From NCBI GenBank assembly GCA_965215605.1, contig OZ244070.1, forward strand, positions 2,688,001 through 2,752,000: a stretch of 64,000 nucleotides of DNA. The letters are read 5' to 3'. This document shows positions 1 through 64,000 of this stretch, in pieces (within the stretch, counting starts at the first letter, position 1; every line of letters begins with the position of its first letter). Source of the DNA: an uncultured Candidatus Binatia bacterium. Its GTDB lineage: Bacteria > Desulfobacterota > Binatia > UBA9968 > JAJDTQ01. Under the pieces are notes generated by a model. That model saw nothing but the letters and a program-made list of their open reading frames with translations, was not told where the DNA came from and did no database searches. A program made the position numbers and the translations under genes.

Positions 1-797
1 TCTATCCCAGCAACGCGCTGTTCCACGGCCAGATCCGGAACAAGGGCTGGGCGGTGGCGGTGGCCCAAGCCTACAATGACTGGCTGTACGACTGTTTCGG
101 GCGCCAGTCGGACCGGCTCAAGGGGGTGGCGCTGCTGCCGGTGCAGGACATCGACGCCGCGGTCGCGGAATTGCGCCGGTGCGTGGAGGAACTGGGCATG
201 GTGGCGGGCGTGATCCCGTCGGTGATGGCGCCGCTGGTGGGCCTGGGCGGCAGCCGGTTCGACCCGATCTACGCGGAAGCCGAGCGGCTCGACTGCGCTC
301 TGGCGGTGCACGGCGGCCCGGTGGCGGGCCTCGGCCTGGACATCTTCGAGAGCCTGGCCGAGGCGCGGCCCCTGGAGCACGCCATGCCGCAGATGGTGCA
401 GATGATGAGCATGATCAACGCCGGCGTGTACGACCGCTTCCCCAACCTGCGCGTGGCCTATCTGGAGTGCGGCACGGGCTGGGTGCCGTTCATGATGGAC
501 GCGCTGGACGAGAATTGGGAGCGTCGCGGCCACGCGCTGGCGGTGAAGCAGCGCCCCAGCGACATCATCCGCGGCGGCAACATCTTCTTCACGTGCGAGG
601 TGGACGAACGGAGCCTGCCGTACGTGCTGGAACAGCTCGGCGGGGACCAGGTGCTGTGGGCCTCGGACTATCCCCACGAGCGGGCGCGCGCCGACTTCTT
701 CCACGATCTGCCGGACTTCTTCGCCCGCGAGGACGTGAGCGCCGATGTGCGCAAGAAGATCCTGTGCGACAACCCGAAGCGCTACTATGGACTGTAA
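1..797 (+). CDS. Amidohydrolase family protein (Amidohydro_2), 5'-truncated by window edge
   Basis: Frame open from window start (YPSNALF...AQAYNDWL); LAVHGG, YLECG and WASDYPH motifs. Confidence 0.85.
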   Translation, partial: YPSNALFHGQIRNKGWAVAVAQAYNDWLYDCFGRQSDRLKGVALLPVQDIDAAVAELRRCVEELGMVAGVIPSVMAPLVGLGGSRFDPIYAEAERLDCALAVHGGPVAGLGLDIFESLAEARPLEHAMPQMVQMMSMINAGVYDRFPNLRVAYLECGTGWVPFMMDALDENWERRGHALAVKQRPSDIIRGGNIFFTCEVDERSLPYVLEQLGGDQVLWASDYPHERARADFFHDLPDFFAREDVSADVRKKILCDNPKRYYGL

Positions 798-863
798 GGC
801 ATTGGCGACGGATGCCCGCGGCCCGGGATACGGCCCCGCGGCACCCGTCGTCCATCGGACCCC

Positions 864-2252
864 ATGACGAAACCCTCGGAAACCGTTGATCTCGAAAGCG
901 CGGCCGCCATGAGCCGCGCCGACCGGGACCATCTCGTCCACGGCTTCGTGCCGCTGTCGAAGCACCAGAAGGACGGGCTGCCGGTCTTCGTCCGGGCGGA
1001 AGGGGTCTATTTCTGGGACTCCCTGGGCAAACGCTACATCGACGGCCTCTCGACCCTCTGGAACGTCCACGTGGGGCACGGCCGGAAGGAGATCGCCCGG
1101 GCGGTGGCGGACCAGATGGACCGCCTGGCCTACGCGCCCACGCTCATCGGACCCACCTCGGAGCCCACCGTGCGGTTGGCGTCGAGGCTCGCCGGGATGG
1201 CGCCGGAAGGTTTGACCCGCGTGGTGTTCACCTCCGGGGGCTCGGAGACCAACGAGAGCATGATCCGGCTGGTGCGGGCCTACTGGAAGGCCAAGGGGCA
1301 GCCCCAACGGACGCGGTTCGTCACCCTGAACCAGGGCTATCACGGCTCCTCCAGCGGCGCCGCCATGCTGACCGGCATCCCGCTGTTCAACGAGCAGATG
1401 GCGCCGGGTCTCCCGAACGTGCACCACATGGCGCGGCCCCACTGTTACCGCTGCGAGCTGGGAAAGACCTGGCCGGGTTGTCAACTGGCCTGCGCCGATG
1501 AGTTGGAGAGGCTGGTGGAGCGGGAGGGTCCGGACGCCGTCGCGGCCTTCGTGGCCGAGCCCGTGCAGGGCGTGGGCGGCGTCATCGTGCCGCCCGAAGG
1601 GTGGCTCGCGAGGATTCGGGAGATCTGCGACCGGCATGGTATTCTGATGGTCTGCGACGAGGTGATCACCGGTTTCGGCCGCACCGGCAGCCTGTTCGCG
1701 TGCGCCGGCGAGGGCGTCACGCCGGACGTGCTGGTGACCGCCAAGGGCATCACCAGCGGCTATCTGCCGCTGGGCGCCATGCTGTTCCGGGAAGAGATCT
1801 TCCAGACGCTGCTGGCCAAGGCCGACGACGCGTTCTACCACGGCTACACCTACACCGGACATCCGGTGGTATGCGCCGCGGCGCTGGCCAACCTCGACAT
1901 CATCGAGCGGGAGCGCCTGGTGGAGCGGGCGGCGGAGTCGGGCGCGTACATGCAGGAGCGGCTGGCGGCGCTGTCGGAGCTGCCCATGGTGGGGCAGGTG
2001 CGCGGCCGGGGGCTCATCGCCGCGGTGGAGCTGGTGAAGGACAAGGAGACCCGGGAGTCCTTTGCAATGGAACGGCAGGTGCCCCGGCAGGTCTACGACG
2101 AGTGCCTCGCCAACGGCCTGTTGCTGCGGGTATGCGGAACCCACGCGCTGGCGGTATGTCCGCCGCTGGTGGTCACGAAAGAGCAGATCGACGACATCGT
2201 CGGAATCTTGCGGAACGCCGTCACCACGGTCGCAAAGGCCGTGCTGTCGTAA
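864..2252 (+). CDS. Class III PLP aminotransferase (omega-amino acid/polyamine type)
   Basis: YHGSS, AEPVQGVGG, DEVITGFGRTG, AKGITSGYLPLG, HGYTYTGHP motifs. Confidence 0.9.
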   Translation: MTKPSETVDLESAAAMSRADRDHLVHGFVPLSKHQKDGLPVFVRAEGVYFWDSLGKRYIDGLSTLWNVHVGHGRKEIARAVADQMDRLAYAPTLIGPTSEPTVRLASRLAGMAPEGLTRVVFTSGGSETNESMIRLVRAYWKAKGQPQRTRFVTLNQGYHGSSSGAAMLTGIPLFNEQMAPGLPNVHHMARPHCYRCELGKTWPGCQLACADELERLVEREGPDAVAAFVAEPVQGVGGVIVPPEGWLARIREICDRHGILMVCDEVITGFGRTGSLFACAGEGVTPDVLVTAKGITSGYLPLGAMLFREEIFQTLLAKADDAFYHGYTYTGHPVVCAAALANLDIIERERLVERAAESGAYMQERLAALSELPMVGQVRGRGLIAAVELVKDKETRESFAMERQVPRQVYDECLANGLLLRVCGTHALAVCPPLVVTKEQIDDIVGILRNAVTTVAKAVLS

Positions 2253-2310
2253 CCACGACAGCCGCATCCCGCCCGGTGTGCCGTCTCAAGAACTTGGCGA
2301 AGATGCACGC

Positions 2311-2333
2311 GTAGGGGCGACCGGCGGTCGCCC
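2311..2333. repeat. GTAG-type REP-like palindrome
   Basis: GTAGGGGCGACCGGCGGTCGCCC: GTAG foot plus GGGCGACC/GGTCGCCC stem. Confidence 0.5.
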
Positions 2334-2401
2334 GGGCCCGGGCGCCATGCCAGGAAACCGGCGAGGTTTGAGCCCGAAAAGATTTTAGGAGGTATCCGCC
2401 G

Positions 2402-2566
2402 ATGGTTGAATGTCCGGTATGCGGAGCGGAATTGGAACTTGAGGATGACGCGGTGGAAGGCGAGCTGATCGCCTGCGCCGATTGCGGCACCGAGTTGGAG
2501 GTCACGAGCCTGGATCCTCCGGCGGTGGAAGAGGCGCCCTCGGAAGAGGAAGACTGGGGGGAATGA
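2402..2566 (+). CDS. lysW: Amino-group carrier protein LysW/ArgW (54 aa; absent from ORF track)
   Basis: AGGAGG RBS; MVECPVCG...CADCG zinc ribbon; acidic; ends in EDWGE; stop overlaps lysX ATG. Confidence 0.97.
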
Positions 2567-3435
2567 GCTTGAAGATCGGTCTGCTGCACTCATTGGTCCG
2601 GCCCGAGGAGAAGCTCCTCATCAAGGAGTTCCGGAAGCATCCCGACGTGGAGCTTCAGATGATCGACGACCGGAAGCTCTCGTTCAACCTGGGCAGGGAC
2701 GAGTTCGACCTGGACGTGCTGCTGGAGCGCTGCATCAACCACTCACGGGCGCTGCACGGCCTGCGGCTGTTCGAGAGCGCCGGCGTGCGCTGCGTGAACG
2801 CGTCGTCGGTGGCGACGGTGTGCGGCGACAAGATCCTCACTTCGGTGCACCTGCAGGAGCACGGCGTGCCGCAGCCCGAGGTGCGCATCGCCTTCACCGA
2901 GGAGTCCACCCTGGGGGCCATCGAGGAGATGGGTTACCCGGTGGTGCTGAAGCCCGCGGTGGGCTCCTGGGGCCGGCTGCTGGCCAAGGTCAACGATCGG
3001 GACGCCGCGGAGACCATCCTCGAGCACAAGGCGATCCTGGGGAGCTACCACCACTCCATCTTCTACGTGCAGCAGTATGTCGAGAAGACCGGGCGCGACA
3101 TCCGGAGCTTCGTCATCGGCGACGAGTGCGTGGCCGCCATCTACCGCTACAGCGACCACTGGATCACCAACACGGCCCGTGGCGGGCGCGCGGAGAACTG
3201 CCCGGTGACGGACGAGCTGCGGGATCGTTCGGTCCGCGCGGCCCGCGCGGTGGGGGGCGGCATCGTCGCCGTGGACGTCTTCGAGACCCCGGACGGACTC
3301 CTCGTCAACGAAGTGAACTACACCATGGAGTTCCGGAACAGCATCGACACCACCGGGGTGAACATTCCCGGGCTTGTGGTCGAGCACGTGCTCAAGGCCG
3401 GCCGCGAGGAACAGGAGCGCAGGGGCGCGGCCTGA
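2563..3435 (+). CDS. lysX: LysW ligase LysX (RimK-like ATP-grasp)
   Basis: [29 protein letters not shown]; ATGA overlap with lysW. Confidence 0.93.
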
Positions 3436-3489
3436 TGCGGCGGGCAGGGATCGCATGAGCGGCGCGGAGCGGAAAGCAATGGGGCGGCC

Positions 3490-4536
3490 GTGGCCGAGAG
3501 GCTGAAGGTCTCCATCGTCGGGGCGTCCGGCTACACCGGCGGCGAGCTCTTGCGCCTGCTCCTCGGGCACTCGGGGGTGGATGTCTGCGAGGTCACCTCG
3601 GAGCGCTTCGCCGGCAAGTTCGTGTTCAAGGCTCATCCCAACCTGCGCAAGCGGACGCAGCTCCGCTTCTGCAGGATGGAGGAGCTCAAGCCGTGCGACC
3701 TGCTGTTCCTGTGCCTGCCCCACGGCCAGGCCCAGGAGCGCATCGATTCGTTTCGCGAACTGGCCCCGAAGCTCATCGACCTAAGCGCGGACTTCCGGCT
3801 GAACGACGCGAACGCGTACCAACGCTGGTACGGCAAGCCGCACCAGCGCCCGGAGCTCTTGAAGGAGTTCGTCTACGGGGTTCCCGAGCTGCACCGCGAG
3901 GAGATTCGGGGGGCGAGCTTCATCACCGGCGCCGGCTGCAACGCCACCGCCACGATCCTTGGCGTCTATCCGTTCTTCAGGAAGGGGCTGGTGGACACCG
4001 AGCGCACCGTGGTGGAGGTCAAGGTGGGGTCCAGCGAGGGCGGCAACGCCGCCAGCGACGCCTCCCACCATCCCGAGCGGAGCGGCGCGGTGCGTTCGTT
4101 CATGCCCACCCTGCACCGGCACAGCGCGGAGATCTACCAGGAACTGGCGTTCGGCGAGCCGGTCCGGGTGTACTTCTCCGCCACCTCCATCGAAATGGTG
4201 CGCGGCGTCCTGGCCACCTGCCACCTTTTCCTGAAAGAACCGCTGGAAGAGAAGGACGTGTGGAAGATCTACCGCGAGGCCTACGGCAAGGAGCCCTTCA
4301 TCCGCATCGTCAAGGAGGCCGACGGCATCTACCGCTATCCGGAGCCCAAGCTGCTGAGCGGCACCAACTACTGCGACATCGGCTTCCAGAAGGAGAAGGG
4401 CTCGGACCGCTTGGTAGTGCTGAGCGCCCTCGACAACCTCATGAAAGGCGCTGCCGGCCAGGCGGTGCAGGCCTTCAACCTCATGAACGGCTTCGAGGAG
4501 ACCGAGGGCCTCGAGTTTCCGGGGCTCCACCCGTAG
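3490..4536 (+). CDS. lysY: [LysW]-aminoadipyl/glutamyl-phosphate reductase
   Basis: GASGYTGGE, DLSADFR, GCNAT, SHHPERS, DNLMKGAAGQAVQ, C-terminal GLHP. Confidence 0.92.
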   Translation: MAERLKVSIVGASGYTGGELLRLLLGHSGVDVCEVTSERFAGKFVFKAHPNLRKRTQLRFCRMEELKPCDLLFLCLPHGQAQERIDSFRELAPKLIDLSADFRLNDANAYQRWYGKPHQRPELLKEFVYGVPELHREEIRGASFITGAGCNATATILGVYPFFRKGLVDTERTVVEVKVGSSEGGNAASDASHHPERSGAVRSFMPTLHRHSAEIYQELAFGEPVRVYFSATSIEMVRGVLATCHLFLKEPLEEKDVWKIYREAYGKEPFIRIVKEADGIYRYPEPKLLSGTNYCDIGFQKEKGSDRLVVLSALDNLMKGAAGQAVQAFNLMNGFEETEGLEFPGLHP

Positions 4537-4548
4537 CCCCCGAGTGCC

Positions 4549-5187
4549 ATGTGCCGCCTCCTGTGCGTCAAGAATCGGGAACCGTTCGACATCGGCGAGC
4601 GGCTGTCGCATCTCGCCGATATCGCCCGGAACAGCCCGGAGTACCAGGGCCACGGCTGGGGCTGCGCCTACCTGGTGGACGGTGGGTGGCGGGTATATCG
4701 CAACATCAAGCCCGTCTGGGAGGACGACCTGGACCAGTTCGGCGCGACGACGCTGCTGGTGGGCCATGCCCGCAGCGCGTTCCGGGACGAGAACATCGTG
4801 GTGGAGAACAACATGCCGTTCTCCGACGACCGCTACGTGTTCGCGTTCAACGGCGAGCTGCGGGGCGTGCGCATCGCCGCGGAGGGCCGCATCGGGGCGG
4901 AGAAGGTGTTCAACTACATCAAGCGGTTCGACAAGGGGGACATGGCCGCGGCCATGCGAAAGGGGATGGACGTCATCGTCCGGAGGACGCGTTACGTCCG
5001 GGCCATGAACATGATCATCGCCGACAGGGAGAATGTCTACGTGGGGTCGTTCCACAACGAGGAGCCGGAGTACTTCAGGCTGCGCGCCCGTGAAGGCGAG
5101 GGCGGCTTCACGGTCAGCTCCGAGACCGTGGCCGAGGATCCGGCGTGGCGCACGATCCCCAACGACACGGTGGAGCACCTCCGATGA
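4549..5187 (+). CDS. Class II glutamine amidotransferase-like Ntn hydrolase (EgtC/YafJ-like)
   Basis: N-terminal MCR nucleophile, GWG, HARSA, NxxPF, FNG motifs; stop overlaps lysZ start. Confidence 0.8.
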   Translation: MCRLLCVKNREPFDIGERLSHLADIARNSPEYQGHGWGCAYLVDGGWRVYRNIKPVWEDDLDQFGATTLLVGHARSAFRDENIVVENNMPFSDDRYVFAFNGELRGVRIAAEGRIGAEKVFNYIKRFDKGDMAAAMRKGMDVIVRRTRYVRAMNMIIADRENVYVGSFHNEEPEYFRLRAREGEGGFTVSSETVAEDPAWRTIPNDTVEHLR

Positions 5188-5971
5188 TCCTGGTGAAGAT
5201 CGGCGGCGGCAGCGGCATCAACCTCCCCGGCATCGCCGGGGACCTGGCCGAGGTGTCGGCCCCGTTCATCGTGGTGCACGGCGCCAATGCGGTGCGGGAC
5301 GCCATCGCGGCGAAGCTCGGCAATCCCACGCAGGTGGTGACGTCGGTGTCGGGATACACCAGCGTGCTCTCCGACAAGGCGGCGCTGGACGCCATCCTGA
5401 TGGGCTACGCGGGGGTGCAGAACAAGCGCATCGTCGAGCTGCTGCAGCAGAACGGAGTCAACGCCGTGGGCCTTTCCGGCATCGACGGCCGCGCCATCCA
5501 GGGTCAGCGCAACAAGGGCATCCGGGTGCGGAAGAACGGCAAGACCCTGATTGTGAGGGACTTCTCGGGCAAGCCCCGGAGCGCCAACAAGGAATTGTTC
5601 CAGCTCCTGCTCGACGGCGGCTACGCGCCGGTGCTTTCCATCCCCATCATCGACGAGCGTCACACCGCCATCAACTCGGAGAACGACGACATCATCAACG
5701 TGCTCCAGGCCGCCTTCCACGCCGAGGTGGTGCTGCAGCTCATCGAGGCCCCCGGCTTTCTCGCCGACAAGGACGACGACAGCACGGTGGTGCCCGAGAT
5801 CCGCGCCGGCGAGCTGGAGCAGCGGGAGGCCCAGGTGGAGGGGCGCATGAAGCGCAAGATGCTGGCGCTTCGGAAGCTGTTCGAGGAAGGCGCGGAAAAG
5901 GTCATCATGAGCGACGGCCGTGTCGAGCATCCGGTCCGTGACGCCCTGGCGGGGAAAGGAACGGTGATTCA

Positions 5972-5975
<4 letters not shown>
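5184..5975 (+). CDS. lysZ: [LysW]-aminoadipate/glutamate kinase
   Basis: MILVKIGGG, VVHGA, GLSGIDG, GRMKRKM amino-acid kinase motifs. Confidence 0.92.
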
Positions 5976-7126
<1,151 letters not shown>

Positions 7127-7202
7127 GGTTCGCAGTACCGTGCCGCTCTGACATTCCGCGAGGTGCCCGAAACGCCATTTCTGCGGAATACCCGCTCCGG
7201 CC

Positions 7203-7224
7203 TTCCCGCGAAAGCGGGAATGAC
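7203..7224. repeat. Short palindrome (TTCCCGCGAAAGCGGGAATGAC), REP-like or terminator hairpin
   Basis: Perfect TTCCCGC/GCGGGAA stem with GAAA loop between convergent lysJ and senB. Confidence 0.55.
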
Positions 7225-7243
7225 GGAGGGGTTTGGGGCGTGA

Positions 7244-8212
7244 TCAACGCGTCACTTCACGGACCAACCCCTGCCAAGTCAGGATCTCCCGGTCCGGGTT
7301 CACCAGCGGGGCGACCTCGGCGCAGTGCCGTGCCAGGCTCTCATAGAACGCCGGGTCGTTCTCGGCCCGCAGCAGGAGCCGCTTGAGCCCGGCGGTGTCG
7401 CCCAGCTCGTAGTAGCCGGGATAGTCGTCGCCGAGGGTGCCCATCAGTCCGGAGATCCTGGACGCGGCCACGGGCACGCCGGAGGCCAGCGCTTCGCACA
7501 GCACGTTGGAGCTGCCTTCCATCTGCGAGGTGATGGACACGATGTGGCTGCGGGCCATGAACCGGCGGGTCTTCCAGTGCGGCCACTCGCCCAGCCACCG
7601 GTAGCGTGGGTTGCGCTCGGCCTCCCGCGCGGCGCGGCGCAGGAAGCTGTCGCCGAAGGCCGCGCCGATGTGCACCACCTGAATCCGGGATGTGCGTGGG
7701 AGGGAGCGCACCGCCATGGCCGTGCGGAACGGGTCCTTCTCGGGGCGCATGTGGCCCACCGCGGCGACCGTGAACTGCCTGCGGCGGTCGCCGGGGCGGC
7801 CGGGGCGGGCCGGCGCGGACTGGTAGATGACCCGGGTCTTCTCGTGCAGCGCCGGATCGAGTTCATCCAGACCCTTGCGCTGCAGCACCACCAGGCGGGC
7901 GGCCAGCCGCAGGGACTCCCGCGAGTCCTCGTCCTCATGGATGTCGCGGTAGAGGTCGGTTCCGGTCAGCACCACCACGATCGGCTTGTCGGGGTGCCGC
8001 TCATGGAACTGCCGGATGGACGGATGACTGCGGCGCGCGTGGAGGGCGATAAGCAGGTCGCAGCGCTCGCGTTCATAGCGGTCCAGGGCCGTTACCCGAT
8101 GTCCCGAGGCGCGCAGGATTCGAGCCCACCGGTTGCCTGAGATGCGGTTGCCCGTGCGGCGGGTGGGTCCGGCGGGGGTCACCAGGGCGATTCTGGCCGT
8201 TGTGGTGTCCAT
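7244..8212 (-). CDS. senB: Selenosugar synthase SenB-like GT-B glycosyltransferase
   Basis: VTPA...GNR..RWA, LIALHARRS, LTGTDLY, GHMRPEKDP, S-x-MEG; directly downstream of senA-like gene. Confidence 0.85.
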   Translation of the reverse strand: MDTTTARIALVTPAGPTRRTGNRISGNRWARILRASGHRVTALDRYERERCDLLIALHARRSHPSIRQFHERHPDKPIVVVLTGTDLYRDIHEDEDSRESLRLAARLVVLQRKGLDELDPALHEKTRVIYQSAPARPGRPGDRRRQFTVAAVGHMRPEKDPFRTAMAVRSLPRTSRIQVVHIGAAFGDSFLRRAAREAERNPRYRWLGEWPHWKTRRFMARSHIVSITSQMEGSSNVLCEALASGVPVAASRISGLMGTLGDDYPGYYELGDTAGLKRLLLRAENDPAFYESLARHCAEVAPLVNPDREILTWQGLVREVTR

Positions 8213-8239
8213 TTTTGGATATTCCGTGGGTCCAGCATG

Positions 8240-8339
8240 GCGTCCTTCGACTCCGCTACGTTTGCGCTCCGCTACGCTCAGGACGAACGGACAGTAACGC
8301 CAACCCGTTCGTCCTGAGCGTAGCGAAGTCGAAGGACGC
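8240..8339. repeat. Long imperfect inverted repeat (REP/MITE-like)
   Basis: GCGTCCTTCGACT...CGCTACGCTCAGGACGAACGG pairs with CCGTTCGTCCTGAGCGTAGCGAAGTCGAAGGACGC. Confidence 0.8.
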
Positions 8340-8354
8340 GGTTCACCTTCCGCG

Positions 8355-9659
8355 CTACTTCGTTGCGCACGTCCGGAAACCCGCCAGCACGTCCCGCCGA
8401 TCCGGCGTGTAGAAATTCCGCCAGGTGTTGCGGATCAGGTGGGAGCGGGTGGCCCAGCAGCCGCCGCGCAGCACTTTGCGGTCGCCGAACCAGGGCTCCG
8501 AGTATTCCTTGTAAGGGTCCCGGACGAAGCCGGGGTAGGGGTGGAAGGCGTCGGCCGTCCACTCCCAGACGTTGCCGATCATCTGCCGGCAGCCGGCGGC
8601 GCTGTCGCCCGCCGAGAGCGCATCCACCGGCAACCGGCCGCCGCCGGCCCAGTCGAGGTTGCCGTGGGACGGGTCGGGCGGCGCTTCGCCCCAGGGGTAG
8701 CCGCGCTTGGCGGCAGCCGGATCTGTGCCGCGGGCGGGGTCCACCGCCGCGGCCATCTCCCACTCCGCCTCCGTGGCCAGCCGGCGGCCGGCCCAGCGGC
8801 AATACGCCTCGGCCTCGTACCAGTTGACGTGGATCACCGGCAACTCCGCCTGAAGCGGCCCCCACCGGTCGAAGATCCGCTCCAGCCAACGTCCCGGCGC
8901 TTCCCGCTGCCAGTAAACGGGGTGCGTGCCGCCCTCGGCCTGCCGCCAGCTCCAGCCCTCGTCGCCCCACCAACGCGGGTCCTCGTAGCCGTTGTCGTCC
9001 ACGAACGCGGCGAACTCCTGGTTGGTCACCGGGGCGCGGGCGATGCGGAAGGGGGCCACGGTCACCGGGTGGCCCCACTTCTCGTTGTCGAAGACGAAGG
9101 GAAGATCGGGCGTGCTGCCGAGAATGAACTCGCCGCCAGGCATCTCCACGTCGCCGGGGCAGGGGCTGCCCGCCGGCGTCGCGCGTCCGGCGGCGAACGG
9201 CGGCGGGGGATAGCCCAGGGTCTGGCGCGTGTAGGTCATGGCCTCCGCGTGCATGTCCTCGTGGAAGATGACCAGCTTGTGGAAGTAGGTCTCCTCCGGG
9301 CTCAGTCGCTTGGCGGGTAGCTCTTCGGTGATCTGCCGGAGGACGCGCTCCTTGTAGGCGAGGGTTTTCGTCAGCCCCGGCAGCGCCAGCACCCAGCGGG
9401 TGTCATGGTGCACGGCCGCGGAGTCGTAGAGCTCGTCGCCGTTGGCGATGATGGGGTCGCGGCCGCGCAGATGCCGCAGCGCCCAGCGCTCATGGAACCA
9501 GGACACGTGACCGAGTTCCCAGAGCGGAGGATTCACGATGTTCAGCATGGGCACCGTGAGCTGTTCGCCGGAGAGGTCCTCCACCAGCCCCAGGGTCCGC
9601 GAGCGCACCTCTTCCAGGGTGTCCAGCATCTCGCCGGTGGTTACGGTCTTTTCTTCCAT
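8355..9659 (-). CDS. senA: Selenoneine synthase SenA-like (EgtB family: DinB + FGE-sulfatase domains)
   Basis: NPPLWELGH, HEDMHAE iron motif, FVFDNEK, GNVWEW, RNFY; start reassigned to MEEKT. Confidence 0.83.
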   Translation of the reverse strand: MEEKTVTTGEMLDTLEEVRSRTLGLVEDLSGEQLTVPMLNIVNPPLWELGHVSWFHERWALRHLRGRDPIIANGDELYDSAAVHHDTRWVLALPGLTKTLAYKERVLRQITEELPAKRLSPEETYFHKLVIFHEDMHAEAMTYTRQTLGYPPPPFAAGRATPAGSPCPGDVEMPGGEFILGSTPDLPFVFDNEKWGHPVTVAPFRIARAPVTNQEFAAFVDDNGYEDPRWWGDEGWSWRQAEGGTHPVYWQREAPGRWLERIFDRWGPLQAELPVIHVNWYEAEAYCRWAGRRLATEAEWEMAAAVDPARGTDPAAAKRGYPWGEAPPDPSHGNLDWAGGGRLPVDALSAGDSAAGCRQMIGNVWEWTADAFHPYPGFVRDPYKEYSEPWFGDRKVLRGGCWATRSHLIRNTWRNFYTPDRRDVLAGFRTCATK

Positions 9660-9663
9660 GATG

Positions 9664-10812
9664 CTACCGGAGCGCGCGCTCCAATCTCTCCCGCCACGGC
9701 TCGAATTCCCGGCACCACCCTTCGTTACGACGGGCCAGCAGGTAGCCGTGGGCGGCTTCCAGCGCGGCGCGTTCCGGCTCGGGCAATGTCGCCGCGGCGT
9801 CGGCGTCCGCGTCCCTTTCACAGAATCGCCTGAGGGCGCGCCAGTGGTCCAGGTTGACTTCACCGAACCGCTCCATCACGGCCGTCTCCCAGCTCGCCTC
9901 CGGGTCGTAATCCGCCGGGGCCCGCGCGTAGTCGAAGCAGGTGGCCATGGGAACGAAGCTCAGTTCTTCCTGCAAGAGCGGGTTGGCCAGGTGCGCGTGC
10001 ACCCGTTCCGGCAGCCGCGGGTCCCGGCCGGTGAGGGGTCCGATGTGCATTTCGTCGGCCATGGTGAGATCGTTGACCGGGTAGTTGTCCCAGAACAGCA
10101 GCCGGTGCCCCATCCTGTCGCCCATCTCCGCCATGTGGTCCAGGGTGACGCTCGCCGGCACCACCTTGGGCCCGGTCCAGAAGCAGGGCACCTGCGCCGG
10201 CAGGTAGCGCCCGACGGTCTCGGGGAAGCCGGTCTCGAACTCGCCGAAGACCCGGGCCAGCAAGGGGTCGGGGGTGTAGTACGAGGGGCAGAACCACCAC
10301 TCCGCGTCCCAGTCCGCGGGCTGTCGTTCCAGCACCGCCTCCAGCCAGAGGGACTCCGCCTTGGCCAGGCTGCCGTCGAACCTCCTCACGTCGCCGGCGT
10401 CCGTCAGGTGAGAAGGGATGTCGTCGAACAGCACCGCGAAGGTGTGCACGCCCCGGTCGTAGAGCCGCGCCGCCTTGTCGAGCAGAACCCCCACCGGTCC
10501 GGCGGCCGTGAAGCACAGGTCCTTGCCAGGGTGAAAGCCGTAGACGAAGTCGATGCCGTGGGCCCGGGCCGTGTCGATGAGCCCGCACAGCTCCCGCCAC
10601 TGCGGCTCGGGGTAGGGGAGTTGCCAGCGCTCGCGGTGGTAGGGGTCGTCCTTGGGCGCGTAGAGGTAGGTGTTCATGCCGCGCGCGGCGCCGAACGCGA
10701 ACATCGCCGCGCGGTGCGCCATGCTCCACGGGGGACCGAAGAAGCCTTCAACGATCCCCCGCCGCTCGAATGTCGCTATGGATTCAGTGTCCTGTCCGAC
10801 CGGGGATTTCAC
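9664..10812 (-). CDS. GH84 beta-N-acetylglucosaminidase (O-GlcNAcase-like), no signal peptide
   Basis: VEGFFGPPW, YLYAPKDDPYHR, catalytic LFDDI, FWTG, WDNYPVND; GTGA overlap with upstream gene. Confidence 0.87.
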   Translation of the reverse strand: MKSPVGQDTESIATFERRGIVEGFFGPPWSMAHRAAMFAFGAARGMNTYLYAPKDDPYHRERWQLPYPEPQWRELCGLIDTARAHGIDFVYGFHPGKDLCFTAAGPVGVLLDKAARLYDRGVHTFAVLFDDIPSHLTDAGDVRRFDGSLAKAESLWLEAVLERQPADWDAEWWFCPSYYTPDPLLARVFGEFETGFPETVGRYLPAQVPCFWTGPKVVPASVTLDHMAEMGDRMGHRLLFWDNYPVNDLTMADEMHIGPLTGRDPRLPERVHAHLANPLLQEELSFVPMATCFDYARAPADYDPEASWETAVMERFGEVNLDHWRALRRFCERDADADAAATLPEPERAALEAAHGYLLARRNEGWCREFEPWRERLERALR

Positions 10813-11933
10813 TGGCCCGTGTTGTAGAGCCGCGCGCAGTTGTCCCAGAGGTACTTCCGCTTGGAATCGTCGGAGAACGGCATCTCCAGGAAAGTATCCA
10901 GCGAGTGCGGATACTTGACGTCCAGGTGCGGATAGTCGGTGGAGAACACCACGTTGTCCTCCAGGCCGAAGTCCGGGATGTACTTGGCGGTGATCTCGTC
11001 GCATTCGACGGCGCCAAAGCACTGGCGCTGGAAATACTCCAGCGGCTCGAGCTTGAGGTCCGGGTACTCGGCCTTGCCCACCGATTCCATGTAGTCCCCC
11101 ATGCGATACAGGAGCCACGGGAGCCAGGAGCAGTTGCCTTCCAGGAAGGCCACGCGCAGCTTGGGGAAGCGCTCCATGACGCCGCCATAGATCATGTCCG
11201 CGCACGCGAACATGTTGGCCAGCGGAAAGCTCAGGGTGTTGAACATGGAGAACGACGGAATGAACTGAGAGATGGCGGGCTGGGGCTGGTAGACGCGCCC
11301 GGCTTCGTGGAAGCCCACCGGCACGTTCAGGTCCTGGCACACCTCCCACAGCGGATCGTAGTAGGGGTCGCTCCAGCACAGTCCGTTGGTCTGGTTGGGG
11401 CGCATGAAGACGCCCCGGAAGCCCTTTTCGTTCACCGTGCGCCTGGTCTCGGCCACCGCCGCCTCGACGTTCTGGGGCGGCACCATGGCGACGCACACCA
11501 TGCGCTCGGGCGCGGCTTGCGAGAAGTCGTAGAGCCAGTCGTTATAGGCCCGGGAAATGGCCGCGGCCAGCTCCGGGTCGAGGCCGTCGATGCCGAGCAC
11601 GAAGAGGCCGCGGGTGGGGAACAGGAACGCCACGTCGAGCCCTTCCTTGTCCATGGCCATGACCTGGCTGACGCCGTCGAAGTCGCGCGCGGCCACGTCG
11701 GCGTATTTCTCCTTCAGGGTGCTCAGGCGGTAGTCCCTGAGGCCCGGGTTTTCCGGCCGCCTCGGGATCGGCAGGATCTTCCCTTCGACCTCCACGCCGA
11801 GGTCCCGGAAGTCGCGTTGCAGGCCCTTGGGCGCGCGGTCCTTGAACTCCGGATCGATGTAGCGGTCCCACAGGTCATGGGGCTCGAACACGTGCATATC
11901 GGAGTCCATTGCCTTGAAGCCTTGTTTCGCCAT
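10809..11933 (-). CDS. Amidohydrolase family protein (Amidohydro_2)
   Basis: DSDMHVFEP, VGFHE, FLEG, FSTDYPH. Confidence 0.88.
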   Translation of the reverse strand: MAKQGFKAMDSDMHVFEPHDLWDRYIDPEFKDRAPKGLQRDFRDLGVEVEGKILPIPRRPENPGLRDYRLSTLKEKYADVAARDFDGVSQVMAMDKEGLDVAFLFPTRGLFVLGIDGLDPELAAAISRAYNDWLYDFSQAAPERMVCVAMVPPQNVEAAVAETRRTVNEKGFRGVFMRPNQTNGLCWSDPYYDPLWEVCQDLNVPVGFHEAGRVYQPQPAISQFIPSFSMFNTLSFPLANMFACADMIYGGVMERFPKLRVAFLEGNCSWLPWLLYRMGDYMESVGKAEYPDLKLEPLEYFQRQCFGAVECDEITAKYIPDFGLEDNVVFSTDYPHLDVKYPHSLDTFLEMPFSDDSKRKYLWDNCARLYNTGQ

Positions 11934-11999
11934 GTCTGCCTCCTCCGCAAACGAAATTGGCCCCCCGGGCGGGGCGGCTTGCGGTGCCGGAATGCCCGA

Positions 12000-12028
12000 A
12001 TCGTAGGCTGTTGCCGGTGGGCTGTCAA
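12000..12028 (-). promoter_or_regulatory. Sigma70-type promoter for amidohydrolase-GH84-senA-senB
   Basis: TTGACA-N17-TACGAT on minus strand about 66 nt upstream of the ATG at 11933. Confidence 0.65.
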
Positions 12029-12090
12029 GCGGGCACCCGGCTCTCCCGGCATGCCGAGAGCGGGGTCGAAGCCGGGCGGTCGGGTTTGCG

Positions 12091-12888
12091 CTAGCGCCAC
12101 CGAAGCATGGTCTTCTCCGCCTTGCCGATGAGCCAGCTCACGGTCAGGCCCATGATGGACAGCAGCGCGGCGCCGGCTATGAGCTCGTCGGTGGCCATGA
12201 GGTTGCCGGCCAGCAGGATGTAGGCGCCGACGCCGAACTCGGCGCCGATCATCTCGGCGGCCACCAGCAGGATGATGGCGATGGAGGTGGAGATGCGGAA
12301 GCCCGACAGGATCGCCGGCATGGCGCCGGGCAGGATGATCTTGCGCACGATGGAGAACCACGTGAGGTCGAACGACTGGCCCATGCGGATCAGGGTCCGG
12401 TCCACGTTGTCGACGCCGCCGTACACCGAGATGACGGTGGGAAAGAACGTGCCGAAGAAGATGGTCGCCACCTTGGATTCCTCGCCGATGCCGAACCAGA
12501 TGATGAAAAGGGGCAGCAGCGCGATCTTCGGAATCGGGAAGATGGCGGCCACGAACGGGACGATGCCCGCCCGGGCAAGGGAAAACAGTCCGGCGGCGAA
12601 GCCCACCAGGAGGCCGGTGACGGTACCCAGCGTCCAGCCCAGAAGCAGGCGCTGGAGGGACGCGGCCAGATGCAGCCAGAGTTGGCCGGTCTTCAACAGG
12701 TAGAAGAGAGCCGCGATGGCTTGGCTGGGCGCGGGCGCCATGAGATCGCTGATCCAACCGGCCCGGGAGGCGATTTCCCAAACGCCGATGAGCGCCGCGA
12801 AGACCAGCGGGCCCACCACGCCCACCGGCCTGGGCTGGAAACCGCCGCCCCGATAGGGCACCGGCGAGCCGCCGGCAGCCTCAGACAT
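12091..12888 (-). CDS. ABC transporter permease (NitT/TauT/SsuC family)
   Basis: PIPKIALLPLFIIWFGIGE, VAAEMIGA; hydrophobic. Confidence 0.9.
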   Translation of the reverse strand: MSEAAGGSPVPYRGGGFQPRPVGVVGPLVFAALIGVWEIASRAGWISDLMAPAPSQAIAALFYLLKTGQLWLHLAASLQRLLLGWTLGTVTGLLVGFAAGLFSLARAGIVPFVAAIFPIPKIALLPLFIIWFGIGEESKVATIFFGTFFPTVISVYGGVDNVDRTLIRMGQSFDLTWFSIVRKIILPGAMPAILSGFRISTSIAIILLVAAEMIGAEFGVGAYILLAGNLMATDELIAGAALLSIMGLTVSWLIGKAEKTMLRWR

Positions 12889-13648
12889 GGACGATCTCCT
12901 GGTCCGCGGCCAGCGCCTCTTCCCGCATGAGCTCCCAGAGATAGCGCTGGCGGTCCCACAACATGCCGGACTGCCCCTTGCGCTCTTCCAGCGGCACGTC
13001 CAGCTCCACGACCTCGCGGATGCGCCCGGGCCGCCGCGACAGCACCACGATCTTGTGGCCGAGCCGGACCGCCTCCTCGAGGTTGTGCGTCACGTAGCAC
13101 GCGGTGAAACGCTCGCGCAGCCAGAGGTCCAGGAGGTCGTCGAGGAGCAATTCCCGGGTCTGGCCGTCCAGTGAGGACAGGGGCTCGTCCATCAGGAGAC
13201 AGGCCGGCCGCACCGCCAGCGCCCGGGCGATGGCCACCCGCTGCTTCATGCCTCCGGAGAGCTGCTTGGGAAAGGCGTCGCGGAAATCCGAGAGCTTGGT
13301 CCGGGCGAGGACGTCGTCGATGATGGCATCGGCCTGGCCCCGCGAGAGGCCGTGCCTTTCCAGCACCAGGGAGATGTTGCCGGCGGCCGAGCGCCACGGC
13401 AGCAGGGCGAAGTCCTGGAATATGTAGGTCAGCGGATTGAGGCTGTCGGGCGGCGGCGGGCTCATCTGCCGGACGGCGCCCCGGGTCGGGCGCTCCAGCC
13501 CGCCCAGGAACCGCAGCAGCGTCGACTTGCCGCACCCGGACGGTCCGATGATGCAGACGATCTGCCCCGAGCCGATACGCAGGTCGATGTCTGTCAGGAC
13601 CTCCGTCCGGCCATACCAGTGGCTGATGTTGTCGACGTGGATGTCCAT
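12881..13648 (-). CDS. ABC transporter ATP-binding protein (NitT/TauT family)
   Basis: GPSGCGKST, LSGGMKQR, LLMDEP, VTHN. Confidence 0.93.
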   Translation of the reverse strand: MDIHVDNISHWYGRTEVLTDIDLRIGSGQIVCIIGPSGCGKSTLLRFLGGLERPTRGAVRQMSPPPPDSLNPLTYIFQDFALLPWRSAAGNISLVLERHGLSRGQADAIIDDVLARTKLSDFRDAFPKQLSGGMKQRVAIARALAVRPACLLMDEPLSSLDGQTRELLLDDLLDLWLRERFTACYVTHNLEEAVRLGHKIVVLSRRPGRIREVVELDVPLEERKGQSGMLWDRQRYLWELMREEALAADQEIVHV

Positions 13649-13661
13649 CCACTCACCGCGC

Positions 13662-13703
13662 CCCGCCGGGGAGGAAAGCCGCGCCGCTTCCCTCCCCGAC
13701 GGG
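13662..13703. other. Intercistronic stem-loop between binding-protein and ATPase genes
   Basis: CCCGCCGGGGAGGAAAGC / GCTTCCCTCCCCGACGGG near-perfect inverted repeat. Confidence 0.55.
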
Positions 13704-13711
13704 TCCCACCG

Positions 13712-14746
13712 CTACTTCTTCACGAAGCTGGTGTCGATGTAGTCCTCGGTGGTCAGCGACTTCGGGGCGAAGCCGTGGGTCTGGAACCACGCCAGTTGCC
13801 GCTTCAGATCGGCAATGTCGAGGGCGGCGTCCTCGGTCATGTAGACAGCGCCCGCCTTGATGGAGGGCGCCGCCTTTGCCCGCGGCCGGGACGTGTAGAC
13901 ATACTTGTGAATGACGTCCACCAGGGCCTCGGTGGCGGCGGGGTCCTTCTTCTGGTCGAGCATGACCGCCCGGTAGTCGGCGATGCCCTTGCGGTAGGCG
14001 CCAAGGAAGCGCTCGACCTTGCCGCGTTGGTTCTTGACGTTGTCGGTGGAGGTGAAGATCGTCGTCACCTGGTAGCTGCCCAGGTCACGGATCCAGCCGA
14101 TGATCTTGGCGGCGCCGGCCTTGCTGAGCGGAATCGCCACGTGGGGCACCATGGCCATGGCGTCCACCTGGCCCGATTTGACCGCTCCGATCATCGCCGG
14201 GACTTTCTGAAGCGGCTTGACCTTGACGTCGGCGAGGCCGAACCCGTGCTTGGCGCCGATCATGCCGATCATGTAGTGGAAGGACGAGCCCTGCTGCGTC
14301 ATGGCCCAACTGCGGCCCTTGACGGCTTCGGGTGAGGTGAGCCCTTCCTTGTAGGCCTTGTTGGAGGCCATGACGGCCATGCCGTTGTGCTTGGGGTCCT
14401 CGGTGTAGAGGCCGCCGATGACCTTGAGCGCGCCCTTGCCCGCGAGGTTGTAGAAACCCCCGGTGAGGGCGGTGACGCCGAAGTCGATGTCACCCGAAGC
14501 GATGGCCACGGCGATGGGCTGGGCCGCCTGGAAGAACTTGAGCTCGACGTCGAGACCTTCCTTCTTGAAGTAGCCCCTTTCCTTGGCGATGAACGTGGGC
14601 GAATGCGAGGTGAAGCGCAACGCGCCGATGGTGATCTTTTCCGCCGCGGCCTCGTTCGCCCACAGGGCGGCCAGGCCGAGCAACGCGATCCCGGCGAGGC
14701 TGCCCGCGGACCATCGCCACCCCGTTTTGTCGGTTCTCTTGAGCAT
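13712..14746 (-). CDS. ABC substrate-binding protein (NMT1/SsuA/TauA family)
   Basis: AGGAGG RBS, signal peptide, IAKERGYFKKEGLDVE motif. Confidence 0.88.
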   Translation of the reverse strand: MLKRTDKTGWRWSAGSLAGIALLGLAALWANEAAAEKITIGALRFTSHSPTFIAKERGYFKKEGLDVELKFFQAAQPIAVAIASGDIDFGVTALTGGFYNLAGKGALKVIGGLYTEDPKHNGMAVMASNKAYKEGLTSPEAVKGRSWAMTQQGSSFHYMIGMIGAKHGFGLADVKVKPLQKVPAMIGAVKSGQVDAMAMVPHVAIPLSKAGAAKIIGWIRDLGSYQVTTIFTSTDNVKNQRGKVERFLGAYRKGIADYRAVMLDQKKDPAATEALVDVIHKYVYTSRPRAKAAPSIKAGAVYMTEDAALDIADLKRQLAWFQTHGFAPKSLTTEDYIDTSFVKK

Positions 14747-14827
14747 CTGAATCCTCCTTTGTTGGAACATGAAAGGCTGTTGTTGCCGCCTTCCCCTGGA
14801 ACAGGGACGCCAGAAAGCATCGTCATA

Positions 14828-16102
14828 TCACGAGAATCGGAAAACTTCCGCACGGTCCAGGATGGCGCCTTGATCGGCCAGCGCCCGGCGGACGTCGGCG
14901 GCTTGCCAGAGGCTTCCGTTGGCTGCGTGGGCCGCGGCCACGCCGGCCGCATGGCCGGTGGCGAAGGCCGTGCCCATGACCCGGATGGCGGCCCCCGCGA
15001 GCCGGTCTCCGTCCGCGACCCGGCCCGCCGCGAACAGGTTCGGGGTGTCCCGGCTGGTCAGACAGGACAGCGGAATGTCGTAGGAGAGTCTTTCCGGGGG
15101 GTAGTCGTAGGTGCTGGCATAGGTCTCGCGGTCGTGCCACTCCGCGCCCCAGGCGCCCAGCGCGATACAGTCGTCGAAGCGCTTGCTCTCCTCCACGTCC
15201 CGCCACCTGAACTGGCGGACCGACTCGATGTGCCGCGATTCGCGGGTTCCGAACTCGTGTCCGGTGGCCACCAGGTAGGCGCCCTCGCAACCCGGGATGG
15301 TGCGAATGGCCTTGAGATAGGTCCATGCCTGCTTTCGTCCGTTACGTTCCGCCCTGGAAAGCGACAGAACATCCCGCGGGTCATAGTCTTCGGAGACCAG
15401 GTAACACGCCAGATCGCCGGAATGCGGCAGGCGGGCGATAACGCCGCGTTCCTTGGTGACGAGCTTGCGGTCGGGTCCCAGCCGTGCCACCGCGGCCGCG
15501 ATGTCGTCAGCCGTGACCGTCACCTCGGCGGGTATGCCGCCGAAACGCGTGCCGAGGCTTCCGAGATTGACGCCGTCGTGATTGCCGTAGCGGGTGCCGG
15601 CGCCGGCGTGGACCGCCAGACACCCTTCGCCGGTGCAGTCGACGAACGCGGCGGCGCCGACTTGATGGAGTCCCGCATGGTCCGCCACGGTCACGGTCGT
15701 TATCACGCCGTCCTCGCGGTCGGCGGCCGCCACCATCGTGCCAAGCATGACGGTCACCCCGGCCTCCTGACATATATCGTCCAGGACCACCTTCACCGCC
15801 TCGGGATCGAATACCGCGAAGACGCCGCGAAAGCGGAACGGCCCGGTGATGGCGTTACGCTGTTTGAGGCGGCCTACGACCTCGCCGCCGACGCCGCCCA
15901 CCACCATCTTCGGGTGTTCGTCCAGCGTGTACAGGCCGCAGTACGTCAGGACGTTGCGCATCGTCGAGGCCCCGCCCAGGCAGTAGTAGCGTTCAATCAA
16001 CAGCGTCCGCGCGCCGCTTCTCGCGCTGCCCACCGCGGCGCCGACTCCCGCGCTGCCGCCTCCCGCGACGATCACATCGAAACGTTCTTTCGCTTTTTCC
16101 AA
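14828..16102 (-). CDS. FAD-dependent oxidoreductase
   Basis: DVIVAGGGSAG, DCTGEG, RESRHI, YDIPLSCL, NLFAAGR; TTG start after GAGG inferred. Confidence 0.85.
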   Translation of the reverse strand: MEKAKERFDVIVAGGGSAGVGAAVGSARSGARTLLIERYYCLGGASTMRNVLTYCGLYTLDEHPKMVVGGVGGEVVGRLKQRNAITGPFRFRGVFAVFDPEAVKVVLDDICQEAGVTVMLGTMVAAADREDGVITTVTVADHAGLHQVGAAAFVDCTGEGCLAVHAGAGTRYGNHDGVNLGSLGTRFGGIPAEVTVTADDIAAAVARLGPDRKLVTKERGVIARLPHSGDLACYLVSEDYDPRDVLSLSRAERNGRKQAWTYLKAIRTIPGCEGAYLVATGHEFGTRESRHIESVRQFRWRDVEESKRFDDCIALGAWGAEWHDRETYASTYDYPPERLSYDIPLSCLTSRDTPNLFAAGRVADGDRLAGAAIRVMGTAFATGHAAGVAAAHAANGSLWQAADVRRALADQGAILDRAEVFRFS

Positions 16103-16342
16103 TGGGGCCTCGAATCGCGTGCTTGTGGAGGGTGACAAGGTAATGGCTGGGGTGCCGGAAGTCCAGTCGCCGGGAAGCGCGCAGGCTGTCGTGGAAGGAC
16201 GGTTGCCCCTCCCCGGCAAAAGCCCTATTCTGGAATGGCTCGAATCAGCGTGCTTCGAACCGGCTGGACTGCAGGGAACCCCTGTCGTCAAATGTTCACG
16301 GACTCCTGTTTCCCCAAATCCGACCATCTGTACAACAACGAC

Positions 16343-17707
16343 ATGGCACCCCCCGCCCCACGCCTTCATTTCATGACGCGGATGGCCGTAGCGGCCGGCT
16401 GCCTGCTGACTCTCTCCCCGTGGGTGATCGAGGAGGCCCGCTCCCAGCGCTGGGGGGCGCGCCCGACGGCGGTCAAGACGGCGCCGGTGGTATCGAAGGC
16501 GATCCCCGAGGAGGTCTCCTTCATCGGCACCATCGAGCCGAATGTCGCCACCACGGTAGCCGCGGTGATTTCCGGGGGGGTGGCGGCGGCCGGTTTCCGG
16601 GAGGGCGACGCCGTCACGGCGGGCAAGACCATTCTGCTCGAGGTCGACCGGGGCCGTCGGGAGATCGCGTTACGGGAACGCACGGCCGCGGTGACGCGCG
16701 CCAAGAAGCAATGGGAGAAGGTAAGGGAGGGATCCCGCTCGGAGGAGGTGGCGCAACGGGTTGCCGGGGCCAAGGAGCAGGAGGCGCACCTGCGGCACGC
16801 GCGGCGCGACCTGGAACGCGCCCGACGGCTTCACGACAACCAGCTCATCAGCCTCGCGGAGTTTCAGAAGGTCGAGAGCGATTACGTAGCCACGCGGGAG
16901 AAGTTCGGCAGCGCCGAGGCCGCCTTGAAGCTCACCCGCTCCGGCGCCCGGGCCGAGGATATCGCCATGGCCGAGGCCGGGCACGAGGAAGCCCGGGCGC
17001 GCCTGGACGCGGTGGCTTACGAGATCGACAAGAGCACGCTGCTGGCGCCCATCTCCGGGTTCATCGTCAAGAAGCACGTGGACGTGGGCGACTGGGTGAA
17101 CGCGGGCGAGCCGGTGGCGGATCTCGTGGACCTGGATCCGGTTTTTGCCGCCGGGCCCGTGGGAGAGCGCAAGATCGCGCTGCTGCGCGCGGGCCTTCCG
17201 GCCACGGTGACGCTGGACGCCTTCCCGGACGAGGTCTTCGCCGGGGAGGTGGCCCGCATCGTTCCCCAGGCGGACACGCGCAGCCGCAGCTTCCCGGTGA
17301 AGGTCCGGCTGTCCAACGCGCGCGGACGGCTCAAGGCCGGAATGCTGGCGCGCGTCGTGGTGATCGTGGCCAGCGGCGAGCCGAGCGTGCTCGTGCCCAA
17401 GGACGCGGTGGTGCGGCGCGGGCCGGACGAGCTGGTCTTCGTCGTGTCGAACGGCCAGGCCAGGGCGGTGAAGGTCAGCACCGGGCGGGGCTACCGCGCG
17501 CTGCTGGAAATCGCCGGCGGCGACCTCAAGCCCGGCCAGCGGGTGGTGACGCTGGGCAACGAGGTGCTGCGGGACGGCGCCAAGGTTCAGTTCGGCAACG
17601 GGGCCAGGCCCGGAGGGATGCCGGGTGGACGACCCGGGGGAGGACCGGGAGCGAGGTCCGGCCCGCCTGGGGCCAAATCCGATTCGAGGCGGGATGGGAA
17701 TCGTTGA
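16343..17707 (+). CDS. RND efflux periplasmic adaptor (membrane fusion protein)
   Basis: APISGFI, LKAGM, VPKDAV motifs with long helical hairpin; start uncertain. Confidence 0.88.
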   Translation: MAPPAPRLHFMTRMAVAAGCLLTLSPWVIEEARSQRWGARPTAVKTAPVVSKAIPEEVSFIGTIEPNVATTVAAVISGGVAAAGFREGDAVTAGKTILLEVDRGRREIALRERTAAVTRAKKQWEKVREGSRSEEVAQRVAGAKEQEAHLRHARRDLERARRLHDNQLISLAEFQKVESDYVATREKFGSAEAALKLTRSGARAEDIAMAEAGHEEARARLDAVAYEIDKSTLLAPISGFIVKKHVDVGDWVNAGEPVADLVDLDPVFAAGPVGERKIALLRAGLPATVTLDAFPDEVFAGEVARIVPQADTRSRSFPVKVRLSNARGRLKAGMLARVVVIVASGEPSVLVPKDAVVRRGPDELVFVVSNGQARAVKVSTGRGYRALLEIAGGDLKPGQRVVTLGNEVLRDGAKVQFGNGARPGGMPGGRPGGGPGARSGPPGAKSDSRRDGNR

Positions 17708-20700
17708 CTTCTGCGTCCGCAATCCGGTTTCGGTGACCGTCGGCATCATCCTGGCGGTGCTGTTCGGGACCATTGCGATGTTCCGCCTGCCGGTCCAGAT
17801 GATTCCCACCGTGGACCGGCCCGAGATCACCGTGGAGACCGAGTACAGCGGCGCCGGGCCGCTGGAGGTAGAGCGCGAGGTGACGGACCGCCTGGAGGAG
17901 CGGCTCAACGCGGTGGAGCGGCTCAAGCAGGTCTCATCCAGTTCCATCGAGGGCCGGTCCCGCGTGGTCCTCAAGTTCGACTGGGGTACCAACAAGGACA
18001 TCGCCCGCCTGGGCGTCTCCGAGAAGCTCGACACGGTCCGGGATCTGCCGCCGGACGTGGGCGAGTCCCGCATCCGCGCGGTCAACACCGACGAGGAGAG
18101 TCCGATCTCGTGGATCATGGTGGACACGGAGCGCGATCTCAACGAGGTGTGGGAGGAACTGAAGGACGTCATCGTGCCGCAGATGGAACGGGTCCCCGGG
18201 GTCGGCGCGGTGTGGCGGTTCGGCGGCCGCGACCGCCAGGTGCACGTGACGCTGGATCCCAGCGCCATGGCGGCCCGCGGCATCACGGTGGCGGAGGTCC
18301 GGCAGGCCATCACCCGGGAGAACCTCAACGTCAAGGGCGGCGACCTGAGCGAGGGCAAGCGCCGGCACGTGGTGCGCACCCTCGGCCAGTTCCAGGAGCT
18401 CCATCACATCGCCGGCGTGGTCGTGCGGCATGACAGCCAGGGACCGGTCTACGTGCGCGACGTGGCCGCCGTCGCCTTCGGCCACGAGGACCGGGACTTC
18501 GCCGTGCGCATCGGCGGCAAGCCCGCCCTCGGCATGGGCGTGCTGCGCCGTTCCGGGGCCAACACCATGGAGGTCATGGAGGGCGTCCGCCAGACCCTGA
18601 GCCGGTTGCAGAAGCGCTACGGCGACAAGGGCATCCGCCTGGAGATGGTCTACGACGAGACCGACTACATCAAGGACTCCATCAGCCTGGTGACCCGCAA
18701 CATCTACATCGCCGTGGCCCTCGCGGTGCTGGTGCTGCTGCTTTTTCTGAGAAGCGCCGCCAGCATCGTCGTCGTGGGGGTGGCGATTCCCGTGTCCATC
18801 GTCACCACCTTCGTGGTCCTCAACGTCGTGGGCTCCACGCTCAACGTCATCATGCTGGCGGGCCTGGCCTTTGCCACCGGCATGGTGGTGGACAACGCCG
18901 TGGTGGTGCTGGAGAACGTCTTCCGGCACCGCGACATGGGCAAGGGGCGCGTGCGCGCCGCGCTGGACGGCGCCCGGGAGGTGGGCGGGGCCATCGTGGC
19001 CTCGTCACTCACCACGGTGGCCGTGTTCGTCCCCGTGCTGTTCATCCGGCAGGAAGCCGGGCAACTGTTCCGGGACATCGCCCTGGCCGTGTCCGTGGCG
19101 GTGGCCTTGTCTCTGGTGGTGGCCCTCACCGTGGTGCCCATGCTCTCCGCCCACATCCTTCCGGAACGGCCGCGCGCGCGGTTCCGGCGGCTGCGCGCGG
19201 TCATGTCCGTGCTGGACCGGGGCGGTTCCTGGTTCTCGCGGCTGGTCCTGGGGCTGCTGGGGTGGCTCCAGCGCGGCGCCCTCCGGCGGGTGGCGGTGGT
19301 GCTGTTCATCGTGGGCGGGTCGGTGGCGTCGGCATGGTGGTTCGCGCCGCCGCTGGACTATCTCCCGCGGGGAAACCGCAACTTTATCTTCGGCCTGGTG
19401 AAGATGCCTCCGGGTTTCAACACGGACCAGAAGGAAGCGATCATCAAGGAGATCGAGTCGCGTATCCGGGCCATCCCCGAGATCGAGCGCATGTTCGCCG
19501 TCATCCGGGTGGACAACCCCATCATGGGGGCCATCGTGAAGGAGCCCCACACCGACCTGGACGGCATGCGCCGGGTGGTATCGACCATGCGCCGCGCGGT
19601 CGGCGGCATCCCCGGCACCCAGGCGGTCTTCATTACCCAGGCGGCGCTCTTCCGCCAGCGCGGGGCCTTCTTCGGCGGCAACAACATCGCCCTCGACGTC
19701 AAGGGGGACGACCTGCAGGCCATCCGGCGCATCGCCCGCGGCCTCGAAGGGCGTATCCGCGGCGTGGAGGGGGTGAACTTCGTCAACTCGTCCTTCGAGT
19801 GGGGCAACCCGGAGATCCGCGTGGTGCTGGACCGGGATCGGGTCTCGGCCCTGGGGCTGCGCGCTTCCGACGTCGGCGACGTCATCGAGACCGCGGTGGA
19901 GGGCACCCGCGCCGGGCGTTTCCGCGAGCGCGGCAAGGAGCTCGACATCATCCTCAAGGGACCGCGCCGCGAGATGGCACACACCCAGGACCTGGGCGCG
20001 CTCATGCTCTCCGGCGGCTCAGGCCGGCTGGTGCAGCTCGCGGACATCGCGCGGATCCGGCCCGGCGACGGCCCCACCAAGGTGGAGCATGTCGACCTCG
20101 ACCGCGCCATCAAGCTGAACGCGAACATGCAGGACGCGCTGCCGCTGGAGGAAGCCGTGCGGATGGTGGAGGACAACGCGGTGGCCGAGGTGCGGCGCAC
20201 CCTGCCGCTGGGCTATTCCATCGAGGTCAGCGGCCAGGCGCAGAAACTGGCGGAAACCTGGGACGCCTTCAAATGGACGTTCCTGCTGGCCGTGGTGGTG
20301 GTGTACCTGGTCATGTGCTCGCTGTTCGAATCCTGGAGCTACCCGCTGATCATCATGTTCAGCGTGCCCCTGGCGGCCACCGGCGGCGTCCTTGCCGTGA
20401 GCCTGGGGCACGCCACCGAGCCCACCATCAAGATGGACACCGTCACCATGCTGGGGTTCATCATCCTCACCGGCATCGTGGTCAACAACGCCATCCTCAT
20501 CGTGCACCAGACCCTCAATTTCATCCGCGCGGGGGAGGAGCCCCAGGCGGCCCTGCTGGCCAGCGTGCGCACCCGCATCCGCCCAATCTTCATGACCACG
20601 GCCACCACCGTGTTCGGCATGCTGCCCCTGGTGTTGTCCCGCGGAGCCGGCTCCGAGCTCTACCGCGGCCTGGGCTCCGCCGTGCTGGGCGGACTGGCCG

Positions 20701-20813
20701 TATCGACGCTGTTCACCCTGGTGCTCACGCCGACGCTCTATTCCCTGTGGCTGGACGTGCTGGCGAAGGTCCGGCGCAGGCGGGCGCCCGAGGAAGCCCT
20801 TGCCAAGCTGTAG
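17694..20813 (+). CDS. RND efflux permease (AcrB/AcrD/AcrF family)
   Basis: GMVVDNAVVVLEN, GIVVNNAIL, RIRPIFMT. Confidence 0.93.
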   Translation: MGIVDFCVRNPVSVTVGIILAVLFGTIAMFRLPVQMIPTVDRPEITVETEYSGAGPLEVEREVTDRLEERLNAVERLKQVSSSSIEGRSRVVLKFDWGTNKDIARLGVSEKLDTVRDLPPDVGESRIRAVNTDEESPISWIMVDTERDLNEVWEELKDVIVPQMERVPGVGAVWRFGGRDRQVHVTLDPSAMAARGITVAEVRQAITRENLNVKGGDLSEGKRRHVVRTLGQFQELHHIAGVVVRHDSQGPVYVRDVAAVAFGHEDRDFAVRIGGKPALGMGVLRRSGANTMEVMEGVRQTLSRLQKRYGDKGIRLEMVYDETDYIKDSISLVTRNIYIAVALAVLVLLLFLRSAASIVVVGVAIPVSIVTTFVVLNVVGSTLNVIMLAGLAFATGMVVDNAVVVLENVFRHRDMGKGRVRAALDGAREVGGAIVASSLTTVAVFVPVLFIRQEAGQLFRDIALAVSVAVALSLVVALTVVPMLSAHILPERPRARFRRLRAVMSVLDRGGSWFSRLVLGLLGWLQRGALRRVAVVLFIVGGSVASAWWFAPPLDYLPRGNRNFIFGLVKMPPGFNTDQKEAIIKEIESRIRAIPEIERMFAVIRVDNPIMGAIVKEPHTDLDGMRRVVSTMRRAVGGIPGTQAVFITQAALFRQRGAFFGGNNIALDVKGDDLQAIRRIARGLEGRIRGVEGVNFVNSSFEWGNPEIRVVLDRDRVSALGLRASDVGDVIETAVEGTRAGRFRERGKELDIILKGPRREMAHTQDLGALMLSGGSGRLVQLADIARIRPGDGPTKVEHVDLDRAIKLNANMQDALPLEEAVRMVEDNAVAEVRRTLPLGYSIEVSGQAQKLAETWDAFKWTFLLAVVVVYLVMCSLFESWSYPLIIMFSVPLAATGGVLAVSLGHATEPTIKMDTVTMLGFIILTGIVVNNAILIVHQTLNFIRAGEEPQAALLASVRTRIRPIFMTTATTVFGMLPLVLSRGAGSELYRGLGSAVLGGLAVSTLFTLVLTPTLYSLWLDVLAKVRRRRAPEEALAKL

Positions 20814-20861
20814 CGGCTTCTGGCACGAAGATCACCAACGAACACGGAACAGGAGCGCATC

Positions 20862-22109
20862 GTGCCCAACGCTGAAATCGTTGCCATCGGATCGGAGTTG
20901 CTGCTGGGGCAGATCGTGGACACCAATTCCGCGTGGATGGCCCAGCGGCTGTCGGACCTCGGGGTCAACCTCTTCTTCAAGACCATCGTCGGCGACAATC
21001 CGGGACGCATGAAGGAAGTCATCGGCCGGGCGCTGGACCGGGCGGACTTCGTCATCACCAGCGGCGGGCTCGGCCCGACCCAGGACGATCTCACGCGGGA
21101 GATCATCGCCGAGGTGTGCGGCCGCAGGCTGGTGCGGGATCCGGCCCTGCTGGAGCAGATCGACACGCGCTTCCGCCGCCGCGGCATGATCATGACCCCC
21201 AACAACGAACGCCAGGCCGACATCCCCGAGGGCGCCATTCCGGTGGAGAATCCCAACGGCACCGCGCCGTCGTTCATCGTCGAGCACGAGAAGGGCGTCA
21301 TCTATGCGTTGCCGGGGGTGCCTCACGAGATGAAGTGGCTCTTCGAGAACGAGGTCACCCCGTACGCGCGGCGCAAGTTCGATCTCTCCGAGACCATCAC
21401 CTACCGGGTGCTCAAGGTCACCGATATGGGCGAGAGCTCGGTGGACCACGAGATCGGGGACCTCATCGCCAATTCCAGCAACCCCACGGTGGGGGTGCTT
21501 GCGCACCCCGGCCAGGTGGACGTGCGCATCACCGCCAAGGCGTCGAGCCGCGAGGAGGCCATGAAGCTCATCGCGCCGGTGGAGGCGCAGGTGCGGGAGC
21601 TCCTCACCAGCCACATCTTCGCGGTGGATGACGAGACCATGGAGGACGCGGTGGGCGCGCTCCTGCGGGAGAAGGATCGGAGCGTGGCGGTGTTCGAGGA
21701 CATGACCGCGGGGCTGGTGGCCGACCGCCTGCAGCGGGCCAGCAAGGAGCACTTCGTGGAAGGCATGGTGGCGCCGGGAGAGCGGGGGACGCGGCGGCTG
21801 CTGGCGCAGTCCCGGCGGCCCGAGCAGGCCGACGCCCTGCTCGACCAGCCCGGGCAACTCACCGAGGAGCTCGCCTGGACCATCCGGGAGCAGGCCGGCA
21901 GCGACTTCGGCCTGGCGCTGCACGCGGTGGAGGCGCCCGGCGACACCGCCGTCAATCTGGCCCGGGGCCAGACCTATATCTCGCTCACCGACGGCACGAC
22001 GTTCAACACCCGCACCTACAATCTCGGCGGCCGTGGTGGCCCCGACCGCACCCGTATGAGCCTCAACGCCATCTCGATGATCCGTACGGTGTTGCTGGAG
22101 GGGATGTAG
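20862..22109 (+). CDS. cinA: CinA family protein (MoCF-like domain plus degenerate PncC domain)
   Basis: GSELLLGQIVDTNS, GGLGPTQDDLT, LPGVPHEM. Confidence 0.85.
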   Translation: MPNAEIVAIGSELLLGQIVDTNSAWMAQRLSDLGVNLFFKTIVGDNPGRMKEVIGRALDRADFVITSGGLGPTQDDLTREIIAEVCGRRLVRDPALLEQIDTRFRRRGMIMTPNNERQADIPEGAIPVENPNGTAPSFIVEHEKGVIYALPGVPHEMKWLFENEVTPYARRKFDLSETITYRVLKVTDMGESSVDHEIGDLIANSSNPTVGVLAHPGQVDVRITAKASSREEAMKLIAPVEAQVRELLTSHIFAVDDETMEDAVGALLREKDRSVAVFEDMTAGLVADRLQRASKEHFVEGMVAPGERGTRRLLAQSRRPEQADALLDQPGQLTEELAWTIREQAGSDFGLALHAVEAPGDTAVNLARGQTYISLTDGTTFNTRTYNLGGRGGPDRTRMSLNAISMIRTVLLEGM

Positions 22110-22200
22110 AGACGGCTCCGCCAATCCGGCAACAAGCGGCGTTTCGGACACCTGGGTCATACAGCCGCTGTTTTACCCAGGTGCAGGAATCAGGACAAAA

Positions 22201-22590
22201 CTAGTCCTCCGCCCCGAGGCGCGCCCAGTCCCGGCGGTCCTTCTTGGTCGGCCGCCCGCCGTGGTCCCGGAAGGGGGCGGTTTGGGCCTGGAGCCGGGCG
22301 CGCGCGGCGTCCCGGTTGCGCGCGCTTTCCTCGGTTTCCTCGTAAAGCAGTACGGCCTCCTTGGCGGGGCCGCGTCTTGCCGACAGGGCCTTGACCGTGA
22401 CCACCCATTCATAGGGTCCGCAGCGGATCTGCAACCGATCGCCGACGCGGACCGGCCGGGCCGGCTTGGCGCGGTCGCCACGTACGTGGACCTTGCCGCC
22501 CTGGGCGGCTTCGGCCGCGAGCGAGCGCGTCTTGAAGAAGCGCGCGGCCCAGAGCCATTTGTCGAGGCGGACGCTTTCGAGGTCGGTCAT
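22201..22590 (-). CDS. hslR: Ribosome-associated heat shock protein Hsp15 (S4 domain)
   Basis: VRLDKWLWAARFFKTRSLA, GRPTKKDRR. Confidence 0.93.
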   Translation of the reverse strand: MTDLESVRLDKWLWAARFFKTRSLAAEAAQGGKVHVRGDRAKPARPVRVGDRLQIRCGPYEWVVTVKALSARRGPAKEAVLLYEETEESARNRDAARARLQAQTAPFRDHGGRPTKKDRRDWARLGAED

Positions 22591-22723
22591 GGCCCCGTTA
22601 TAACATGGTTTTGACGGTTCGAACCGGCTTGCTCCGCCAGTTGCGGTCCGCCCTTTTTCGTGGTTGGAACGATGCAGCAATCATCTGTCGACTCTGTCAT
22701 TCATCCATCCGCCGAGGTTTCCC

Positions 22724-23506
22724 ATGCCGTATGCCGATTCCGATGGTGTCCGCATCTACTACGAAGTCTCTGGAGAGGGGCTGCCCTTCGTATGGGTGCA
22801 CGCCAACCCGTTCGACCACAACCTACTCATGTACCAGGTGGCCCACTTCTCCACCTGGTTCAGGGTGATCTCGCTGGACATCCGGGGCTACGGCAGGTCC
22901 GACAAGCCGGAGACGCCGTTCTCGCTCGGGGACATGGCGGGGGACGTGCTGGCGGTGTGCCGGGCCGAGGGGGTGGGGGAGGCCGTCATCGGCGGCGTCA
23001 GCGTCGGCTCCGGCATCGCGTTGCTCCTGGGGCTGGACCATCCGGAGATGTTCCGGGGCGTGGTCCTGGTGGGCGGAAGCAGCGGCGGCGGCGGGCGCGT
23101 CGACGACCGCATCCGCGGCTACACCGATGACGTGACGACGTATCACGAGAAGCACATCAAGGAGTTGGTGGCGCCGGGCTTCGAGAGCACGCGGCTCGGC
23201 AAGTACCTGTTGAACCTCTTTCTGGAGCGCAACCCGTGGCTGTCGGGGAAGTCCATCGCGCAGATCTTCCGTGCCCGCGGCGGCACCGACATGACCCCGC
23301 GGCTCTCGGAGATGAAGGTGCCGACCTTGGTCATCAACGGCGAGCACGACATGTCCCTCGAAGGCGGCAGGAAGACCGCGGCCTTGACCCCGGGGGCGGT
23401 GCACAAGGTGCTGCCGGGAACAGGCCACGCCTGCTGCATCGAGGACCCGGCCGGGTTCGACGCCCTGGTCATGGAGTTCCTGCGGGACAATGGGTTGATG
23501 GAGTAG
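22724..23506 (+). CDS. Alpha/beta fold hydrolase
   Basis: DIRGYGRS, GVSVG nucleophile elbow, GEHD, GH. Confidence 0.88.
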   Translation: MPYADSDGVRIYYEVSGEGLPFVWVHANPFDHNLLMYQVAHFSTWFRVISLDIRGYGRSDKPETPFSLGDMAGDVLAVCRAEGVGEAVIGGVSVGSGIALLLGLDHPEMFRGVVLVGGSSGGGGRVDDRIRGYTDDVTTYHEKHIKELVAPGFESTRLGKYLLNLFLERNPWLSGKSIAQIFRARGGTDMTPRLSEMKVPTLVINGEHDMSLEGGRKTAALTPGAVHKVLPGTGHACCIEDPAGFDALVMEFLRDNGLME

Positions 23507-23542
23507 TCTTCCGTCCCGAACCGGAGGGGTGTTCTGGAAACC

Positions 23543-25096
23543 TTGCAGCCAGAAGACCGCGAACCCTACAGCCGGGCGAAGTTATGGGCCGATTCAAAGG
23601 CCGGTATGATCGGCTTTGCATCTGCCGTGCCGGTCACCATGGCCTTGGGTGTCGTGTCCGGCATGGGCCCGGTCGCGGGCGTTCATTGCTTCATCATCGT
23701 CGGTCTCGTGGCCGCCCTGTTCGGTGGCGCGAGGATGCTGGTCTGCGGTCCGAGCGTCGCCATCGCGGTCATTGTCGCCGCGATCCTGGGCGACAACGGC
23801 GGCGATCTGGGCCAGCTCGCCCTCATCGCGGTCCTCGCCGGCGTCATGCAGATACTGTTGGGGCTCTTCGGGATCGGACGCTTCGCCTCCTATTTGCCGC
23901 ATATCGTGATGGCCGGATTCCTGTCCGGCATAGGAGCGCGTATCCTGTGGACGCAGGCCGCCAGGATAATCCCGCTCGGCATCGACGACATCGCAATCGT
24001 CGGCGTTTCCCTCGCGGTGATGCTGCTCTGGCCGAGGAAGATCGAAAAGTACTTTCCCGGCCCGCTGGCCGGGGTCGGGTCCGGTATCCTCCTCTCCATG
24101 TTCCTCCCGGGCGCCGCGCTGCTCGGCGACTTGCCGACGGGACTGCCCGTGCCCGTCATCTCGATACCGTCCATCGGCTCCCTGGGCAGTGCGCTCCACT
24201 CGGCCATCCTGTTGGCCCTGATCAGTACCGCCTACACTCTCCTGCTTGCCATCACGGCCGATACCTTCACCGGCGGCCAGCATAACTCAAACCGGCAACT
24301 GGTCTCCCTCGGGATCGCCAACATCGCCGCGGGTTTCGCCGGCACGATGCCCGGGTCCGGCAATCTCGCGACGCTGACGATCATCCGATTCGGCGGCCGC
24401 ACGGTCATGGCCGGAGTCATCACGGCGCTTCTTTTGGCGGCCCTCCTGGCATTCTTCGGGCCGTATGTCTCATGGGTTCCCCTTGCCGCGGTCTCCGCCA
24501 TTATTCTCCGTGTCGGAATGAGCCTGATCGAATGGCGGTTCCTGCGCAGGATCTTCAAGATCCGGACCGACTTCGTCGCCGTCATGCTCATCACCATGGG
24601 GTTGGCGTGCTTTGTGGATCCGCTCATCGCCGTCATCTTCGGCGTGATCGCGGCCAATGCCATCAACACGGACCGCTTGGAGGGACTCGAGCTCGATAGC
24701 GTGATCTCGGTTCCTCTGCTCGACAGCGTCTTTTTCGGGACGGAGAATGAAGAGGACCCCTTCAGGGCGCGCGCCGGGCTGCTGGAGTTCCGCGGCGCCT
24801 TCACGGTCGCATCATCCAGGAAGCTGGTGCGCATGATCGGCGATGACATCAGGGAACACGAGTTGGCGATCTTCGACCTGTCGGGACTCAGGCATATGGA
24901 CGACAGCGCGGCGCACCTGATGGCCCTCCTCATCGACCGCGCGAGACAGTCCGGAACCGAGATCATATTCGTGGGAATCCAGCAGAAAATCCGCGAAGTC
25001 TTCTACGCCTTTGACGTGCTCCAGCACGTGCCCGCCGAGCGGATCGTCGACACCCGCGACGAAGCCCGGGAACTGGCGCGCCGGATTCTGGATTGA
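23543..25096 (+). CDS. SulP family anion transporter with STAS domain
   Basis: ALFGG...GP, VMAGFLSGIG, C-terminal FDLSGLRHMDDSAA; start uncertain. Confidence 0.87.
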   Translation: MQPEDREPYSRAKLWADSKAGMIGFASAVPVTMALGVVSGMGPVAGVHCFIIVGLVAALFGGARMLVCGPSVAIAVIVAAILGDNGGDLGQLALIAVLAGVMQILLGLFGIGRFASYLPHIVMAGFLSGIGARILWTQAARIIPLGIDDIAIVGVSLAVMLLWPRKIEKYFPGPLAGVGSGILLSMFLPGAALLGDLPTGLPVPVISIPSIGSLGSALHSAILLALISTAYTLLLAITADTFTGGQHNSNRQLVSLGIANIAAGFAGTMPGSGNLATLTIIRFGGRTVMAGVITALLLAALLAFFGPYVSWVPLAAVSAIILRVGMSLIEWRFLRRIFKIRTDFVAVMLITMGLACFVDPLIAVIFGVIAANAINTDRLEGLELDSVISVPLLDSVFFGTENEEDPFRARAGLLEFRGAFTVASSRKLVRMIGDDIREHELAIFDLSGLRHMDDSAAHLMALLIDRARQSGTEIIFVGIQQKIREVFYAFDVLQHVPAERIVDTRDEARELARRILD

Positions 25097-25143
25097 CCTT
25101 CGCAAGCGTTCGCAACAGGACGCTGGGGCCGTTCCGGCGCGGC

Positions 25144-27105
25144 TTACCGTCGTTTGTCCCAGCGCTTTCCGGCCGAAGCCACGCAGCGTTCCACGTCTTC
25201 AGCCAGCAGCAGTCGCTCGTCCCGGAGAGTGACGGCGGCGGTGCGAACCGCGTCGAGGTATGCTTCTCTGGACGGATAACGCGCCTGGATGGATAAACGC
25301 GGATCGCCTTGCGCGGCGCGCTCCTCTTCGGTCGCGGCGAAGGGCAGGGCGCTGCCCACGATCCCCGCCATGACCTCCGAGTCCTTGCGCAAATTCCAGC
25401 CCATGTAGGTGGCCAGGGGCGCGGTGACCTCCGGGACCCGGACGCCGGTGCTCTCGTTGCCGTCGGCGTCCACCGCCGGCACCAGCACCGGATACTCGCG
25501 GGTCCGGTCCTCCACCGGCGGTTCACGGGAGATGACGCCGTCCACGAAGTCCGGTCCACGGTCCACATGGTACAGCGCATGAGGGTGGGGGCAGGCGGCC
25601 CCCGGCACGGCCGGAAATTCCTTGCGGAATGCGCCGCCGTCGATGAGCTGACCGTCGGCCCGCGTCGGGATACGGCTTTCCGGCGGCGCCACGCCGTCGG
25701 CGACCCACTGGTCCAGGGCGGTCAGTAGCGCGCGGAGAACGGGATTGGCGGGCAGCGGGTTCAGCGGAAATCGCGGCACGCCGCCTTCCAACGCCGCGGC
25801 CGCGTCGTTGTGCTGCAGGGACGAGAGCAGGTAGACGCGGACGTTCTCGTGCTCCGGGAGGTCGTTGCCGCGGGGGTCGGTGTGCACCAGCGAGCCGCGC
25901 CGCTGCCAGTACTCGGTGGCGGTCTGGGTGTGGACCACGAGAGGGTCGGTCTCCGGCCGTTTCAGGATCGCGTCCCGCTCTCCGGTGAACGGGTCCTCGG
26001 CGGCGGCGTAGGCGAAGGGGAATTCCTCCGACGGGTAGAGGTGGTCCTCGTGCTGGCGGGGGTAGCGGTCGGGCTGCGCAAAGCGGTAGTTGAGCCGCAG
26101 CCGTCCGCCTCCGGCCACGTGGGAGAACACGCCGTCGAAGATGCGCCGGCCGCTTTCCGAGGCGTTGAAGCCTTCGTAGACGAACCCGCGCAGAAAGCGG
26201 CCGCTCTGGGAACGGCCCCAGGCATAGGCTTTCTCGACGCCCGGCGTCCCTTCCCGCAAAGGGTTGGCCTGTCCCGCGCCATCCTCGTCGGCATGGCGCA
26301 GGAAGTCGATGAGGTCCCGCACGCCGGCAAAGCCCAGCCCCAGCACCAGCGGGTCCTTCGCGGTGTAGATGAGCTCGTGGATCCAGCCGGGCCGGAAGCC
26401 CTCCGGAAGGTGGCAATGCGTGTCCGACGGCCTGACGTTGCCGGCCGCGTCCACGGCGGCGAATCGCCAGTCGCTTGCGGGGACGGGCTCGCGCGGGTCG
26501 GGGTCCAGCCGCCGGCGGGTGAGGGTGGCCGCCGCCGTGTCCGGGTCCACGGCCGGACAGGGGCGGATGTAGTCGTGTCCGCCCAGGGAAACCGTGGTGC
26601 CCCCGGGCTCCTCGATGATGAACTCCGCCCGGTAGGGCCCCGTGACCGGACCGTCCGGTCCGCCGGCCGCGGGCAACTCCATGGTCAGACGCCCTTCTCC
26701 CGGGAGCAGGTCGCCCTGCCATCCGCACCACACCACCGTGTATCCGCGCCTCATCAGGAAGCCGTGGCCTGCGTCCTCGGCGGTTCGCGGGTCGTTGCTG
26801 GGCGGTGCGTCGTTGAAGAACTGCAGCGCCCGCTTGTTGCCGCGGTTGTTGACGTCGTAGAGTAGGCGGCGGTTGCCCCGGCTCATGTCCACGGGCTTGA
26901 TGATGAAGAACTCCGTCGAGTGCTCCACCAGGCCGCGGCCGTCCGTGGGCGCCAGCGGCAGGTCCACGATGTGCCGGTTGGCGGGTTCGCGCGGATCGAT
27001 GGCGAAACGCACCCGTCCGTGGATCCGTTCGTAGGCGCCCACGGGGCCGAAGTCGGCTCCTTCGGCAAACGGCGCGCGTTCCTCGATGAAGAGTGTGATG
27101 TTCAT
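25144..27105 (-). CDS. Large alpha/beta hydrolase domain protein
   Basis: DVNNRGNK, GWQGD, GRSQSGRFLR, EYWQRRGSL, VDADGNE. Confidence 0.8.
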   Translation of the reverse strand: MNITLFIEERAPFAEGADFGPVGAYERIHGRVRFAIDPREPANRHIVDLPLAPTDGRGLVEHSTEFFIIKPVDMSRGNRRLLYDVNNRGNKRALQFFNDAPPSNDPRTAEDAGHGFLMRRGYTVVWCGWQGDLLPGEGRLTMELPAAGGPDGPVTGPYRAEFIIEEPGGTTVSLGGHDYIRPCPAVDPDTAAATLTRRRLDPDPREPVPASDWRFAAVDAAGNVRPSDTHCHLPEGFRPGWIHELIYTAKDPLVLGLGFAGVRDLIDFLRHADEDGAGQANPLREGTPGVEKAYAWGRSQSGRFLRGFVYEGFNASESGRRIFDGVFSHVAGGGRLRLNYRFAQPDRYPRQHEDHLYPSEEFPFAYAAAEDPFTGERDAILKRPETDPLVVHTQTATEYWQRRGSLVHTDPRGNDLPEHENVRVYLLSSLQHNDAAAALEGGVPRFPLNPLPANPVLRALLTALDQWVADGVAPPESRIPTRADGQLIDGGAFRKEFPAVPGAACPHPHALYHVDRGPDFVDGVISREPPVEDRTREYPVLVPAVDADGNESTGVRVPEVTAPLATYMGWNLRKDSEVMAGIVGSALPFAATEEERAAQGDPRLSIQARYPSREAYLDAVRTAAVTLRDERLLLAEDVERCVASAGKRWDKRR

Positions 27106-27185
27106 GGGCGTCCCTCGCGGCCTGCATGGGCCGACAGCGCGGCGCGAGCGTGGAAACCCCGGAGTCTCCGGTGACCGCTCCCGGA

Positions 27186-28505
27186 TCAGGCCTTCCAGTT
27201 GTCCTCGCCGCGATAGCTCTTCGCCAGTATCTGCAACGGGTTCAGCGGATGTTTGCCGGTGGCCTGCTCGATCTGGATGGCGGCCAAGGGACAGTCGGAG
27301 CAGGCGACCTCGGCCTCCGCGCCCTCGATGCCCCTGAACGCCTGCCGCCCCCAGCGCATGGAGGCCTCGAAGTTCTCCCGCTTCATGGCCCAGGTGCCGT
27401 CGTGTCCCGAGCAGGCCTGTATCAGGGTGACTTCGGTGTCGGGCAGGAGCGACAGCAGGGCGCTGGTCTTGTTGCCCAGCCGCTGGGCGCGCAGGTGGCA
27501 CGGCTGGTGGTAGGCGATCCTGCCCGGGCCGGTCTTGAAGTCCCGGTTGAGCTTGCCTTCGGCGTGAAGCGAAGCCAGGAACGCCGTGGGATCGGTGGTG
27601 TGCTCGGCCACGTCACGGGCCGCCTGGGTTCCCAGCATCCGCGGGTACTCGTCGCGCAGAGTCAGCGAACAGGTGGGGTTGGTGGCGACGATGGTCCGGC
27701 CCTCCTCGACGAACGGAAGCAGCAACCCGACGTTGCGTTGCGCCTGGGCCTTGGCCTTGTCCATGTCGCCGTTGTGCCACGACGGCATGCCGCAGCACTC
27801 CCGGTAGGCGAGGGCGACATCCACCCGGTTCCGGGCCATGACTTCCAGCGTGTCCATGCCGATGCCCGGCTCGTTGTAGTTGACGAAACAGGTGGCGAAG
27901 TAGGCAACCTTGGCCACCGGCTCGGCCTCGGGCCGGTGGCGCTCGGAGCGGAACCGCGAAGCGAAGGTCTTCCACGCGAAGGGCGGGAGCTTCTTGTCCT
28001 TGTGGATGCCCAGGGCCCCCTGCATGAACAGCCTGTGCACCCGGTTCTCGTTGCCCCAGTTGGCCATGGGCGCGGTGGCGGAGCCGAGCCTCCCCACCAG
28101 GTCGGGGCTCCCCAGCATCCGGTCCGTGAAGGAGACCCCGTGCTTCTTCACGTGCTGGGCCTTGGCGCGCGCCATGAGGCGGGGGAAGTCGATGGCCCAG
28201 TCGTGGTCCTCCGGCGTGTAGGGGCAGTTGATGTTGCAGAGCTTGCACTGGAAGCACAGGTCCACCACCTCGTCCACGTCGTCGGGCTTGAGCTTCGAGG
28301 AATCCACCTCCGCGAACTCCTCCTCGGTGCAGTACGAGTCGATGGCGTCGAAGAGCTTGGGAAAGCTGCCGCAGAACTTCACGCACAGACGGCACTCGGC
28401 GCACAGATGGAAGACTCGTTCGACCTCGGAGCGCAGGTCCTGCTCGTCCCAGAACCGGGAGTCCGTGAGATCGTACGCGGGCGTTGCATCGGGGACCTTC
28501 TTCAT
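27186..28505 (-). CDS. Fe-S oxidoreductase (GlpC/HdrD-like: ferredoxin plus CCG domains)
   Basis: CAECRLCVKFC, CFQCKLCNINCP, CCGMP, CSGHDGTW, SDCP; ATGA overlap with egtD stop. Confidence 0.87.
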   Translation of the reverse strand: MKKVPDATPAYDLTDSRFWDEQDLRSEVERVFHLCAECRLCVKFCGSFPKLFDAIDSYCTEEEFAEVDSSKLKPDDVDEVVDLCFQCKLCNINCPYTPEDHDWAIDFPRLMARAKAQHVKKHGVSFTDRMLGSPDLVGRLGSATAPMANWGNENRVHRLFMQGALGIHKDKKLPPFAWKTFASRFRSERHRPEAEPVAKVAYFATCFVNYNEPGIGMDTLEVMARNRVDVALAYRECCGMPSWHNGDMDKAKAQAQRNVGLLLPFVEEGRTIVATNPTCSLTLRDEYPRMLGTQAARDVAEHTTDPTAFLASLHAEGKLNRDFKTGPGRIAYHQPCHLRAQRLGNKTSALLSLLPDTEVTLIQACSGHDGTWAMKRENFEASMRWGRQAFRGIEGAEAEVACSDCPLAAIQIEQATGKHPLNPLQILAKSYRGEDNWKA

Positions 28506-29566
28506 TTCGGCTCCATCCCGCCCGACTGCGCGCTGCGGCGGAAAAGCAGCAAGGAGAACCACTGTTTCGGGTCGGTCCAGTGGCCCAGGCTCTCGAGCCC
28601 GAAGGAGCCGAGCAGCACCTGCAGGTCGTCGGGGTCGAACTTGCGGCTGGTCTCCACCAGGATTCCTTCACCCTTCTCCCAGACGAAGGACGCCGAGTGC
28701 CGGGGGAACTCCACCCGGTGGGTCTCGGCGGCGATCCCGTACATCTCCACCCGCTCCCGCGCCCGGCTGTAGCTGCTGCGATAGGCGATTTTCTCCGGTT
28801 GGAAGCCAGCCCCGGTGGCGCGGGTGACGTTGGCGAAGGCGTTCAGAATGAAGGCGGCGGTGACGCCGCGGGAGTCGTTGTAGGCGCGCTCGATGATCTC
28901 CGGCTCCTTGATGCGGTCCACCCCGAGCAGCAGGTAGTCCCGGGGCCCCATGTGGTCGCACAGGTGGGTGAAGAAATGCAGCATGTCGGTGGGAGTGAAA
29001 TTCCCGATGGTGCTGCCCAGGAACACCACGAGCTTGGGAATGTCCGGGGTGATGCTGGTGATGGCGTCCTCGAAGCGGGCCTTGAGCCCGGTGAACGCGA
29101 GCTCGGGAAACATCTCCTCGGCCATGCTCCTGGACGCCATGAGGGCGGTGGCGCTGACGTCCACCGCGGCGAAGGTGCCCCGGCCCCGGGCCCGGCTCAG
29201 CGCCTTGAGCAGATGGACGGTCTTCTTCGAGAAGCCGGCGCCGAGCTCCACGATGCAGTCTACCGGCGCCAGGCTCATCAGGGTGCCGGCCTCCCGCTCG
29301 AGGATGGCGGCCTCGGTGCGGGTGGTGTAGTACTCGGGCAGTTCGCAGATTTCCTCGAAGAGAAGCGAGCCCCTCTCGTCGTACAGGTGACAGGGTTCGA
29401 GCCACCGGGGACGGTCGAACAGCGTCCGGACCATGCCGGCGGCGACCCTTTCCGGGGGGCGTCGCCGGGGAGTCAGAATCGACGGCGCGGTGACGTTCCA
29501 GGTGGCGCGGTCGTCGGTCGAAAGGATCTCGGCGGGTTCACGGGTCTCTGCGGCTCGGGGAGTCAT
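28502..29566 (-). CDS. egtD: L-histidine N-alpha-trimethyltransferase EgtD family
   Basis: YDERGSLLFEEICELPEYYTTRTE, ELGAG, FLGSTIGNF, AYND, ETSRKF; start approximate. Confidence 0.87.
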   Translation of the reverse strand: MTPRAAETREPAEILSTDDRATWNVTAPSILTPRRRPPERVAAGMVRTLFDRPRWLEPCHLYDERGSLLFEEICELPEYYTTRTEAAILEREAGTLMSLAPVDCIVELGAGFSKKTVHLLKALSRARGRGTFAAVDVSATALMASRSMAEEMFPELAFTGLKARFEDAITSITPDIPKLVVFLGSTIGNFTPTDMLHFFTHLCDHMGPRDYLLLGVDRIKEPEIIERAYNDSRGVTAAFILNAFANVTRATGAGFQPEKIAYRSSYSRARERVEMYGIAAETHRVEFPRHSASFVWEKGEGILVETSRKFDPDDLQVLLGSFGLESLGHWTDPKQWFSLLLFRRSAQSGGMEPK

Positions 29567-29734
29567 CCGGTCAATATAGAGAACGGCAGGGATTTGTCCA
29601 CCGGTGTGCCTCCCGGGGCGGAGAACACCGCCTTTGTTGAAATCCAAAACGGCCATTACAGCGCCACGCTTGGCGATCCGTTGCGGGATGTCCCGCTCGC
29701 CGCGGCTACCAGCGTGCCGGAATGCGAGGGATCC

Positions 29735-30211
29735 ATGATACTTGAAGGCTCGTGCCACTGTCGCGCGGTTGCGTTTTCGGTCGAGTCCAAAACGCCACGC
29801 CCCTACATGTGCTGCTACTGCTCGATCTGCCGGAAGACCGCCGGGGGCGGCGGCTTTGCCGTCAATCTCGGCGGCGAGGCGGAGACCCTCACCGTACGGG
29901 GCAGACGCCATCTGAAGATCTATCGGGCGCGGCTCGAGGACGGCAGCGAAAGTCCCGCCGAACGGCGGTTCTGTGGCCGTTGCGGCAGCGCGCTCTGGGT
30001 CTGGGACCCGCGCTGGCCGGAACTGCTCCATCCGTTCGCGTCGGCCATCGACACACCTCTGCCGGCGCCGCCCGAGCGGTGCCACATCATGGTGGACTTC
30101 GCGCCGGGTTGGGTGAGGATCCCGGCGGGCAAACGGGACCCCCACTTCCCGGGTTATCCGGACCAGTCGATCAAGGACTGGCACCGGAGCCGCGACCTTC
30201 TCGGCCCTTGA
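29735..30211 (+). CDS. GFA/CENP-V family zinc protein
   Basis: GSCHC, CYCSICRK, RFCGRCGS. Confidence 0.9.
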   Translation: MILEGSCHCRAVAFSVESKTPRPYMCCYCSICRKTAGGGGFAVNLGGEAETLTVRGRRHLKIYRARLEDGSESPAERRFCGRCGSALWVWDPRWPELLHPFASAIDTPLPAPPERCHIMVDFAPGWVRIPAGKRDPHFPGYPDQSIKDWHRSRDLLGP

Positions 30212-30248
30212 TACGGGATTGCCTGGACCAAGACGCGAGGGGGATCCG

Positions 30249-32306
30249 CTATGATCCGTTTGCCCGGATCGGCCCCCCGGGCGGGACGCTGCCGTAGAGC
30301 GCCTTGTAGGCGTGGTAGTTCCGCAACACCGCCTTGACGTACAGCCGCGTCTCCCGGTAGGAGATCCGCTCGATGAACTCGACGTCATCGGCTGACCCGA
30401 GGTTCCGGGTCCACCGCTCCACCGCTTCCTTGCCGGCATTGTACGCCGCCAGCGCCTTGGCCCGACTGCCGGCGTAGTGTTCCAGAAGCCCCTTGAGGTG
30501 ATGCGCGCCGAGCCTGATGTTCAGTTCCGGATCGAACAGGTCCCGGCTCTCGGGCTCCGGCAGTCCGATCCGCGACGCTTCGTCGCGCGCGGTTTCATGG
30601 AGCAGTTGCATGAGGCCGAGGGCGTTGGCCGGGGACACGGCCCGTGCCCGGAACGCGCTTTCCTGTCGCATGAGCGAGAGCACCAGGTACGGGTCCAGCC
30701 CGTTGTCGGCCGCATACCGCCGCACGGCGCTCCAGTGGGCCAGCGGGTACCGGAATCTCAGCGTCTCGGATGAGGTCGGGGCGCGGGTCGCCAGCGAGAA
30801 GCTGCGATGGTGCGCGTGGGTCCGCGCGTACTCGCGCATGAGCAGCCGCTTGACGCGGGTGGTGCGCTTGGCGTGCCTGCGGACCCGGTCGAGCTCGGGA
30901 TGGGCGAGCCGGTTCAACCCGAGCCGCGCCAGCGCGCGCGCCCGGGCAAGGTGGAACCTGGCCCGCGGGCCCAGAGGCGGGGCTCCGGTCTTCTGCTCCG
31001 GACGAGCCGGCGACGGCGGGGCCGGGAGGGCGACTCCAAGGCCCGCCAGCCGCCGGGTTGCCAGGATCGCGTAGTAGGAATCCCGATCCCTGCGCACCAC
31101 CCGCCGGTACAGCCGTCCGGCGGCGGCGAGATCCTTCAGCTCTTCGGCGGCACGGGCCTCCCAGAAGGCGGCGGCCAACCTGAAGTTGCCGCGTCTGCCG
31201 GCGAGGTCCCGAAAGACGGCCTTGGCCGCCGGGTAGTCGGACCTCAGGTAGTGGATCCAGGCCAGGCGCCAAGCCGCGTCGTTGCGGAAACGGCTGAAGC
31301 GATGCTCCTTGGCGAAGAGCTGCTTATAGGTGCGGATCGCCTTCTCCCACTGCCCCGTGGACTCGTGGATGCGGCCGATGACGTAGACGGCGAAGCGCCG
31401 GCGGAGATGTCCGGGATACCTTCTCCTGAACTCGCGCAGGGTCCGCAAGGCCCCGGCGTTGTCGTCGCGATTCCATTGGATGGTGGCGATCCTCGTGAGC
31501 GCGGCTCCGGCCCGGGCGCGTCCTGGATAGTGTCGGACATACCGGCGGAGGACCTGCTCTTCCTCTTCCCGGAGCCGCAGCTTTCGGTAGACATCGGCCA
31601 GCCCCTCCAGCGACAGCCGGCGGAAGTTGGTTTCCCGCAGGATGCGCTGGTAGAGGTCCGCGGCCGTGCCGTATTCCCGTTCCCGCCGGAGCTGCCGGGC
31701 TTCCCGCAGCATCTCCTCGCCTTTGCGGAGTCCGAGCTGTTTCGGGTGCTTCCGGCGGAGTTCCAGGACCCGTTCACGGGCGCGTCGGCTCCATTCGGAG
31801 CGGGGCGCCCGCCGGCGCGCCTCCTGGTGGAAGGCGTAGGCCTGCCGGTCCTTGCCCACGGCCTCGTGGGCCTGCCCCAGGTAGTAGCCGGCCCGGGCCC
31901 GCGCGTTCCTTCCCCACGGCTTCTCTTTCAACGCGGCGGCGGCGCGGATGGCCGCCTGGTACCGTTTCCGGGCGAGATCCAGCTCCACCAACGCGAAGGA
32001 GGCTCCCCGGGCCCATATGCTCCAGGGGTAGGACTTCCGCAGTTCCCGGAAGTGGTCGCCCGCGGCGTCGTGCTTCCCGGCCTGCAGGGCGATTCGCCCG
32101 AGATAGTAGAGGGCATGGTCGCCGAGGACCAGGTCGGGGTCGCCCAGTGCGCTTCGGAAGAGCGTTTCCGAGCGGGAGTGGTCGCCCTCCGAATAGTGGC
32201 GGTAGGCGCGGGCGAACTCCGATTCCGACCCCGTGAGAGCGTGGACGGAAGCCGCCGCCGGCGCGAGCAGCAGAAACCAGACGAGGACGTAGAGACGCTT
32301 TTTCAT
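30249..32306 (-). CDS. TPR-containing soluble lytic murein transglycosylase (Slt-like)
   Basis: Signal peptide, TPR-like helices, RQES, GLMQL, AYNAG, ETRLYV. Confidence 0.9.
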   Translation of the reverse strand: MKKRLYVLVWFLLLAPAAASVHALTGSESEFARAYRHYSEGDHSRSETLFRSALGDPDLVLGDHALYYLGRIALQAGKHDAAGDHFRELRKSYPWSIWARGASFALVELDLARKRYQAAIRAAAALKEKPWGRNARARAGYYLGQAHEAVGKDRQAYAFHQEARRRAPRSEWSRRARERVLELRRKHPKQLGLRKGEEMLREARQLRREREYGTAADLYQRILRETNFRRLSLEGLADVYRKLRLREEEEQVLRRYVRHYPGRARAGAALTRIATIQWNRDDNAGALRTLREFRRRYPGHLRRRFAVYVIGRIHESTGQWEKAIRTYKQLFAKEHRFSRFRNDAAWRLAWIHYLRSDYPAAKAVFRDLAGRRGNFRLAAAFWEARAAEELKDLAAAGRLYRRVVRRDRDSYYAILATRRLAGLGVALPAPPSPARPEQKTGAPPLGPRARFHLARARALARLGLNRLAHPELDRVRRHAKRTTRVKRLLMREYARTHAHHRSFSLATRAPTSSETLRFRYPLAHWSAVRRYAADNGLDPYLVLSLMRQESAFRARAVSPANALGLMQLLHETARDEASRIGLPEPESRDLFDPELNIRLGAHHLKGLLEHYAGSRAKALAAYNAGKEAVERWTRNLGSADDVEFIERISYRETRLYVKAVLRNYHAYKALYGSVPPGGPIRANGS

Positions 32307-32438
32307 CGGCGTGCCGGATCGTTTCGGAATTGTAACAGGCACGGCGCCGGCGGGTAAGGTGCCGGGGGCTGTGGTATACTCGAATCCTGTCGTGCAGGTG
32401 GAGGAGCCGCCGGCTCCGAATCCGAGGGCGGGGCATCG

Positions 32439-33137
32439 ATGGTCGACATCGCCGGTAACTGCAAACGGGTCCTGGAAGGAATCCGCCGCGCCGCGGAGCG
32501 GAGCGGCAGGGATCCGCGGCAGGTCAGGCTGCTTGCCGCCACGAAGACCCAGCCCGTCTCCGCGGTGCGGGCCGCCGTGGAAGCGGGGGTGCGTCTGCTG
32601 GGCGAGAACTACGTGCAGGAAGCGCAGGCCAAGAAGGATCTCGTCGGCGATATTGCCGAGTGGCACATGATCGGACACCTCCAGCGAAACAAGGTGCGGT
32701 CCGCAGCGGAGTTGTTTTCGGTCATCCAGACCCTGGACAACCCGCGCCTGGCCCGGCTATTGGACCGGGAGGGGCGCGAGCGAAACCGGGACGTTCCTGT
32801 GCTGGTGGAGGTCAACCTCACCGGAGAGCAGACCAAGACGGGCGTGGCCGAAGAAGGGCTTGCGCCGCTGTTGCGGGAGGTGTCCGGACTGGAACGGCTC
32901 CGGGTCCGCGGCCTGATGATCGTGCCGCCGTTCGCCGAGGACCCGGAAGCGGGCCGCCCGCATTTCCGGAGGCTCCGGGAGTTGCGTGATTCGCTGAACG
33001 ACCTCGGCCTTGCCAACGTGGCCCTGGACGAGTTGTCCATGGGGATGACACATGACTATGAGGTGGCGGTGGCCGAGGGGTCGACGCTTGTGCGGGTCGG
33101 CACTGCCTTGTTCGGCCCCAGAGGCCCGTCGCGGTAA
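32439..33137 (+). CDS. yggS: PLP homeostasis protein
   Basis: AATKT, GENYVQE, HMIGHLQRNK, LSMGM, VRVGTALFG. Confidence 0.95.
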   Translation: MVDIAGNCKRVLEGIRRAAERSGRDPRQVRLLAATKTQPVSAVRAAVEAGVRLLGENYVQEAQAKKDLVGDIAEWHMIGHLQRNKVRSAAELFSVIQTLDNPRLARLLDREGRERNRDVPVLVEVNLTGEQTKTGVAEEGLAPLLREVSGLERLRVRGLMIVPPFAEDPEAGRPHFRRLRELRDSLNDLGLANVALDELSMGMTHDYEVAVAEGSTLVRVGTALFGPRGPSR

Positions 33138-33166
33138 GCGGGCTCAAACCAACCAGAGGTGGGGAT

Positions 33167-33466
33167 ATGTTCGTGGCGGGAAACTTTCTGCAGGCGGTCG
33201 CTGGACTTCTCGATTTCGCCTTGACTCTCTACGTGTGGCTGATCGTGGGGCGCGCCGTGATCTCCTGGGTCAATGCCGACCCCTACAACCCCATCGTGCG
33301 CATGCTCTGCAACCTCACCGATCCGGTCCTGGACCGGTTGAGGCAGATGCTTCCCATGAGCTTCGGCGGCATCGACATGTCGCCCGTCGCGGCCATCTTC
33401 ATCGCCTGGTTCCTGCGCGCCTTCCTGGTGACGTCGCTCTACGACCTGGCCCGGGCAGTGAACTAG
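33167..33466 (+). CDS. yggT: YggT family membrane protein
   Basis: SWVNADPYNPIV, GGIDMSP. Confidence 0.92.
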   Translation: MFVAGNFLQAVAGLLDFALTLYVWLIVGRAVISWVNADPYNPIVRMLCNLTDPVLDRLRQMLPMSFGGIDMSPVAAIFIAWFLRAFLVTSLYDLARAVN

Positions 33467-33522
33467 TGTTCTGTCCCACGTAATTCTTCACCAAGATGCG
33501 CAGGATTTCTTGTCGTCGGCAA
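33463..33522 (+). repeat. MITE-like repeat, truncated copy
   Basis: CTAGTGTT...AAGATGCGCAGGA...GTCGGCAA shared with the 47829 and 56686 copies. Confidence 0.7.
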
Positions 33523-33562
33523 CAGGGCACCGCTAGCGTGGGCTTGGAACTTGGCCGTGTAG

Positions 33563-33856
33563 GTGGCCGACCTGCACGAGCGGGCGCACTCGGGAGCGTA
33601 CCGGGCGACGCCGTCGCGGCGCGTGAACATCCCCAAGCCCGACGGCGGGACACGACCGCTCGGCGTCGCGGCCATCGAGGACAAGATAGTCCAGAAGGCC
33701 GTGACGGAGACAATCCTGACACCGATATACGAGGCGGAGTTCCTGGGGTTCGGTTACAGGTTCCGGCCCGGACGTGGGACGCACGACGCGCTCACCGCGC
33801 TCACGACCGGAATAAAACGTCGCGAAATCACCTGGGTGGTGGACATTGACGTACGC
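33563..33856 (+). pseudogene. Group II intron reverse transcriptase fragment
   Basis: YRATPSRRVNIPKPDGGTRPLG..EDKIVQ, FRPGRGTHDA, WVVDID; no YADD or downstream domains. Confidence 0.85.
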
Positions 33857-33892
33857 GCTGCAGGACTCGGCATCGCGAGAAGGAATCAAATC

Positions 33893-36232
33893 ATGCGGGA
33901 AAGCGCGCAGAACATGACATCCATGTCGAAGCCCGTTTTCTTCGATCTGGTAGTGGGTCGATACTTCTGGACGATAGCCGTCACATTCCTCGTGACCGCG
34001 GTTCTCGCCGCGGGAGTGCAGCACCTGATTACCGTCAATGTAGGCATCCGAAATCACTTCGATGAACATGACCGGCATTTGATCAAACTTGACGATTTCG
34101 AAGAGACCTACGCAGTGTCGGACAGCGTGCTCGTCATTGTCGCGCCGCCGAACGACACGGTTTTCACGCGCCAAGTACTCGTTGCGATTGAGCAACTGAC
34201 GGAGGTGTTGTGGCAAACGCCTTATTCTGTCCGTGTCGATTCGATAACCAATTACCTGCACACCGAGGGAATCGAGGACACCCTGATTGTCGAGCAGCTG
34301 GTCGACGATGCGGCTTTGCTGGACGAGGTCAAACTCGCCCGCATTCGACAGATTGCGCTCACCACACAGGACACGGCCGGCCGTTTCGTCTCTCGCGACG
34401 GTCGTGTGGCCGGGCTGATCGTGAGCCTGGCAATTCCCGATGAAAAACGGAAACAGCGCAAAATCGACGTGGTCGACGGTCTCTACGATCTTGTCAACAA
34501 ACAGCGCGCGGCCAACCCCGACATCGAATATCACATCTATGGTGAACTGTTGTTGAATCGGGCGGTTCGCGAGGCGCTGAATGAAGATATGTCCTTTTTG
34601 GCGCCCATCGCGTTTGCGATGATGGTTCTGGTGGCCATTCTATTGCTGTGGTCGGTTTGGAGCGTCTGTGGAATTTTTGCGATGATAATTGCGGTGATGG
34701 CATCGAGCTTCGGTTTAACCGGCTGGTTCGGATTGAAATTCTATGCGGAAAGCGGCGCTGCGGTATTCGTTCTGATGGCGATCGCCATCGCACACTCCGT
34801 CCACCTGATCGAAGGAATGACCGATGGAATGCGTCGTGGAATGGAACGTAAAGCCGCTGTTGTTCATTCCCTGCAAATCAATGCCCATCCGATATTTCTC
34901 ACTTCGCTCACAACCATGATCGGTTTTCTGAGCCTGAATTTCTCGGAAATGCCGCCGTTTCGAGTGATGGGAAATATCGTTGCGTTCGGCGCCATGTGCG
35001 CATTCGTTTACGCGGTCACGCTTTTGCCCGCATTGCTGGCGATGATGCCCATGCGGGCACCCGCCGAAAAGAGAAACGGAACGAAAACTTTCAAGCGTTT
35101 GGGAGATTTCGTCGTGTCCAAAAGCACCTTGTTGCTTTGGGCTTTCGTCATACTCGTTCTGGTGAGCGGATATGGCGTCTCGAGAATTAAACTGAACGAC
35201 AACAACAACGCCAAGCTGCTGAACGAAAGCTACGAGTTGCGCCGATCGGGGGATTTCATAAACGAGAACTTTTCCGGGCTGGATTCCTTCGAGTATTCAC
35301 TGGATTCCGGGCGTGCAGGGGGGATCACCGACATCGAGTACCTGCATCGGGTGGATTCGTTCGCCAATTGGCTTCGCGAACAGCCTGAAGTTTCTCACGT
35401 CACCTCGATGGCCGATATCATGAAGCGAATTAATCAGAATCTGCATAATGACGCAAAAGGCTCCTATGCCCTGCCGGCAAACTCCGACCTTGCGGCCCAA
35501 TACCTGCTTTTATACCAGTTCTCCCTACCGGTGGGCCGCGACATAAACAATCTCATCAACTTTGAGCGGTCGGCGACCCGGATGACCGTCGTGATCGGGG
35601 GAATGTCGGTCAAAGAGCAAATCGAGTTGGACAATCGCGCTTCTGCCTGGCTGGGAGAAAACGCGCCGCAAATGCGAACCGGAGCGACCGGCGTCGCCAT
35701 TGTCGGCGCTTACTCGGTGATGAGAAACATCGTAAATATGTTGCTCGGCACCTTCATCGCAATCTCGATCGTGTCGTTGCTGTTGATTTTTGCATTCAAA
35801 AGCCTTCGTTTGGGGCTTCTGAGCCTAATACCGAATTTCGTTCCAGCAATCATCGCCCTGGGGGCTTGGGGTTACGCGGTGGGAACCGTGAATATCGCCG
35901 CATCAATCGTTACCGCGATAGCGTTTGCCATCGTTGTGGACGACACCATCCATCTGCTGTCCAAATACCTGAAATCACGCGCAGAGGGCAAATCACCTTC
36001 CGAAGCTATCGCGCCGACTTTCGAGGTCGTTGGAAAACCGCTGTTAAGCACAACCTTGATTTTTGCGGTGGCATTTTTCGTCTTTGGCGCGTCGGGGCTG
36101 GTGACCAATCAGACGCTCGGGTTGCTGGTCGGAATGACGGTCATCGTTGCGCTCCTTGCGGACCTCTTTTTACTACCGCCGCTTCTGCTGGCGCTCGACA
36201 GGACGAAACACGGGCCAGCGCGCGGCGACTAG
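33893..36232 (+). CDS. MMPL/RND family lipid transporter
   Basis: Own AGGA RBS and ATG; two membrane repeats; TSLTTMIGFLSL, IVVDDTIH. Confidence 0.88.
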   Translation: MRESAQNMTSMSKPVFFDLVVGRYFWTIAVTFLVTAVLAAGVQHLITVNVGIRNHFDEHDRHLIKLDDFEETYAVSDSVLVIVAPPNDTVFTRQVLVAIEQLTEVLWQTPYSVRVDSITNYLHTEGIEDTLIVEQLVDDAALLDEVKLARIRQIALTTQDTAGRFVSRDGRVAGLIVSLAIPDEKRKQRKIDVVDGLYDLVNKQRAANPDIEYHIYGELLLNRAVREALNEDMSFLAPIAFAMMVLVAILLLWSVWSVCGIFAMIIAVMASSFGLTGWFGLKFYAESGAAVFVLMAIAIAHSVHLIEGMTDGMRRGMERKAAVVHSLQINAHPIFLTSLTTMIGFLSLNFSEMPPFRVMGNIVAFGAMCAFVYAVTLLPALLAMMPMRAPAEKRNGTKTFKRLGDFVVSKSTLLLWAFVILVLVSGYGVSRIKLNDNNNAKLLNESYELRRSGDFINENFSGLDSFEYSLDSGRAGGITDIEYLHRVDSFANWLREQPEVSHVTSMADIMKRINQNLHNDAKGSYALPANSDLAAQYLLLYQFSLPVGRDINNLINFERSATRMTVVIGGMSVKEQIELDNRASAWLGENAPQMRTGATGVAIVGAYSVMRNIVNMLLGTFIAISIVSLLLIFAFKSLRLGLLSLIPNFVPAIIALGAWGYAVGTVNIAASIVTAIAFAIVVDDTIHLLSKYLKSRAEGKSPSEAIAPTFEVVGKPLLSTTLIFAVAFFVFGASGLVTNQTLGLLVGMTVIVALLADLFLLPPLLLALDRTKHGPARGD

Positions 36233-36400
36233 CTTCCGGGACGTTTTGTGATGGCCGAAGGCATGAGGCCCTGGACGCGCCGATCACCCCGGTTCCGCCG
36301 GCGTCTCGCGAGCAAACTTCCGCCCGTCCGCGTCCACGTTCGCGGCATGCCGTCATTCTCGACAGCGTCCGTATTGCCGGTCACGAGTGCAGGAGCACCT

Positions 36401-38419
36401 TCAAGACGAAATTTCGCGCAACTGGCTTGCGATGCGCAGCCGAAGTTTCTTCGTAACCGACAATGCCGGGAATGGGTTGATTTTCAGCTTATAGTCTTTG
36501 GGCGGCGGCGCAAAGTCAAAATGATGCGCTATAACCAACACGGTAACCGTCGCCTGCAAATGCATCCATGCCCATCCCGCGCACGAGTGGGTATCCAAGC
36601 CGTTCGGAGCGTATCCAGGACCTTGATGCTCATTGCGCGGCGGGAGGTAACGGTCGATATCGAAGTCGTAGGGGTCTGCGAAGCAATCACTCATGTAGTG
36701 GGCCGCGGTTTGCACAATGTACAACCGTTCCCTGAGCGGCAGTGAATAATTTTCCACCACGCAAGAATTTGCGACATCGCGAAGATGTGTGCTGATAATC
36801 GGATACATTCGCAAGCATTCCATGAGAAAGCGCCTGGTAACGTCATACTTGTCCGGCGTAAACGCTTCTTTATCCGGATCGCCGCCATCGAACAGCGCGT
36901 TTGCCTCTTCACGAATTCTCGCCGCAATATCCGGGTGCCGGGCCAACTCATAAAGCGCGAAACCCAACATGTCCCCTAGATAAATACTTTGAAACACGGG
37001 CGTTACCGCCATCATGAACATCAGGTTTTGCTCCGGGATAAACTGCGGATCGCTGCTGTGCAAAGAAATCAGCTCGTCCGCCAGCTCCCGGGCGGCGCCT
37101 GCACGGTGAATGGGAATGTGGTTCTGTTCGATGCGCCGAAGGAGTTTCTCGTAAAGCTGGAAGCGATACTTCATGCCGGGAGTGCGCGTCAGGAATTTCG
37201 GCAGAAAATCCGCAACGTAGCAAAGGATTGCTTTTTCATTCCATTTGACCAGGTCTTCAAATACATCTTGCGAATTCGTACTAATAAGAACCTGAGACAT
37301 TTGAAAATTGGTCATCGACCGGGTATCGCGCTGTACTTCCAGTGTCGAGCCTGCCTGCCACTTTTGAGTTATCATGAATTGGCGGCTCAGTCGGAACATG
37401 TCATCCAGCCGCTCATGGAAACTGGCCTTCGAGTAAATTTTCCCCATCAGCTTGCGCAATCGAAAATGATCAGCTCCGTCCGTCGACGGCAGTAAATTGT
37501 TTGCGCCGCAAACCGTCTCCATCTTGCGAAAAAAATTGCCGGAAGTCAAAAACCTTCGGGAATTTCGACGCATCCAATGATTGATGTCAGGTCCTGCCAA
37601 AAATGTTCGCGGCCTTTGAAACGGCGGACAGATTTGAAAGACGGGACCATATCGGTCGGCCAGATTCCCGAACAGCGCCGGGAGGTTGCCGTCCCACAAA
37701 TGCCGATTTGCAAACAAGCTCCTTAGGGGAATCTTCGGAATTGGTTTTGTGAGGGGTGAGTGTTGCAATACAGGCGTAATGGCGAGCTGCTTGACAGCAG
37801 TGGAGATGACCCGGTTGATCAGTTCCGTTTTACAAACCTGGTCAATTCGCTGTTTCTCGTTCTCACCCAGCTCGAAAATGAATTTGATGATATCGCACGC
37901 GTTCAAAAGACCGATTATCAGGGAATCCCTCGGGTCTGGAATGATATCCGTGAAAATCACCTTCGCGATTCGCGATTTGATGTACTTTCCAACGGTTTCG
38001 CTTTGGGGATATCGTTCCAATTCCGCATGCCAGGCGCAGTGGTTCGTTGTATAAAACTCACCATCATGGCGCGTCAGAATTTCGGAGTTGATCAACTGCT
38101 TCAGTGTAGCATCGATGATGTCTTCCGAATGAACTGCAAGCCGCTCAATCCAGTATCGCGGTTCTTCGAGATTGGGATGGGATGCAAACTCGTCCAGGCA
38201 TAGATCCAGTGCCGGGTCGCCTGTTTTGGTCGAGTCCAGGAGAAAGAGCGATTCTTCATCTGTATCAATGCGTGATTTCAGGGAGAGATCGGCCAGAACT
38301 GCGCCGATGGTGGCGCAGTTCAGCGTCCAGCCCTCCACTTGGTGGAAATAACCGTTCTGCTCGTTGAGAATCGTCAGGATGAATTCTTGCGGGATATTCA
38401 ACGATTGCTTCGTTATCAT
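36401..38419 (-). CDS. GPP34 (GOLPH3-like) domain-cytochrome P450 fusion
   Basis: N-term GAVLADLSLKSRIDTD...TGDPALD...WI; C-term ECLRMYP, FDIDRY, HSCAG heme Cys; start 38419 or 38431. Confidence 0.8.
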   Translation of the reverse strand: MITKQSLNIPQEFILTILNEQNGYFHQVEGWTLNCATIGAVLADLSLKSRIDTDEESLFLLDSTKTGDPALDLCLDEFASHPNLEEPRYWIERLAVHSEDIIDATLKQLINSEILTRHDGEFYTTNHCAWHAELERYPQSETVGKYIKSRIAKVIFTDIIPDPRDSLIIGLLNACDIIKFIFELGENEKQRIDQVCKTELINRVISTAVKQLAITPVLQHSPLTKPIPKIPLRSLFANRHLWDGNLPALFGNLADRYGPVFQICPPFQRPRTFLAGPDINHWMRRNSRRFLTSGNFFRKMETVCGANNLLPSTDGADHFRLRKLMGKIYSKASFHERLDDMFRLSRQFMITQKWQAGSTLEVQRDTRSMTNFQMSQVLISTNSQDVFEDLVKWNEKAILCYVADFLPKFLTRTPGMKYRFQLYEKLLRRIEQNHIPIHRAGAARELADELISLHSSDPQFIPEQNLMFMMAVTPVFQSIYLGDMLGFALYELARHPDIAARIREEANALFDGGDPDKEAFTPDKYDVTRRFLMECLRMYPIISTHLRDVANSCVVENYSLPLRERLYIVQTAAHYMSDCFADPYDFDIDRYLPPRNEHQGPGYAPNGLDTHSCAGWAWMHLQATVTVLVIAHHFDFAPPPKDYKLKINPFPALSVTKKLRLRIASQLREISS

Positions 38420-38499
38420 GTTACACGCCATTCCTCGTGATTTGATTCTTTCTCGTGATGCCGATGCCTGCGGCTTCCGGTCCCCTTTTTTCCATCCCT

Positions 38500-41400
38500 C
38501 TACGAGAACTTCTTTGCCGTTCCGGTTCTGCCGTCCGGCGTCATGTCCACAGCCGCCACTCTTCCAGCCATGACGCGTTGACTTCTCGCCGGTAATATCA
38601 TGTTCATTCGTTGGTTCCGGCGACGCTGCTCGTAGAGGGCAAGCGCGTGCAGGGGGAAATACTGGCGGTAGAGCACGTAATCCAGGAGCGCCGTTCGAAA
38701 AAAAACGCCGGCCATGTCCTGCTTGGGCCAAGTCCCGTCTGCTTCCTGCGTATCAAGCAGGAAGCCGGCACCCCGGGAAATCGCGGCCCAGTCTGTTGTG
38801 CCCGCCTCGAGGAGCGCTATCAGCGCCCACGCGGTCTGTATGACCTGGCTTTCCTGATGCGGGACGTAGCGACCGCTCAGGCAGCCGCTGTGGTGTTCGC
38901 CCCATCCCCCGTCTTGCTGCTGGCGCTCCAGCAGCCAGCGGCAAGACGCGCGCAGCGCCGGATCGCTTGGACCGGCCCGGTCCGAAACAAGGCCCCTGAT
39001 GCCGAAAAGGGTGCCGTAGATGTACTGTACCCCCCATACGCCGCGCCAACTGCCGTCAGCCATCTGGTGCCGTCGCAACCACAAGACGCCCCGGGCGATG
39101 GAGTCGGCAACCACCGACCTGTCGCCAATTTCGGGAAATCGATCCCGGCAGACAGCCAGCGCCGCGATACAAGACGCGGTACACTCGACAAAAGAACGCT
39201 CGGTCATCGATTCGCCGAACATCTCTGCAGGATTCAAGCGCTCCAGATCAATTGCCGAGCGCCTGGCCTCATAACTGCCGAAGCCGCCGTCGGGGTTCTG
39301 GCTTCGCAACATAAAGCCAATCGCTTCGCTGAGGACGGACGGGTCCGTGTCGTCTCCGTGGGCGGCGACGAGTCCGAGCACCGCCTCCGCCGTGCAGTCA
39401 CTCACCGGCCAGCCATGCCACCCGCCAGCGAAGCACCAGCCGCCTTTGGGGTCAGCGCGGTAGGCTTCACGAAACCGCTCAAAGCTGGTCTTGATCTGTT
39501 CGCCGAGCAGAAAATCGGCGCCGCGCTGGAGCGCATCCCGAACACGGTCCGTCTCAGGCATGGTAGCCAGAGCCTGCAGCACGAACCCGGTATCCCACGA
39601 AGCGCTTCTTGCTCCGGTGACCCGCAAGCCGTCGTCTTCGTCTTCCCATATCCAGGAACCCATTTTCGATAGCGCCCGTCGGCAATCGGTATCGTCCGGA
39701 TCGTGCAGCCACAGCGCCAGAATGTTGAGAATGCCGCTGACCGGAGAGATGCTCGTATGGCCGGTGGTCTGCAGTTCCCATCTGATCTGCCCGAGAATTG
39801 TATCCATGCACCGTGTGCGCAGGTGTTTGCTGTGGAACCGCTCGACCAGCCGTGCAAATCCATATCCGAGCCTGAGCCAGACGGACGGCCTTGCAAAAAG
39901 ATCGGCGTCCCGAAGCCGGTTCCTGGCGGCGAGAAAATCGGCCCTGGCAAAACCTTGCGGATAAAGCTCTTCCCGCAACGCGGCGATAACTGGTGTGACG
40001 GGCACCTGGAACCGGCGGGCATAAATCGACGCCATCGCCATATAGAGGAGCCGTGTATGGCAGTACCAGTTGGAGGGATGCAGCGGTATCTTCCGCGGCA
40101 GGCTCCACAATTCCGGCAGAACAGCGTTCACGCCGTTCCAATCATAAAGATTAAGGAGCGCCAGCCATAATTTTCCCCAGCTCGGAATGCCGAGAATCCC
40201 CTCGGCCTGAATGAACCGCCGGGCCGGCGCGATCAGGGGGTCATCCGGCAATACACCGAGCAGCCGCGCCGCGACATAAACGAGGGCGGTGACGAACAGA
40301 TGGGGCGACGAATGCTCGTGCAGGCCCCATGAACCGTCCTGGAGACGAGTCCTCTCAAACGAGCGCAGCACCCGGCGCCGCTTTCCCGGATCGAGCGGCT
40401 GGCCGATGATGTGGTGGAGCAGTACGTATTGCGCCGTGAGCATGGGACACCAGACCATCTCGCCTTCCCAGTCGCCGTCCTCTCTCTGCAGTTGCACGAG
40501 GCATTGGGCGGCGCTGTCCAGCGCCGGGCCGGCATCGGGCGAATCGACCTCTCCGGCGCGGGCAGGCCGCTCCGATTCGGTTTTCGAAGGGATGGAATAG
40601 GGGAATGCCCGTCGTAGGTGCTCTCGCGCATTCGCGCTTTCCTCCCTTCCTTCCCTGGTCGCCTCCCTCAACTGGCGGATGCCGAGCAGCAACCACCAAA
40701 GGCGAGCAGCCAACGCGCGAAAGTTCACCAACATCCGACGCCATGAAAGCCTGCGGATGGAGAAGGTTATCTCCCGGCTCATTGCCCGCGCGACAGTTTC
40801 GCAAAAGGAGAAAACCGTCATTGACATGGACAAGTCTTCGCAGGCAAGTATCCGCATGGTCCGGTCCCGATACCCCGAATTCGCTCGCCAGCCCTGGTAA
40901 ACGGCCTTTCTGAGCATAGCCGATTCGGTGCGGTAATCGCCCAACACCTCATAAAGCCCCATGGCAAGGAACTCGGGAACACGGGTCGCCTGGAACCGCT
41001 CTGCGGTGAATTGCTGGAAGTCCTCGCTTTTGGAGAGCGCCAGCGCATCGCCGAAGCCGAGAGTCATGCCGACTGCCGTCATGGGATGATAGTGTCCGGC
41101 GGCATCGCCGATAAGCACCCGGCGCGGGCTCCCGTACGTGACACGCGGTCTCAATTGGTTGGGGGCGGCATGGAATCGCCTGACGTGCAGCGCTTCGACG
41201 AAGGCTGGCCCGAGATATCCCGGAAGCAGCTTGCCATAGGATTCAGACAAGAAACTTATCCAGTCCTTGGAATTCCAGCAGTCCAATGGGACATCCACGT
41301 TGACCCGGACGGAGCCGTTCGCAAGTCCGTAAATGAAAATTGGACCCGGCCCGCCCAGAACCACATGTCCGTATCCTTCAAACGGCAGGTCGGCGTCGTG

Positions 41401-41955
41401 TAACGTCACCCCGAGCATCCGCGAACAGAGCATCGGGTCCATGGAATATCCCAAGGATCTGCGCACGATCGAAGCGCGGCCGTCGGCGCCGATAATTCGG
41501 TCGACATTTATGGCGCATTCCGAGGCGTTTTTCGAGAAGGTGATCCGTTCGTCTTCAACGACCTTGACCCGCGCGTGGGAAATGAAATCGACATTGGCCT
41601 CGTTCTCTATGACCTCGCGGAGGCTTGAAACGAGCAGCGCGTGGTCGCATACCAGACCCCGTGAACCGTCTGGATAAGGAAGCAGGATCGGGTCGGAGTC
41701 GTCGTCGGGCAGCACCACGAAACCGACGCCCGACTTGCTGCCGGAAAGCGTGTCGACATCAATCCCGATGTCACGCAACAACTTCACTGCCGGCGGATGC
41801 AACCATTCGCCTGCAAGGCGTTTAGACGCTTTCGGATTCGCTTCGAGCAGGGCCACCTTAACGCCCTTGCGCGCAAGGACAATTGCGCACACGCTTCCCA
41901 CCGGTCCCGCGCCGACAATGGCGGCATCATACTTCAGCACCGAGTCAGCCCTCAT
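38500..41955 (-). CDS. Squalene epoxidase-oxidosqualene cyclase fusion
   Basis: GAGPVG, GEWLHP, GADG, GDAAGHYHPMTAVGMT followed in frame by WYCHTR, VSDCTAE and several QxxDGxW repeats. Confidence 0.9.
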   Translation of the reverse strand: MRADSVLKYDAAIVGAGPVGSVCAIVLARKGVKVALLEANPKASKRLAGEWLHPPAVKLLRDIGIDVDTLSGSKSGVGFVVLPDDDSDPILLPYPDGSRGLVCDHALLVSSLREVIENEANVDFISHARVKVVEDERITFSKNASECAINVDRIIGADGRASIVRRSLGYSMDPMLCSRMLGVTLHDADLPFEGYGHVVLGGPGPIFIYGLANGSVRVNVDVPLDCWNSKDWISFLSESYGKLLPGYLGPAFVEALHVRRFHAAPNQLRPRVTYGSPRRVLIGDAAGHYHPMTAVGMTLGFGDALALSKSEDFQQFTAERFQATRVPEFLAMGLYEVLGDYRTESAMLRKAVYQGWRANSGYRDRTMRILACEDLSMSMTVFSFCETVARAMSREITFSIRRLSWRRMLVNFRALAARLWWLLLGIRQLREATREGREESANAREHLRRAFPYSIPSKTESERPARAGEVDSPDAGPALDSAAQCLVQLQREDGDWEGEMVWCPMLTAQYVLLHHIIGQPLDPGKRRRVLRSFERTRLQDGSWGLHEHSSPHLFVTALVYVAARLLGVLPDDPLIAPARRFIQAEGILGIPSWGKLWLALLNLYDWNGVNAVLPELWSLPRKIPLHPSNWYCHTRLLYMAMASIYARRFQVPVTPVIAALREELYPQGFARADFLAARNRLRDADLFARPSVWLRLGYGFARLVERFHSKHLRTRCMDTILGQIRWELQTTGHTSISPVSGILNILALWLHDPDDTDCRRALSKMGSWIWEDEDDGLRVTGARSASWDTGFVLQALATMPETDRVRDALQRGADFLLGEQIKTSFERFREAYRADPKGGWCFAGGWHGWPVSDCTAEAVLGLVAAHGDDTDPSVLSEAIGFMLRSQNPDGGFGSYEARRSAIDLERLNPAEMFGESMTERSFVECTASCIAALAVCRDRFPEIGDRSVVADSIARGVLWLRRHQMADGSWRGVWGVQYIYGTLFGIRGLVSDRAGPSDPALRASCRWLLERQQQDGGWGEHHSGCLSGRYVPHQESQVIQTAWALIALLEAGTTDWAAISRGAGFLLDTQEADGTWPKQDMAGVFFRTALLDYVLYRQYFPLHALALYEQRRRNQRMNMILPARSQRVMAGRVAAVDMTPDGRTGTAKKFS

Positions 41956-42298
41956 CAAAAGGCGCTGAGTGCAGCGCGGCGGCGGTTGTGGAGGGCAGGT
42001 CGCCGTCCTGGATCGAGAGCAGGAACGTTTCCGGACCCTCGATCTCGTCATCATACTCGGTGGGAATAGAGAAGCGGTACCGGGGCCACCCCGCCGGGAT
42101 AGTCACCGTGTAGGGGCCGCCCGTGTAGTCCCCTTGTTCCGACGCGGTCTGGTCCGTGTTCACCAAGGTAACAGTTGTATTCGTGATCCGAGGCCACGAG
42201 AACATCAGTTTCCAGCTCGAGCACCTCGCCTTTGGCCACCGAGTTGGTGTTGTCCAGATACGCAACACGCTTTTCGGGTCACTTCCCGTACCGGACAC
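41945..42298 (-). pseudogene. Calx-beta domain fragment, probably frameshifted
   Basis: TASEQGDYTGGPYTVTIPAG...FSIPTEYDDEIEGPETFLLSI; upstream part of the ORF does not look protein-like. Confidence 0.65.
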
Positions 42299-42687
42299 CG
42301 TATTGTATTGGTGTCAGCCCGGCCGGATCGGGCCGAATGCCGCTTAACCTATGAGTTTTGGGGTGTGCTCCTGCGTATTCACTCGAGAATGAGGTCTTGT
42401 ATTTCGAAAGCGATTCCCTTATCGGGTCAACCCGCAAACCATGTTCCATGGAATACCTTGGCTATGTGAACGAAATTTGTCAAGAAAATTGATTTGAAAT
42501 ATTTGGCATCATGAGCGCCCAGAAGCGATGGCTTTCGTCTATGACGCCGACGAGGACGCTGCTCCCCAGGTCCTCTGAGGTGGTCCCGGTTTGTAGGACA
42601 GGAAGGCCACCCACCGGGTGATAACCCGCTGGGCCGCGAAGCCGTCTGAGAGTTCGTGCAGTACTACGGCATTTTGTAGCGGCGGCC

Positions 42688-43002
42688 ATGGCCCGCAATC
42701 CCGGGAAAAGGCCGGATGCGCGTGCACTTCCTCCCGATCACAAACAGCCCCGCACGGCTCGTGGCGGCGAACCGGCGCTGCATGACCGCGGGACAATCGT
42801 GTGGACGTTCAGCATCGTGGATCAGGATGGACCTTGGGGTTGGCGTACCGCGGCCGCTCCGGCGTGGTGGGGAGAGATCCTGCCCAAGCTTCAGGACTTC
42901 GAATCGATGACGTGGGCTGAGATTATGCAGGTCGCCGGCGGACGAGCGAGAGGCAACAACAGTCACTTCGTGCAGGCAGAAAGATTGACCAGGCAAGCTT
43001 GA
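42688..43002 (+). pseudogene. Hypothetical protein, likely C-terminally truncated (possible toxin-antitoxin remnant)
   Basis: DGPWGW...ILPKLQDFESMTWAEI...NSHFV ends abruptly 35 nt from the tRNA 3' end. Confidence 0.4.
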
Positions 43003-43037
43003 AACCCGCCCTTCCTACGGCGTCGTCCTGAGGATTG

Positions 43038-43124
43038 TGGTGCGAGGAGGGGGACTTGAACCCCCACGCCATTGCTGGCACTAGCCCCTCAAGCTAGCGC
43101 GTCTGCCTATTCCGCCATCCTCGC
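43038..43124 (-). tRNA. tRNA-Leu(GAG)
   Basis: GCGAGGA/TCCTCGC acceptor stem, CTAGC-TTGAGGG-GCTAG anticodon arm, long variable arm, GGTTCAAGTCC, CCA end; downstream of secG. Confidence 0.97.
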
Positions 43125-43145
43125 ACACATCTCGGTGGGCATCGT

Positions 43146-43493
43146 TCATGGAGAAGCCGGTTGTGCCGGCGGTTGCTCGGGACTCTCCGCCGCGGGTGGG
43201 TCGGCCGGGGCCGGCGCCGTCTGGGTTTGAGGGGCCACGGTTTCAAAGATGCTCGATACCGGATCCTGCTCGGCGAAGTACCCCAGGGTCAGACTGGTCA
43301 GCATGAACACCACGGCCATGCCGGTGGTCACCCGGGTCAGGAGATTGCCCGCGCCGCTGCCGCCGAAGACGGTGGTGCTGGCGCCTCCGCCGAAAGCGGC
43401 GCCCATGTCGGTTCCCTTGCCGGTTTGCAGCAGGACCACGACGATGAGTCCGAGGCAAACCAGAACGTGAACGGTCGTCACCAGGATGATCAT
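43146..43493 (-). CDS. secG: Preprotein translocase subunit SecG
   Basis: VLLQTGKG..GAAFGGG...LTRVT; overlaps tpiA stop. Confidence 0.95.
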   Translation of the reverse strand: MIILVTTVHVLVCLGLIVVVLLQTGKGTDMGAAFGGGASTTVFGGSGAGNLLTRVTTGMAVVFMLTSLTLGYFAEQDPVSSIFETVAPQTQTAPAPADPPAAESPEQPPAQPASP

Positions 43494-44278
43494 GCGTCCT
43501 CTATCCGTGGGGTGTCGTTCGCCGCGAATGCGTTCACGATGGCGGCAAAGCTCCGTGGGTCGAGACTGGCGCCCCCCACGAGGACCCCGTCGACTTCCGC
43601 CACCGCGGCCAGCTCGGGCGAGTTGTGGGGGTTTACGCTGCCCCCGTACAGAATCGGTATCTCCCGCGCGATCTCTCCCCCGAGCCTGCGTGCCAGTCCT
43701 TGCCGTATCCAGCCGTGGGCTTCGGCGACCTGCGCCGGGGCGGCGTTCTTTCCGGTGCCGATGGCCCACACCGGTTCATACGCTACCGTGAGAAATTCAT
43801 TAACACTTTTCGAAACACCCTTCAACGCGCCCGACAGTTGCGTGGACAGGACCCGGCGCATGCGCCCGGCGCGGCGTTCCTGGAGGGTCTCCCCGATGCA
43901 CAGGATGGGTTTCAGGGACGCTTCCAGGGCGGCGGCGAGCTTCCGTCCGATGTCCCGGTCGGTCTCGCCGAAGAGGCGCCGTCGCTCGGAATGGCCCACG
44001 ATCACGTGGCTGCAGCCCGCGTCCCTCAGCATGCCCGCCCCGACTTCGCCGGTGAACGCCCCCTGGGGCTGCCAGTAAAGGTTCTGCGCGGACAGGAGCA
44101 GGGGGCTTCCCTTGAGCGCCCGGCGCACGGTTTCGAGGGAGGTGAAGGGCGGCGCCAGCACCACCTCGACGGCGGGGGAGCGGTTGCCCACCAGGCGCCG
44201 CACGCCGCGCGCCAGCGCCAGCGCCTCGGCCTGGGTACCGTGCATCTTCCAGTTGGCTATGACCGTGGGCCTTGCCAT
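43490..44278 (-). CDS. tpiA: Triosephosphate isomerase
   Basis: NWKM, GHSERR, AYEPVWAIGTG, YGGSV, VGGAS. Confidence 0.98.
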   Translation of the reverse strand: MARPTVIANWKMHGTQAEALALARGVRRLVGNRSPAVEVVLAPPFTSLETVRRALKGSPLLLSAQNLYWQPQGAFTGEVGAGMLRDAGCSHVIVGHSERRRLFGETDRDIGRKLAAALEASLKPILCIGETLQERRAGRMRRVLSTQLSGALKGVSKSVNEFLTVAYEPVWAIGTGKNAAPAQVAEAHGWIRQGLARRLGGEIAREIPILYGGSVNPHNSPELAAVAEVDGVLVGGASLDPRSFAAIVNAFAANDTPRIEDA

Positions 44279-44293
44279 GGGTCGAAACGTCCT

Positions 44294-45481
44294 TCAGACG
44301 GCGCGGCCGTCTTCCAGCGCCCTTACGCCGGGAAGGGTCTTGCCCTCGAGAAATTCCAGCGCGGCGCCCCCTCCGGTGGACAGGTGGGTCATGTCGTCCG
44401 CAACTCCCGCAAGCCGCACGGCCGCCACCGTGTCGCCGCCCGCGATGACGGCGGCCGCCTCCGAGGCCGCCAGGGCCACGGCCACGGCCACGGTCCCGTG
44501 GCTGAACGGTTCCCGCTCGAACAGCCCCAGCGGGCCGTTCCACAGGACGATGGCCGTGTTTCCGAGTCTGTCGGCGAAGAGGGCCGCCGTCTCGGGACCG
44601 ATGTCCAGCCCGATGGCGTTTTCGGGGATATCCATGCCGGCCGTGACGGAGGGGTCGCCGGCGTCGATGTCGCCGGCGGTGACGTGGTCCACGGGCAGCA
44701 CGAACGGGACCCCGGCCGTCTCCGCCTCCGCCATGATCTCCCGGGCGACGGCGATGCAGTCCTTCTCCAGCAAGGACCGGCCCACGGCCACGCCTCGGGC
44801 GCTCAGGAACGTGTACGCCATGGCGCCGCCGACCATGATGAGGTCCACCCGGGGAATCAGGTTCCTGAGGATGCCGATCTTGTCCGAAACCTTGGCGCCG
44901 CCGAGGATGGCGGCCACCGGGCGTTCCGGCGCGCTCAGGATGCGCGACAGGTAGTCCACCTCCTGGTGGAACAGGAAACCCGCGCCTTTCTCCCGGAAGT
45001 GCCGGGCCATGCCGGCGGTGGAGGCGTGCGCCCGATGCGCGGCGCCGAAGGCGTCGTTGACGTAGACATCGGCCAGGCCCGCCAGCTCTGCCGCGAATTC
45101 CGGGTCGTTGGCTTCCTCGCCGGAGTGAAACCGCAGGTTCTCCAGCAGCAGGATACCGGCTCTCTGGGGGTCCGCGAGCAGTTGCCGGACTCCGGGGCCC
45201 ACGCAGTCCGGGGCGAGCCGCACGGGGCAGGACAGCGTCCGCTCCAGATAGCGTTGCACCGGCGCCAGGCTCCAACGGGGATCGCGCGTCCCGCCGGGAC
45301 GGCCCAGGTGGGAGGCGATGACGAGGCGGCGGGCCTTTTCCAGCAGGAATTCGATGGTGGGGAGCGCGCTGTCGATGCGGTGGGCCTCGGTGATGCCGCC
45401 GTCGGTCAGCGGCACGTTGAAGTCCACCCGAAGAAATACGGTTTTCCCCTCCAGATCCAGTTCCGAAACGCTGCGGAGCAT
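44294..45481 (-). CDS. pgk: Phosphoglycerate kinase
   Basis: RVDFNVP, SHLGRP, LLENLRF, GGAKVSDK, STGGGA. Confidence 0.98.
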   Translation of the reverse strand: MLRSVSELDLEGKTVFLRVDFNVPLTDGGITEAHRIDSALPTIEFLLEKARRLVIASHLGRPGGTRDPRWSLAPVQRYLERTLSCPVRLAPDCVGPGVRQLLADPQRAGILLLENLRFHSGEEANDPEFAAELAGLADVYVNDAFGAAHRAHASTAGMARHFREKGAGFLFHQEVDYLSRILSAPERPVAAILGGAKVSDKIGILRNLIPRVDLIMVGGAMAYTFLSARGVAVGRSLLEKDCIAVAREIMAEAETAGVPFVLPVDHVTAGDIDAGDPSVTAGMDIPENAIGLDIGPETAALFADRLGNTAIVLWNGPLGLFEREPFSHGTVAVAVALAASEAAAVIAGGDTVAAVRLAGVADDMTHLSTGGGAALEFLEGKTLPGVRALEDGRAV

Positions 45482-45617
45482 GAGTTCGCGGGTCCTTGTC
45501 GATCCGCACGACCGGCGACCGGGGCCGCTGCGGGTCACGGGGTCTGGGCGGGACCAATTGACTAGGAATTGACTAGGTACAGCGATTATAATAACTTTTC
45601 AAGATGGCAGGGTCTTG

Positions 45618-46358
45618 ATGCTGTACTTCTCGGTTTACCAACTAGCAATCCAACCTGACGTTTTGGGAGTGCAGCAAGAGGGCATCCTCGACTTGGTCAT
45701 GGGATCGGGTCCGGTGGTCCAGTTGGTGCTCTATCTGCTGATCCTCTTCTCGGTGGCCAGTTGGGGCATCATACTCTACAAGTTCAGGCACGTACGAGAG
45801 GCCAAGGTCCAGTCCGCCCGTTTCATCGAGATCTTCTGGGAAAGCCGCAACCTGGCCGAGATACGCAAGGCCAGTCAGGAGTTGCCGGCGAGCCCGGTGG
45901 CGCAGGTCTTCACCGCCGGATACGAGGAGTTGCTTCGGGTATCCCGTAGCAATGCGGCGGAAGCGGAGGGCCTGACCACCGACCTGAGCGGGGTGGACAA
46001 CGTGACGCGGGCCATGAAACGCGCCGCCAACGTCGAGTTGACGAAGTTGGAACAGACGTTGACATTCCTGGCCACGACCTCCGGCTCGACGCCGTTCATC
46101 GGACTCTTCGGTACGGTCTGGGGCATCATGAACGCGTTCCGCGGTCTCAGCGTCACCCGGTCATCCACGATCCAGGCGGTGGCGCCGGGAATCGCCGAGG
46201 CGTTGATCGCCACGGCCGCGGGCCTGGTGGCGGCGATTCCGGCGTTGATAGCGTACAACCACTTCCTTCAGGAGATCCGGGTGTTGACCACGGAAATGGA
46301 GAACTTCACGCAGGAGTTCCTCAACATCGCCGAGCGTCACTTCACCAAGAAGTCGTAG
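45618..46358 (+). CDS. tolQ: TolQ
   Basis: PFIGLFGTVWGIM, VAPGIAEALIATA; start uncertain. Confidence 0.95.
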   Translation: MLYFSVYQLAIQPDVLGVQQEGILDLVMGSGPVVQLVLYLLILFSVASWGIILYKFRHVREAKVQSARFIEIFWESRNLAEIRKASQELPASPVAQVFTAGYEELLRVSRSNAAEAEGLTTDLSGVDNVTRAMKRAANVELTKLEQTLTFLATTSGSTPFIGLFGTVWGIMNAFRGLSVTRSSTIQAVAPGIAEALIATAAGLVAAIPALIAYNHFLQEIRVLTTEMENFTQEFLNIAERHFTKKS

Positions 46359-46384
46359 GGGCCTGTTCGGAGAAAGGCTGAAAC

Positions 46385-46804
46385 ATGGCGGCTGACGTGA
46401 GCCAGGGACGGGACAAGTTGCCGTTGTCGAACATCAACGTCACGCCCTTCGTGGACGTCATGTTGGTGTTGCTGGTCATCTTCATGGTGACGGCGCCGAT
46501 CATCCAGCAGGGCGTGGAGGTCAATCTGCCGCAAGCCAAGGCGAGTCCGGTGGCGGGCGAGGCGGACCCCTTGATCGTCACCGTCCGGAAGGACGGCCGG
46601 GTCTACTTGAACGACAACGAGATGACCCCGGCCGAGTTGGGAGCGAAGCTCCGGGCCAACCGCAGGCTGGACGCCCGGAAGCCCGTGTATCTGAGGGCGG
46701 ACCGTGACGTCCGCTACGGGTCGGTGATCGCCGCCATCGGCGAGATCAAGGACGCCGGCATCGAGAAGCTCGGCATGATGGCCATGCCCTTGAGCGATCA
46801 GTGA
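46385..46804 (+). CDS. tolR: TolR
   Basis: INVTPFVDVMLVLLVIFMVTAP. Confidence 0.95.
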   Translation: MAADVSQGRDKLPLSNINVTPFVDVMLVLLVIFMVTAPIIQQGVEVNLPQAKASPVAGEADPLIVTVRKDGRVYLNDNEMTPAELGAKLRANRRLDARKPVYLRADRDVRYGSVIAAIGEIKDAGIEKLGMMAMPLSDQ

Positions 46805-46824
46805 GGCGGACACCCGCGGAAGTC

Positions 46825-47832
46825 ATGACGGCGATGTTGCGAGGCCTTTTTGATGGAGCCGGTGGAGGATCGGGTCTCAGCCGTCTGAGGTGGTGGATCT
46901 GTTTTTCGGGCGCGCTTCATCTGGTGCTGATCGGAACGCTGCTGGTGGTGCCCACGAGCACGGCGCGCCGAGACCTCCCCATACCCGTCTACACCGTGGA
47001 TCTCGTGGCCGGCGGCGTCCCCGCGCCGCTGCCCCGGCCCGCGCCGCCCGAGCCGAAGCCGGCGCCGGTGGAGACCCTGCCGGCTCCGGAGGAAGACCAG
47101 CCGGAAGAGGCGTTCGCCGAGCCGGTGGTCCCGGAGCCGGTCAAGACCGTCAAGGCTCCGGAGAAGAAGCCGCCGCCGAAGGAGAAGATACAGGTCAAGA
47201 AACCGCCGGAGCCCAAGCTCAAGGAGGCGCCGCCGAAGAAGCCGAAGAAGAAGGTCGTCAAGCGCAAGAAGCCCGTGAAGCCCAGGAAGAAGGCTGTGGC
47301 AAAGGTGAAGCCGCGGAAGAAGAGCGCTCCGAAGGGTCCCAGGAAGGTGGTCAAGAAGCCCCCGACGAAGCTGAAACGAAGCGGCCGGGATGCGCAGGTA
47401 GTCAAGAGACTCAGGGAGACGCGCATCGAGGATGCCGTGGCCACTGCCAGAGAGCGGGCCAAGCTGAGGCGCAAGATCGGTCTGGGACAGGGCCTCGGCG
47501 CCGGTACGGGTGCCGGCGGCACCGGCACCGGCGCCGGCGGGCTCTTGAAGGGGAGGGAGTTCGTGGCCTACCTGAACCGGATGCGCGATGTCTTCAAGGA
47601 ACGCTGGACCTGGATCGGCAAGCGCAGGGACCTGGAAGCCACCGTGACCTTCGGTGTGCGCGTTGACGGGGAGATCTTCGGGCTCAAGTTGGTGGAATCC
47701 TCGGGGGACGCCACGTATGACGAGTCGGTGGTGCGAGCGGTGCGGCGTTCGGATCTGCCGCCGCCGCCACGGCCGTACGCGCGCGAGTTCGCCGAGGTCG
47801 AGTTCACTTTCCGGCCGGACCCCGAAGGCTAG
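46825..47832 (+). CDS. tolA: TolA/TonB-like protein
   Basis: TM helix with His, Pro/Lys-rich linker, SSG..YD C-terminal domain; operon position. Confidence 0.85.
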   Translation: MTAMLRGLFDGAGGGSGLSRLRWWICFSGALHLVLIGTLLVVPTSTARRDLPIPVYTVDLVAGGVPAPLPRPAPPEPKPAPVETLPAPEEDQPEEAFAEPVVPEPVKTVKAPEKKPPPKEKIQVKKPPEPKLKEAPPKKPKKKVVKRKKPVKPRKKAVAKVKPRKKSAPKGPRKVVKKPPTKLKRSGRDAQVVKRLRETRIEDAVATARERAKLRRKIGLGQGLGAGTGAGGTGTGAGGLLKGREFVAYLNRMRDVFKERWTWIGKRRDLEATVTFGVRVDGEIFGLKLVESSGDATYDESVVRAVRRSDLPPPPRPYAREFAEVEFTFRPDPEG

Positions 47833-47927
47833 TGTTACGTTCAGTAAATACGTTGACGAAGATGCGCAGGATTCGTTGTTGTCGGCAAGGCGCGATGACG
47901 AGCAGTGGCGGGAACCACGCGAACTAG
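47829..47927 (+). repeat. MITE-like repeat copy bounded by CTAG
   Basis: Near-identical core AATACGTTGACGAAGATGCGCAGGA...GGCAAGGCGCGATGACGAGCAGTGGCG with the 56686 copy. Confidence 0.85.
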
Positions 47928-48041
47928 AGAGGCGTATCGTTGGAGAAGGACCGTTTGATCATGCGGGGAAACAGCAGACCGCCACGGGCAAGAACGAGAG
48001 TGAGCCGATTCGCGCGAGGATTCGGCCGCCAGCCGAGCCGT

Positions 48042-49349
48042 ATGCGATGGTGGATCATCGCCGGGTTGACGTTTTGCTGGCTGTTTCCGGCGTTGGCCCA
48101 GGCGCAGGTCAAGGGCCTCATCGTCGGCCCCGGCGCCCAACGTTACCGGCTGGCGGTTTCGCCGCTCAGGAACCTGGGGGCCGCCGGCGACGCCGGGCGC
48201 CTTTCCAAGCGCATCGCGGACGTCATCGCGGACGATCTCGATCGTTCCGGCTGGTTCAAGATCATCGACCGCTCCGCCTACCTCGAGCACCCGCAACGTA
48301 CCGGTATCCGGCTGGGCCGCTTCGACTTCAGGGACTGGGCGACCATCGGCGCGGAGGGCCTGGTAAAGGGAGGCTTCAGCGTCCAGGGCGACCGGGTCAA
48401 GTTCGAGTTCTGGCTCTACGATGTATTCCGCCGGGAATCGGTCATCGGCAAGGCGTACTCGGGTGACATCGATGACGCGCGGCGCATGGCGCACAAGTTC
48501 GTCGACGAGATCATCCTCGAGCTGACCGGCATCCGCGGCGTGTTCGATACCAGGATCGCGTACGTGTCGACCGGAGGGGACCGGTTCAAGGAAATCTACG
48601 TTTCGCATCTCGACGGGACCGAGAGAAAGAAGGTCACCGACAACCGGACCATCAATCTGTTTCCGTCGTGGGCGCCCGACGGCAAGGGCCTCGTCTACAC
48701 GTCGTACAAGAAGGGCAAACCCCACTTCCTGAGCTTCGATCTGGTGGCCAACCGGGAGAAGCCGATCTCGGCGCGCGACGGCCTGCACCTGGGCGGGCGC
48801 TGGTCGCCGGACGGGCGTCACCTTGTCCTCGCCCTGGAACAAGGGCGAAACGTGGACCTTTACCTGTTGAACCCCGCGGGTCGTATCGTCCGGCGCCTTA
48901 CCCGGAACGCCGGCATCGATGTCTCGCCGACCTGGTCGCCGTCGGGTGACCGGATTGCCTTCGCGTCCGACCAGTACGGCACCCCGCAACTCTACATCCT
49001 GACGCTTGCCTCGAAAGCCATCAAGAGGCTGACCTTCAAGGGCTCCTACAATCAGTCGCCGGATTGGTCGCCGTCGGGTGACCGGATCGCGTTTACGGGA
49101 AGGTCCAACGGCGTCCTGAACATCTTTACCATCCGGCCCGATGGACGCGAGCACCGGATGATCACCTCCAATCGCCACAACGACGAAGATCCGTCGTGGG
49201 CTCCGGACGGAAGGTTCCTTGCCTTTGCGTCCGACAGATCCGGTTCCCGCCGGATCTACACCATGCGCGTGGACGGCGAGAGCCAGCGCAGATTGACAGG
49301 GTCTACGGGAGATGATACAGATCCGTCATGGTCACCGAGGCTTCCATAG
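48042..49349 (+). CDS. tolB: TolB beta-propeller protein
   Basis: Signal peptide, AHKFVDEI...TRIAYV, repeated PxWSPDG. Confidence 0.95.
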   Translation: MRWWIIAGLTFCWLFPALAQAQVKGLIVGPGAQRYRLAVSPLRNLGAAGDAGRLSKRIADVIADDLDRSGWFKIIDRSAYLEHPQRTGIRLGRFDFRDWATIGAEGLVKGGFSVQGDRVKFEFWLYDVFRRESVIGKAYSGDIDDARRMAHKFVDEIILELTGIRGVFDTRIAYVSTGGDRFKEIYVSHLDGTERKKVTDNRTINLFPSWAPDGKGLVYTSYKKGKPHFLSFDLVANREKPISARDGLHLGGRWSPDGRHLVLALEQGRNVDLYLLNPAGRIVRRLTRNAGIDVSPTWSPSGDRIAFASDQYGTPQLYILTLASKAIKRLTFKGSYNQSPDWSPSGDRIAFTGRSNGVLNIFTIRPDGREHRMITSNRHNDEDPSWAPDGRFLAFASDRSGSRRIYTMRVDGESQRRLTGSTGDDTDPSWSPRLP

Positions 49350-49406
49350 CCCGGTACAGAGTCACGCCCTGATTATCCAGCCCAGGGAAAGGCAGAGAGT
49401 AAACGG

Positions 49407-49991
49407 ATGAAAAGAAACACGTTTTTCTTGCTGTTTTGTTCCCTCTCCCTCACCATGCTTGTCTCCTGCGCGCCGCCTCCCGTGGAGCCGGAAGAGGAGC
49501 TTTCGTCCACCCCGCCCGTGGGTGAGACGGCGGTTCAAAGCGACGCCGGCGCCATTGCCGAGGGCAATCTCGCGCAGACGACGCAGGAGGGGACGGGTCA
49601 GACGAGCCTGAAGGCTCACCAGGAAGGCACGTTGCCGGAACCCGGCGTCCTGGCGGACGTTTTCTTCGCCTTCGACCGTTCCGAGCTCGACCCGGCCGCT
49701 CGTGACGCCCTGCAAAGCAATTCCGAGTGGATCAAGCAGAACTCCGCGGTCACCGTCGAGATCGAAGGGCACGCGGACAACCGGGGAACCAACGAGTACA
49801 ATCTGGCCTTGGGCGCCAGAAGGGCGCAGGCCGTCAAGGACTATCTCGTCACATTGGGAAACGCGCCGGATCGTCTGACCACCATCAGCTACGGGGAAGA
49901 GCTCCCGGTCTGCGGCGTGGACTCCGAAGAGTGCTGGGGCAAGAACCGTCGTGCGCACTTCGTCGTCCGGGCCCAGAAGCCGTCCTCGTAA
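49407..49991 (+). CDS. pal: Peptidoglycan-associated lipoprotein
   Basis: Lipobox LVSC, EGHADNRGTNEYNLALGARRA, NRRA. Confidence 0.96.
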   Translation: MKRNTFFLLFCSLSLTMLVSCAPPPVEPEEELSSTPPVGETAVQSDAGAIAEGNLAQTTQEGTGQTSLKAHQEGTLPEPGVLADVFFAFDRSELDPAARDALQSNSEWIKQNSAVTVEIEGHADNRGTNEYNLALGARRAQAVKDYLVTLGNAPDRLTTISYGEELPVCGVDSEECWGKNRRAHFVVRAQKPSS

Positions 49992-50061
49992 GGAGTCCTG
50001 CTTGTTCCGGCTTCCTGGTCAAGCCCGTTCATTGGTTTTTCATATGCGAGAAGAAGGCTCC

Positions 50062-50949
50062 ATGTCGATGCGGGTCGCTGCACCGGCCATGTTGGCCGTG
50101 CTGTTTCTGGCCTCCACGTGGGGATGCCAGGTCGACTATCACGCGGCTCCGGCGCCCTATGATCGAGCGCCCCTGACGGCGGCGGAACGGGAAGAGTTGA
50201 ACCAGTTGAAGGCGGAACTCGAACAGGCCCGGAAACAGTTGGCGGACACTCGCGCGGAGGTGGCCGCCGTGGGCGGGCGGGTGAACTCCGTGGAGGGGGC
50301 GATCCAGGAGATCAGGAGCGCTCCCGGCACCGGTCCCGGGAGCGTCGCGGACCTCGGCGAGCGCCTGGCGGCTCTCGAGACGGAAGTCCAGACGCAGCGA
50401 GAGCTCCTGAAGGTACGCGAGGACGAGCTCCGGCTGTTGCGGGACGCGGTGCTCCCGTCCGGCAAGGCGCCGGGTGTTGCCGCGTCCGCGGATCCGAAGA
50501 CGGATCCCGGGACAGCCAAGCCGGATGCTCCGCCGAAGACCGCCGATCCAGCTCAGGCGGCGGCCACCACCCCGGGGGCCGAACAGGACTACGAGAATGC
50601 CTGGAAGCGCTTGAGGGAAAAGGACTACCGCGGCGCCATTCAGCAGTTCAAGAAGTTCGTCGAGAACCATCCGAAGAACGGCCTGACCGACAACGCCCAA
50701 TATTGGATCGGCGAAAGCTACTATGCGCTCAAGGAGTTCGACCAGGCCATTCTGGAATTCGACGAAGTTCGCAAGAAGTACGCCGACGGCGACAAGGCTC
50801 CCGCGGCCTGGCTCAAGATAGGCTTTGCCTTCGCCGAGTTGGGGAATCGCGTGGACGCCAGGCTCATTCTCCAGGAAGTCATCAACCGGTATCCGCAATC
50901 CGACGCAGCCGAAAAGGCTCGAGAAAAGATCCAGGCCCTGGACACATGA
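50062..50949 (+). CDS. cpoB: Tol-pal system protein YbgF/CpoB
   Basis: Coiled coil plus TPR NAQYWIGESYY; follows pal. Confidence 0.9.
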   Translation: MSMRVAAPAMLAVLFLASTWGCQVDYHAAPAPYDRAPLTAAEREELNQLKAELEQARKQLADTRAEVAAVGGRVNSVEGAIQEIRSAPGTGPGSVADLGERLAALETEVQTQRELLKVREDELRLLRDAVLPSGKAPGVAASADPKTDPGTAKPDAPPKTADPAQAAATTPGAEQDYENAWKRLREKDYRGAIQQFKKFVENHPKNGLTDNAQYWIGESYYALKEFDQAILEFDEVRKKYADGDKAPAAWLKIGFAFAELGNRVDARLILQEVINRYPQSDAAEKAREKIQALDT

Positions 50950-51066
50950 CCCGGGTGCCGCGGCTCTCCCGCGACTTCGAGGACCGGAATCCGGGCGTGG
51001 CCCCGAAGGTGCCTGCACGAGCGGTCCGCCGAACGCCACAGCCCCCGGATGCGGGGTTGAAACACC

Positions 51067-52038
51067 ATGCAGATTCTGCGGCACGTCAAGCGCAAGATCG
51101 TTCGTCCCGTCGTCACCATCGGGAACTTCGACGGTGTGCACCTGGGGCACCAGGACCTTCTGCGCCGGATTATGGAAGACGCGCGGTCACGGGGCGGATC
51201 CTCGGTGGTGTTGACCTTCGAACCCCATCCGCTCAAGATTCTCGCTCCCAGGTTCGCGCCCCGGCTGATCCTCACGCGCCAGGACAAACTGGCGCTCCTG
51301 CGCGGCGTCGGCATCGACTTCGTGGTGATCCAACGGTTCACGCCGGCCTTCTGCGCATTGTCCGCTCAAGAATTCGTGAAGCACTACCTGGCCGGGCTCG
51401 GGGTGGAAGTCCTGTGGGTCGGAGAGGACTTCCGGTTCGGCAAGGACCGGGCCGGTACGGTGGACGAGCTGATGGAATGGGGGTCCGCGGCGGGGATGGA
51501 GATCAGGGTCATTACACCCGTGGCGGATTCGCAACAGGCCATCAGCAGCAGCCGTATCCGTAGGCTGGTGGAAGAAGGCCGGGTCGACGCGGCGCGGCGG
51601 CATCTGGGCCGCAGCCACTTCATTACCGGCGCCGTGGTCAAGGGAAATCAAAGGGGGCGGGAGCTTGGCTTCCCCACCGCCAATGTGCGCACCCGGACGG
51701 AGGTGGTCCCCGCCAACGGAATCTATGCGACGTTGATACGGGTGGAAGGACGGGTTCTCGACAGCGTCACCAGCATCGGCGTCAATCCCACCTTCGGGCC
51801 GGGCGCCAGAACCATCGAGACGCACATCCTGGACTTCGAGGAGGATCTTTACGGACGCCGGGTGCAGGTGTTCTTTGTGGAACGACTTCGGGAGGAACGG
51901 AACTTTCCGTCCGTGCGGGATCTTGTCCGGCAGATCGAAGCGGATGTCGTCGATGCCCGCCTCGTGCTGGTCGGCGCCGGCGCCGAGAGCCTGACCGGGC
52001 CGTGCTTGACAAAGCCGCCTGTATCACCTAGTATCTAG
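51067..52038 (+). CDS. ribF: Bifunctional riboflavin kinase/FAD synthetase
   Basis: GNFDGVHLGH, ISSSRIR, GFPTAN. Confidence 0.97.
   Translation: MQILRHVKRKIVRPVVTIGNFDGVHLGHQDLLRRIMEDARSRGGSSVVLTFEPHPLKILAPRFAPRLILTRQDKLALLRGVGIDFVVIQRFTPAFCALSAQEFVKHYLAGLGVEVLWVGEDFRFGKDRAGTVDELMEWGSAAGMEIRVITPVADSQQAISSSRIRRLVEEGRVDAARRHLGRSHFITGAVVKGNQRGRELGFPTANVRTRTEVVPANGIYATLIRVEGRVLDSVTSIGVNPTFGPGARTIETHILDFEEDLYGRRVQVFFVERLREERNFPSVRDLVRQIEADVVDARLVLVGAGAESLTGPCLTKPPVSPSI
52006..52034 (+). promoter_or_regulatory. Sigma70-type promoter upstream of rho
   Basis: TTGACA-N17-TAGTAT within the ribF 3' end. Confidence 0.65.
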
Positions 52039-52199
52039 ACCATCGCCCGCTATGATGTGACCCAATCGTTTCCGACCCGGTCCGCATTAATCAATCATTG
52101 CTACATCCGTTCCGTTTGAATCGATCCGTTTCGCCGGCTTTGCACCCGTTTCTTGTCCGGGCTCACAGGCCGCCGGCAGTGTGACTGAAAGGAAGTCTT

Positions 52200-53561
<1,362 letters not shown>

Positions 53562-53764
53562 CCGGACCCCGCGGGCTCCTGAGTTCCCTTGCGCCGGGCT
53601 GCCGATTTTGTTAATAGCCTTCGTTGCTTTCTTCCATTCCCGGTAGCGCACAGCGGGTAGTGGCCTGTATGGTGCAGGCCACTGTGGACCGGCAGTTCAC
53701 TCCACAGGTTGGCAAGGCAGGACAACAGAATGTTGAGCTACGTGAAATTCGAGGTTCTGGCGTT

Positions 53765-54748
53765 ATGACAGATGTAACAATGAAGCAGCTTCTGGAGGCC
53801 GGGGTGCACTTCGGCCATCAGACCAGTCGCTGGAATCCCAAGATGAAGCCCTACATTTTCGGGGCTCGGAACGGGATTCATATCATCGACCTGCAGCAGA
53901 CCGTAAGGATGGTGAAGGATGTCTGCGCCCAGGTCCGCGACCTGATCGTGTCAGGCGGCCACGTCCTGTTCGTGGGGACCAAGAAGCAGGCGCAGGATTC
54001 GGTTCGGGAAGAGGCGGAACGCTGCGGCATGTCCTACGTTCATCATCGGTGGCTGGGCGGCACGTTGACCAACTTCCAGACCGTCCGGCAGAGCATCGAA
54101 CGCCTCAAGAAGCTGGAGGAAATGGCCAACGACCCCAAGATCATCGAGGCGTTGACCAAGAAGGAGATGCTTTCGCACAGCCGCGAGCAGGCCAAGCTGG
54201 AACGCGCCCTGGGCGGCATCAAGGACATCAAGAAGCTGCCGGACGCGGTCTTCATCATCGACCCCGGCCAGGAGGCCATCGCGGTCCGTGAGGCTCGCAA
54301 GCTGGGCATCAAGGTCATCGCGATCGTCGACAGCGACTGCGATCCGGATCTGGTGGACTACAAGATCCCGGGCAACGACGATGCGATTCGCGCCATTCGT
54401 CTCTTTTGCAGCTTGATGGCCGAGGCCGTCAATGAAGGCAAGGCGTTCTGCGACCAGGCGAAGATGGAAGCTGAAGCCGCGCAAGCCGAAGCCGCGCAAG
54501 CCGAAGCCGCTTCGGAAGGGGAGCAGGCGGTGGAGGAACCGGCGGCAGCCGAGGCGGTAGCAGCGCCCGAAACGGCCCAGCCGGAAGCAGCGGAACCGCC
54601 GGCACCAGCGGCCGAGCAGGGGGCTTCCGCGGAACCGGCGGCAGCAACCACGCCGGCAGCAACTGCCGAGGGGGCGCCGGCGGAGCCCGCCAAGGAGAAT
54701 GCGGAGCCCGACAAGTCCACGGATGCGCCGAATGCGGCGGGGAGTTGA
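53765..54748 (+). CDS. rpsB: 30S ribosomal protein S2 with acidic Ala/Pro-rich tail
   Basis: [29 protein letters not shown]. Confidence 0.98.
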
Positions 54749-54753
54749 TGTAC

Positions 54754-55359
54754 ATGGCCATCGATGCAAGCCTGGTCAAACAACTGCGGGAGAAAACGGG
54801 CGCCGGATTCATGGATTGCAAGAAGGCCCTGATCGAGTGCGAGGGTGACTTCGAGAAATCCGTGGACCACCTGAGAGCGAAGGGATTGGCGCTGGCCGCG
54901 CGCAAGTCGGAGCGTGAGGCGAGCGAAGGTCTTGTGGGCGCGTATATCCACGGCGGAAACAAGATCGGGGTGCTCCTGGAAGTGAATTGCGAGACGGACT
55001 TCGTGGCCCGGACCGAGGAGTTCCAGGCCCTGGTCAAGGATCTTTCCATGCAGATCGCGGCGGCCAGCCCGCGCTACGTGCGGCGCGAGGAGGTCGGCGC
55101 GGATGAGCTGGAGCGGGAGAAGGCCATCTACCGGCAACAGGCCGAGGAGTTGAACAAGCCGGAGCCCGTGCTGGCCAAGATCGTGGACGGAAAGATAGGG
55201 CGTTTCTACGAGGAAGCGTGTCTCATGGAGCAGGCCTTCATCAAGGAGCCGACCCGCCGAGTCAACGACCTGATCCAGGACGCCATTGCGCGTCTGGGCG
55301 AAAACATCCGGGTCAGGCGTTTCGTACGCTACTCCGTGGGCGAGGGAATGAACGAATAG
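54754..55359 (+). CDS. tsf: Elongation factor Ts (short form)
   Basis: VKQLREKTGAG, EVNCETDFVA. Confidence 0.98.
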   Translation: MAIDASLVKQLREKTGAGFMDCKKALIECEGDFEKSVDHLRAKGLALAARKSEREASEGLVGAYIHGGNKIGVLLEVNCETDFVARTEEFQALVKDLSMQIAAASPRYVRREEVGADELEREKAIYRQQAEELNKPEPVLAKIVDGKIGRFYEEACLMEQAFIKEPTRRVNDLIQDAIARLGENIRVRRFVRYSVGEGMNE

Positions 55360-55377
55360 CGTCAGGGGTCCCACCGA

Positions 55378-56124
55378 ATGACCGGCGTGGAGTTGAGATA
55401 CAAACGGGTCATTCTGAAGATCACAGGAGAGGTGCTCGCGGGCGAGCGCCAGTACGGCATCGATCCGGCCACCGTCGCGCGGTTCGTGGAAGAGATCCGG
55501 GAGGTTCACGAGCTCGGCTGTGAAATTGCCTTGGTGATCGGCGGCGGCAACATCCTGCGGGGCGCCGAGGCCAGTGACCACGGCATCGACCGGGCCAGCG
55601 CCGACTACATGGGCATGCTGGCGACGGTCATCAACAGCATCGCGCTCCAGGACGCGTTGGAAAAGATCGGTGTTTCAACGCGTGTCATGTCGGCCATCGA
55701 GATGCGACAGGTGGCCGAGTTGTACATTCGCCGGCGGGCGGTGAGGCACCTGGAGAAGGGCCGGGTGGTGATCTTCGCGGGCGGAACCGGCAACCCCTAC
55801 TTCACCACCGACACCACCGCGAGCCTGCGGGCCATGGAAGTGGGCGCGGAAGTGATCCTGAAGGCCACCAAGGTCCGCGGCGTCTACGACACCGATCCCA
55901 TGAAGAACGACGGCGCGAAGCTTTTCCGTGAGCTCACCCACATGGAGGTGCTCAGCAAGGAGCTCAAAGTGATGGACGCCACCGCCATCTCTCTTTGCAT
56001 GGACAACAAGCTTCCCATCATCGTCTTCAACGTCATGGAGCGCGGCAACATCCGCAAGGTGGTAGGCGGCCAACCCATCGGGACCCTGGTAGGGGTCGGT
56101 GACCGCGACGCGGCGCGCCAATAG
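55378..56124 (+). CDS. pyrH: UMP kinase
   Basis: [17 protein letters not shown]. Confidence 0.98.
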
Positions 56125-56131
56125 GTGAGAC

Positions 56132-56689
56132 ATGGACGAGGTCTTCTACAGCATCTTCCAGGAAGAGGTGGAGAAAACCATGGCGGCCATGCGCCGGGAG
56201 CTTGCACGGGTGCGGACGGGACGGGCGTCGGCGTCGCTGTTCGATGGGGTGGTGGTGGAATACTACGGCACCGCCACCCCGCTGAACCAGATCGCCACCA
56301 TCGCGGTCCCCGAGCCGCGCCTCGTCACGATCCAGGCGTACGATTCGAGCGCCATCGGGGGCATCGAGAAGGCCATCCTCAAGGCCGGCCTCGGCCTGAC
56401 ACCCGCCAATGACGGCAAGTTGATCCGGGTGCCGATACCGGAGCTCAGCGGCGAGCGGCGCAACGAGCTGGTGAAGCAGACCCGCAAGACCGCCGAAGAG
56501 TATCGCGTCTCGGTGCGGAACCACCGCCGCGCCGCCATCGACGATCTGAAGCAGATGCAGAAGGACAAGGAGATCACCGAGGACGAGGTGAAGCACGCCC
56601 AGGACCGCATCCAGAAAATGACCGCCGATTACGTCACCAGGGTGGACGGTTTCCTCAAGGCCAAGGAAGAGGAAATCATGGAGGTCTAG
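56132..56689 (+). CDS. frr: Ribosome recycling factor
   Basis: RTGRAS, YYG..PL, KEEEIMEV. Confidence 0.98.
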   Translation: MDEVFYSIFQEEVEKTMAAMRRELARVRTGRASASLFDGVVVEYYGTATPLNQIATIAVPEPRLVTIQAYDSSAIGGIEKAILKAGLGLTPANDGKLIRVPIPELSGERRNELVKQTRKTAEEYRVSVRNHRRAAIDDLKQMQKDKEITEDEVKHAQDRIQKMTADYVTRVDGFLKAKEEEIMEV

Positions 56690-56829
56690 TGTTGCGTTCC
56701 GCGAATACGTTGACGAAGATGCGCAGGAATTTCAGTCGTCGGCAAGGCGCGATGACGAGCAGTGGCGTGTACCACGCGAGGAAGACCCCGGGTCCAGCCA
56801 TCATGCGAATGAACCGGACAGGACATTAG
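56686..56829 (+). repeat. MITE-like repeat, longest copy
   Basis: Starts CTAGTGTT, ends GGACAGGACATTAG, which is nearly the reverse complement of the CTAGTGTTCTGTCC left end at 33463. Confidence 0.85.
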
Positions 56830-56853
56830 CGTCCGCCCTCCGATCTTTCAGGA

Positions 56854-57597
56854 ATGGATCTCTACGGGCTGGAAAAGAGCCGACTGCCCACCCATGTCGC
56901 GATCATCATGGACGGCAATGGCCGCTGGGCCAGGCTGCGGGGGAGGAGCCGCATCGAAGGTCACCGTGAGGGGACGGAGTCGGTCAGGGCCACGGTGGAG
57001 GTGAGCCGCAACCTCGGTATTCGCTACCTGTCACTGTACGCATTCTCCTACGAAAACTGGAATCGGCCCCACGACGAGGTCGAGGGGCTGATGGGACTCC
57101 TGGAGGACTACCTGGAGTGCGAGCAGGAGCGCATGATGCGTGAGGGGATCCGCCTCATGGCCATCGGCGACCGGGCGCGTCTGCCGCTCTCGGTGCGCCG
57201 GGTGTTGGACCACAACATTCGCCTTACACGCAAGAACACCGCCATTACCGTCATTCTGGCCCTCAGCTACAGCGGCCGCCGCGACATCGTCAAGACCGTG
57301 CGGGACATTGCCCGGAAAGTGAAGGCCGGGCGCTGCAAGCTCGCTGAGATCGACGAGTCGATGATCGCCGCCAACACGGAGACCGGGCCTATCCCGGACC
57401 CGGACCTGTTGATCCGCACCAGCGGAGAGATGCGCATCAGCAACTTCTTCCTGTGGCAGATACCCTACACCGAACTGTACATCACGCCCACCCTCTGGCC
57501 CGACTTTTCGGAGCAACAGTACGTTCAGGCGCTGCAGGAATTCCAACGGCGGAAGCGCCGTTTCGGCAAAACCGACGAGCAGCTCCTTCAAGGCTAG
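56854..57597 (+). CDS. uppS: Undecaprenyl diphosphate synthase
   Basis: HVAIIMDGNGRWA, FS.ENW.R, IRTSGEMRISNF. Confidence 0.98.
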   Translation: MDLYGLEKSRLPTHVAIIMDGNGRWARLRGRSRIEGHREGTESVRATVEVSRNLGIRYLSLYAFSYENWNRPHDEVEGLMGLLEDYLECEQERMMREGIRLMAIGDRARLPLSVRRVLDHNIRLTRKNTAITVILALSYSGRRDIVKTVRDIARKVKAGRCKLAEIDESMIAANTETGPIPDPDLLIRTSGEMRISNFFLWQIPYTELYITPTLWPDFSEQQYVQALQEFQRRKRRFGKTDEQLLQG

Positions 57598-57616
57598 TGC
57601 ACATGGGGTTACGCAG

Positions 57617-58390
57617 ATGCGCAACCGGGTGCTGACCGCACTGGTCGGGATTCCCGTCGTCGTGGGGATCATCGTGCTCGACAGCGTCTGGCTGTTCACG
57701 TCGTTCATCGAGATCCTCACCCTCATCGCCCTGTGCGAGTACTTCCGCATGGCCTTTCCGGACCATGGATGGGTGCGCCTGAGCGGGATCGCGGCCGGCC
57801 TGCTGATGTCGCTGACGTTGATGGTTCCCGGGCTGTCGGGCTTCCTGCCGGTGGTGGTGGCCGGCTTGTGCGCGGTTTTCGTCTTCACCGGCGGTGCGGT
57901 GGAGGAGCGTTACCGGCACCTGGGCCTTGCGTTGGCCGGGGCCCTGTACCTGGGATATCTGTTCCCCCATTTCGCGATCCTTTACCGTAGCGGCTACCCA
58001 TGGGTGCTGTGGGTGCTGATCGTGGTTTTCGTCGCCGACAGCGCCGGCTACTTTGCCGGTGTGGCCCTGGGCCGAAGAAAGTTGTATCCTTCGGTCAGCC
58101 CGGGGAAAACCGTTGAAGGATCGGTGGCCGCCACCGTGGCGGGAGTCGCCGCCGGATGGCTTTCGGGCTGGTGGCTTCTGGACTTGCCGTCCGCTCCGCT
58201 GCTGGGGTTTTCCCTGGCTGTCGTCCTCGTCGCCCAGGTCGGCGACCTGTTCGAATCGGTGATCAAGCGGGGCTTCGCGGTCAAGGATTCGGGCGGTATC
58301 CTGCCCGGCCACGGCGGCCTCATGGATCGGCTCGACAGCCTGATCTTTCCGGGAGTCCTGAGCGCCTACTGCCTGCGGTTCTTGTCATGA
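57617..58390 (+). CDS. cdsA: Phosphatidate cytidylyltransferase
   Basis: SPGKTVEG, GDLFESVIKR..VKDSG..PGHGG..DRLD. Confidence 0.97.
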   Translation: MRNRVLTALVGIPVVVGIIVLDSVWLFTSFIEILTLIALCEYFRMAFPDHGWVRLSGIAAGLLMSLTLMVPGLSGFLPVVVAGLCAVFVFTGGAVEERYRHLGLALAGALYLGYLFPHFAILYRSGYPWVLWVLIVVFVADSAGYFAGVALGRRKLYPSVSPGKTVEGSVAATVAGVAAGWLSGWWLLDLPSAPLLGFSLAVVLVAQVGDLFESVIKRGFAVKDSGGILPGHGGLMDRLDSLIFPGVLSAYCLRFLS

Positions 58391-59553
58391 AATCCATCGT
58401 CATACTGGGCTCCACCGGCACCATCGGCGTCAACGCACTGGACGTCATCCGGACCTTCAAGCGCCGCTTCAAGGTCAGCGGTCTGGTGGCCGGGCGCAAC
58501 CTGGAGTTGCTGGCCCGCCAGATCGCCGAGTTCACCCCGCGTATCGTCAGCGTGAGGGACCGGGACGATGTCGACGCCCTGCGGAAGCTCATCGGCCGGC
58601 GCCGGGTCGATCTGGTGTTCGGCGAGGAGGGAGCGGTGGCCGCGGCCACCGAGCCCACGGCGGACTTCGTGCTGGCCGCCATCGTGGGCGGGGCTGGGCT
58701 GGTGCCGACCTTCGCCGCGGTGCAGGCAGGCAAGGACGTGGGACTGGCCAACAAGGAAGCCTTGGTCATGTCGGGCGAGCTCTTCGTCCGCGAGGCTCGG
58801 AAACGGGGGGTGCGGCTCCTGCCGGTGGACAGCGAGCACAGCGCGGTGTTTCAGTGTCTCGAGGGCAACCGCCGCGAGGACGTGGACAAGATCGTTCTGA
58901 CCGCATCGGGCGGACCGTTCCTGCGCACGCCGCTGCGGGAGTTGCGCCGTGTGACCATCCAGCAGGCGCTGCGGCACCCCACCTGGAAGATGGGACCCAA
59001 GATCACCATCGATTCCGCCACCATGATGAACAAGGGGCTGGAGGTGATCGAGGCCCGCTGGCTGTTCGGTGTGCCCGCGGAGCGGGTGGAGGTGACCATC
59101 CATCCCCAAAGCATCGTCCACTCCATGGTGCGCTACCGCGACGGCGCGGTCATGGCCCAGCTCGGGATTCCCGACATGCGCATTCCCATCGCCTACGCGC
59201 TCTCATACCCTGAACGGCTCGATGTCGGGCTGGCGCCGTTGAACCTGCAGAAGGAGGCGGAGCTCACCTTCGCGAAGGTGGAGAGCCGGCGCTATCCGGC
59301 GCTGGACATCGCCTACGGAGCTCTGGCCCGGGGCGGTACGGCGCCGCCTGTTCTCAACGCCGCCAACGAGGTGGCGGTGGCCGCTTTCCTGGACGGACGC
59401 ATCGGTTTCCGCCAGATCCACGAGATCAGCCGGAAGACCATCGAGTCCCACGAGTCCGTCAAGCCGAGGAACCTGCAACAGGTCCTCGACGCCGATCGGT
59501 GGGCCCGAGGGTTCGCCCGGGACCTCGCGCAAGGCAACGGTTCGGCGCGGTGA
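58387..59553 (+). CDS. dxr: 1-deoxy-D-xylulose 5-phosphate reductoisomerase
   Basis: LGSTG, LANKE, PVDSEH, HPTW.MG.KITIDSA. Confidence 0.98.
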   Translation: MKSIVILGSTGTIGVNALDVIRTFKRRFKVSGLVAGRNLELLARQIAEFTPRIVSVRDRDDVDALRKLIGRRRVDLVFGEEGAVAAATEPTADFVLAAIVGGAGLVPTFAAVQAGKDVGLANKEALVMSGELFVREARKRGVRLLPVDSEHSAVFQCLEGNRREDVDKIVLTASGGPFLRTPLRELRRVTIQQALRHPTWKMGPKITIDSATMMNKGLEVIEARWLFGVPAERVEVTIHPQSIVHSMVRYRDGAVMAQLGIPDMRIPIAYALSYPERLDVGLAPLNLQKEAELTFAKVESRRYPALDIAYGALARGGTAPPVLNAANEVAVAAFLDGRIGFRQIHEISRKTIESHESVKPRNLQQVLDADRWARGFARDLAQGNGSAR

Positions 59554-60626
59554 TCGACGTCGCCTACATGATCGTCGCCGCCATCGTGGCGTTCGGCGTG
59601 CTGGTGTTTCTCCACGAGTTGGGTCACTTCCTCGTGGCCAAGAAAGCCGGCGTGGGCGTGTTGACCTTCTCCATCGGTTTCGGTCCGAAGGTGTTGATCC
59701 GCCGCTACGGCGAAACGGAATATTGCGTGAGCGCCTTTCCCCTCGGAGGATACGTCAAGATGGTGGGCGAGGACCCGCAGGAGGACGTCGGCGCCGGGGA
59801 CCTTGACCGTTCCTTCGCGCACCGGAGTCTGGCCAGCCGCACCGCCATCGTGGTGGCGGGGCCGGGGGCCAACTTCCTGCTGGCCATGGCGGTGTTTCTT
59901 TTCGTCTTCATGGTATTCGGCGTGCCCTACCGCACCGCCGAGGTCGGCGGCGTCAAGGCCGGTTCCCCCGCGGCCGGGGCGGGGCTGGAGGCCGGGGACC
60001 GCGTGGTCATGGTGCGCGACCGGCCCGTTCGTTCATGGGACCAGTTGTCCGCCGCAGTGAGGGCGAGCCAGGGCCGTCCCTTGCATCTGGGCGTCGCCCG
60101 AGGCGAACGGGAGTTCTCGGTGACGCTGAGCCCCGAGCGGGGTGAGAGGCAAACGCTTCTGGGCGAGATCGAGGAAACCTGGCTGATCGGCGTCCAGAGC
60201 GCCGGCACGGTGGAGGTGGAGCGGAAAAATCCACTGGCCGCGGCGCGGCTTGCGGTCTCCCGCACCGTGGAGATCACACTGTTGACGTTGGAAGTGCTGG
60301 TGAAAATGGTGGTGGGGCGCGTCGACTCGTCGAATCTCGGCGGCCCGGTGATGATCGTCCAGATGGCCGGAGAGCAGGCCCAGAGGGGCGTCGCCAGCTA
60401 CCTGTTCCTGTTGGCGCTGCTGAGCATCAACCTCGGCGTGCTCAACCTGCTGCCCATCCCCATGCTGGACGGCGGACACCTGCTGTTCTTCCTCATCGAG
60501 GCGGTGCGCGGGAAACCCCTGGAAGCGCACCAACGGGAACGAGCCCAGCAGATGGGTCTGGTGCTGCTGCTCTTCGTGATGGGCTACGCGTTCTACAACG
60601 ATCTGGCTCGGATCTTCAGCGGCTGA
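59550..60626 (+). CDS. rseP: RIP metalloprotease RseP
   Basis: HELGH, GGYVKM, PDZ domain, NLLPIPMLDGG. Confidence 0.97.
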   Translation: MIDVAYMIVAAIVAFGVLVFLHELGHFLVAKKAGVGVLTFSIGFGPKVLIRRYGETEYCVSAFPLGGYVKMVGEDPQEDVGAGDLDRSFAHRSLASRTAIVVAGPGANFLLAMAVFLFVFMVFGVPYRTAEVGGVKAGSPAAGAGLEAGDRVVMVRDRPVRSWDQLSAAVRASQGRPLHLGVARGEREFSVTLSPERGERQTLLGEIEETWLIGVQSAGTVEVERKNPLAAARLAVSRTVEITLLTLEVLVKMVVGRVDSSNLGGPVMIVQMAGEQAQRGVASYLFLLALLSINLGVLNLLPIPMLDGGHLLFFLIEAVRGKPLEAHQRERAQQMGLVLLLFVMGYAFYNDLARIFSG

Positions 60627-60648
60627 CGCAACGCGGCGGACACGAACC

Positions 60649-61389
60649 ATGAGGGTGCTTGGAATCGATACATCGACCGTTCTGCTGAGCGTCGCGGTCC
60701 TGGACAATGGCCGGATCGCCGCCGAGTGCGAGCGGGAGTCGGCGCAGACCGGGGACCGGCGGCCGGGCCGTTCGAACCACGCCGAGGGGCTTATTCCGCT
60801 CATCGAGGAAGTGCTCGCGCGGGCGGCGATGGACCTGTCGAGTCTTTCGCTGCTGGGGGTGGCCGTGGGGCCCGGCTCCTTCACCGGACTGCGGATCGGC
60901 ATCAGCACGGCCAAGGGCCTCGTATACGGCTCGGACACCCCGATGATGGGGGTGCGGACCCTCGAGGCCATGGCGTACCGGGTGCCTCCGGGCGACGCCG
61001 CCAACTTCGTCTGCCCCTTGATGGACGCGCGCAAGGGCGAGGTCTACGGGGCGTTGTACCGCCGTACCACGGCGACCCTCGAGTGCCTCATCGAAGACTC
61101 GGTGGCGGCGCCCGAGTCCATGGTCCGGCGGGCCGATGCCATGGCCTCGGGCTCGTGCGTCTTCGTGGGGTCCGGCGCCCGGGCATACGCCGAGCTGATC
61201 GCCCGGTGCACCGGCGGCCGCGCCCGGATCACCGGCGGCGCCGGGTTCCCCACCACCGCCTCGGCCGTCGCCAGGATCGCCGAAGCGAGGTTCCGGGCCG
61301 CGCCGGAAGCCGCCGCCGCGCCGTTGACGCCGCACTACATCCGGCCCCCGGACGCCGTGGTCGGAGCCGGCCGGGACGCCTCCCGGTAG
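60649..61389 (+). CDS. tsaB: tRNA threonylcarbamoyladenosine biosynthesis protein TsaB
   Basis: GIDTST, GPGSFTGLRIG, DARKGEVY. Confidence 0.95.
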   Translation: MRVLGIDTSTVLLSVAVLDNGRIAAECERESAQTGDRRPGRSNHAEGLIPLIEEVLARAAMDLSSLSLLGVAVGPGSFTGLRIGISTAKGLVYGSDTPMMGVRTLEAMAYRVPPGDAANFVCPLMDARKGEVYGALYRRTTATLECLIEDSVAAPESMVRRADAMASGSCVFVGSGARAYAELIARCTGGRARITGGAGFPTTASAVARIAEARFRAAPEAAAAPLTPHYIRPPDAVVGAGRDASR

Positions 61390-61441
61390 ACGCAGGGCTA
61401 TTCAAACGCCCCGTTTCCCCTTCGTCATTCCCGCCGGCGCA

Positions 61442-61470
61442 TTGACAACAAAGCGGCCGTTGGATACATT
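61442..61470 (+). promoter_or_regulatory. Sigma70-type promoter for DUF465-ilvBN
   Basis: TTGACA-N17-TACATT. Confidence 0.6.
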
Positions 61471-61508
61471 TGACGGCTTGCCCCAATCATCGATCAGGAG
61501 GTCGTCCA

Positions 61509-61736
61509 ATGGAGGAGAGAGAGGAACGAATGATTGCCTCTGTCTTGGATCAGGACCCGGAACTGCGCAAATATTATGAAGAACACCTGGAGTACGAGAA
61601 ACGCTTGGTGGACTTGCACGACAAGGGCTATCTGTCACCGGAAGAGGAGATGGAGAAGAAACGCATCCAGAAGCTGAAGCTCGTGGGCAAGGACAGGATC
61701 ATGCAGATTCTCGGCAAGTACAAGTCCACGAGCTAG
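61509..61736 (+). CDS. DUF465/YdcH family small protein
   Basis: AGGAGG RBS; EH..YE...KLKLVGKD pattern. Confidence 0.8.
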   Translation: MEEREERMIASVLDQDPELRKYYEEHLEYEKRLVDLHDKGYLSPEEEMEKKRIQKLKLVGKDRIMQILGKYKSTS

Positions 61737-61763
61737 TGGCGCGGGCCATCGGGGGAGAGAACG

Positions 61764-63539
61764 ATGAAGTTGACCGGGTCGGAAATATTTGTGGAGTCGC
61801 TCAAGCGCGAGGGAGTGAAGACGATCTTCGGCATTCCCGGCGGAGTGGTCCTCAAGCTGTTCGATGTCCTGCACCAACAGAAAGATGTCGAGGTTATCCT
61901 GACCCGGCACGAGCAGGGTGCGATCCACATGGCCGAGGGCTACGGCAAGGCCACGGGCAAGGCGGGTGTGGCGCTGGTGACCTCGGGTCCGGGCATGACC
62001 AACATCGTCACCGGCCTCCAGGACGCCATGATGGACTCGGTCCCGCTGGTGGCATTCACCGGGCAGGTCCCCACCAACCTCATCGGCAACGACGCGTTCC
62101 AGGAAGCCGACAACATCGGCATCAGCCGTCCCTGCACCAAGCACAACGTCCTGGTGAAGGATGTGGCCGACCTCGCGGCCACCATCAAGGAAGCCTTCTA
62201 CATCGCCAACACCGGCCGCCCCGGCCCGGTGCTGGTGGACATCCCCAAGGACGTGAGCACCGAGTCGGCTGAATTCCGCTATCCTGACAAGGTCGACCTG
62301 CGGGGATACCGCCCGACGGTGGCCGGCAACCGCTACCAGATCAAGCAGGCGGCGGGCGAGCTTCTGAAGGCCAAGCGGCCGGTCATCTATGTCGGCGGCG
62401 GGGCGATTTTCTCCGGCGCGGCCAACGAGGTCAAGGAGTTCGCGGAGTTGACGCAGATCCCGGTGACCATGACAGTCATGGGGCTGGGCGCTTTCCCGGG
62501 AACGCATCCGCTGTGCATGGGGATGCTCGGCATGCACGGCACCTACTGCGCCAACATGGCCATGCACGAGGCGGATCTTCTCATCGCCGTGGGCGCGCGC
62601 TTTGACGACCGCGTCACCGGCAAGCTGTCGGAGTTCTCGCCCAGGGCCCGGGTCATCCATATCGACATCGACCCCACTTCCATCAAGAAGAACGTCCATG
62701 CCCACATTCCCATCGTGGGCGACGTGAAGACGGTGTTGCGCGAGCTGGTGGGCGTGCTGAGCTCCATGGACGGCAACCCCGCCAGCGTCAAGGCGCAGCG
62801 GCGGCCGTGGCAGAAGCAGGTGAACGAATGGGCCGCCGCGCATCCGCTGTCCTACCAGCAGGAGGGCAAGAAGGAGACCAAGCCCCAGTACGTCATCGAG
62901 AAGGCGTACGAGATGACGAAGCACAAGGCCATCGTCGTCACCGACGTGGGTCAGCACCAGATGTGGGCGGCCCAGTACTTCAGGGGCGCCACCCAGCGCA
63001 CCTTCCTCACCTCGGGCGGGCTGGGCACCATGGGGTTCGGTTTTCCGGCCGCCATCGGCGCGCAGAAGGCCTATCCCAACAAGACCGTGCTGTGCATCAC
63101 CAGCGAAGGCAGCTTCCAGATGAATCCCCAGGAACTGGCCGTGGCCGCCATCTACAAGCTGCCGGTGAAGATCATCCTGCTCAACAACCAGTTCCACGGC
63201 ATGGTGCGGCAGTGGCAGGACCTGTTCTACGAGGGGCGCTACGCCTCCAGCGACTTGGGCACCACCCCCGACTTCGTGAAGCTGGCGGAAGCCTACGGCA
63301 TCCTCGGGCTTCAGTCGGACGGCCCCTCGGACGTGGAGGCGGTGTTGAAGGAGGGGCTCAAGCACAAGGGTCCGGTGTTGATGAACTTCGCCATCGACCG
63401 GTTCGAGAACTGCTATCCGATGATCCCGGCAGGCGGGGCTCATCACGAGATGGTGCTGGAGGATCCGCCGCACATGAAGACCGTGCGCAAGGGCTCGCGA
63501 AAAAAGGGTGAGGATGCGGACGCCGTCCTGCCGGCGTAG
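61764..63539 (+). CDS. ilvB: Acetolactate synthase large subunit
   Basis: RHEQGA, TSGPG, GMHG, DVGQHQMW, GMVRQWQ. Confidence 0.97.
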   Translation: MKLTGSEIFVESLKREGVKTIFGIPGGVVLKLFDVLHQQKDVEVILTRHEQGAIHMAEGYGKATGKAGVALVTSGPGMTNIVTGLQDAMMDSVPLVAFTGQVPTNLIGNDAFQEADNIGISRPCTKHNVLVKDVADLAATIKEAFYIANTGRPGPVLVDIPKDVSTESAEFRYPDKVDLRGYRPTVAGNRYQIKQAAGELLKAKRPVIYVGGGAIFSGAANEVKEFAELTQIPVTMTVMGLGAFPGTHPLCMGMLGMHGTYCANMAMHEADLLIAVGARFDDRVTGKLSEFSPRARVIHIDIDPTSIKKNVHAHIPIVGDVKTVLRELVGVLSSMDGNPASVKAQRRPWQKQVNEWAAAHPLSYQQEGKKETKPQYVIEKAYEMTKHKAIVVTDVGQHQMWAAQYFRGATQRTFLTSGGLGTMGFGFPAAIGAQKAYPNKTVLCITSEGSFQMNPQELAVAAIYKLPVKIILLNNQFHGMVRQWQDLFYEGRYASSDLGTTPDFVKLAEAYGILGLQSDGPSDVEAVLKEGLKHKGPVLMNFAIDRFENCYPMIPAGGAHHEMVLEDPPHMKTVRKGSRKKGEDADAVLPA

Positions 63540-63550
63540 GGATTTGGCGG

Positions 63551-64000
63551 ATGGAACATATCATTTCGGTTCTGGTTGAGAACAAGGCGGGTGTGCTCGC
63601 ACGGGTGGCCGGCCTGTTCAGCGCGCGGAACTACAACATCGAGAGTCTTTCGGTGGCGCCCAGCCCGGATTCCACCATCTCCATGATCACGATCGTGACC
63701 TCCGGCGAGGAGCTCATCATCGAGCAGATCATGAAGCAGCTCAACAAGGTCATCGAGGTCCTCAAGGTGGTCGACCTGACCGAAGAGGACCACGTCGACC
63801 GTGAAACGGCGCTCATCAAGATCGGGGCCAAGCAGTCGCATCGGGACGAGGCCATTCGAATCGCGCAAATCTTCCGCGCCAACATCGTCGACTCGACGCC
63901 ACAGACCTATACCCTCGAGGTGTCGGGAGATGCCGGCAAGATCCAGGCGGTGATCAATCTGTTGAAGCCCATGGGCATCAAGGAGATCGTCCGCACCGGC
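63551..64000 (+). CDS. ilvN: Acetolactate synthase small subunit, runs off window end
   Basis: MEHIISVLVENKAGVLARVAGLFSARNYNIES ACT domain. Confidence 0.95.
   Translation, partial: MEHIISVLVENKAGVLARVAGLFSARNYNIESLSVAPSPDSTISMITIVTSGEELIIEQIMKQLNKVIEVLKVVDLTEEDHVDRETALIKIGAKQSHRDEAIRIAQIFRANIVDSTPQTYTLEVSGDAGKIQAVINLLKPMGIKEIVRTG

Follow-up and report, generated by a model that had tools for sequence, protein, structure and literature searches.

In the LysW (AmCP) route, the textbook link of lysine and arginine biosynthesis, the last step is the cleavage of the gamma-glutamyl isopeptide between the C-terminal Glu of LysW and lysine or ornithine. To our knowledge, this step is known only as the reaction of an M20 enzyme, LysK, the [LysW]-lysine/ornithine hydrolase of Thermus, Deinococcus and archaea (TIGR01902, NF003367). 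LysK is also the sole enzyme named for the last step in the accessible text of a 2025 paper on the evolution of the pathway, where it is described to deacetylate N-acetyl-lysine and N-acetyl-ornithine as well (PMC12998189). The genome paper of Caldithrix abyssi, in the available part of its text, presents LysWXZYJ and Hcs as one locus and the rest as “scattered”, with LysK unlisted (PMC5317091). On a plasmid of Deinococcus sp. NW-56, the annotated operon reads hcs-hacA-hacB-lysW-lysX-argC(lysY)-lysZ-lysJ-[LysW]-lysine hydrolase (LysK), and the interval of 90 nt between lysY and lysZ holds no gene.

The described proteins closest in structure to the enzyme reported here belong to the class-II amidotransferase-like Ntn fold. 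The ergothioneine Ntn amidohydrolase EgtC (4zfj, 4zfk, 4zfl; TIGR03442) hydrolyses a gamma-glutamyl amide without ammonia transfer. In the glutaminase domains of PurF and GlmS, the Asp of an S/T-D-T-E motif holds the free alpha-amino group of glutamine, while an Arg binds the alpha-carboxylate of the substrate and an Asn-Gly pair forms the oxyanion hole. Two further solved structures, 3mdn from Silicibacter pomeroyi and 1te5 from Pseudomonas aeruginosa, represent uncharacterised stand-alone class-II amidotransferase-like proteins, and we know of no link of either to LysW.

The window, i.e. the whole stretch of 64,000 nucleotides of a Candidatus Binatia genome that was analysed, contains an operon of six tightly packed genes, lysW-lysX-lysY-[Ntn hydrolase]-lysZ-lysJ, at positions 2402–7126 of the plus strand (Table 1). 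The sequence AGGAGG lies 5' of lysW, and lysX, whose product loads the substrate onto the gamma-carboxyl of the C-terminal Glu of LysW, starts with TTG 2 nt past the lysW stop. The hydrolase gene is separated from the lysY stop codon (TAG, 4534–4536) by a spacer of 12 nt (4537–4548), and its own TGA (5185–5187) overlaps the ATG of lysZ (5184–5186) as ATGA. This lysZ start corresponds to residue 14 of the frame that opens with GTG at 5145, which is where the NF010659 match begins. Each of the five lys genes scores above or close to a curated NCBIfam cut-off; lysJ reaches 473 bits against LysJ_Th_th, under the cut-off of 700. The gene past lysJ, senB, lies on the minus strand and is convergent, so that the operon ends at lysJ. 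No M20 gene is present in the cluster. An initial annotation of this DNA, made from its letters alone, had placed the hydrolase 12 nt past lysY and across the lysZ start, in an operon complete for the LysW-dependent steps except LysK, and all of its coordinates and gene calls hold.

Table 1. Genes of the LysW operon in the window (positions counted from the first letter of the window).
Gene and product	Position	Strand	Features and profile evidence
lysW	2402-2566	+	54 aa, zinc ribbon, tail EEEDWGE; PF21344 2.9e-19; TIGR01206 71.2 bits vs cut-off 53.2
lysX, ATP-grasp ligase	2569-3435	+	TIGR02144 LysX_arch 347.1 bits vs 275.6; LysX pre-ATP-grasp and RimK domains
lysY (argC family), reductase of LysW-bound acyl phosphate	3490-4536	+	TIGR01850 393.2 bits vs 233.6
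Ntn hydrolase	4549-5187	+	212 aa, start MCRLL; class-II-amidotransferase/EgtC-like fold, Cys2
lysZ, [LysW]-aminoadipate kinase	5184-5975	+	NF010659 246.5 bits vs 223
lysJ, class-III aminotransferase of LysW-bound semialdehyde	5972-7126	+	TIGR00707 439.5 bits vs 410

The surroundings of the operon were inspected as well. The selenoneine genes senA and senB, which are related to EgtB, adjoin the operon of the window; among the best 80 loci of the genome scan described below, senB adjoins in 17 and senA in 15, closest relatives only, and this adjacency does not explain the hydrolase gene. An Amidohydro_2 gene upstream of the operon was considered as an alternative release enzyme and set aside, as it is kept only in close Binatia relatives. 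A search for riboswitches and leaders gave no Rfam match in window positions 1–9000 at E ≤ 0.1 and none at the gathering score in eight related loci.

The host genome (97% complete) holds seven weak M20 matches to the LysK model TIGR01902, the best of which scores 46.6 bits against a cut-off of 163.1, and none of the seven genes lies near the operon. Accordingly, no LysK over the cut-off was found in this 97% complete assembly, and a tblastn search of it with the annotated Deinococcus LysK returned nothing above 60 bits. Across 14 named control genomes, the same model had matches in 12, in four of them above the cut-off. As a positive control, all six LysK proteins taken from LysK-type operons scored 225–329 bits, which demonstrates the sensitivity of TIGR01902; one of them, just 35% identical to the Deinococcus enzyme, was still detected. 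Besides the operon, the host carries lysA (525 bits), a canonical argB and a pair of argJ genes, and the operon is therefore not provably essential there. A clear homocitrate synthase was not found in the host genome, where the best candidate, just outside the window, reaches 276 bits against a cut-off of 413.55. The cultured isolates Rosettibacter and Melioribacter both carry the operon and show no lysA at E ≤ 1e-10, and the product supplied by the operon is less certain in the Binatia host than in these two isolates.

Similarity of the hydrolase to named families is weak. It scores 20.4 bits against PF13230 (GATase_4), under the gathering cut-off of 23, and 42.4 bits against the EgtC model TIGR03442, far under the cut-off of 218.65; a precomputed PF13230 match exists for a minority of its homologues, and the protein has no M20 match. 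Nevertheless, the reading frame 4549–5187 is real and not a chance frame, as 3034 homologous proteins of about 212 aa are present in a 90%-clustered collection and the AlphaFold model is of high confidence (pLDDT 95.6, pTM 0.92). A search of 1.84 billion representatives yielded 356 matching clusters at E ≤ 0.001. Comparison of 60 sequences, down to 26% identity, reveals nine invariant residues, C2, R3, W57, R75, P90, N101, G113, G116 and Y175, and G102 and M1 are each present in at least 90% of the same set.

The best Foldseek matches of the model are the three EgtC entries (E ~1e-13, TM 0.77–0.83), followed by the two uncharacterised stand-alone class-II proteins and then by the glutaminase domains of PurF, GlmS and GFAT, with E-values spanning 1e-13 to 1e-7 over EgtC, 1te5, 3mdn, PurF, GlmS and GFAT and a TM of 0.65–0.76 for PurF and GlmS. 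By sequence, the nearest solved chains are 3mdn (1.8e-9) and EgtC (1e-6), and 1te5 matches at 0.0038. Like EgtC, the hydrolase is a stand-alone single domain of about 210–235 aa with an N-terminal Cys and an Asn-Gly oxyanion motif. It differs from EgtC in sequence (18–20% identity), in its proposed substrate, which would be a protein C-terminus, and in its context of lys genes instead of egt genes (egtA, B, D, E), the EgtB-like senA being nearby in the closest relatives only. Similarly, 3mdn and 1te5 share the single-domain architecture, and PurF and GlmS share the catalytic Cys, Arg and Asn-Gly, but the hydrolase has no synthase domain, no ammonia acceptor and a shorter loop than PurF and GlmS, and lacks the extra loops of 3mdn.

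To locate the catalytic residues, the PurF and GlmS glutaminase domains of the host itself were added to the family alignment with MAFFT. Cys1 of these domains corresponds to C2 of the hydrolase, the Arg of H-x-R to R75, and H-N-G to F-N-G (N101-G102); R75 and N101-G102 also align with the H-x-R and HNG of 3mdn and EgtC. The N-terminal Cys, the predicted fold, the Asn-Gly pair and the Arg would thus place the hydrolase in the class-II Ntn fold superfamily. The class-II Asp motif (S/T-D-S/T-E), in contrast, is missing from it, as the Asp of S/T-D-T-E in PurF and GlmS aligns with the invariant Gly116. An HMM alignment to 3mdn agrees, pairing G-S-T-D-S-E, Asp included, with G-R-I-G-A-E of the hydrolase. 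The contrast between Gly116 and the Asp of the wider class-II family is drawn from PurF, GlmS and 3mdn, not from EgtC. Loss of this Asp is expected if the glutamyl residue of the substrate is the C-terminus of a protein, because its amine then sits in a peptide bond. Known LysW-binding enzymes are basic, unlike this hydrolase family, which is not markedly so (median pI 7.9; 6.0 for the protein of the window), and this difference speaks against a LysW-directed enzyme; on charge complementarity between hydrolase and LysW, the pI values are uninformative.

To follow the gene across genomes, one genome per species was scanned, which identified at least 488 species with a relative of the hydrolase, and the best 80 loci were kept. 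In all of these best 80 of at least 488, the hydrolase gene has a co-oriented LysW-pathway gene no more than 600 nt away. The arrangement lysY-Ntn-lysZ accounts for 63 of the best 80 loci, and lysX-Ntn-lysZ for three. Nine more of the 80 have a lys gene downstream only (lysZ or lysJ); four of these nine start less than 1.1 kb upstream, while the other five have room upstream, yet no lys gene there. The last five have lysY upstream only; two of them end less than 0.9 kb downstream, and the other three, all gammaproteobacterial, continue far enough downstream of the hydrolase but show neither lysZ nor lysJ there. The best 80 loci carry the labels Binatia, Ignavibacteriota, Bacteroidota, Calditrichota, Gammaproteobacteria, Planctomycetota, Gemmatimonadota, Rhodothermota and “Deltaproteobacteria”, together with archaeon-labelled MAGs. 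In the isolate Rosettibacter primus, the operon consists of W-hcs-X-Y-Ntn-Z-J and nothing more, a homocitrate-synthase-like gene being placed between lysW and lysX and nuo genes following lysJ. Some operons contain two LysX paralogues (loci L041, L043, L071). A search of plasmids with the hydrolase gave no match.

Genomes sampled at random within phyla extend this picture. LysW was matched in 12 of 301 genomes of the Rosettibacter phylum, in five of 121 of the phylum of genome G024 and in nine of 121 of the host phylum (three of the nine above the cut-off). All 17 LysW-bearing genomes of the first two phyla also have the hydrolase, co-oriented with lysW on one contig (four were already among the best 80 loci, one is G024 and 12 are new), and these phyla therefore give no within-phylum contrast. 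In the host phylum, genome G508 has the hydrolase. Genome G522 (90% complete) carries lysWXYZJ without the hydrolase and without a detectable LysK, its contig ending right after lysJ, and the contig of G533, 2950 nt long, breaks off within the operon. In 13 of 13 genomes beyond the best 80, the hydrolase shares contig and strand with lysW, at a distance of 2.3–7.3 kb. By co-location and co-orientation, the hydrolase is a member of LysW (AmCP) pathway operons.

No match to TIGR01902 above the cut-off was obtained in the best 80 hydrolase-bearing genomes (0/80) or in the 13 further ones (0/13), and tblastn with the Deinococcus LysK found no match in the best 80 hydrolase loci. Eight of the best 80 genomes, including the isolate Rosettibacter primus, are without any M20 match at E ≤ 1e-5. 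In two hydrolase-bearing genomes, the top M20 proteins score 100–116 bits with TIGR01902 and fit generic ArgE/DapE models better; such generic ArgE/DapE deacylases are possible release enzymes in some of the hydrolase-bearing genomes.

As a contrast set, we used a metagenome scan in which the LysW of Deinococcus sp. NW-56 stood first in the query alignment, and kept the nearest 80 loci. Of these, 37 hold both lysY and lysZ, and a single one (L180) has the hydrolase; in the other 36, a profile search covering every frame of 60 aa or longer (E ≤ 1) did not find it. LysK is encoded in 18 of the 36 hydrolase-less loci and in one further locus (L148), placed after lysJ or between lysX and lysY. Larger gaps between lysY and lysZ in five LysK-type loci (L109, L134, L137, L161, L166) were searched for a hydrolase relative with the profile, and none was found. 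Otherwise, LysK-type operons carry the same genes as hydrolase-type operons.

These results bear directly on the initial annotation, and the comparative checks it had called for came out in its favour where they were run. It had named a true lysK elsewhere in the genome and homologues unlinked to lysW as findings that would speak against its reading, but neither the TIGR01902 profile nor tblastn brought such a lysK to light, all of the best 80 loci stand beside LysW-pathway genes and all 13 further genomes show the linkage. The mutual exclusion with lysK that it had suggested looking for by phylogenetic profiling was observed, since none of 93 hydrolase-bearing genomes has LysK and LysK-type operons are without the hydrolase.

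In a LysY tree (FastTree only), 69 of 70 hydrolase-type rows fall into one clade with an SH-like support of 90; the exception, L065, is a paralogue, and the lysY of its operon lies off the contig. The hydrolase clade mixes phyla, and hydrolase identity falls to 50%. Linkage to lys genes and loss of LysK therefore seem to go back to a single event, after which the operon was retained for long and transferred. Given a single origin of the operon type, the linkage counts are not independent events.

The same tree is informative for the C-terminus of LysW. Among the best 80 loci, nine of 61 readable LysW sequences beside the hydrolase have ...EEDWGQ directly before the stop codon. Tree rows with a readable LysW divide into nine Gln and 52 Glu inside the hydrolase clade and into zero Gln and 42 Glu outside, and at least six Glu/Gln changes are all located inside the clade. 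With a total branch length of 10.2 for the hydrolase clade versus 13.9 for the rest, a rough calculation gives a probability of about 0.006 that all changes fall into the clade under equal rates. A Fisher test of 9/61 against 0/36, which ignores relatedness, yields p = 0.024. Among the LysW sequences sampled here, a Gln-ended LysW is found only beside the hydrolase. As a Gln-ended LysW is not loadable by LysX until deamidated, an amide hydrolase at the LysW terminus would serve this purpose as a side reaction, and the Gln cap lends independent support to the LysW terminus as the site of action.

Building on comparative and structural evidence, we consider it likely that the hydrolase is a LysW gamma-glutamyl amidohydrolase that releases lysine or ornithine and uncaps Gln-ended LysW. 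We infer the substrate and both reactions from the context of the gene and from its active site. Against this reading stand the single origin of the operon type, the presence of lysA and the lack of a clear homocitrate synthase in the host genome, genome G522 with its operon devoid of both enzymes, the three gammaproteobacterial loci and the five loci with room but no lys gene upstream, the pI values and the generic ArgE/DapE deacylases. Removal of Met1 would expose the Cys as the N-terminal residue, and its thiol would attack the isopeptide carbonyl that joins Glu54 of LysW to the alpha-amino group of the product, which would be lysine or possibly, where a second LysX paralogue exists, ornithine. 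Asn101-Gly102 would stabilise the oxyanion, and Arg75 would grip the free alpha-carboxylate of the terminal Glu. After departure of the amine product, water would resolve the gamma-glutamyl thioester and regenerate LysW-Glu for LysX. With NH3 as the leaving group, the same chemistry would turn a Gln-ended LysW into active LysW-Glu. The thioester might also hand LysW straight over to a new amine substrate with no ATP spent, although the constant presence of lysX makes this unlikely.

The enzyme would thereby take over the reaction and the pathway place of LysK by a non-homologous fold and mechanism, a cysteine Ntn hydrolase substituting for a metal-dependent M20 metallopeptidase to which it is unrelated. 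On the strength of its sequence, the hydrolase could be a functional analogue of LysK only, and deacetylation of N-acetyl-lysine or N-acetyl-ornithine is not expected of it. The replacement of LysK by another fold and mechanism is what the initial annotation had proposed, and the linkage, the exclusion of LysK and the EgtC-like fold make it probable. The lost Asp and the Gln-ended LysW are additions to what that annotation had noticed. Its remark that a cysteine hydrolase for LysW release was not known as described also stands for the searchable literature (subscription journals and supplementary files lay outside the search), in which no paper linking LysW to a glutamine amidotransferase, EgtC, an Ntn enzyme or a class-II enzyme was found.

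A complex of LysW with residues 2–212 of the hydrolase was also predicted, which gave a median score of 0.60 compared to 0.00 for the best of three controls; the partner has a pLDDT of at least 79 and the runs share at least 95% of contacts. Of 80 solved complexes, 58 reached the mark for this score, as did two of 110 mismatched pairs, and scores of 0.60 or less occurred in seven of the 80 solved complexes and in both mismatches that reached the mark. The prediction is thus weakly supportive of binding, and we do not count it as evidence.

The same observations can be read in other ways. The hydrolase might be a carrier maturase only, which deamidates a Gln-ended pro-LysW to LysW-Glu while another enzyme, encoded elsewhere, releases the product. 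Deamidation of the glutamine type is what this fold natively catalyses, and the restriction of Gln-ended LysW to loci with the hydrolase fits such a role. LysW is already Glu-ended, however, in 51 of 61 operons, that of the window included, and every one of these operons retains the gene; moreover, LysK was found in 0/80 of the best genomes, and eight of the 80 are devoid of any M20 match. A maturase-only role is unlikely. A proofreading or salvage hydrolase, stripping wrong or stalled adducts such as LysW-gamma-Glu without being the main release enzyme, would share the operon membership and the predicted bond specificity identically, and mixed loading is plausible where two LysX paralogues occur. 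Such an enzyme should co-occur with LysK, which was seen in 0/93 hydrolase-bearing genomes and at 0/19 LysK loci, and we regard this role as improbable.

The protein could also be an ordinary small-molecule class-II amidotransferase or EgtC-like enzyme whose place among lys genes is owed to regulation or to history, acting as an ammonia-supplying glutaminase or as a hydrolase of gamma-glutamyl compounds, e.g. for senA/senB. The weak similarity to GATase_4 and EgtC and the senA and senB genes next to the operon of the window point in this direction. The EgtC model, on the other hand, gives 42 bits where 218.65 are needed, the sen genes are adjacent in just the 17 closest relatives among the best 80 loci, and the Asp that would hold the free alpha-amino group of glutamine or of a gamma-glutamyl compound is the invariant Gly116. 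Moreover, there is no synthase partner domain or gene, and the amino group is already supplied by LysJ. A small-molecule enzyme is thus very unlikely. Returning to release of lysine or ornithine at the LysW terminus, we give about an even chance to the enzyme being a carrier amidase with two jobs, which acts in place of LysK and deamidates an encoded, Gln-ended pro-carrier.

Whereas the pathway is already known, the candidate release enzyme, its fold and mechanism and the Gln-capped carrier are new here. If the proposed function is true, the hydrolase would be a clear case of non-orthologous displacement, present in at least 488 species genomes of many phyla. It would correct the labels “glutamine amidotransferase” or “hypothetical” on thousands of proteins, and it would fill the step whose absence makes lysine biosynthesis seem incomplete when the metabolism of Ignavibacteria, Calditrichota, Binatia and others is reconstructed. 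With the Gln-ended LysW, carrier-protein biochemistry gains a new feature that can be tested directly. If both jobs are indeed carried out by the one enzyme, a Gln-ended carrier would in these lineages be usable only where its release enzyme is made. The hydrolase would then be the first enzyme of the Cys-Ntn type to act on an amino-group carrier protein, and its substrate the first amide-capped carrier.

The lys operon of the window is flanked on one side by the genes for selenosugar synthase and selenoneine synthase, which lie convergent to it, and on the other by an Amidohydro_2 gene paired with a class-III aminotransferase gene (Table). Among the best 80 genome loci, the sen–lys adjacency is limited to the closest Binatia-type relatives (L009–L025), with senB in 17 and senA in 15 of them. 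The upstream pair is kept in most of these 17 loci and, within the same 80, was found in none of the other phyla; its two products may play a part in substrate supply.

Table. Features in the window and argJ copies in its genome.
Feature	Location	Strand	Remarks
Amidohydro_2 gene	within 3-2252	plus	truncated by window start; directly upstream of lysW with the aminotransferase gene
Class-III aminotransferase gene	within 3-2252	plus	462 aa; directly upstream of lysW
senB, selenosugar synthase	within 7244-9863	minus	TIGR04348, 387 bits vs 300
senA, selenoneine synthase	within 7244-9863	minus	NF041186, 513 bits vs 420
tRNA gene	43041-43124	minus	
argJ, full-length	G000:C2:39171-40343		422 bits
argJ, full-length	G000:C1:2600710-2601876		420 bits

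Further from the operon, between 34 and 38 kb, the G+C content of the window falls to 0.53 from a level of about 0.66, and the region at 34000-40000 may be an island beside the tRNA gene. One of the two argJ copies sits on the second contig (C2) of the window's genome and, because the contamination of this genome is given as 5.7%, one of the copies may be foreign to it.

The layout of the operon itself varies. Two LysX paralogues are encoded in one operon in the hydrolase-type loci L041, L043 and L071, the second immediately preceding the hydrolase in L041 and L043, and also in seven loci of the LysK-type metagenome set (L122, L143, L146–L149 and L152); archaea that share one carrier between lysine and arginine likewise have two LysX paralogues. 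In three gammaproteobacterial loci (L070, L077 and L088), the layout ends at lysW-lysX-lysY-hydrolase, neither lysZ nor lysJ being found in the 2.4-8 kb after the hydrolase gene; in two of these loci, Gln is the C-terminal residue of LysW. A LysW-like ORF with the C-terminus NEDWGQ also occurs on a 2.5 kb metagenome contig (L114, 119-271), with no recognisable lys gene across the 2.2 kb downstream. In a Binatia MAG chromosome (L017), lysY-hydrolase-lysZ-lysJ is present twice in tandem (1834-5752 and 6772-10168), the lysZ match being shortened in the second repeat; the doubling stems either from a duplication or from faulty assembly.

Within the window's own phylum, genome G522 carries a Deinococcus-like lysW-X-Y-Z-J operon (L098, contig C346) whose LysW is 70% identical to that of Deinococcus. 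Neither the hydrolase nor a detectable LysK was found in G522, and the L098 contig stops directly after lysJ.

Finally, a bacterial-looking operon of the hydrolase type is present in MAGs labelled as archaea (Woesearchaeota, Methanosarcinales; loci L032, L046 and L053, genomes G024, G428, G437, G470 and G477) with genome sizes of 1.2-1.8 Mb. It occurs in 5 of 121 sampled genomes of their phylum, and its presence in these MAGs points to operon transfer or mislabelled bins.

Follow-up and report, generated by a model that had tools for sequence, protein, structure and literature searches.

The 64,000-nucleotide stretch of DNA analyzed here (the window) encodes a predicted β-N-acetylglucosaminidase of family GH84 whose gene is co-oriented and tightly packed with senA and senB, the genes for selenoneine synthase and selenosugar synthase. 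We tentatively propose, at somewhat less than an even chance, that this protein serves the sen pathway as a dedicated accessory enzyme, namely as a Se-glycosidase that cleaves the GlcNAc–Se bond of the SenA product and returns GlcNAc. Linkage of related GH84 genes to senA recurs well beyond the host genome, and intact members of this GH84 clade were found only in genomes carrying senA, among the matches listed.

To our knowledge, the sen pathway, reported in 2022, was the first known route for putting selenium into a small molecule. The parts of the Variovorax paradoxus study that describe its senC-senB-senA cluster mention no glycosidase, and they report that selenoneine is formed in vitro without one, that the selenoxide is short-lived and eliminates spontaneously, and that its reduction by DTT gives a hercynyl-SeGlcNAc selenoether (Kayrouz et al., 2022; 10.1101/2022.04.13.486033). 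The initial annotation took the missing glycosidase, the spontaneous elimination, and a reduced hercynyl-SeGlcNAc as premises, together with a β-HexNAc selenoglycoside as pathway intermediate; the former agree with the pathway sections just cited, and the latter with the β configuration given for the selenosugar in the relevant part of PMC10891094. Our literature search found no paper linking GH84 to selenoneine.

Gene order and identity of the sen genes

The GH84 gene occupies positions 9664..10812 of the minus strand, a strand that the initial annotation had left unstated. Its GTG start codon (10812-10810) overlaps the TGA (10811-10809) of the upstream gene in the sequence GTGA, with no alternative ATG, GTG, or TTG between this GTG and the conserved N-terminal F-x-RRGIVEGFFGPPWS block. 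The TAG stop codon (9666-9664) is followed by CATC and then by the senA ATG at 9659, confirming the 4-nt spacing noted earlier. The downstream gene is a true senA (8355..9659, minus strand; 434 residues with DinB_2 and FGE-sulfatase domains), as its product scored 514.2 bits with the NCBI equivalog model NF041186 (cut-off 420) and 346.5 bits with the EgtB model, below the cut-off of 360. Tyr386, Asn415, and Phe416 of SenA matched the Y-N-F positions of OvsA-YNF (8UX5) in the alignment and were invariant in 19 of 19 sequences; this OvsA variant also gave a higher alignment score (335 bits) than wild-type OvsA (325 bits). In the section of PMC11030361 that treats the Y-N-F motif, it denotes the hercynine-type enzyme. 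The senB gene (7244..8212, minus strand) begins 142 nt downstream of senA and encodes a 322-residue GT-B protein that scored 387 bits with TIGR04348 (cut-off 300) and 200 bits with the solved SenB structure 8JJN. Asn20, Glu231, and the aligned lysine of the GHxRxxK motif are kept, with Ser in place of Thr23, Asn in place of His235, and EGSSNV in place of EGGAHV; the part of PMC10891094 that covers SenB residues assigns the catalytic role to the lysine and sugar binding to the N/T/E residues.

Upstream of GH84 and translationally coupled to it lies a gene for a 374-residue Amidohydro_2 family protein (10809..11933, minus strand; PF04909, 118 bits), whose best solved relative was PtmU3 (6OMP; 123 bits), followed by decarboxylases. 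Among the 37 loci of the GH84 clade listed, this gene stood upstream of GH84 at 90–96% identity only in loci L016-L020, and locus L032 had a further match of 49% identity 8.5 kb upstream. A promoter-like site (TTGACA-17-TACGAT; 12000..12028, minus strand) with 10 of 12 matches lies in the 157 nt that precede the Amidohydro_2 gene; it is weak because one such site was found and 0.7 were expected in shuffled sequence. Farther upstream on the same strand, Pfam and NCBIfam matches identified an NMT1/SsuA-type ABC transporter (12091..14770), comprising a permease (12091-12888), an ATPase (12881-13648), and a binding protein (13712-14770). Of the 37 loci, only L016 and L017 retain the transporter beside the cluster, and the transporter's membership in a GH84-sen unit is uncertain. 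Metatranscriptome contigs of relatives, mostly 90–95% alike, covered parts of senB, senA, and the Amidohydro_2 gene, with most of the GH84 body uncovered. Two of these contigs (X2 record 14 and X7 record 29) span the Amidohydro_2/GH84 junction; such contigs cannot show a transcript, DNA was possibly present in the libraries, and these matches carry no weight in what follows.

Hercynine could be supplied by an EgtD-like histidine trimethylase encoded 19 kb from the cluster (28502..29596, minus strand; start codon uncertain), the genome's only copy, which scored 290 bits with PF10017 and 274.4 bits with TIGR03438 (cut-off 290.9). An EgtD gene lay within the flanks of 12 of the 37 clade loci listed. 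No SelD was found in the window or inside the flanks of any of those 37 loci, and the single host SelD above the cut-off (C1:1984272-1985198, with an in-frame TGA) is 700 kb from the cluster. Counted over whole genomes, SelD exceeded the cut-off in 36 of the 37 clade genomes listed, the host included, mostly with an in-frame TGA. The earlier suggestion that GH84 acts in place of SenC therefore fails, and an adjacent SelD was also missing from 7 of 8 sen clusters without GH84 in other orders of the class. For a sulfur variant of the proposal, with ergothioneine as product, the support is purely chemical; SelD is present in the genomes just counted, and we know of no source of 1-thio-GlcNAc.

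Fold and active site of the GH84 protein

PF07555 (NAGidase) matched residues 18-321 of the 382-residue protein with 270.2 bits (Pfam cut-off 25) and was the only Pfam domain detected; a genome search found a single GH84 copy in the host. The best solved relative in HMMER searches was the O-GlcNAc hydrolase of Thermobaculum terrenum (5DIY; 214 bits). An AF2 model (pLDDT 76.5; pTM 0.78) used as a Foldseek query gave top hits that were all GH84 enzymes, with a TMq of 0.81–0.82 against 5DIY, and places a (β/α)8 barrel before a helical bundle of ~60 residues, an arrangement shared with solved bacterial O-GlcNAcases. No hydrophobic signal or signal peptide is present at the N-terminus, MKSPVGQDTESIATFERRG, so the protein can reasonably be placed in the cytoplasm. 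The initial description of a cytoplasmic single-domain GH84 with an intact DD dyad thus stands for the dyad and the missing signal, but "single-domain" has to be qualified by the bundle after the barrel.

The catalytic pair Asp130-Asp131 (VLFDDIP) did not vary among the 18 aligned relatives and was at least 90% conserved in the sen-associated clade and outgroup GH84s. It aligned with the WDDI/FFDN catalytic site of solved GH84s, including the WDDI of NagJ, and with the region of the D120N site of 5DIY. Lys54, Asp55, Tyr179, Trp241, Asn243, Asp248, and Asn277, the presumed GlcNAc-binding residues of the –1 site, were at least 90% conserved across 36 clade and 43 outgroup sequences. The part of PMC2973230 on the GH84 active site describes structural roles for –1 site residues. 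Taken together, the protein is predicted to be a well-formed cytoplasmic β-N-acetylglucosaminidase with a complete GlcNAc (–1) site. Residues specific to the clade include Phe25, Phe93-His94, Trp172-Trp173, Ser177, and Leu249. The modeled active-site loops (residues 243-279) are of low confidence and permit no statement about the aglycone pocket; a SenA–GH84 complex prediction scored 0.00, which supports no conclusion either way, and a search for fused GH84 forms of 670–2000 residues gave none at E ≤ 1e-60, which is weak evidence.

Bacterial and human O-GlcNAcases gave the best matches in both sequence and fold, and the protein might therefore deglycosylate proteins that carry O-GlcNAc, the role suggested for the T. 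terrenum relative. We regard this role as very improbable. In the EGFYG motif, 98% of the other sampled GH84s have the tyrosine and 100% of the sen-associated clade has phenylalanine instead, the gene context is metabolic, and the GT41 transferase profile PF13844 had no match in the host genome (97% complete; the same profile matched 2 of 14 control genomes).

Linkage to senA and senB

We compared 37 species-level loci of the clade, among the matches listed, with 43 loci containing other GH84s (30–41% identity). First, 25 of the 37 clade loci encoded SenA downstream of GH84 and in the same orientation, and 21 of these also had SenB, whereas neither gene was found near GH84 in any of the 43 comparison loci listed. 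In linked loci, identity to the host proteins fell to ~52% for GH84 and ~49% for SenA, and the gap between the genes was at most 305 nt in 18 of 25 cases and 1.0–3.1 kb in the other 7. The tie between GH84 and senA therefore extends beyond the host genome and is not confined to closest relatives, so this ground for refutation in the initial annotation falls away, although a single order appears to be the source of the linked loci. Second, 6 of the 12 clade loci without demonstrated linkage have less than 1.7 kb of downstream sequence, and another (L045) shares its inserted genes with L042 up to the point where the L045 contig ends. In the remaining five (L030, L038, L040, L047, and L052), GH84 is unlinked despite at least 4 kb of downstream sequence. 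Betaproteobacterial loci (L030, L038, L039, L040, L044, and L052) had TauD, TctC, peptidase M1, AFOR, MFS, and GlnRS neighbors with no common theme. Third, in two genomes (G875 and G941) GH84 directly precedes SenB, and SenA is encoded elsewhere. These pairs and the unlinked loci fit a role directed at the selenosugar as well as one directed at the SenA product.

GH84 might accordingly release GlcNAc and selenide from free selenosugar, which could be 1-seleno-β-GlcNAc, the corresponding diselenide, or selenosugars taken up from outside. An AmpG/Acatn-like MFS permease gene convergent to SenB in 15 of the 37 clade loci listed speaks for such an activity, as do the widespread SelD genes with their in-frame TGA, which imply a demand for selenide. 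Accumulation of SeGlcNAc when the downstream synthase is missing, described in the pertinent part of PMC11030361, also favors it. Whether as an overflow valve, in selenium recycling, or in salvage feeding SelD, we judge this activity, all variants together, to be unlikely. Hydrolysis of the SenB product alongside SenB would be a futile cycle at the cost of ATP and UTP, the short gaps counted above place GH84 next to senA, no MFS gene lies beside SenB in the host locus's own clade, and the GH84-SenB pairs can be explained by simple removal of the middle gene.

Co-occurrence across genomes

All 36 listed genomes with an unbroken clade GH84 carried SenA, either whole or as a piece cut by a contig end. 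SenA exceeded the cut-off in 32 of 37 clade genomes listed and SenB in 33; SenA matches were contig-cut in G017, G020, and G023, and G015 had only a 134-residue piece at the end of L032. The one listed genome without SenA and SenB (G037) has a frameshifted GH84 gene that falls into two frames immediately ahead of the catalytic motif. In a sample of 201 genomes from the host's class, SenA occurred in 27 of 27 genomes of the host's order and GH84 in 26 of 27, with both genes less than 4 kb apart on one strand in 23. GH84s from 28 regions in other orders or families of the class were 29–38% identical and had no sen neighbors, and a clade GH84 was missing from at least 8 genomes in other orders of the class that do have SenA. 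Sampling at the phylum level was too sparse to be informative. In a quick tree that included 10 other GH84s from the loci, the sen-associated clade was monophyletic (SH-aLRT 100; stem length 1.27). Its members are ~380-residue enzymes that fill the host's taxonomic order, and the betaproteobacterial sequences nested inside the clade. The genomes with these betaproteobacterial copies were SenA-positive in 5 of 6 listed cases, compared to 83 of 301 in a Burkholderiales sample in which any GH84 was present in only 2 of 301 genomes.

As the linked loci seemingly come from one order, shared ancestry accounts for some of the recurrence. General cytoplasmic GlcNAc recycling, acting like NagZ on muropeptides or chito-oligomers, would need nothing more than a gene order passed on by descent, with no functional link to senA and senB, and it accords with the AmpG-like permeases and with the absence of any GH3 match in the nearly complete host genome, in 11 of 11 further congeneric genomes, and in 2 of 2 genomes of family f100. 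Nevertheless, we consider it distinctly improbable. An intact clade GH84 was never found without SenA in the 36 genomes listed, betaproteobacterial carriers are enriched in SenA relative to the Burkholderiales sample, and no nagA-, nagB-, or nagK-type gene was among the conserved neighbors of clade GH84s. In family f7, 20 of 25 genomes had neither enzyme. Replacement of NagZ was rejected as a general explanation for family f2, where a NagZ-sized GH3 and a sen-linked GH84 each occurred in 12 of 13 genomes and at least 11 carry both, and is weakened overall.

Proposed reaction

For the Se-glycosidase that we propose, SenB would make 1-seleno-β-GlcNAc, which SenA would join oxidatively to hercynine to give the hercynyl-SeGlcNAc selenoxide. 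Part of this selenoxide would be converted in the reducing cytoplasm to the stable selenoether, or would last long enough to be intercepted. GH84 would then hydrolyze the C1–Se bond by substrate-assisted catalysis, in which the 2-acetamido group attacks C1, Asp130 polarizes it, and Asp131 serves as acid/base, releasing selenoneine (or its selenenate) and intact GlcNAc. A dead-end shunt would thereby be rescued, loss of the sugar as 2-acetamidoglucal avoided, and GlcNAc returned for re-use. Several points count against a Se-glycosidase: most sen clusters have no clade GH84, the in-vitro pathway makes selenoneine without a glycosidase, the selenoxide is described as short-lived, and the linked loci seem to stem from a single order.

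Retaining glycosidases hydrate glycals in general, and the genomic link to sen counts equally for hydration of 2-acetamidoglucal, the enamide sugar expected from selenoxide elimination, to GlcNAc, which would recycle the sugar and remove a hexosaminidase inhibitor. This glycal is the sugar released in the analogous OvsA reaction, according to the section of PMC11030361 on that reaction, and N-acetyl glycals are listed as hexosaminidase inhibitors in the portion of PMC6017319 that cites Santana 2016. We think a hydratase improbable, as the glycal is reported as an inhibitor of GH84 with no turnover report found in our literature search, the Asp130/Asp131 pair is probably not placed for protonation of C2, and every SenA organism makes the glycal but few have GH84.

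If GH84 is instead the Se-glycosidase, some bacteria would have a branch of selenoneine biosynthesis with enzymatic deglycosylation, in which hercynyl-Se-GlcNAc, as selenoxide or selenoether, is converted to selenoneine and GlcNAc by the first natural Se-glycosidase; the "spontaneous" step would be enzyme-assisted in vivo and the sugar carrier recycled. This broader proposal is possible, and we hold it a little more loosely than the accessory role itself. More generally, the sen-linked GH84 suggests an undescribed step of sugar removal or sugar recycling in a pathway thought to need none, and a glycosidase genomically locked to senA and senB would imply that cells handle enzymatically either the sugar–selenium bond or its by-products. 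Such a step may bear on selenoneine yields in vivo, including engineered production, and on the fate of selenosugars, and may give unexplained cytoplasmic bacterial "O-GlcNAcases" without OGT a testable natural substrate. The enzyme is also a candidate for cleaving or making Se-glycosides.

Comparison with known systems

The host cluster resembles the canonical V. paradoxus cluster in its SenA and SenB equivalogs and the Y-N-F residues of SenA, and the host genome encodes SelD and the EgtD-like candidate, but the cluster has no selD/senC and has gained GH84 and Amidohydro_2 genes before senA. Like TtOGA (5DIY) and OgOGA (2XSA), the sen-associated GH84 combines a barrel and a C-terminal helical bundle without carbohydrate-binding or secretion modules and keeps the DD dyad and sugar-binding residues. 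It differs from these enzymes in its clade-specific residues, its selenometabolite operon, and a host genome without OGT; its clade sits on a long branch apart from the 10 other locus GH84s of the tree, and for the solved enzymes the comparison is the 214-bit HMMER alignment to 5DIY. NagZ is likewise a cytoplasmic β-N-acetylglucosaminidase, belonging to the GH3 family that the host genome lacks, but it differs in family and mechanism, and the two enzymes occur in largely the same genomes of family f2. Selenoneine is stated to need no EgtE-type step in the pathway sections of 10.1101/2022.04.13.486033. If our reading is correct, GH84 would nonetheless play the same logical role as the EgtE C–S lyase of ergothioneine biosynthesis, freeing the chalcogen-imidazole from the carrier of a sulfoxide or selenoxide synthase, with entirely different chemistry and fold: glycoside hydrolysis in place of a PLP-dependent β-lyase reaction.

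GH84 is encoded directly upstream of senA

The gene for GH84 (9664-10812, minus strand; 382 residues) lies in a same-strand series that starts with genes for an NMT1/SsuA-type ABC transporter (13712-14770, 12881-13648, and 12091-12888) and continues, after a 157-nt gap, with an Amidohydro_2 gene (10809-11933), GH84 itself, senA (8355-9659; selenoneine synthase), and, 142 nt after senA, senB (7244-8212; selenosugar synthase). The GTG start codon of GH84 overlaps the Amidohydro_2 stop codon as GTGA, and its TAG stop codon is followed by 4 bases and then the senA ATG; the GH84 coordinates and 4-nt spacing proposed in the initial annotation thus agree with the sequence. One promoter-like site in the 157-nt gap is a weak signal (1 found versus 0.7 expected). 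The nearest solved relative of the Amidohydro_2 protein coupled to GH84 is not a hydrolase but PtmU3, which we take to be a non-heme di-iron hydroxylase with the Amidohydro_2 fold. The window holds at least two Amidohydro_2-like genes, this one and a frame at 54-797 (plus strand) judged by eye.

PF07555 is the sole Pfam domain of GH84 (270 bits, residues 18-321). The catalytic Asp130-Asp131 pair is invariant in the alignment, and Lys54, Asp55, Tyr179, Trp241, Asn243, Asp248, and Asn277, which are common to all sampled GH84s, are retained. Among solved structures, the Thermobaculum terrenum O-GlcNAc hydrolase (5DIY; 214 bits) is the best match, and an AlphaFold2 model (pLDDT 76.5) predicts the same barrel and C-terminal helical bundle (TMq 0.81-0.82). 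SenA scored 514 bits against an NCBI cut-off of 420, with the EgtB model below its own cut-off, and its Tyr386, Asn415, and Phe416 align with the three sites that turn OvsA to hercynine use when changed. SenB scored 387 bits (cut-off 300) and retains Asn20, Glu231, and the aligned Lys of the solved enzyme. It has EGSSNV in place of EGGAHV, a sugar-binding motif described as highly conserved, with a His reported to contact the sugar C4 hydroxyl (PMC10891094); Asn replaces this His in the window protein.

Pathway genes elsewhere in the genome

Genome searches found one copy each of GH84, SenA, and SenB in the window's own genome (4.06 Mb, 97% complete). The only EgtD-like gene (histidine trimethylase, for hercynine supply) is inside the window, 19 kb away, and the only gene for SelD (selenophosphate synthetase) is 700 kb away (locus L002, G000:C1:1984272-1985198). 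The catalytic Cys/Sec codon of this SelD gene is an in-frame TGA (…KAAG*AAKLG…), and the organism therefore decodes selenocysteine.

Family searches of this 97% complete genome found neither a GT41 OGT nor a GH3 enzyme. The absence of OGT makes it extremely improbable that GH84 is a protein O-GlcNAcase. The absence of GH3 from the genus would suit a role in generic GlcNAc recycling, but family f2 has GH3 in 12/13 genomes and sen-linked GH84 in 12/13, largely the same ones, and in family f7 20 of 25 genomes have neither GH3 nor GH84; we consider this role quite improbable.

GH84-sen linkage is conserved within one clade

A protein search with GH84 gave more than 2000 relatives. Among the best 120, nearly all have 345-416 residues (one has 324) with PF07555 only, and those with named sources come from metagenome-assembled genomes of Binatia or 'Deltaproteobacteria'. 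A locus scan with one genome per species yielded at least 80 loci in two groups. First, in 37 loci GH84 is 52-90% identical to the window protein; 25 of these have a co-oriented SenA gene downstream, 21 of them with SenB after it, and in the four linked loci that lack SenB the sequence stops at or within SenA. Leaving out unpublished genomes (L025, L043, and L047, from G009, G022, and G034), linkage is 23/34. Second, neither SenA nor SenB was found in any of 43 loci whose GH84 is only 30-41% identical. Spacing between GH84 and SenA is at most 305 nt in 18 linked loci and 1.0-3.1 kb in the other 7, where the two are separated by an inserted alpha/beta-hydrolase gene, often accompanied by one of the VOC/glyoxalase family. 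Two linked loci carry the record-title labels 'Verrucomicrobiia' and 'Udaeobacter'. Twelve clade loci show no link: six have less than 1.7 kb of downstream sequence, L045 carries the inserted genes of L042 as far as the contig end, and five (L030, L038, L040, L047, and L052) are truly unlinked.

At the genome level, SenA was above cut-off in 32 of the 37 clade genomes, SenB in 33, and SelD in 36, most with one in-frame TGA. SenA matches in G017, G020, and G023 are cut by contig ends, and in G015 SenA is limited to a 134-residue fragment where L032 ends. Only G037 lacks both SenB and an above-cut-off SenA; its clade GH84 gene (L052:10001-11150) is split across two frames just ahead of the catalytic motif, reflecting either decay to a pseudogene or an error in long-read assembly.

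In a sample of 201 genomes of the class (including unpublished G915 and G1011, both outside the order of the window genome), the clade occurs only in that order, in 27 genomes of three families. There, SenA is present in 27/27 and GH84 in 26/27, the exception being a 2965-bp contig that breaks off at SenA; in 23 genomes the two genes are on one strand and within 4 kb. GH84 occurs in 37 further genomes from other families, with no sen neighbors in 28 regions of 24 of them (29-38% identity). Eight SenA-positive genomes from other orders have no clade GH84, and SelD adjoins only one of their eight sen loci. Many genomes of other families have EgtB/SenA-like matches below the SenA cut-off (330-380 bits; for example, G932:C13:147622-148893 and G929:C545:13011-14300) within open frames of 780-1150 residues, which suggests fused synthases.

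In a quick tree, copies labeled Betaproteobacteria/Burkholderiales nest within the clade; they have unrelated neighbors and no link to sen genes. Their host genomes are SenA-positive in 5/6 cases, against a background of 83/301 for SenA and 2/301 for any GH84 in a Burkholderiales sample (including unpublished G363, G542, and G631), with related genomes not independent.

Other conserved neighbors

Across the 37 clade loci, recurrent neighbors encode a LysE-type exporter (18), an AmpG/Acatn-like MFS protein convergent to SenB (15), a fatty-acid-desaturase-like membrane protein (14), a secreted small FGE-domain protein (13), EgtD (12), an alpha/beta-hydrolase (10), a permease-OpuAC fusion with an ATPase (7), a VOC protein (6), and Amidohydro_2 (6); SelD is a neighbor in 0/37. 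The permease-OpuAC fusion with its ATPase presumably has the architecture of the ergothioneine importer EgtUV. Amidohydro_2 is adjacent and 90-96% identical in the window's nearest relatives (L016-L020), with a 49% match 8.5 kb upstream in L032. The FGE protein (L027:9090-9911 and equivalents) has ~270 residues and an FGE-sulfatase domain alone; its gene is divergent from GH84, alongside those for the exporter and desaturase-like protein, and this trio accompanies GH84 even where SenA is relocated (L122 and L123).

In family f100 (G875 and G941), SenB directly follows GH84 and SenA is elsewhere. Such GH84-SenB pairs and the MFS neighbor would favor a GH84 that hydrolyzes free SeGlcNAc, or selenosugars taken up from outside, a role we regard as possible but unlikely.

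Other genes in the window

Window GC is 0.63-0.70 except in an island at 33563-42054 (0.53-0.59) with sterol-type genes. In a 1184-residue frame, squalene epoxidase (PF08491, FAD_binding_3) is fused with squalene/oxidosqualene cyclase domains, the next frame combines GPP34 with the C-terminal portion of a cytochrome P450, and an MMPL/sterol-sensing-domain transporter follows; a tRNA-Leu gene is at 43038-43124. The island may represent a sterol synthesis cluster gained by horizontal transfer. A LysW-type amino-group-carrier cluster (2482-7126, plus strand) adjoins senB on the opposite strand and encodes LysX (RimK plus LysX pre-ATP-grasp), a semialdehyde dehydrogenase, an amino-acid kinase, and a class-III aminotransferase; a 212-residue frame located among these genes starts MC and gave no Pfam match. 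In a survey (PMC13674229), ATP-grasp genes accompany such synthases at a frequency of 0.3%; the one beside senB looks like ordinary lysine/arginine biosynthesis.

A candidate role for GH84 and comparison with known clusters

GH84 enzymes cleave beta-GlcNAc glycosides by substrate-assisted catalysis, and one study, by its title, reportedly describes thioglycoside cleavage without general acid catalysis. According to published work, the SenB product is a beta-selenosugar (PMC10891094); SenA forms a selenoxide that undergoes spontaneous elimination and that an excess of DTT channels into the hercynyl-SeGlcNAc selenoether instead (10.1101/2022.04.13.486033); and the sister OvsA reaction releases the sugar as 2-acetamidoglucal, with SeGlcNAc accumulating in an ovsA mutant (PMC11030361). 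Based upon this SenB/SenA/OvsA chemistry and GH84 activity, we tentatively favor the GlcNAc-Se bond of the SenA product as the best-fitting substrate; GH84 would cut this bond to yield selenoneine and re-usable GlcNAc. Hydration of 2-acetamidoglucal by GH84 is improbable; the literature found reports this compound as an inhibitor only. We see just a slim chance that GH84 does something else.

A literature search, with supplements outside its reach, found no connection between selenoneine and GH84, and pairing selenoneine with N-acetylglucosaminidase gave only unrelated mycology work. A 2026 survey that covers the genes up to 5 kb from every such synthase includes no glycosidase in its Table 1 (PMC13674229). 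The sen cluster with an added predicted glycosidase is a real and conserved variant.

Follow-up and report, generated by a model that had tools for sequence, protein, structure and literature searches.

What do three adjoining genes, two of them encoding fusion proteins, do together beside a tRNA gene in an uncultured Candidatus Binatia bacterium, and how did they come to be there? The original prediction, made from the 64,000-nucleotide stretch of DNA that was analysed (the window), was of a compact pathway to an oxidised cyclic triterpenoid. Our analysis points to a horizontally transferred, self-contained sterol cassette from a sponge-symbiont gene pool, carrying a pathway to a protosterol or a P450-oxidised form of it, a reading to which we assign a probability of about 0.62. 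Such a cassette probably enables a bacterium living with sponges to synthesise, modify and transport a sterol of the lanosterol type.

All four elements expected of the island, namely an epoxidase-cyclase fusion, a GPP34-P450 fusion, an MMPL/RND transporter and low-GC DNA by a tRNA gene, were found in their predicted places (Table 1), the proteins being identified by their Pfam domains. The predicted relative arrangement also held, although the strands are opposite to those that a plus-strand reading would suggest, the fusions lying on the minus strand and the transporter on the plus strand. The two fusions are co-directional and only 68 bp apart, and the GPP34-P450 gene is convergent with the transporter gene at a distance of 168 bp from stop codon to stop codon. 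All three genes have intact reading frames, of 1151, 676 and 779 codons for the epoxidase-cyclase, the GPP34-P450 and the transporter respectively. GC content is 0.65-0.70 in the flanks but drops to 0.50-0.57 at 34-39 kb and to around 0.60 at 39-43 kb, which agrees with the AT-richer DNA anticipated beside tRNA-Leu. At the left edge lies a truncated reverse transcriptase whose RVT_1 match covers residues 23-100 of the open reading frame 33563-36232 (profile positions 1-78 of 205), in frame with and upstream of the transporter. This fragment, which we take from its motif to be group-II-intron-like, is mobile-element debris; it falls outside the DNA shared with the related loci L001 or L006 (blastn), and no Rfam intron RNA was detected at E ≤ 0.1. 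At the right edge, the four open reading frames of the spacer had no Pfam family at E ≤ 1 and the spacer gave no Rfam match, while its segment 42303-42575 is common to L001 and L002 (blastn).

Table 1. Features of the inserted island and its immediate flanks (coordinates counted from the first letter of the window).
Feature	Coordinates	Strand	Basis or remark
yggS	32439-33137		
yggT	33167-33466	+	Pfam YGGT, 73.5 bits; last core gene left of the insertion
Inserted island, ~9.6 kb of lower-GC DNA	33467-43037		From yggT to the tRNA-Leu 3' end
Reverse transcriptase fragment, truncated, N-terminal part of RVT_1	33629-33862	+	Pfam RVT_1, 29.4 bits
Three-gene cassette core, ~8.4 kb	33857-42283		Unit recurring in other genomes; blastn and run X5 contigs
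RND-superfamily transporter (MMPL Pfam family, HAE3-like) with sterol-sensing domain, 779 aa	33893-36232	+	Pfam
GPP34-P450 fusion ('GPP34_L' architecture), 676 aa	36401-38431	-	Pfam
Squalene epoxidase-oxidosqualene cyclase fusion, 1151 aa	38500-41955	-	Pfam
Cassette-to-tRNA spacer	42284-43037		No recognised gene
tRNA-Leu(GAG)	43038-43124	-	ARAGORN; Rfam tRNA, 53.1 bits; 3' end toward the island

The epoxidase half of the first fusion contains FAD_binding_3 (74.7 bits) and SE (PF08491, 78.4 bits, cut-off 20.1) at residues 42-387 of an 1184-residue open reading frame, and the cyclase half contains SQHop_cyclase_N (PF13249, 174 bits) and SQHop_cyclase_C (PF13243, 187 bits) at residues 513-1142. 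Among proteins of known structure the best matches were human lanosterol synthase (1w6k, 3.6e-134) and human squalene monooxygenase (6c6n, 3.6e-26), the cyclase half being nearer to oxidosqualene cyclases than to squalene-hopene cyclases (2.8e-50). Its best model was TIGR03463, which at 729.4 bits is below the cut-off of 851, as against 266.8 bits for hopene cyclase; the broader TIGR01787 was passed with 505.6 bits (cut-off 322.7). Oxidosqualene cyclases carry the catalytic motif VxDCTAE and hopene cyclases DxDDTA. The cyclase half has VSDCTAE, aligned with the VSDCTAE of 1w6k and with its Asp under human D455, and 23 fused sequences all keep D853, C854, T855 and A856. The fusion has 821 relatives of the same length, with 66-94% identity among the 120 listed.

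The cyclase half probably makes lanosterol, a prediction drawn from the Val aligned with human V453, since in the parts of Wei et al. (2016, PMC4919349) used here lanosterol went with V453, and cycloartenol with I453, in the bacteria tested. Aligned with human T381 is an Ala flanking a gap of one residue, and His, the residue of cycloartenol synthases, occupies position 449, so that V453 is the one position from which lanosterol is called. Squalene synthesis genes had been expected elsewhere in the genome, and hpnC-hpnD-hpnE were indeed found some 1.18 Mb from the cassette, alongside ispH and dxs; the fusion is the sole SQHop_cyclase_C match in this genome. Searches of the genome by tblastn with cluster representatives found no orthologue of CYP51, ERG24, SdmA or SdmB (best hits 25-33% identical or absent) and no intact SMT, just a 98-residue fragment. 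With these later steps missing, the end product should be a 4,4,14-trimethyl protosterol, either as such or oxidised by the P450, and judged from gene content a lanosterol-type protosterol or an oxidised derivative is the likely product.

In the second fusion GPP34 (PF05719, 80.8 bits, residues ~13-213) and P450 (PF00067, 78.3 bits, residues ~235-676) domains are joined in one polypeptide, the GPP34_L architecture, and comparison with homologues suggests that the true start may lie 12 nt downstream, at 38419. The best 120 relatives share the two-domain architecture at 49-99% identity. In 25 aligned sequences neither the heme cysteine C617 nor the motif E538-x-x-R541 varies, which identifies a heme-thiolate P450; PNGLDTHSCAG is the heme loop of this protein, and P[YF]GLGTHxCxG that of most relatives. 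The protein is under purifying selection (dN/dS 0.09-0.25). An AF2 model had a mean pLDDT of 85.6. The GPP34 domain matched yeast Vps74 weakly (E 0.3 over 63 residues), and the PI4P-binding residues were not alignable.

Foldseek placed M. capsulatus CYP51 as the top match of the P450 (TM 0.81), with P450 BM3 nearly equal, and the top sequence match in the PDB was M. marinum CYP51. We rejected an assignment as CYP51: this match reached just 7.7e-14 compared with 1e-102 for the true CYP51 of related clusters, to which the P450 is 27% identical over 150 residues. The I-helix signature of CYP51 is His-Thr, and it is replaced here, with QSIYLGD aligned under the AGHHTSS of CYP51. The conserved I-helix threonine is absent, the aligned sequences having Leu or Val at this position. 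True CYP51 and GPP34-P450 coexist in many related clusters. The three-gene cassette contains no redox-partner gene and, taken with the missing threonine, this implies that the P450 may not be an ordinary hydroxylase.

The transporter scored 124.2 bits for MMPL (cut-off 20.5), 32 bits for Sterol-sensing (cut-off 22.3) and 25.9 bits for the Patched SSD family, and is under purifying selection (dN/dS 0.16-0.21). Its best NCBIfam model was HAE3 (TIGR00921), at 180.7 bits below the cut-off of 351.9, and its PDB matches include MmpL5 (2e-09) and HpnN (1.8e-05). It fell below the curated models for BstA (19.6 bits, cut-off 1400) and HpnN (TIGR03480, 97.8 bits, cut-off 751.85; a further HpnN model, 33.7 bits, cut-off 1100). 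Hence the label of sterol transporter derives from the sterol-sensing-domain match and from gene linkage. Export as the direction of transport, like the chemistry of the P450, is something that we infer.

There is strong support for the horizontal acquisition of the cassette that was originally predicted. In all four of the cassette-free same-genus genomes compared (G014, G022, G024 and G001) the yggT-tRNA-Leu site is empty, the gap measuring 360-415 bp; in G014 and G022 yggS is followed by 382 bp and then by a tRNA-Leu-secG-tpiA block. The empty site also appears in the public sequencing run X5, in which one contig joins position 33447 to 43032 with 34 other letters between them, while contigs of the same run start at 33857 and end at 42280, near the cassette edges. 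By blastn the cassette DNA is 96.5% identical to L006 over 8103 bp (33899-42001), 95.6% to L001 over 8438 bp and 91.5% to L002, whereas the housekeeping flanks of L006 are only 73-76% identical to those of the window. The fused cyclase was found in only three of 27 same-genus genomes, at identities of 98%, 83% and 65%. A different tRNA-Leu (CAA), with its 3' end about 0.9 kb away, neighbours the 98%-identical cassette of L006. FastTree, given 79 rows, nested the window, L006, L001 and L002 among Paracoccaceae/Rhodobacter rows with support of 99-100 and placed two other Binatia rows elsewhere. Insertion beside a tRNA 3' end, at a site empty in relatives, makes this a tRNA-associated island. No exact repeat of the tRNA region was found at 10 nt or more within 33000-34000 or at 12 nt or more within the island, and the open reading frames scanned included no integrase family, the reverse transcriptase fragment being the only mobile-element trace. 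On the favoured reading the cassette belongs to a gene pool common to sponge-associated bacteria of many phyla.

The window's island is not unique but a pared-down version of a sterol cluster widespread among sponge symbionts. Across 80 related loci the usual context of the fusion is SdmB-SdmA-ERG24-CYP51-fusion-SMT; 28 of these loci have GPP34-P450, and 24 the transporter, no more than 10 kb from the fusion. Almost all fusion-carrying genomes (38 of 40) have a GPP34-P450 match reaching the P450 domain, full-length or in pieces, somewhere in the genome. When metagenome loci were picked by GPP34-P450 alone, 43 of 61 had SMT, RND pump, flavoprotein or fusion adjoining. The three genes were thus confirmed to co-occur elsewhere, and the possible relevance to a host raised at the outset fits both the literature and the many related loci that are named after sponges or sponge-symbiont taxa.

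In the pathway that we propose, squalene from the chromosomal hpnCDE genes would be epoxidised by the N-terminal flavin monooxygenase half of the fusion, and the 2,3-oxidosqualene would be handed straight to the C-terminal oxidosqualene cyclase half for cyclisation, probably to lanosterol. A cytoplasmic GPP34-P450 would then work on the membrane sterol, its GPP34 domain acting as a peripheral membrane anchor, and the RND transporter with its sterol-sensing domain would shift the sterol between the cytoplasmic membrane and the cell envelope or exterior.

The GPP34-P450 and RND pump might instead form a unit for sterols that the cell does not make, serving the uptake, remodelling or traffic of host (sponge) sterols, with the fused epoxidase-cyclase as an add-on that frees the cell from host sterol; transport could then be inward or between membranes rather than export. 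We regard this as doubtful, albeit a serious alternative. GPP34-P450 is present in 19 of 27 same-genus genomes, far more than have the fused cyclase, and hence its main role cannot require that the cell build sterols de novo. In nine loci, which come from cyclase-less genomes or are second copies (L088-L095 and L099), GPP34-P450 adjoins an RND pump, with one or two methyltransferases also adjoining in seven and an amine-oxidase-family flavoprotein in five; all three of these methyltransferases scanned, from L089 and L090, had Sterol_MT_C above the cut-off. Among five near-complete (97-98%) same-genus genomes none has SQHop_cyclase_C and four have Sterol_MT_C, which suggests that some symbionts may alter sterols they cannot make. 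The window's own genome holds a syntenic copy of the SMT/RND/GPP34-P450 module, reduced to fragments by deletions, and this decay fits replacement by the acquired cassette. Nevertheless, the MMPL/HpnN/BstA type of RND pump is known to carry lipids out of the cytoplasmic membrane, no outer-membrane receptor, binding protein or other uptake component was identified, and the methyltransferase substrate could be a non-sterol lipid. Since a cyclase is present in the window, a role with host sterols extends the self-contained sterol cassette as an explanation rather than ousting it.

It is distinctly unlikely that GPP34-P450 is secreted as an effector that would bind host phosphatidylinositol-4-phosphate and stop phagosomes from maturing, its sterol neighbours being incidental. 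Phagocytosis modulation has been proposed for sponge-symbiont GPP34 proteins (Microbiome 2025, PMC11706023), and stand-alone GPP34 open reading frames of about 229 residues are numerous in the same genomes. However, GPP34-P450 is repeatedly linked to sterol enzymes and an RND pump whichever gene the loci are selected by, it lacks a hydrophobic signal at its N-terminus (the GPP34 domain begins at about residue 13), and the invariant heme cysteine and ExxR together with the low dN/dS point to a working enzyme. Moreover, the main text of that paper is silent on sterol, steroid, squalene, cyclase, methyltransferase, RND and MMPL, and the gene neighbourhood seems not to have been considered there. 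Least probable of all, with very long odds against it, is a recent passenger, unexpressed or decaying and without a role in its host. The fused cyclase has a dN/dS of 0.61-0.65 against its two nearest copies, at a very small dS of 0.014-0.046, which may reflect relaxed constraint or merely a short divergence time, and the reverse transcriptase debris at the cassette edge and the decayed second module could be read in the same way; no RNA run containing these genes was listed. Against this, all three frames are intact with their catalytic motifs kept, the P450 and pump are under purifying selection, and hpnCDE has been retained although the fusion is the only cyclase in the genome.

A wider reading, which we put forward tentatively and with the balance tilted against it, is that GPP34-P450 and the HAE3-type RND pump form an unrecognised sterol-handling machine of sponge symbionts that acts on sterols whoever made them. 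If so, GPP34 would bind lipid and thereby dock a soluble P450 on the membrane, and sterols would be ferried across the envelope by the pump; combined with the fused epoxidase-cyclase, as in the window, the machine would give autonomous sterol production, and combined with sterol methyltransferases in cyclase-less genomes it would give bacterial remodelling of host sterols. Unusual sponge sterols, including side-chain-alkylated ones relevant as biomarkers, could then be joint host-symbiont products, and the alteration by symbionts of sterols they do not make would call for a different attribution of sponge sterol profiles. The sterol genes of bacteria in sponges matter for steranes as fossil evidence of early animals, as discussed in the sections of Brown et al. 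(2023, PMC10070321) considered here. Among the loci examined, the window's cassette is the smallest mobile form of the sponge-symbiont sterol gene set, three genes in 8.4 kb, caught soon after transfer between species and with its empty target site known. The neighbourhood data also give the 'sponge-symbiont-only' GPP34-P450 family a testable function in sterol metabolism, the earlier reading having been only that of a possible phagocytosis modulator.

Two of the components were known already, the fused SMO/OSC and the GPP34-P450 as a sponge-symbiont-specific protein, while no published account was found of how closely GPP34-P450 is linked with sterol genes and an RND pump, or of the SMT-RND-flavoprotein-GPP34-P450 modules of cyclase-less genomes. 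Brown et al. (Nat Commun 2023, PMC10070321) described sponge-symbiont sterol gene clusters, and their methods mention trimming 'fused SMO/OSC homologs'; the terms P450 and transporter do not appear anywhere in its main text. The window's cassette shares the fused SMO/OSC family with these clusters but lacks CYP51, ERG24, SdmA/B and SMT, pairing the fusion only with GPP34-P450 and the RND pump. According to the sections of the Microbiome study (PMC11706023) consulted, the GPP34+P450 architecture occurs only in sponge symbionts, across many phyla, and the protein was proposed to be a PI4P-binding phagocytosis modulator. The window's protein has the same two-domain architecture, but is linked here to sterol synthesis and methylation genes and an RND pump, a link absent from the main text of the Microbiome study. 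CYP51 has the P450 fold in common with the window's P450, which differs in its I-helix and in its low identity. BstA, the Methylococcus sterol transporter, and HpnN, the hopanoid transporter, resemble the window's transporter in belonging to the RND superfamily, in a sterol-sensing-type transmembrane domain and in adjoining triterpenoid synthesis genes, but by curated models the window's protein is a member of neither and is nearest to HAE3. The closest parallel in expected product is Gemmata obscuriglobus, which makes lanosterol and parkeol only, as summarised in the part of Wei et al. (2016, PMC4919349) used here. Both systems have an epoxidase and a cyclase without downstream demethylation genes, from which a protosterol end product is expected; in the window, however, the two enzymes form one polypeptide, encoded by a mobile cassette that also supplies a dedicated P450 and pump.

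The stretch at 34-43 kb of the window, where GC falls to 0.50-0.62 from 0.65-0.70, contains the three genes of the cassette. The N-terminal part of the fusion protein matches FAD_binding_3 and squalene epoxidase (PF08491, 78.4 bits, cut-off 20.1), and both squalene-cyclase domains are recognised in the C-terminal part (174 and 187 bits; all Pfam). Against solved structures, residues 1-300 match human squalene monooxygenase (3.6e-26), and human lanosterol synthase is a far better match to the cyclase half (3.6e-134) than squalene-hopene cyclase is (2.8e-50). The GPP34-P450 gene follows 68 bases downstream on the same strand. The transporter is above the Pfam cut-offs also for the sterol-sensing domain and Patched SSD. 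The genes, domains, tRNA-Leu and lower GC of the original prediction are thus all present, but its strand labels were wrong. Elsewhere in the window, and unrelated to the cassette, an ORF carries the histidine-specific methyltransferase domain Methyltransf_33, the family to which the ergothioneine enzyme EgtD belongs.

Coordinates of the cassette, its flanks and other features. Positions are those of the window unless prefixed; C1, contig of the window's own genome (G000); L-numbers, numbered loci.
Feature	Position	Strand	Remarks
Lytic transglycosylase, yggS, yggT			left flank of insertion
Truncated reverse-transcriptase frame	33629-33862		
RND transporter, MMPL family	33893-36232	plus	779 aa; convergent with GPP34-P450 gene
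GPP34-P450	38431-36401	minus	676 aa; GPP34 80.8 bits, then P450 78.3 bits (Pfam)
Squalene epoxidase-cyclase fusion	41955-38500	minus	1151 aa; Pfam
tRNA-Leu(GAG)	43038-43124		right flank of insertion
secG, tpiA, pgk			right flank of insertion, with tRNA-Leu
Methyltransf_33 ORF	28502-30439	minus	288 bits
Decayed module	C1:1142748-1144912 (L086:6749-8910)		pump aa 4-160; SMT aa 51-148; GPP34-P450 aa 38-262 and aa 577-683
hpnC, hpnD, hpnE	C1:1544160-1547205 (L084:6161-9206)		beside ispH and dxs
Copy of TPR protein	C1:1961130-1961867		53% identical
SQS_PSY gene	C1:2877571-2878329		
tRNA-Leu(CAA) of L006	L006:8946-9032		

The cassette is an insertion that has moved recently. The gap from yggS to tRNA-secG-tpiA is 9.9 kb in the window compared with 360-415 bp in four genomes of the same genus (G014, G022, G024 and G001), and the insertion is absent from G014 and G022, the closest genomes at these flanks (92-95% DNA identity). 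The empty site was seen again in the public sequencing run X5, in which a contig connects window positions 33447 and 43032 with 34 other letters between them. The cassette core (33857-42283) shares 95.6% DNA identity with a related locus, L001, and 33899-42001 shares 96.5% with L006, a locus of the same-genus genome G021. The flanks in G021 (yggS, tRNA-secG-tpiA) are only 73-76% identical to those of the window, and its own yggS-tRNA interval is 1.4 kb without a cassette. The empty site in four genomes, together with the disparity between core and flanks, bears out the horizontal acquisition proposed originally. The 98%-identical cassette of L006, in another species, starts ~0.9 kb from the 3' end of another tRNA-Leu gene (CAA) and is oriented to it as the window's cassette is to its own, the 3' end of the tRNA towards the fusion gene; an integrase was seen in neither. 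The GC of the L006 cassette is 0.57 compared with 0.67 in its flanks.

No integrase was found in the ORFs scanned around the insertion, and no direct repeats of the tRNA end were found at its far boundary. The sole mobile-element trace is the truncated reverse-transcriptase frame, immediately outside the shared core. The reverse-transcriptase fragment (33563-33892) is in frame with the transporter and stop-free up to it, so that the longest ORF (889 aa) reads as a reverse transcriptase-transporter chimera; in relatives the transporter starts at ~33893. An Rfam search of 32500-43600 (E<=0.1) gave the tRNA only and no group II intron RNA, and Pfam (E<=1) gave no family for four ORFs in the spacer at 41969-43002. 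The 2 promoter-like and 8 terminator-like sites in 33400-43100 are uninformative, being below the shuffle means of 4.6 and 11.0. Synonymous divergence (dS) from L006, the nearest cassette, rises from 0.014 in the fusion through 0.076 in the P450 to 0.22 in the pump, a ~15-fold spread across 33893-41955. Because the three genes differ in this way the cassettes are mosaics, implying recombination between cassette variants. In two sponge-metagenome runs (X8 and X11), contigs carry parts of the three genes (90-99% likeness); no part spans a junction, and these runs therefore show relatives of the cassette, not the window's organism. A search of public sequencing runs gave no RNA run that contains the stretch, and the runs compared were contigs only.

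In the protein collection 821 relatives of the fusion are of similar length (66-94% identity among the 120 listed), and scanning a single genome for each species gave 673 fusion loci. By submitter label the best 80 of these belong to Alpha- and Gammaproteobacteria, Nitrospirales, Binatia, Acidimicrobiia, Bryobacterales, Opitutales, Gemmatimonadota (Palauibacter) and Thermodesulfobacteriota, with sponge or sponge-symbiont names in many of their titles (Spongia_Bin9, lac_sponge, Porisulfidus, Poriferihabitaceae). A quick, unrooted FastTree of 79 rows was built, excluding L011 and L080 because they aligned over <1000 residues. The window, L006, L001 and L002 are nested in Paracoccaceae/Rhodobacter rows (support 99-100), and two other Binatia rows (L024 and L027) as well as L067 are in the opposite half of the tree. 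Phyla are mixed in the tree, which does not identify the donor. In three of 27 other species of the window's genus the fusion was found, with identities of 98%, 83% (partial) and 65%. The fused form was not found in any of 33 sister-family genomes, six of which have a cyclase-only protein (27-31% identity). Co-occurrence of the three genes elsewhere, as anticipated, was found in identical order in L001, L002, L006 and L067; L067 and L098 (in G001) are one and the same contig.

The commonest gene order around the fusion in the best 80 of the 673 loci is SdmB-SdmA-ERG24-CYP51-fusion-SMT. These neighbours match Pfam ERG4_ERG24 (221 bits), the NCBIfam models for SdmA and SdmB (398 and 299 bits, each against a cut-off of 600), Pfam Sterol_MT_C for the sterol methyltransferase (SMT; 73.9 bits) and, in the PDB, M. 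capsulatus CYP51 (1e-102). Clustering places them in at least 43-52 of the 80 loci, counts that are lower bounds because antisense shadow ORFs mask some. Sterol clusters of sponge symbionts have been described, and the methods of that paper, in the portion available, mention 'fused SMO/OSC homologs' (Brown et al. 2023, PMC10070321). CYP51, ERG24, SdmA and SdmB are absent from the window's genome (best tblastn matches 25-33% identical or none), and tblastn found no intact SMT there. The fusion is the sole cyclase-family match in the whole genome. Squalene synthesis genes had been expected elsewhere, and hpnCDE are indeed present outside the window, at ~C1:1.544-1.547 Mb; they occur here in a genome without squalene-hopene cyclase. 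A separate SQS_PSY gene was rejected as a squalene synthase because amine-oxidase-family genes flank it on both sides and a Rieske gene is close by, a neighbourhood that looks like a carotenoid cluster.

In an alignment to human lanosterol synthase the fusion has VSDCTAE under VSDCTAE, V under V453, H under C449 and A under T381, the last adjoining a one-residue gap. None of these residues varies among 23 fused sequences. For the bacteria analysed, the available part of Wei et al. (2016, PMC4919349) relates V453 to lanosterol and I453 to cycloartenol. On this rule the V at 453 would make lanosterol the product of the fusion, and H449 and A381 would leave room for parkeol or another product. 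As the downstream demethylation genes are absent, a 4,4,14-trimethyl sterol is the expected end point, possibly oxidised by the P450.

The combination of GPP34 and P450 has been named 'GPP34_L', reported as exclusive to sponge-symbiotic bacteria and proposed to modulate host phagocytosis through PI4P binding (PMC11706023, from the part available). The GPP34 domain aligns too weakly with GOLPH3/Vps74 for PI4P-binding residues to be compared. The heme cysteine, ExxR and much of the P450 core do not vary among 25 aligned GPP34-P450 members and dN/dS is 0.09-0.25, which points to a probable working enzyme. The AlphaFold model is confident (pLDDT 85.6, pTM 0.77), and the closest structural match of its P450 part is M. 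capsulatus CYP51 (TM 0.81), with P450 BM3 nearly equal. Identity as CYP51 was rejected: the match is only 7.7e-14, identity to the real CYP51 of the clusters is 27% over 150 residues, and a true CYP51 coexists in many clusters. The I helix reads AGHHTSS in CYP51 compared with QS(I/L)Y(L/V)GD in the GPP34-P450 family, so that the conserved threonine is missing. At 36950-37010 (I helix, ~aa 478-491) the acid-alcohol pair is absent family-wide, and S482, Y484, G486 and D487 are invariant. The heme loop, PNGLDTHSCAG, has N in the window and its nearest relative and Y or F in most relatives. No ferredoxin or reductase gene was found in the cassette. A non-canonical oxidation or rearrangement is a possible reaction for this P450. 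Stand-alone GPP34 ORFs of ~229 aa are numerous in the genomes of loci L001-L040, where GPP34 matches also start non-P450 open frames of 385-697 aa; these genomes may hold other GPP34 fusions.

Within 10 kb of the fusion, GPP34-P450 was found in 28 and the pump in 24 of the best 80 of 673 loci, many of which end early at contig ends. At the level of whole genomes, 38 of the 40 fusion-bearing genomes (L001-L040) have a GPP34-P450 match extending into the P450 domain, some contig-cut or split, and the two exceptions have GPP34-only matches. When metagenome loci were selected by GPP34-P450 alone, 43 of 61 (several being near-duplicates) adjoin an SMT, the pump, an amine-oxidase-family flavoprotein or the fusion; the other 18, mostly short contigs, are without such neighbours. 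The three methyltransferases adjoining GPP34-P450 that were scanned (from L089 and L090) are above the Pfam cut-off for Sterol_MT_C.

In the window's genus GPP34-P450 was found in 19 of 27 genomes compared with 3 of 27 for the fusion. We fetched nine of these loci (in G014, G024, G007, G019, G022, G027, G025, G020 and G001), eight from cyclase-less genomes and one a second copy in G001. All nine have GPP34-P450 with an RND pump, 76-77% identical to the Nitrospirales type; seven have one or two SMTs and five the flavoprotein. Since the pump is found in every locus and the other enzymes are not, GPP34-P450 with the RND pump is the constant unit, and the sterol-making and sterol-methylating enzymes around it vary. 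No cyclase-family match was found in any of five near-complete genomes of the genus (97-98%, one or two contigs), four of which have Sterol_MT_C genes. This suggests that the cyclase-less carriers act on sterols they cannot make. Such carriers, with their constant GPP34-P450 and pump, are the main reason to consider that the unit may handle host-derived sterols, in which case the transport is not necessarily the export originally proposed.

The window's own genome holds four fragments of a decayed sterol-handling module outside the window. Its flanks align at 87-96% with the intact SMT-RND-flavoprotein-GPP34-P450 modules of G014, G022 and G024, from which it differs by internal deletions of ~4.3 kb and ~0.95 kb. 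A syntenic remnant with two deletions means that the ancestral module of the genus was lost in this genome, and the acquired cassette supplies a new P450 and pump in its place. G021 has the cassette copy only and G001 has both copies; four genomes are too few to make replacement a rule.

Among the NCBI curated models HAE3 fits the transporter best, at 180.7 bits, which is short of the 351.9 cut-off. Assignments as HpnN (97.8 against a cut-off of 751.85) and BstA (19.6 against 1400) were rejected. Its nearest solved relatives are mycobacterial MmpL5 and MmpL4 (2e-09), with HpnN at 1.8e-05. Of the Nitrospirales loci L031, L032, L041, L043, L051, L055, L057, L058, L060, L065 and L071, most (not L058 or L065) have a conserved protein of ~280 aa with a weak TPR match beside the pump, and the window's genome has a copy elsewhere. 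This TPR protein might be the pump's periplasmic partner; a PDB search for a BstC-like partner gave no meaningful match (best E 0.019).

The original interpretation of the island was largely right. The island is not a one-off, and its two fusions, SMO/OSC and GPP34-P450, have both been published. Sterol, steroid, squalene, cyclase, methyltransferase, RND and MMPL do not occur in the available main text of PMC11706023. We found no literature joining GPP34, P450 and sterol, nor any on sponge-symbiont steroid-biosynthesis gene clusters in MAGs that joins the cassette parts. We found no published account of the whole cassette, of its recent insertion at a site also known in its empty form, of the consistent tie of GPP34-P450, RND pump and sterol enzymes, or of the cyclase-less methyltransferase modules. 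The biochemistry of the cassette is predicted throughout. Its transporter is like the triterpenoid pumps BstA and HpnN in kind while being a member of neither family, and the cassette is a minimal mobile version of the sterol gene set circulating among sponge symbionts.
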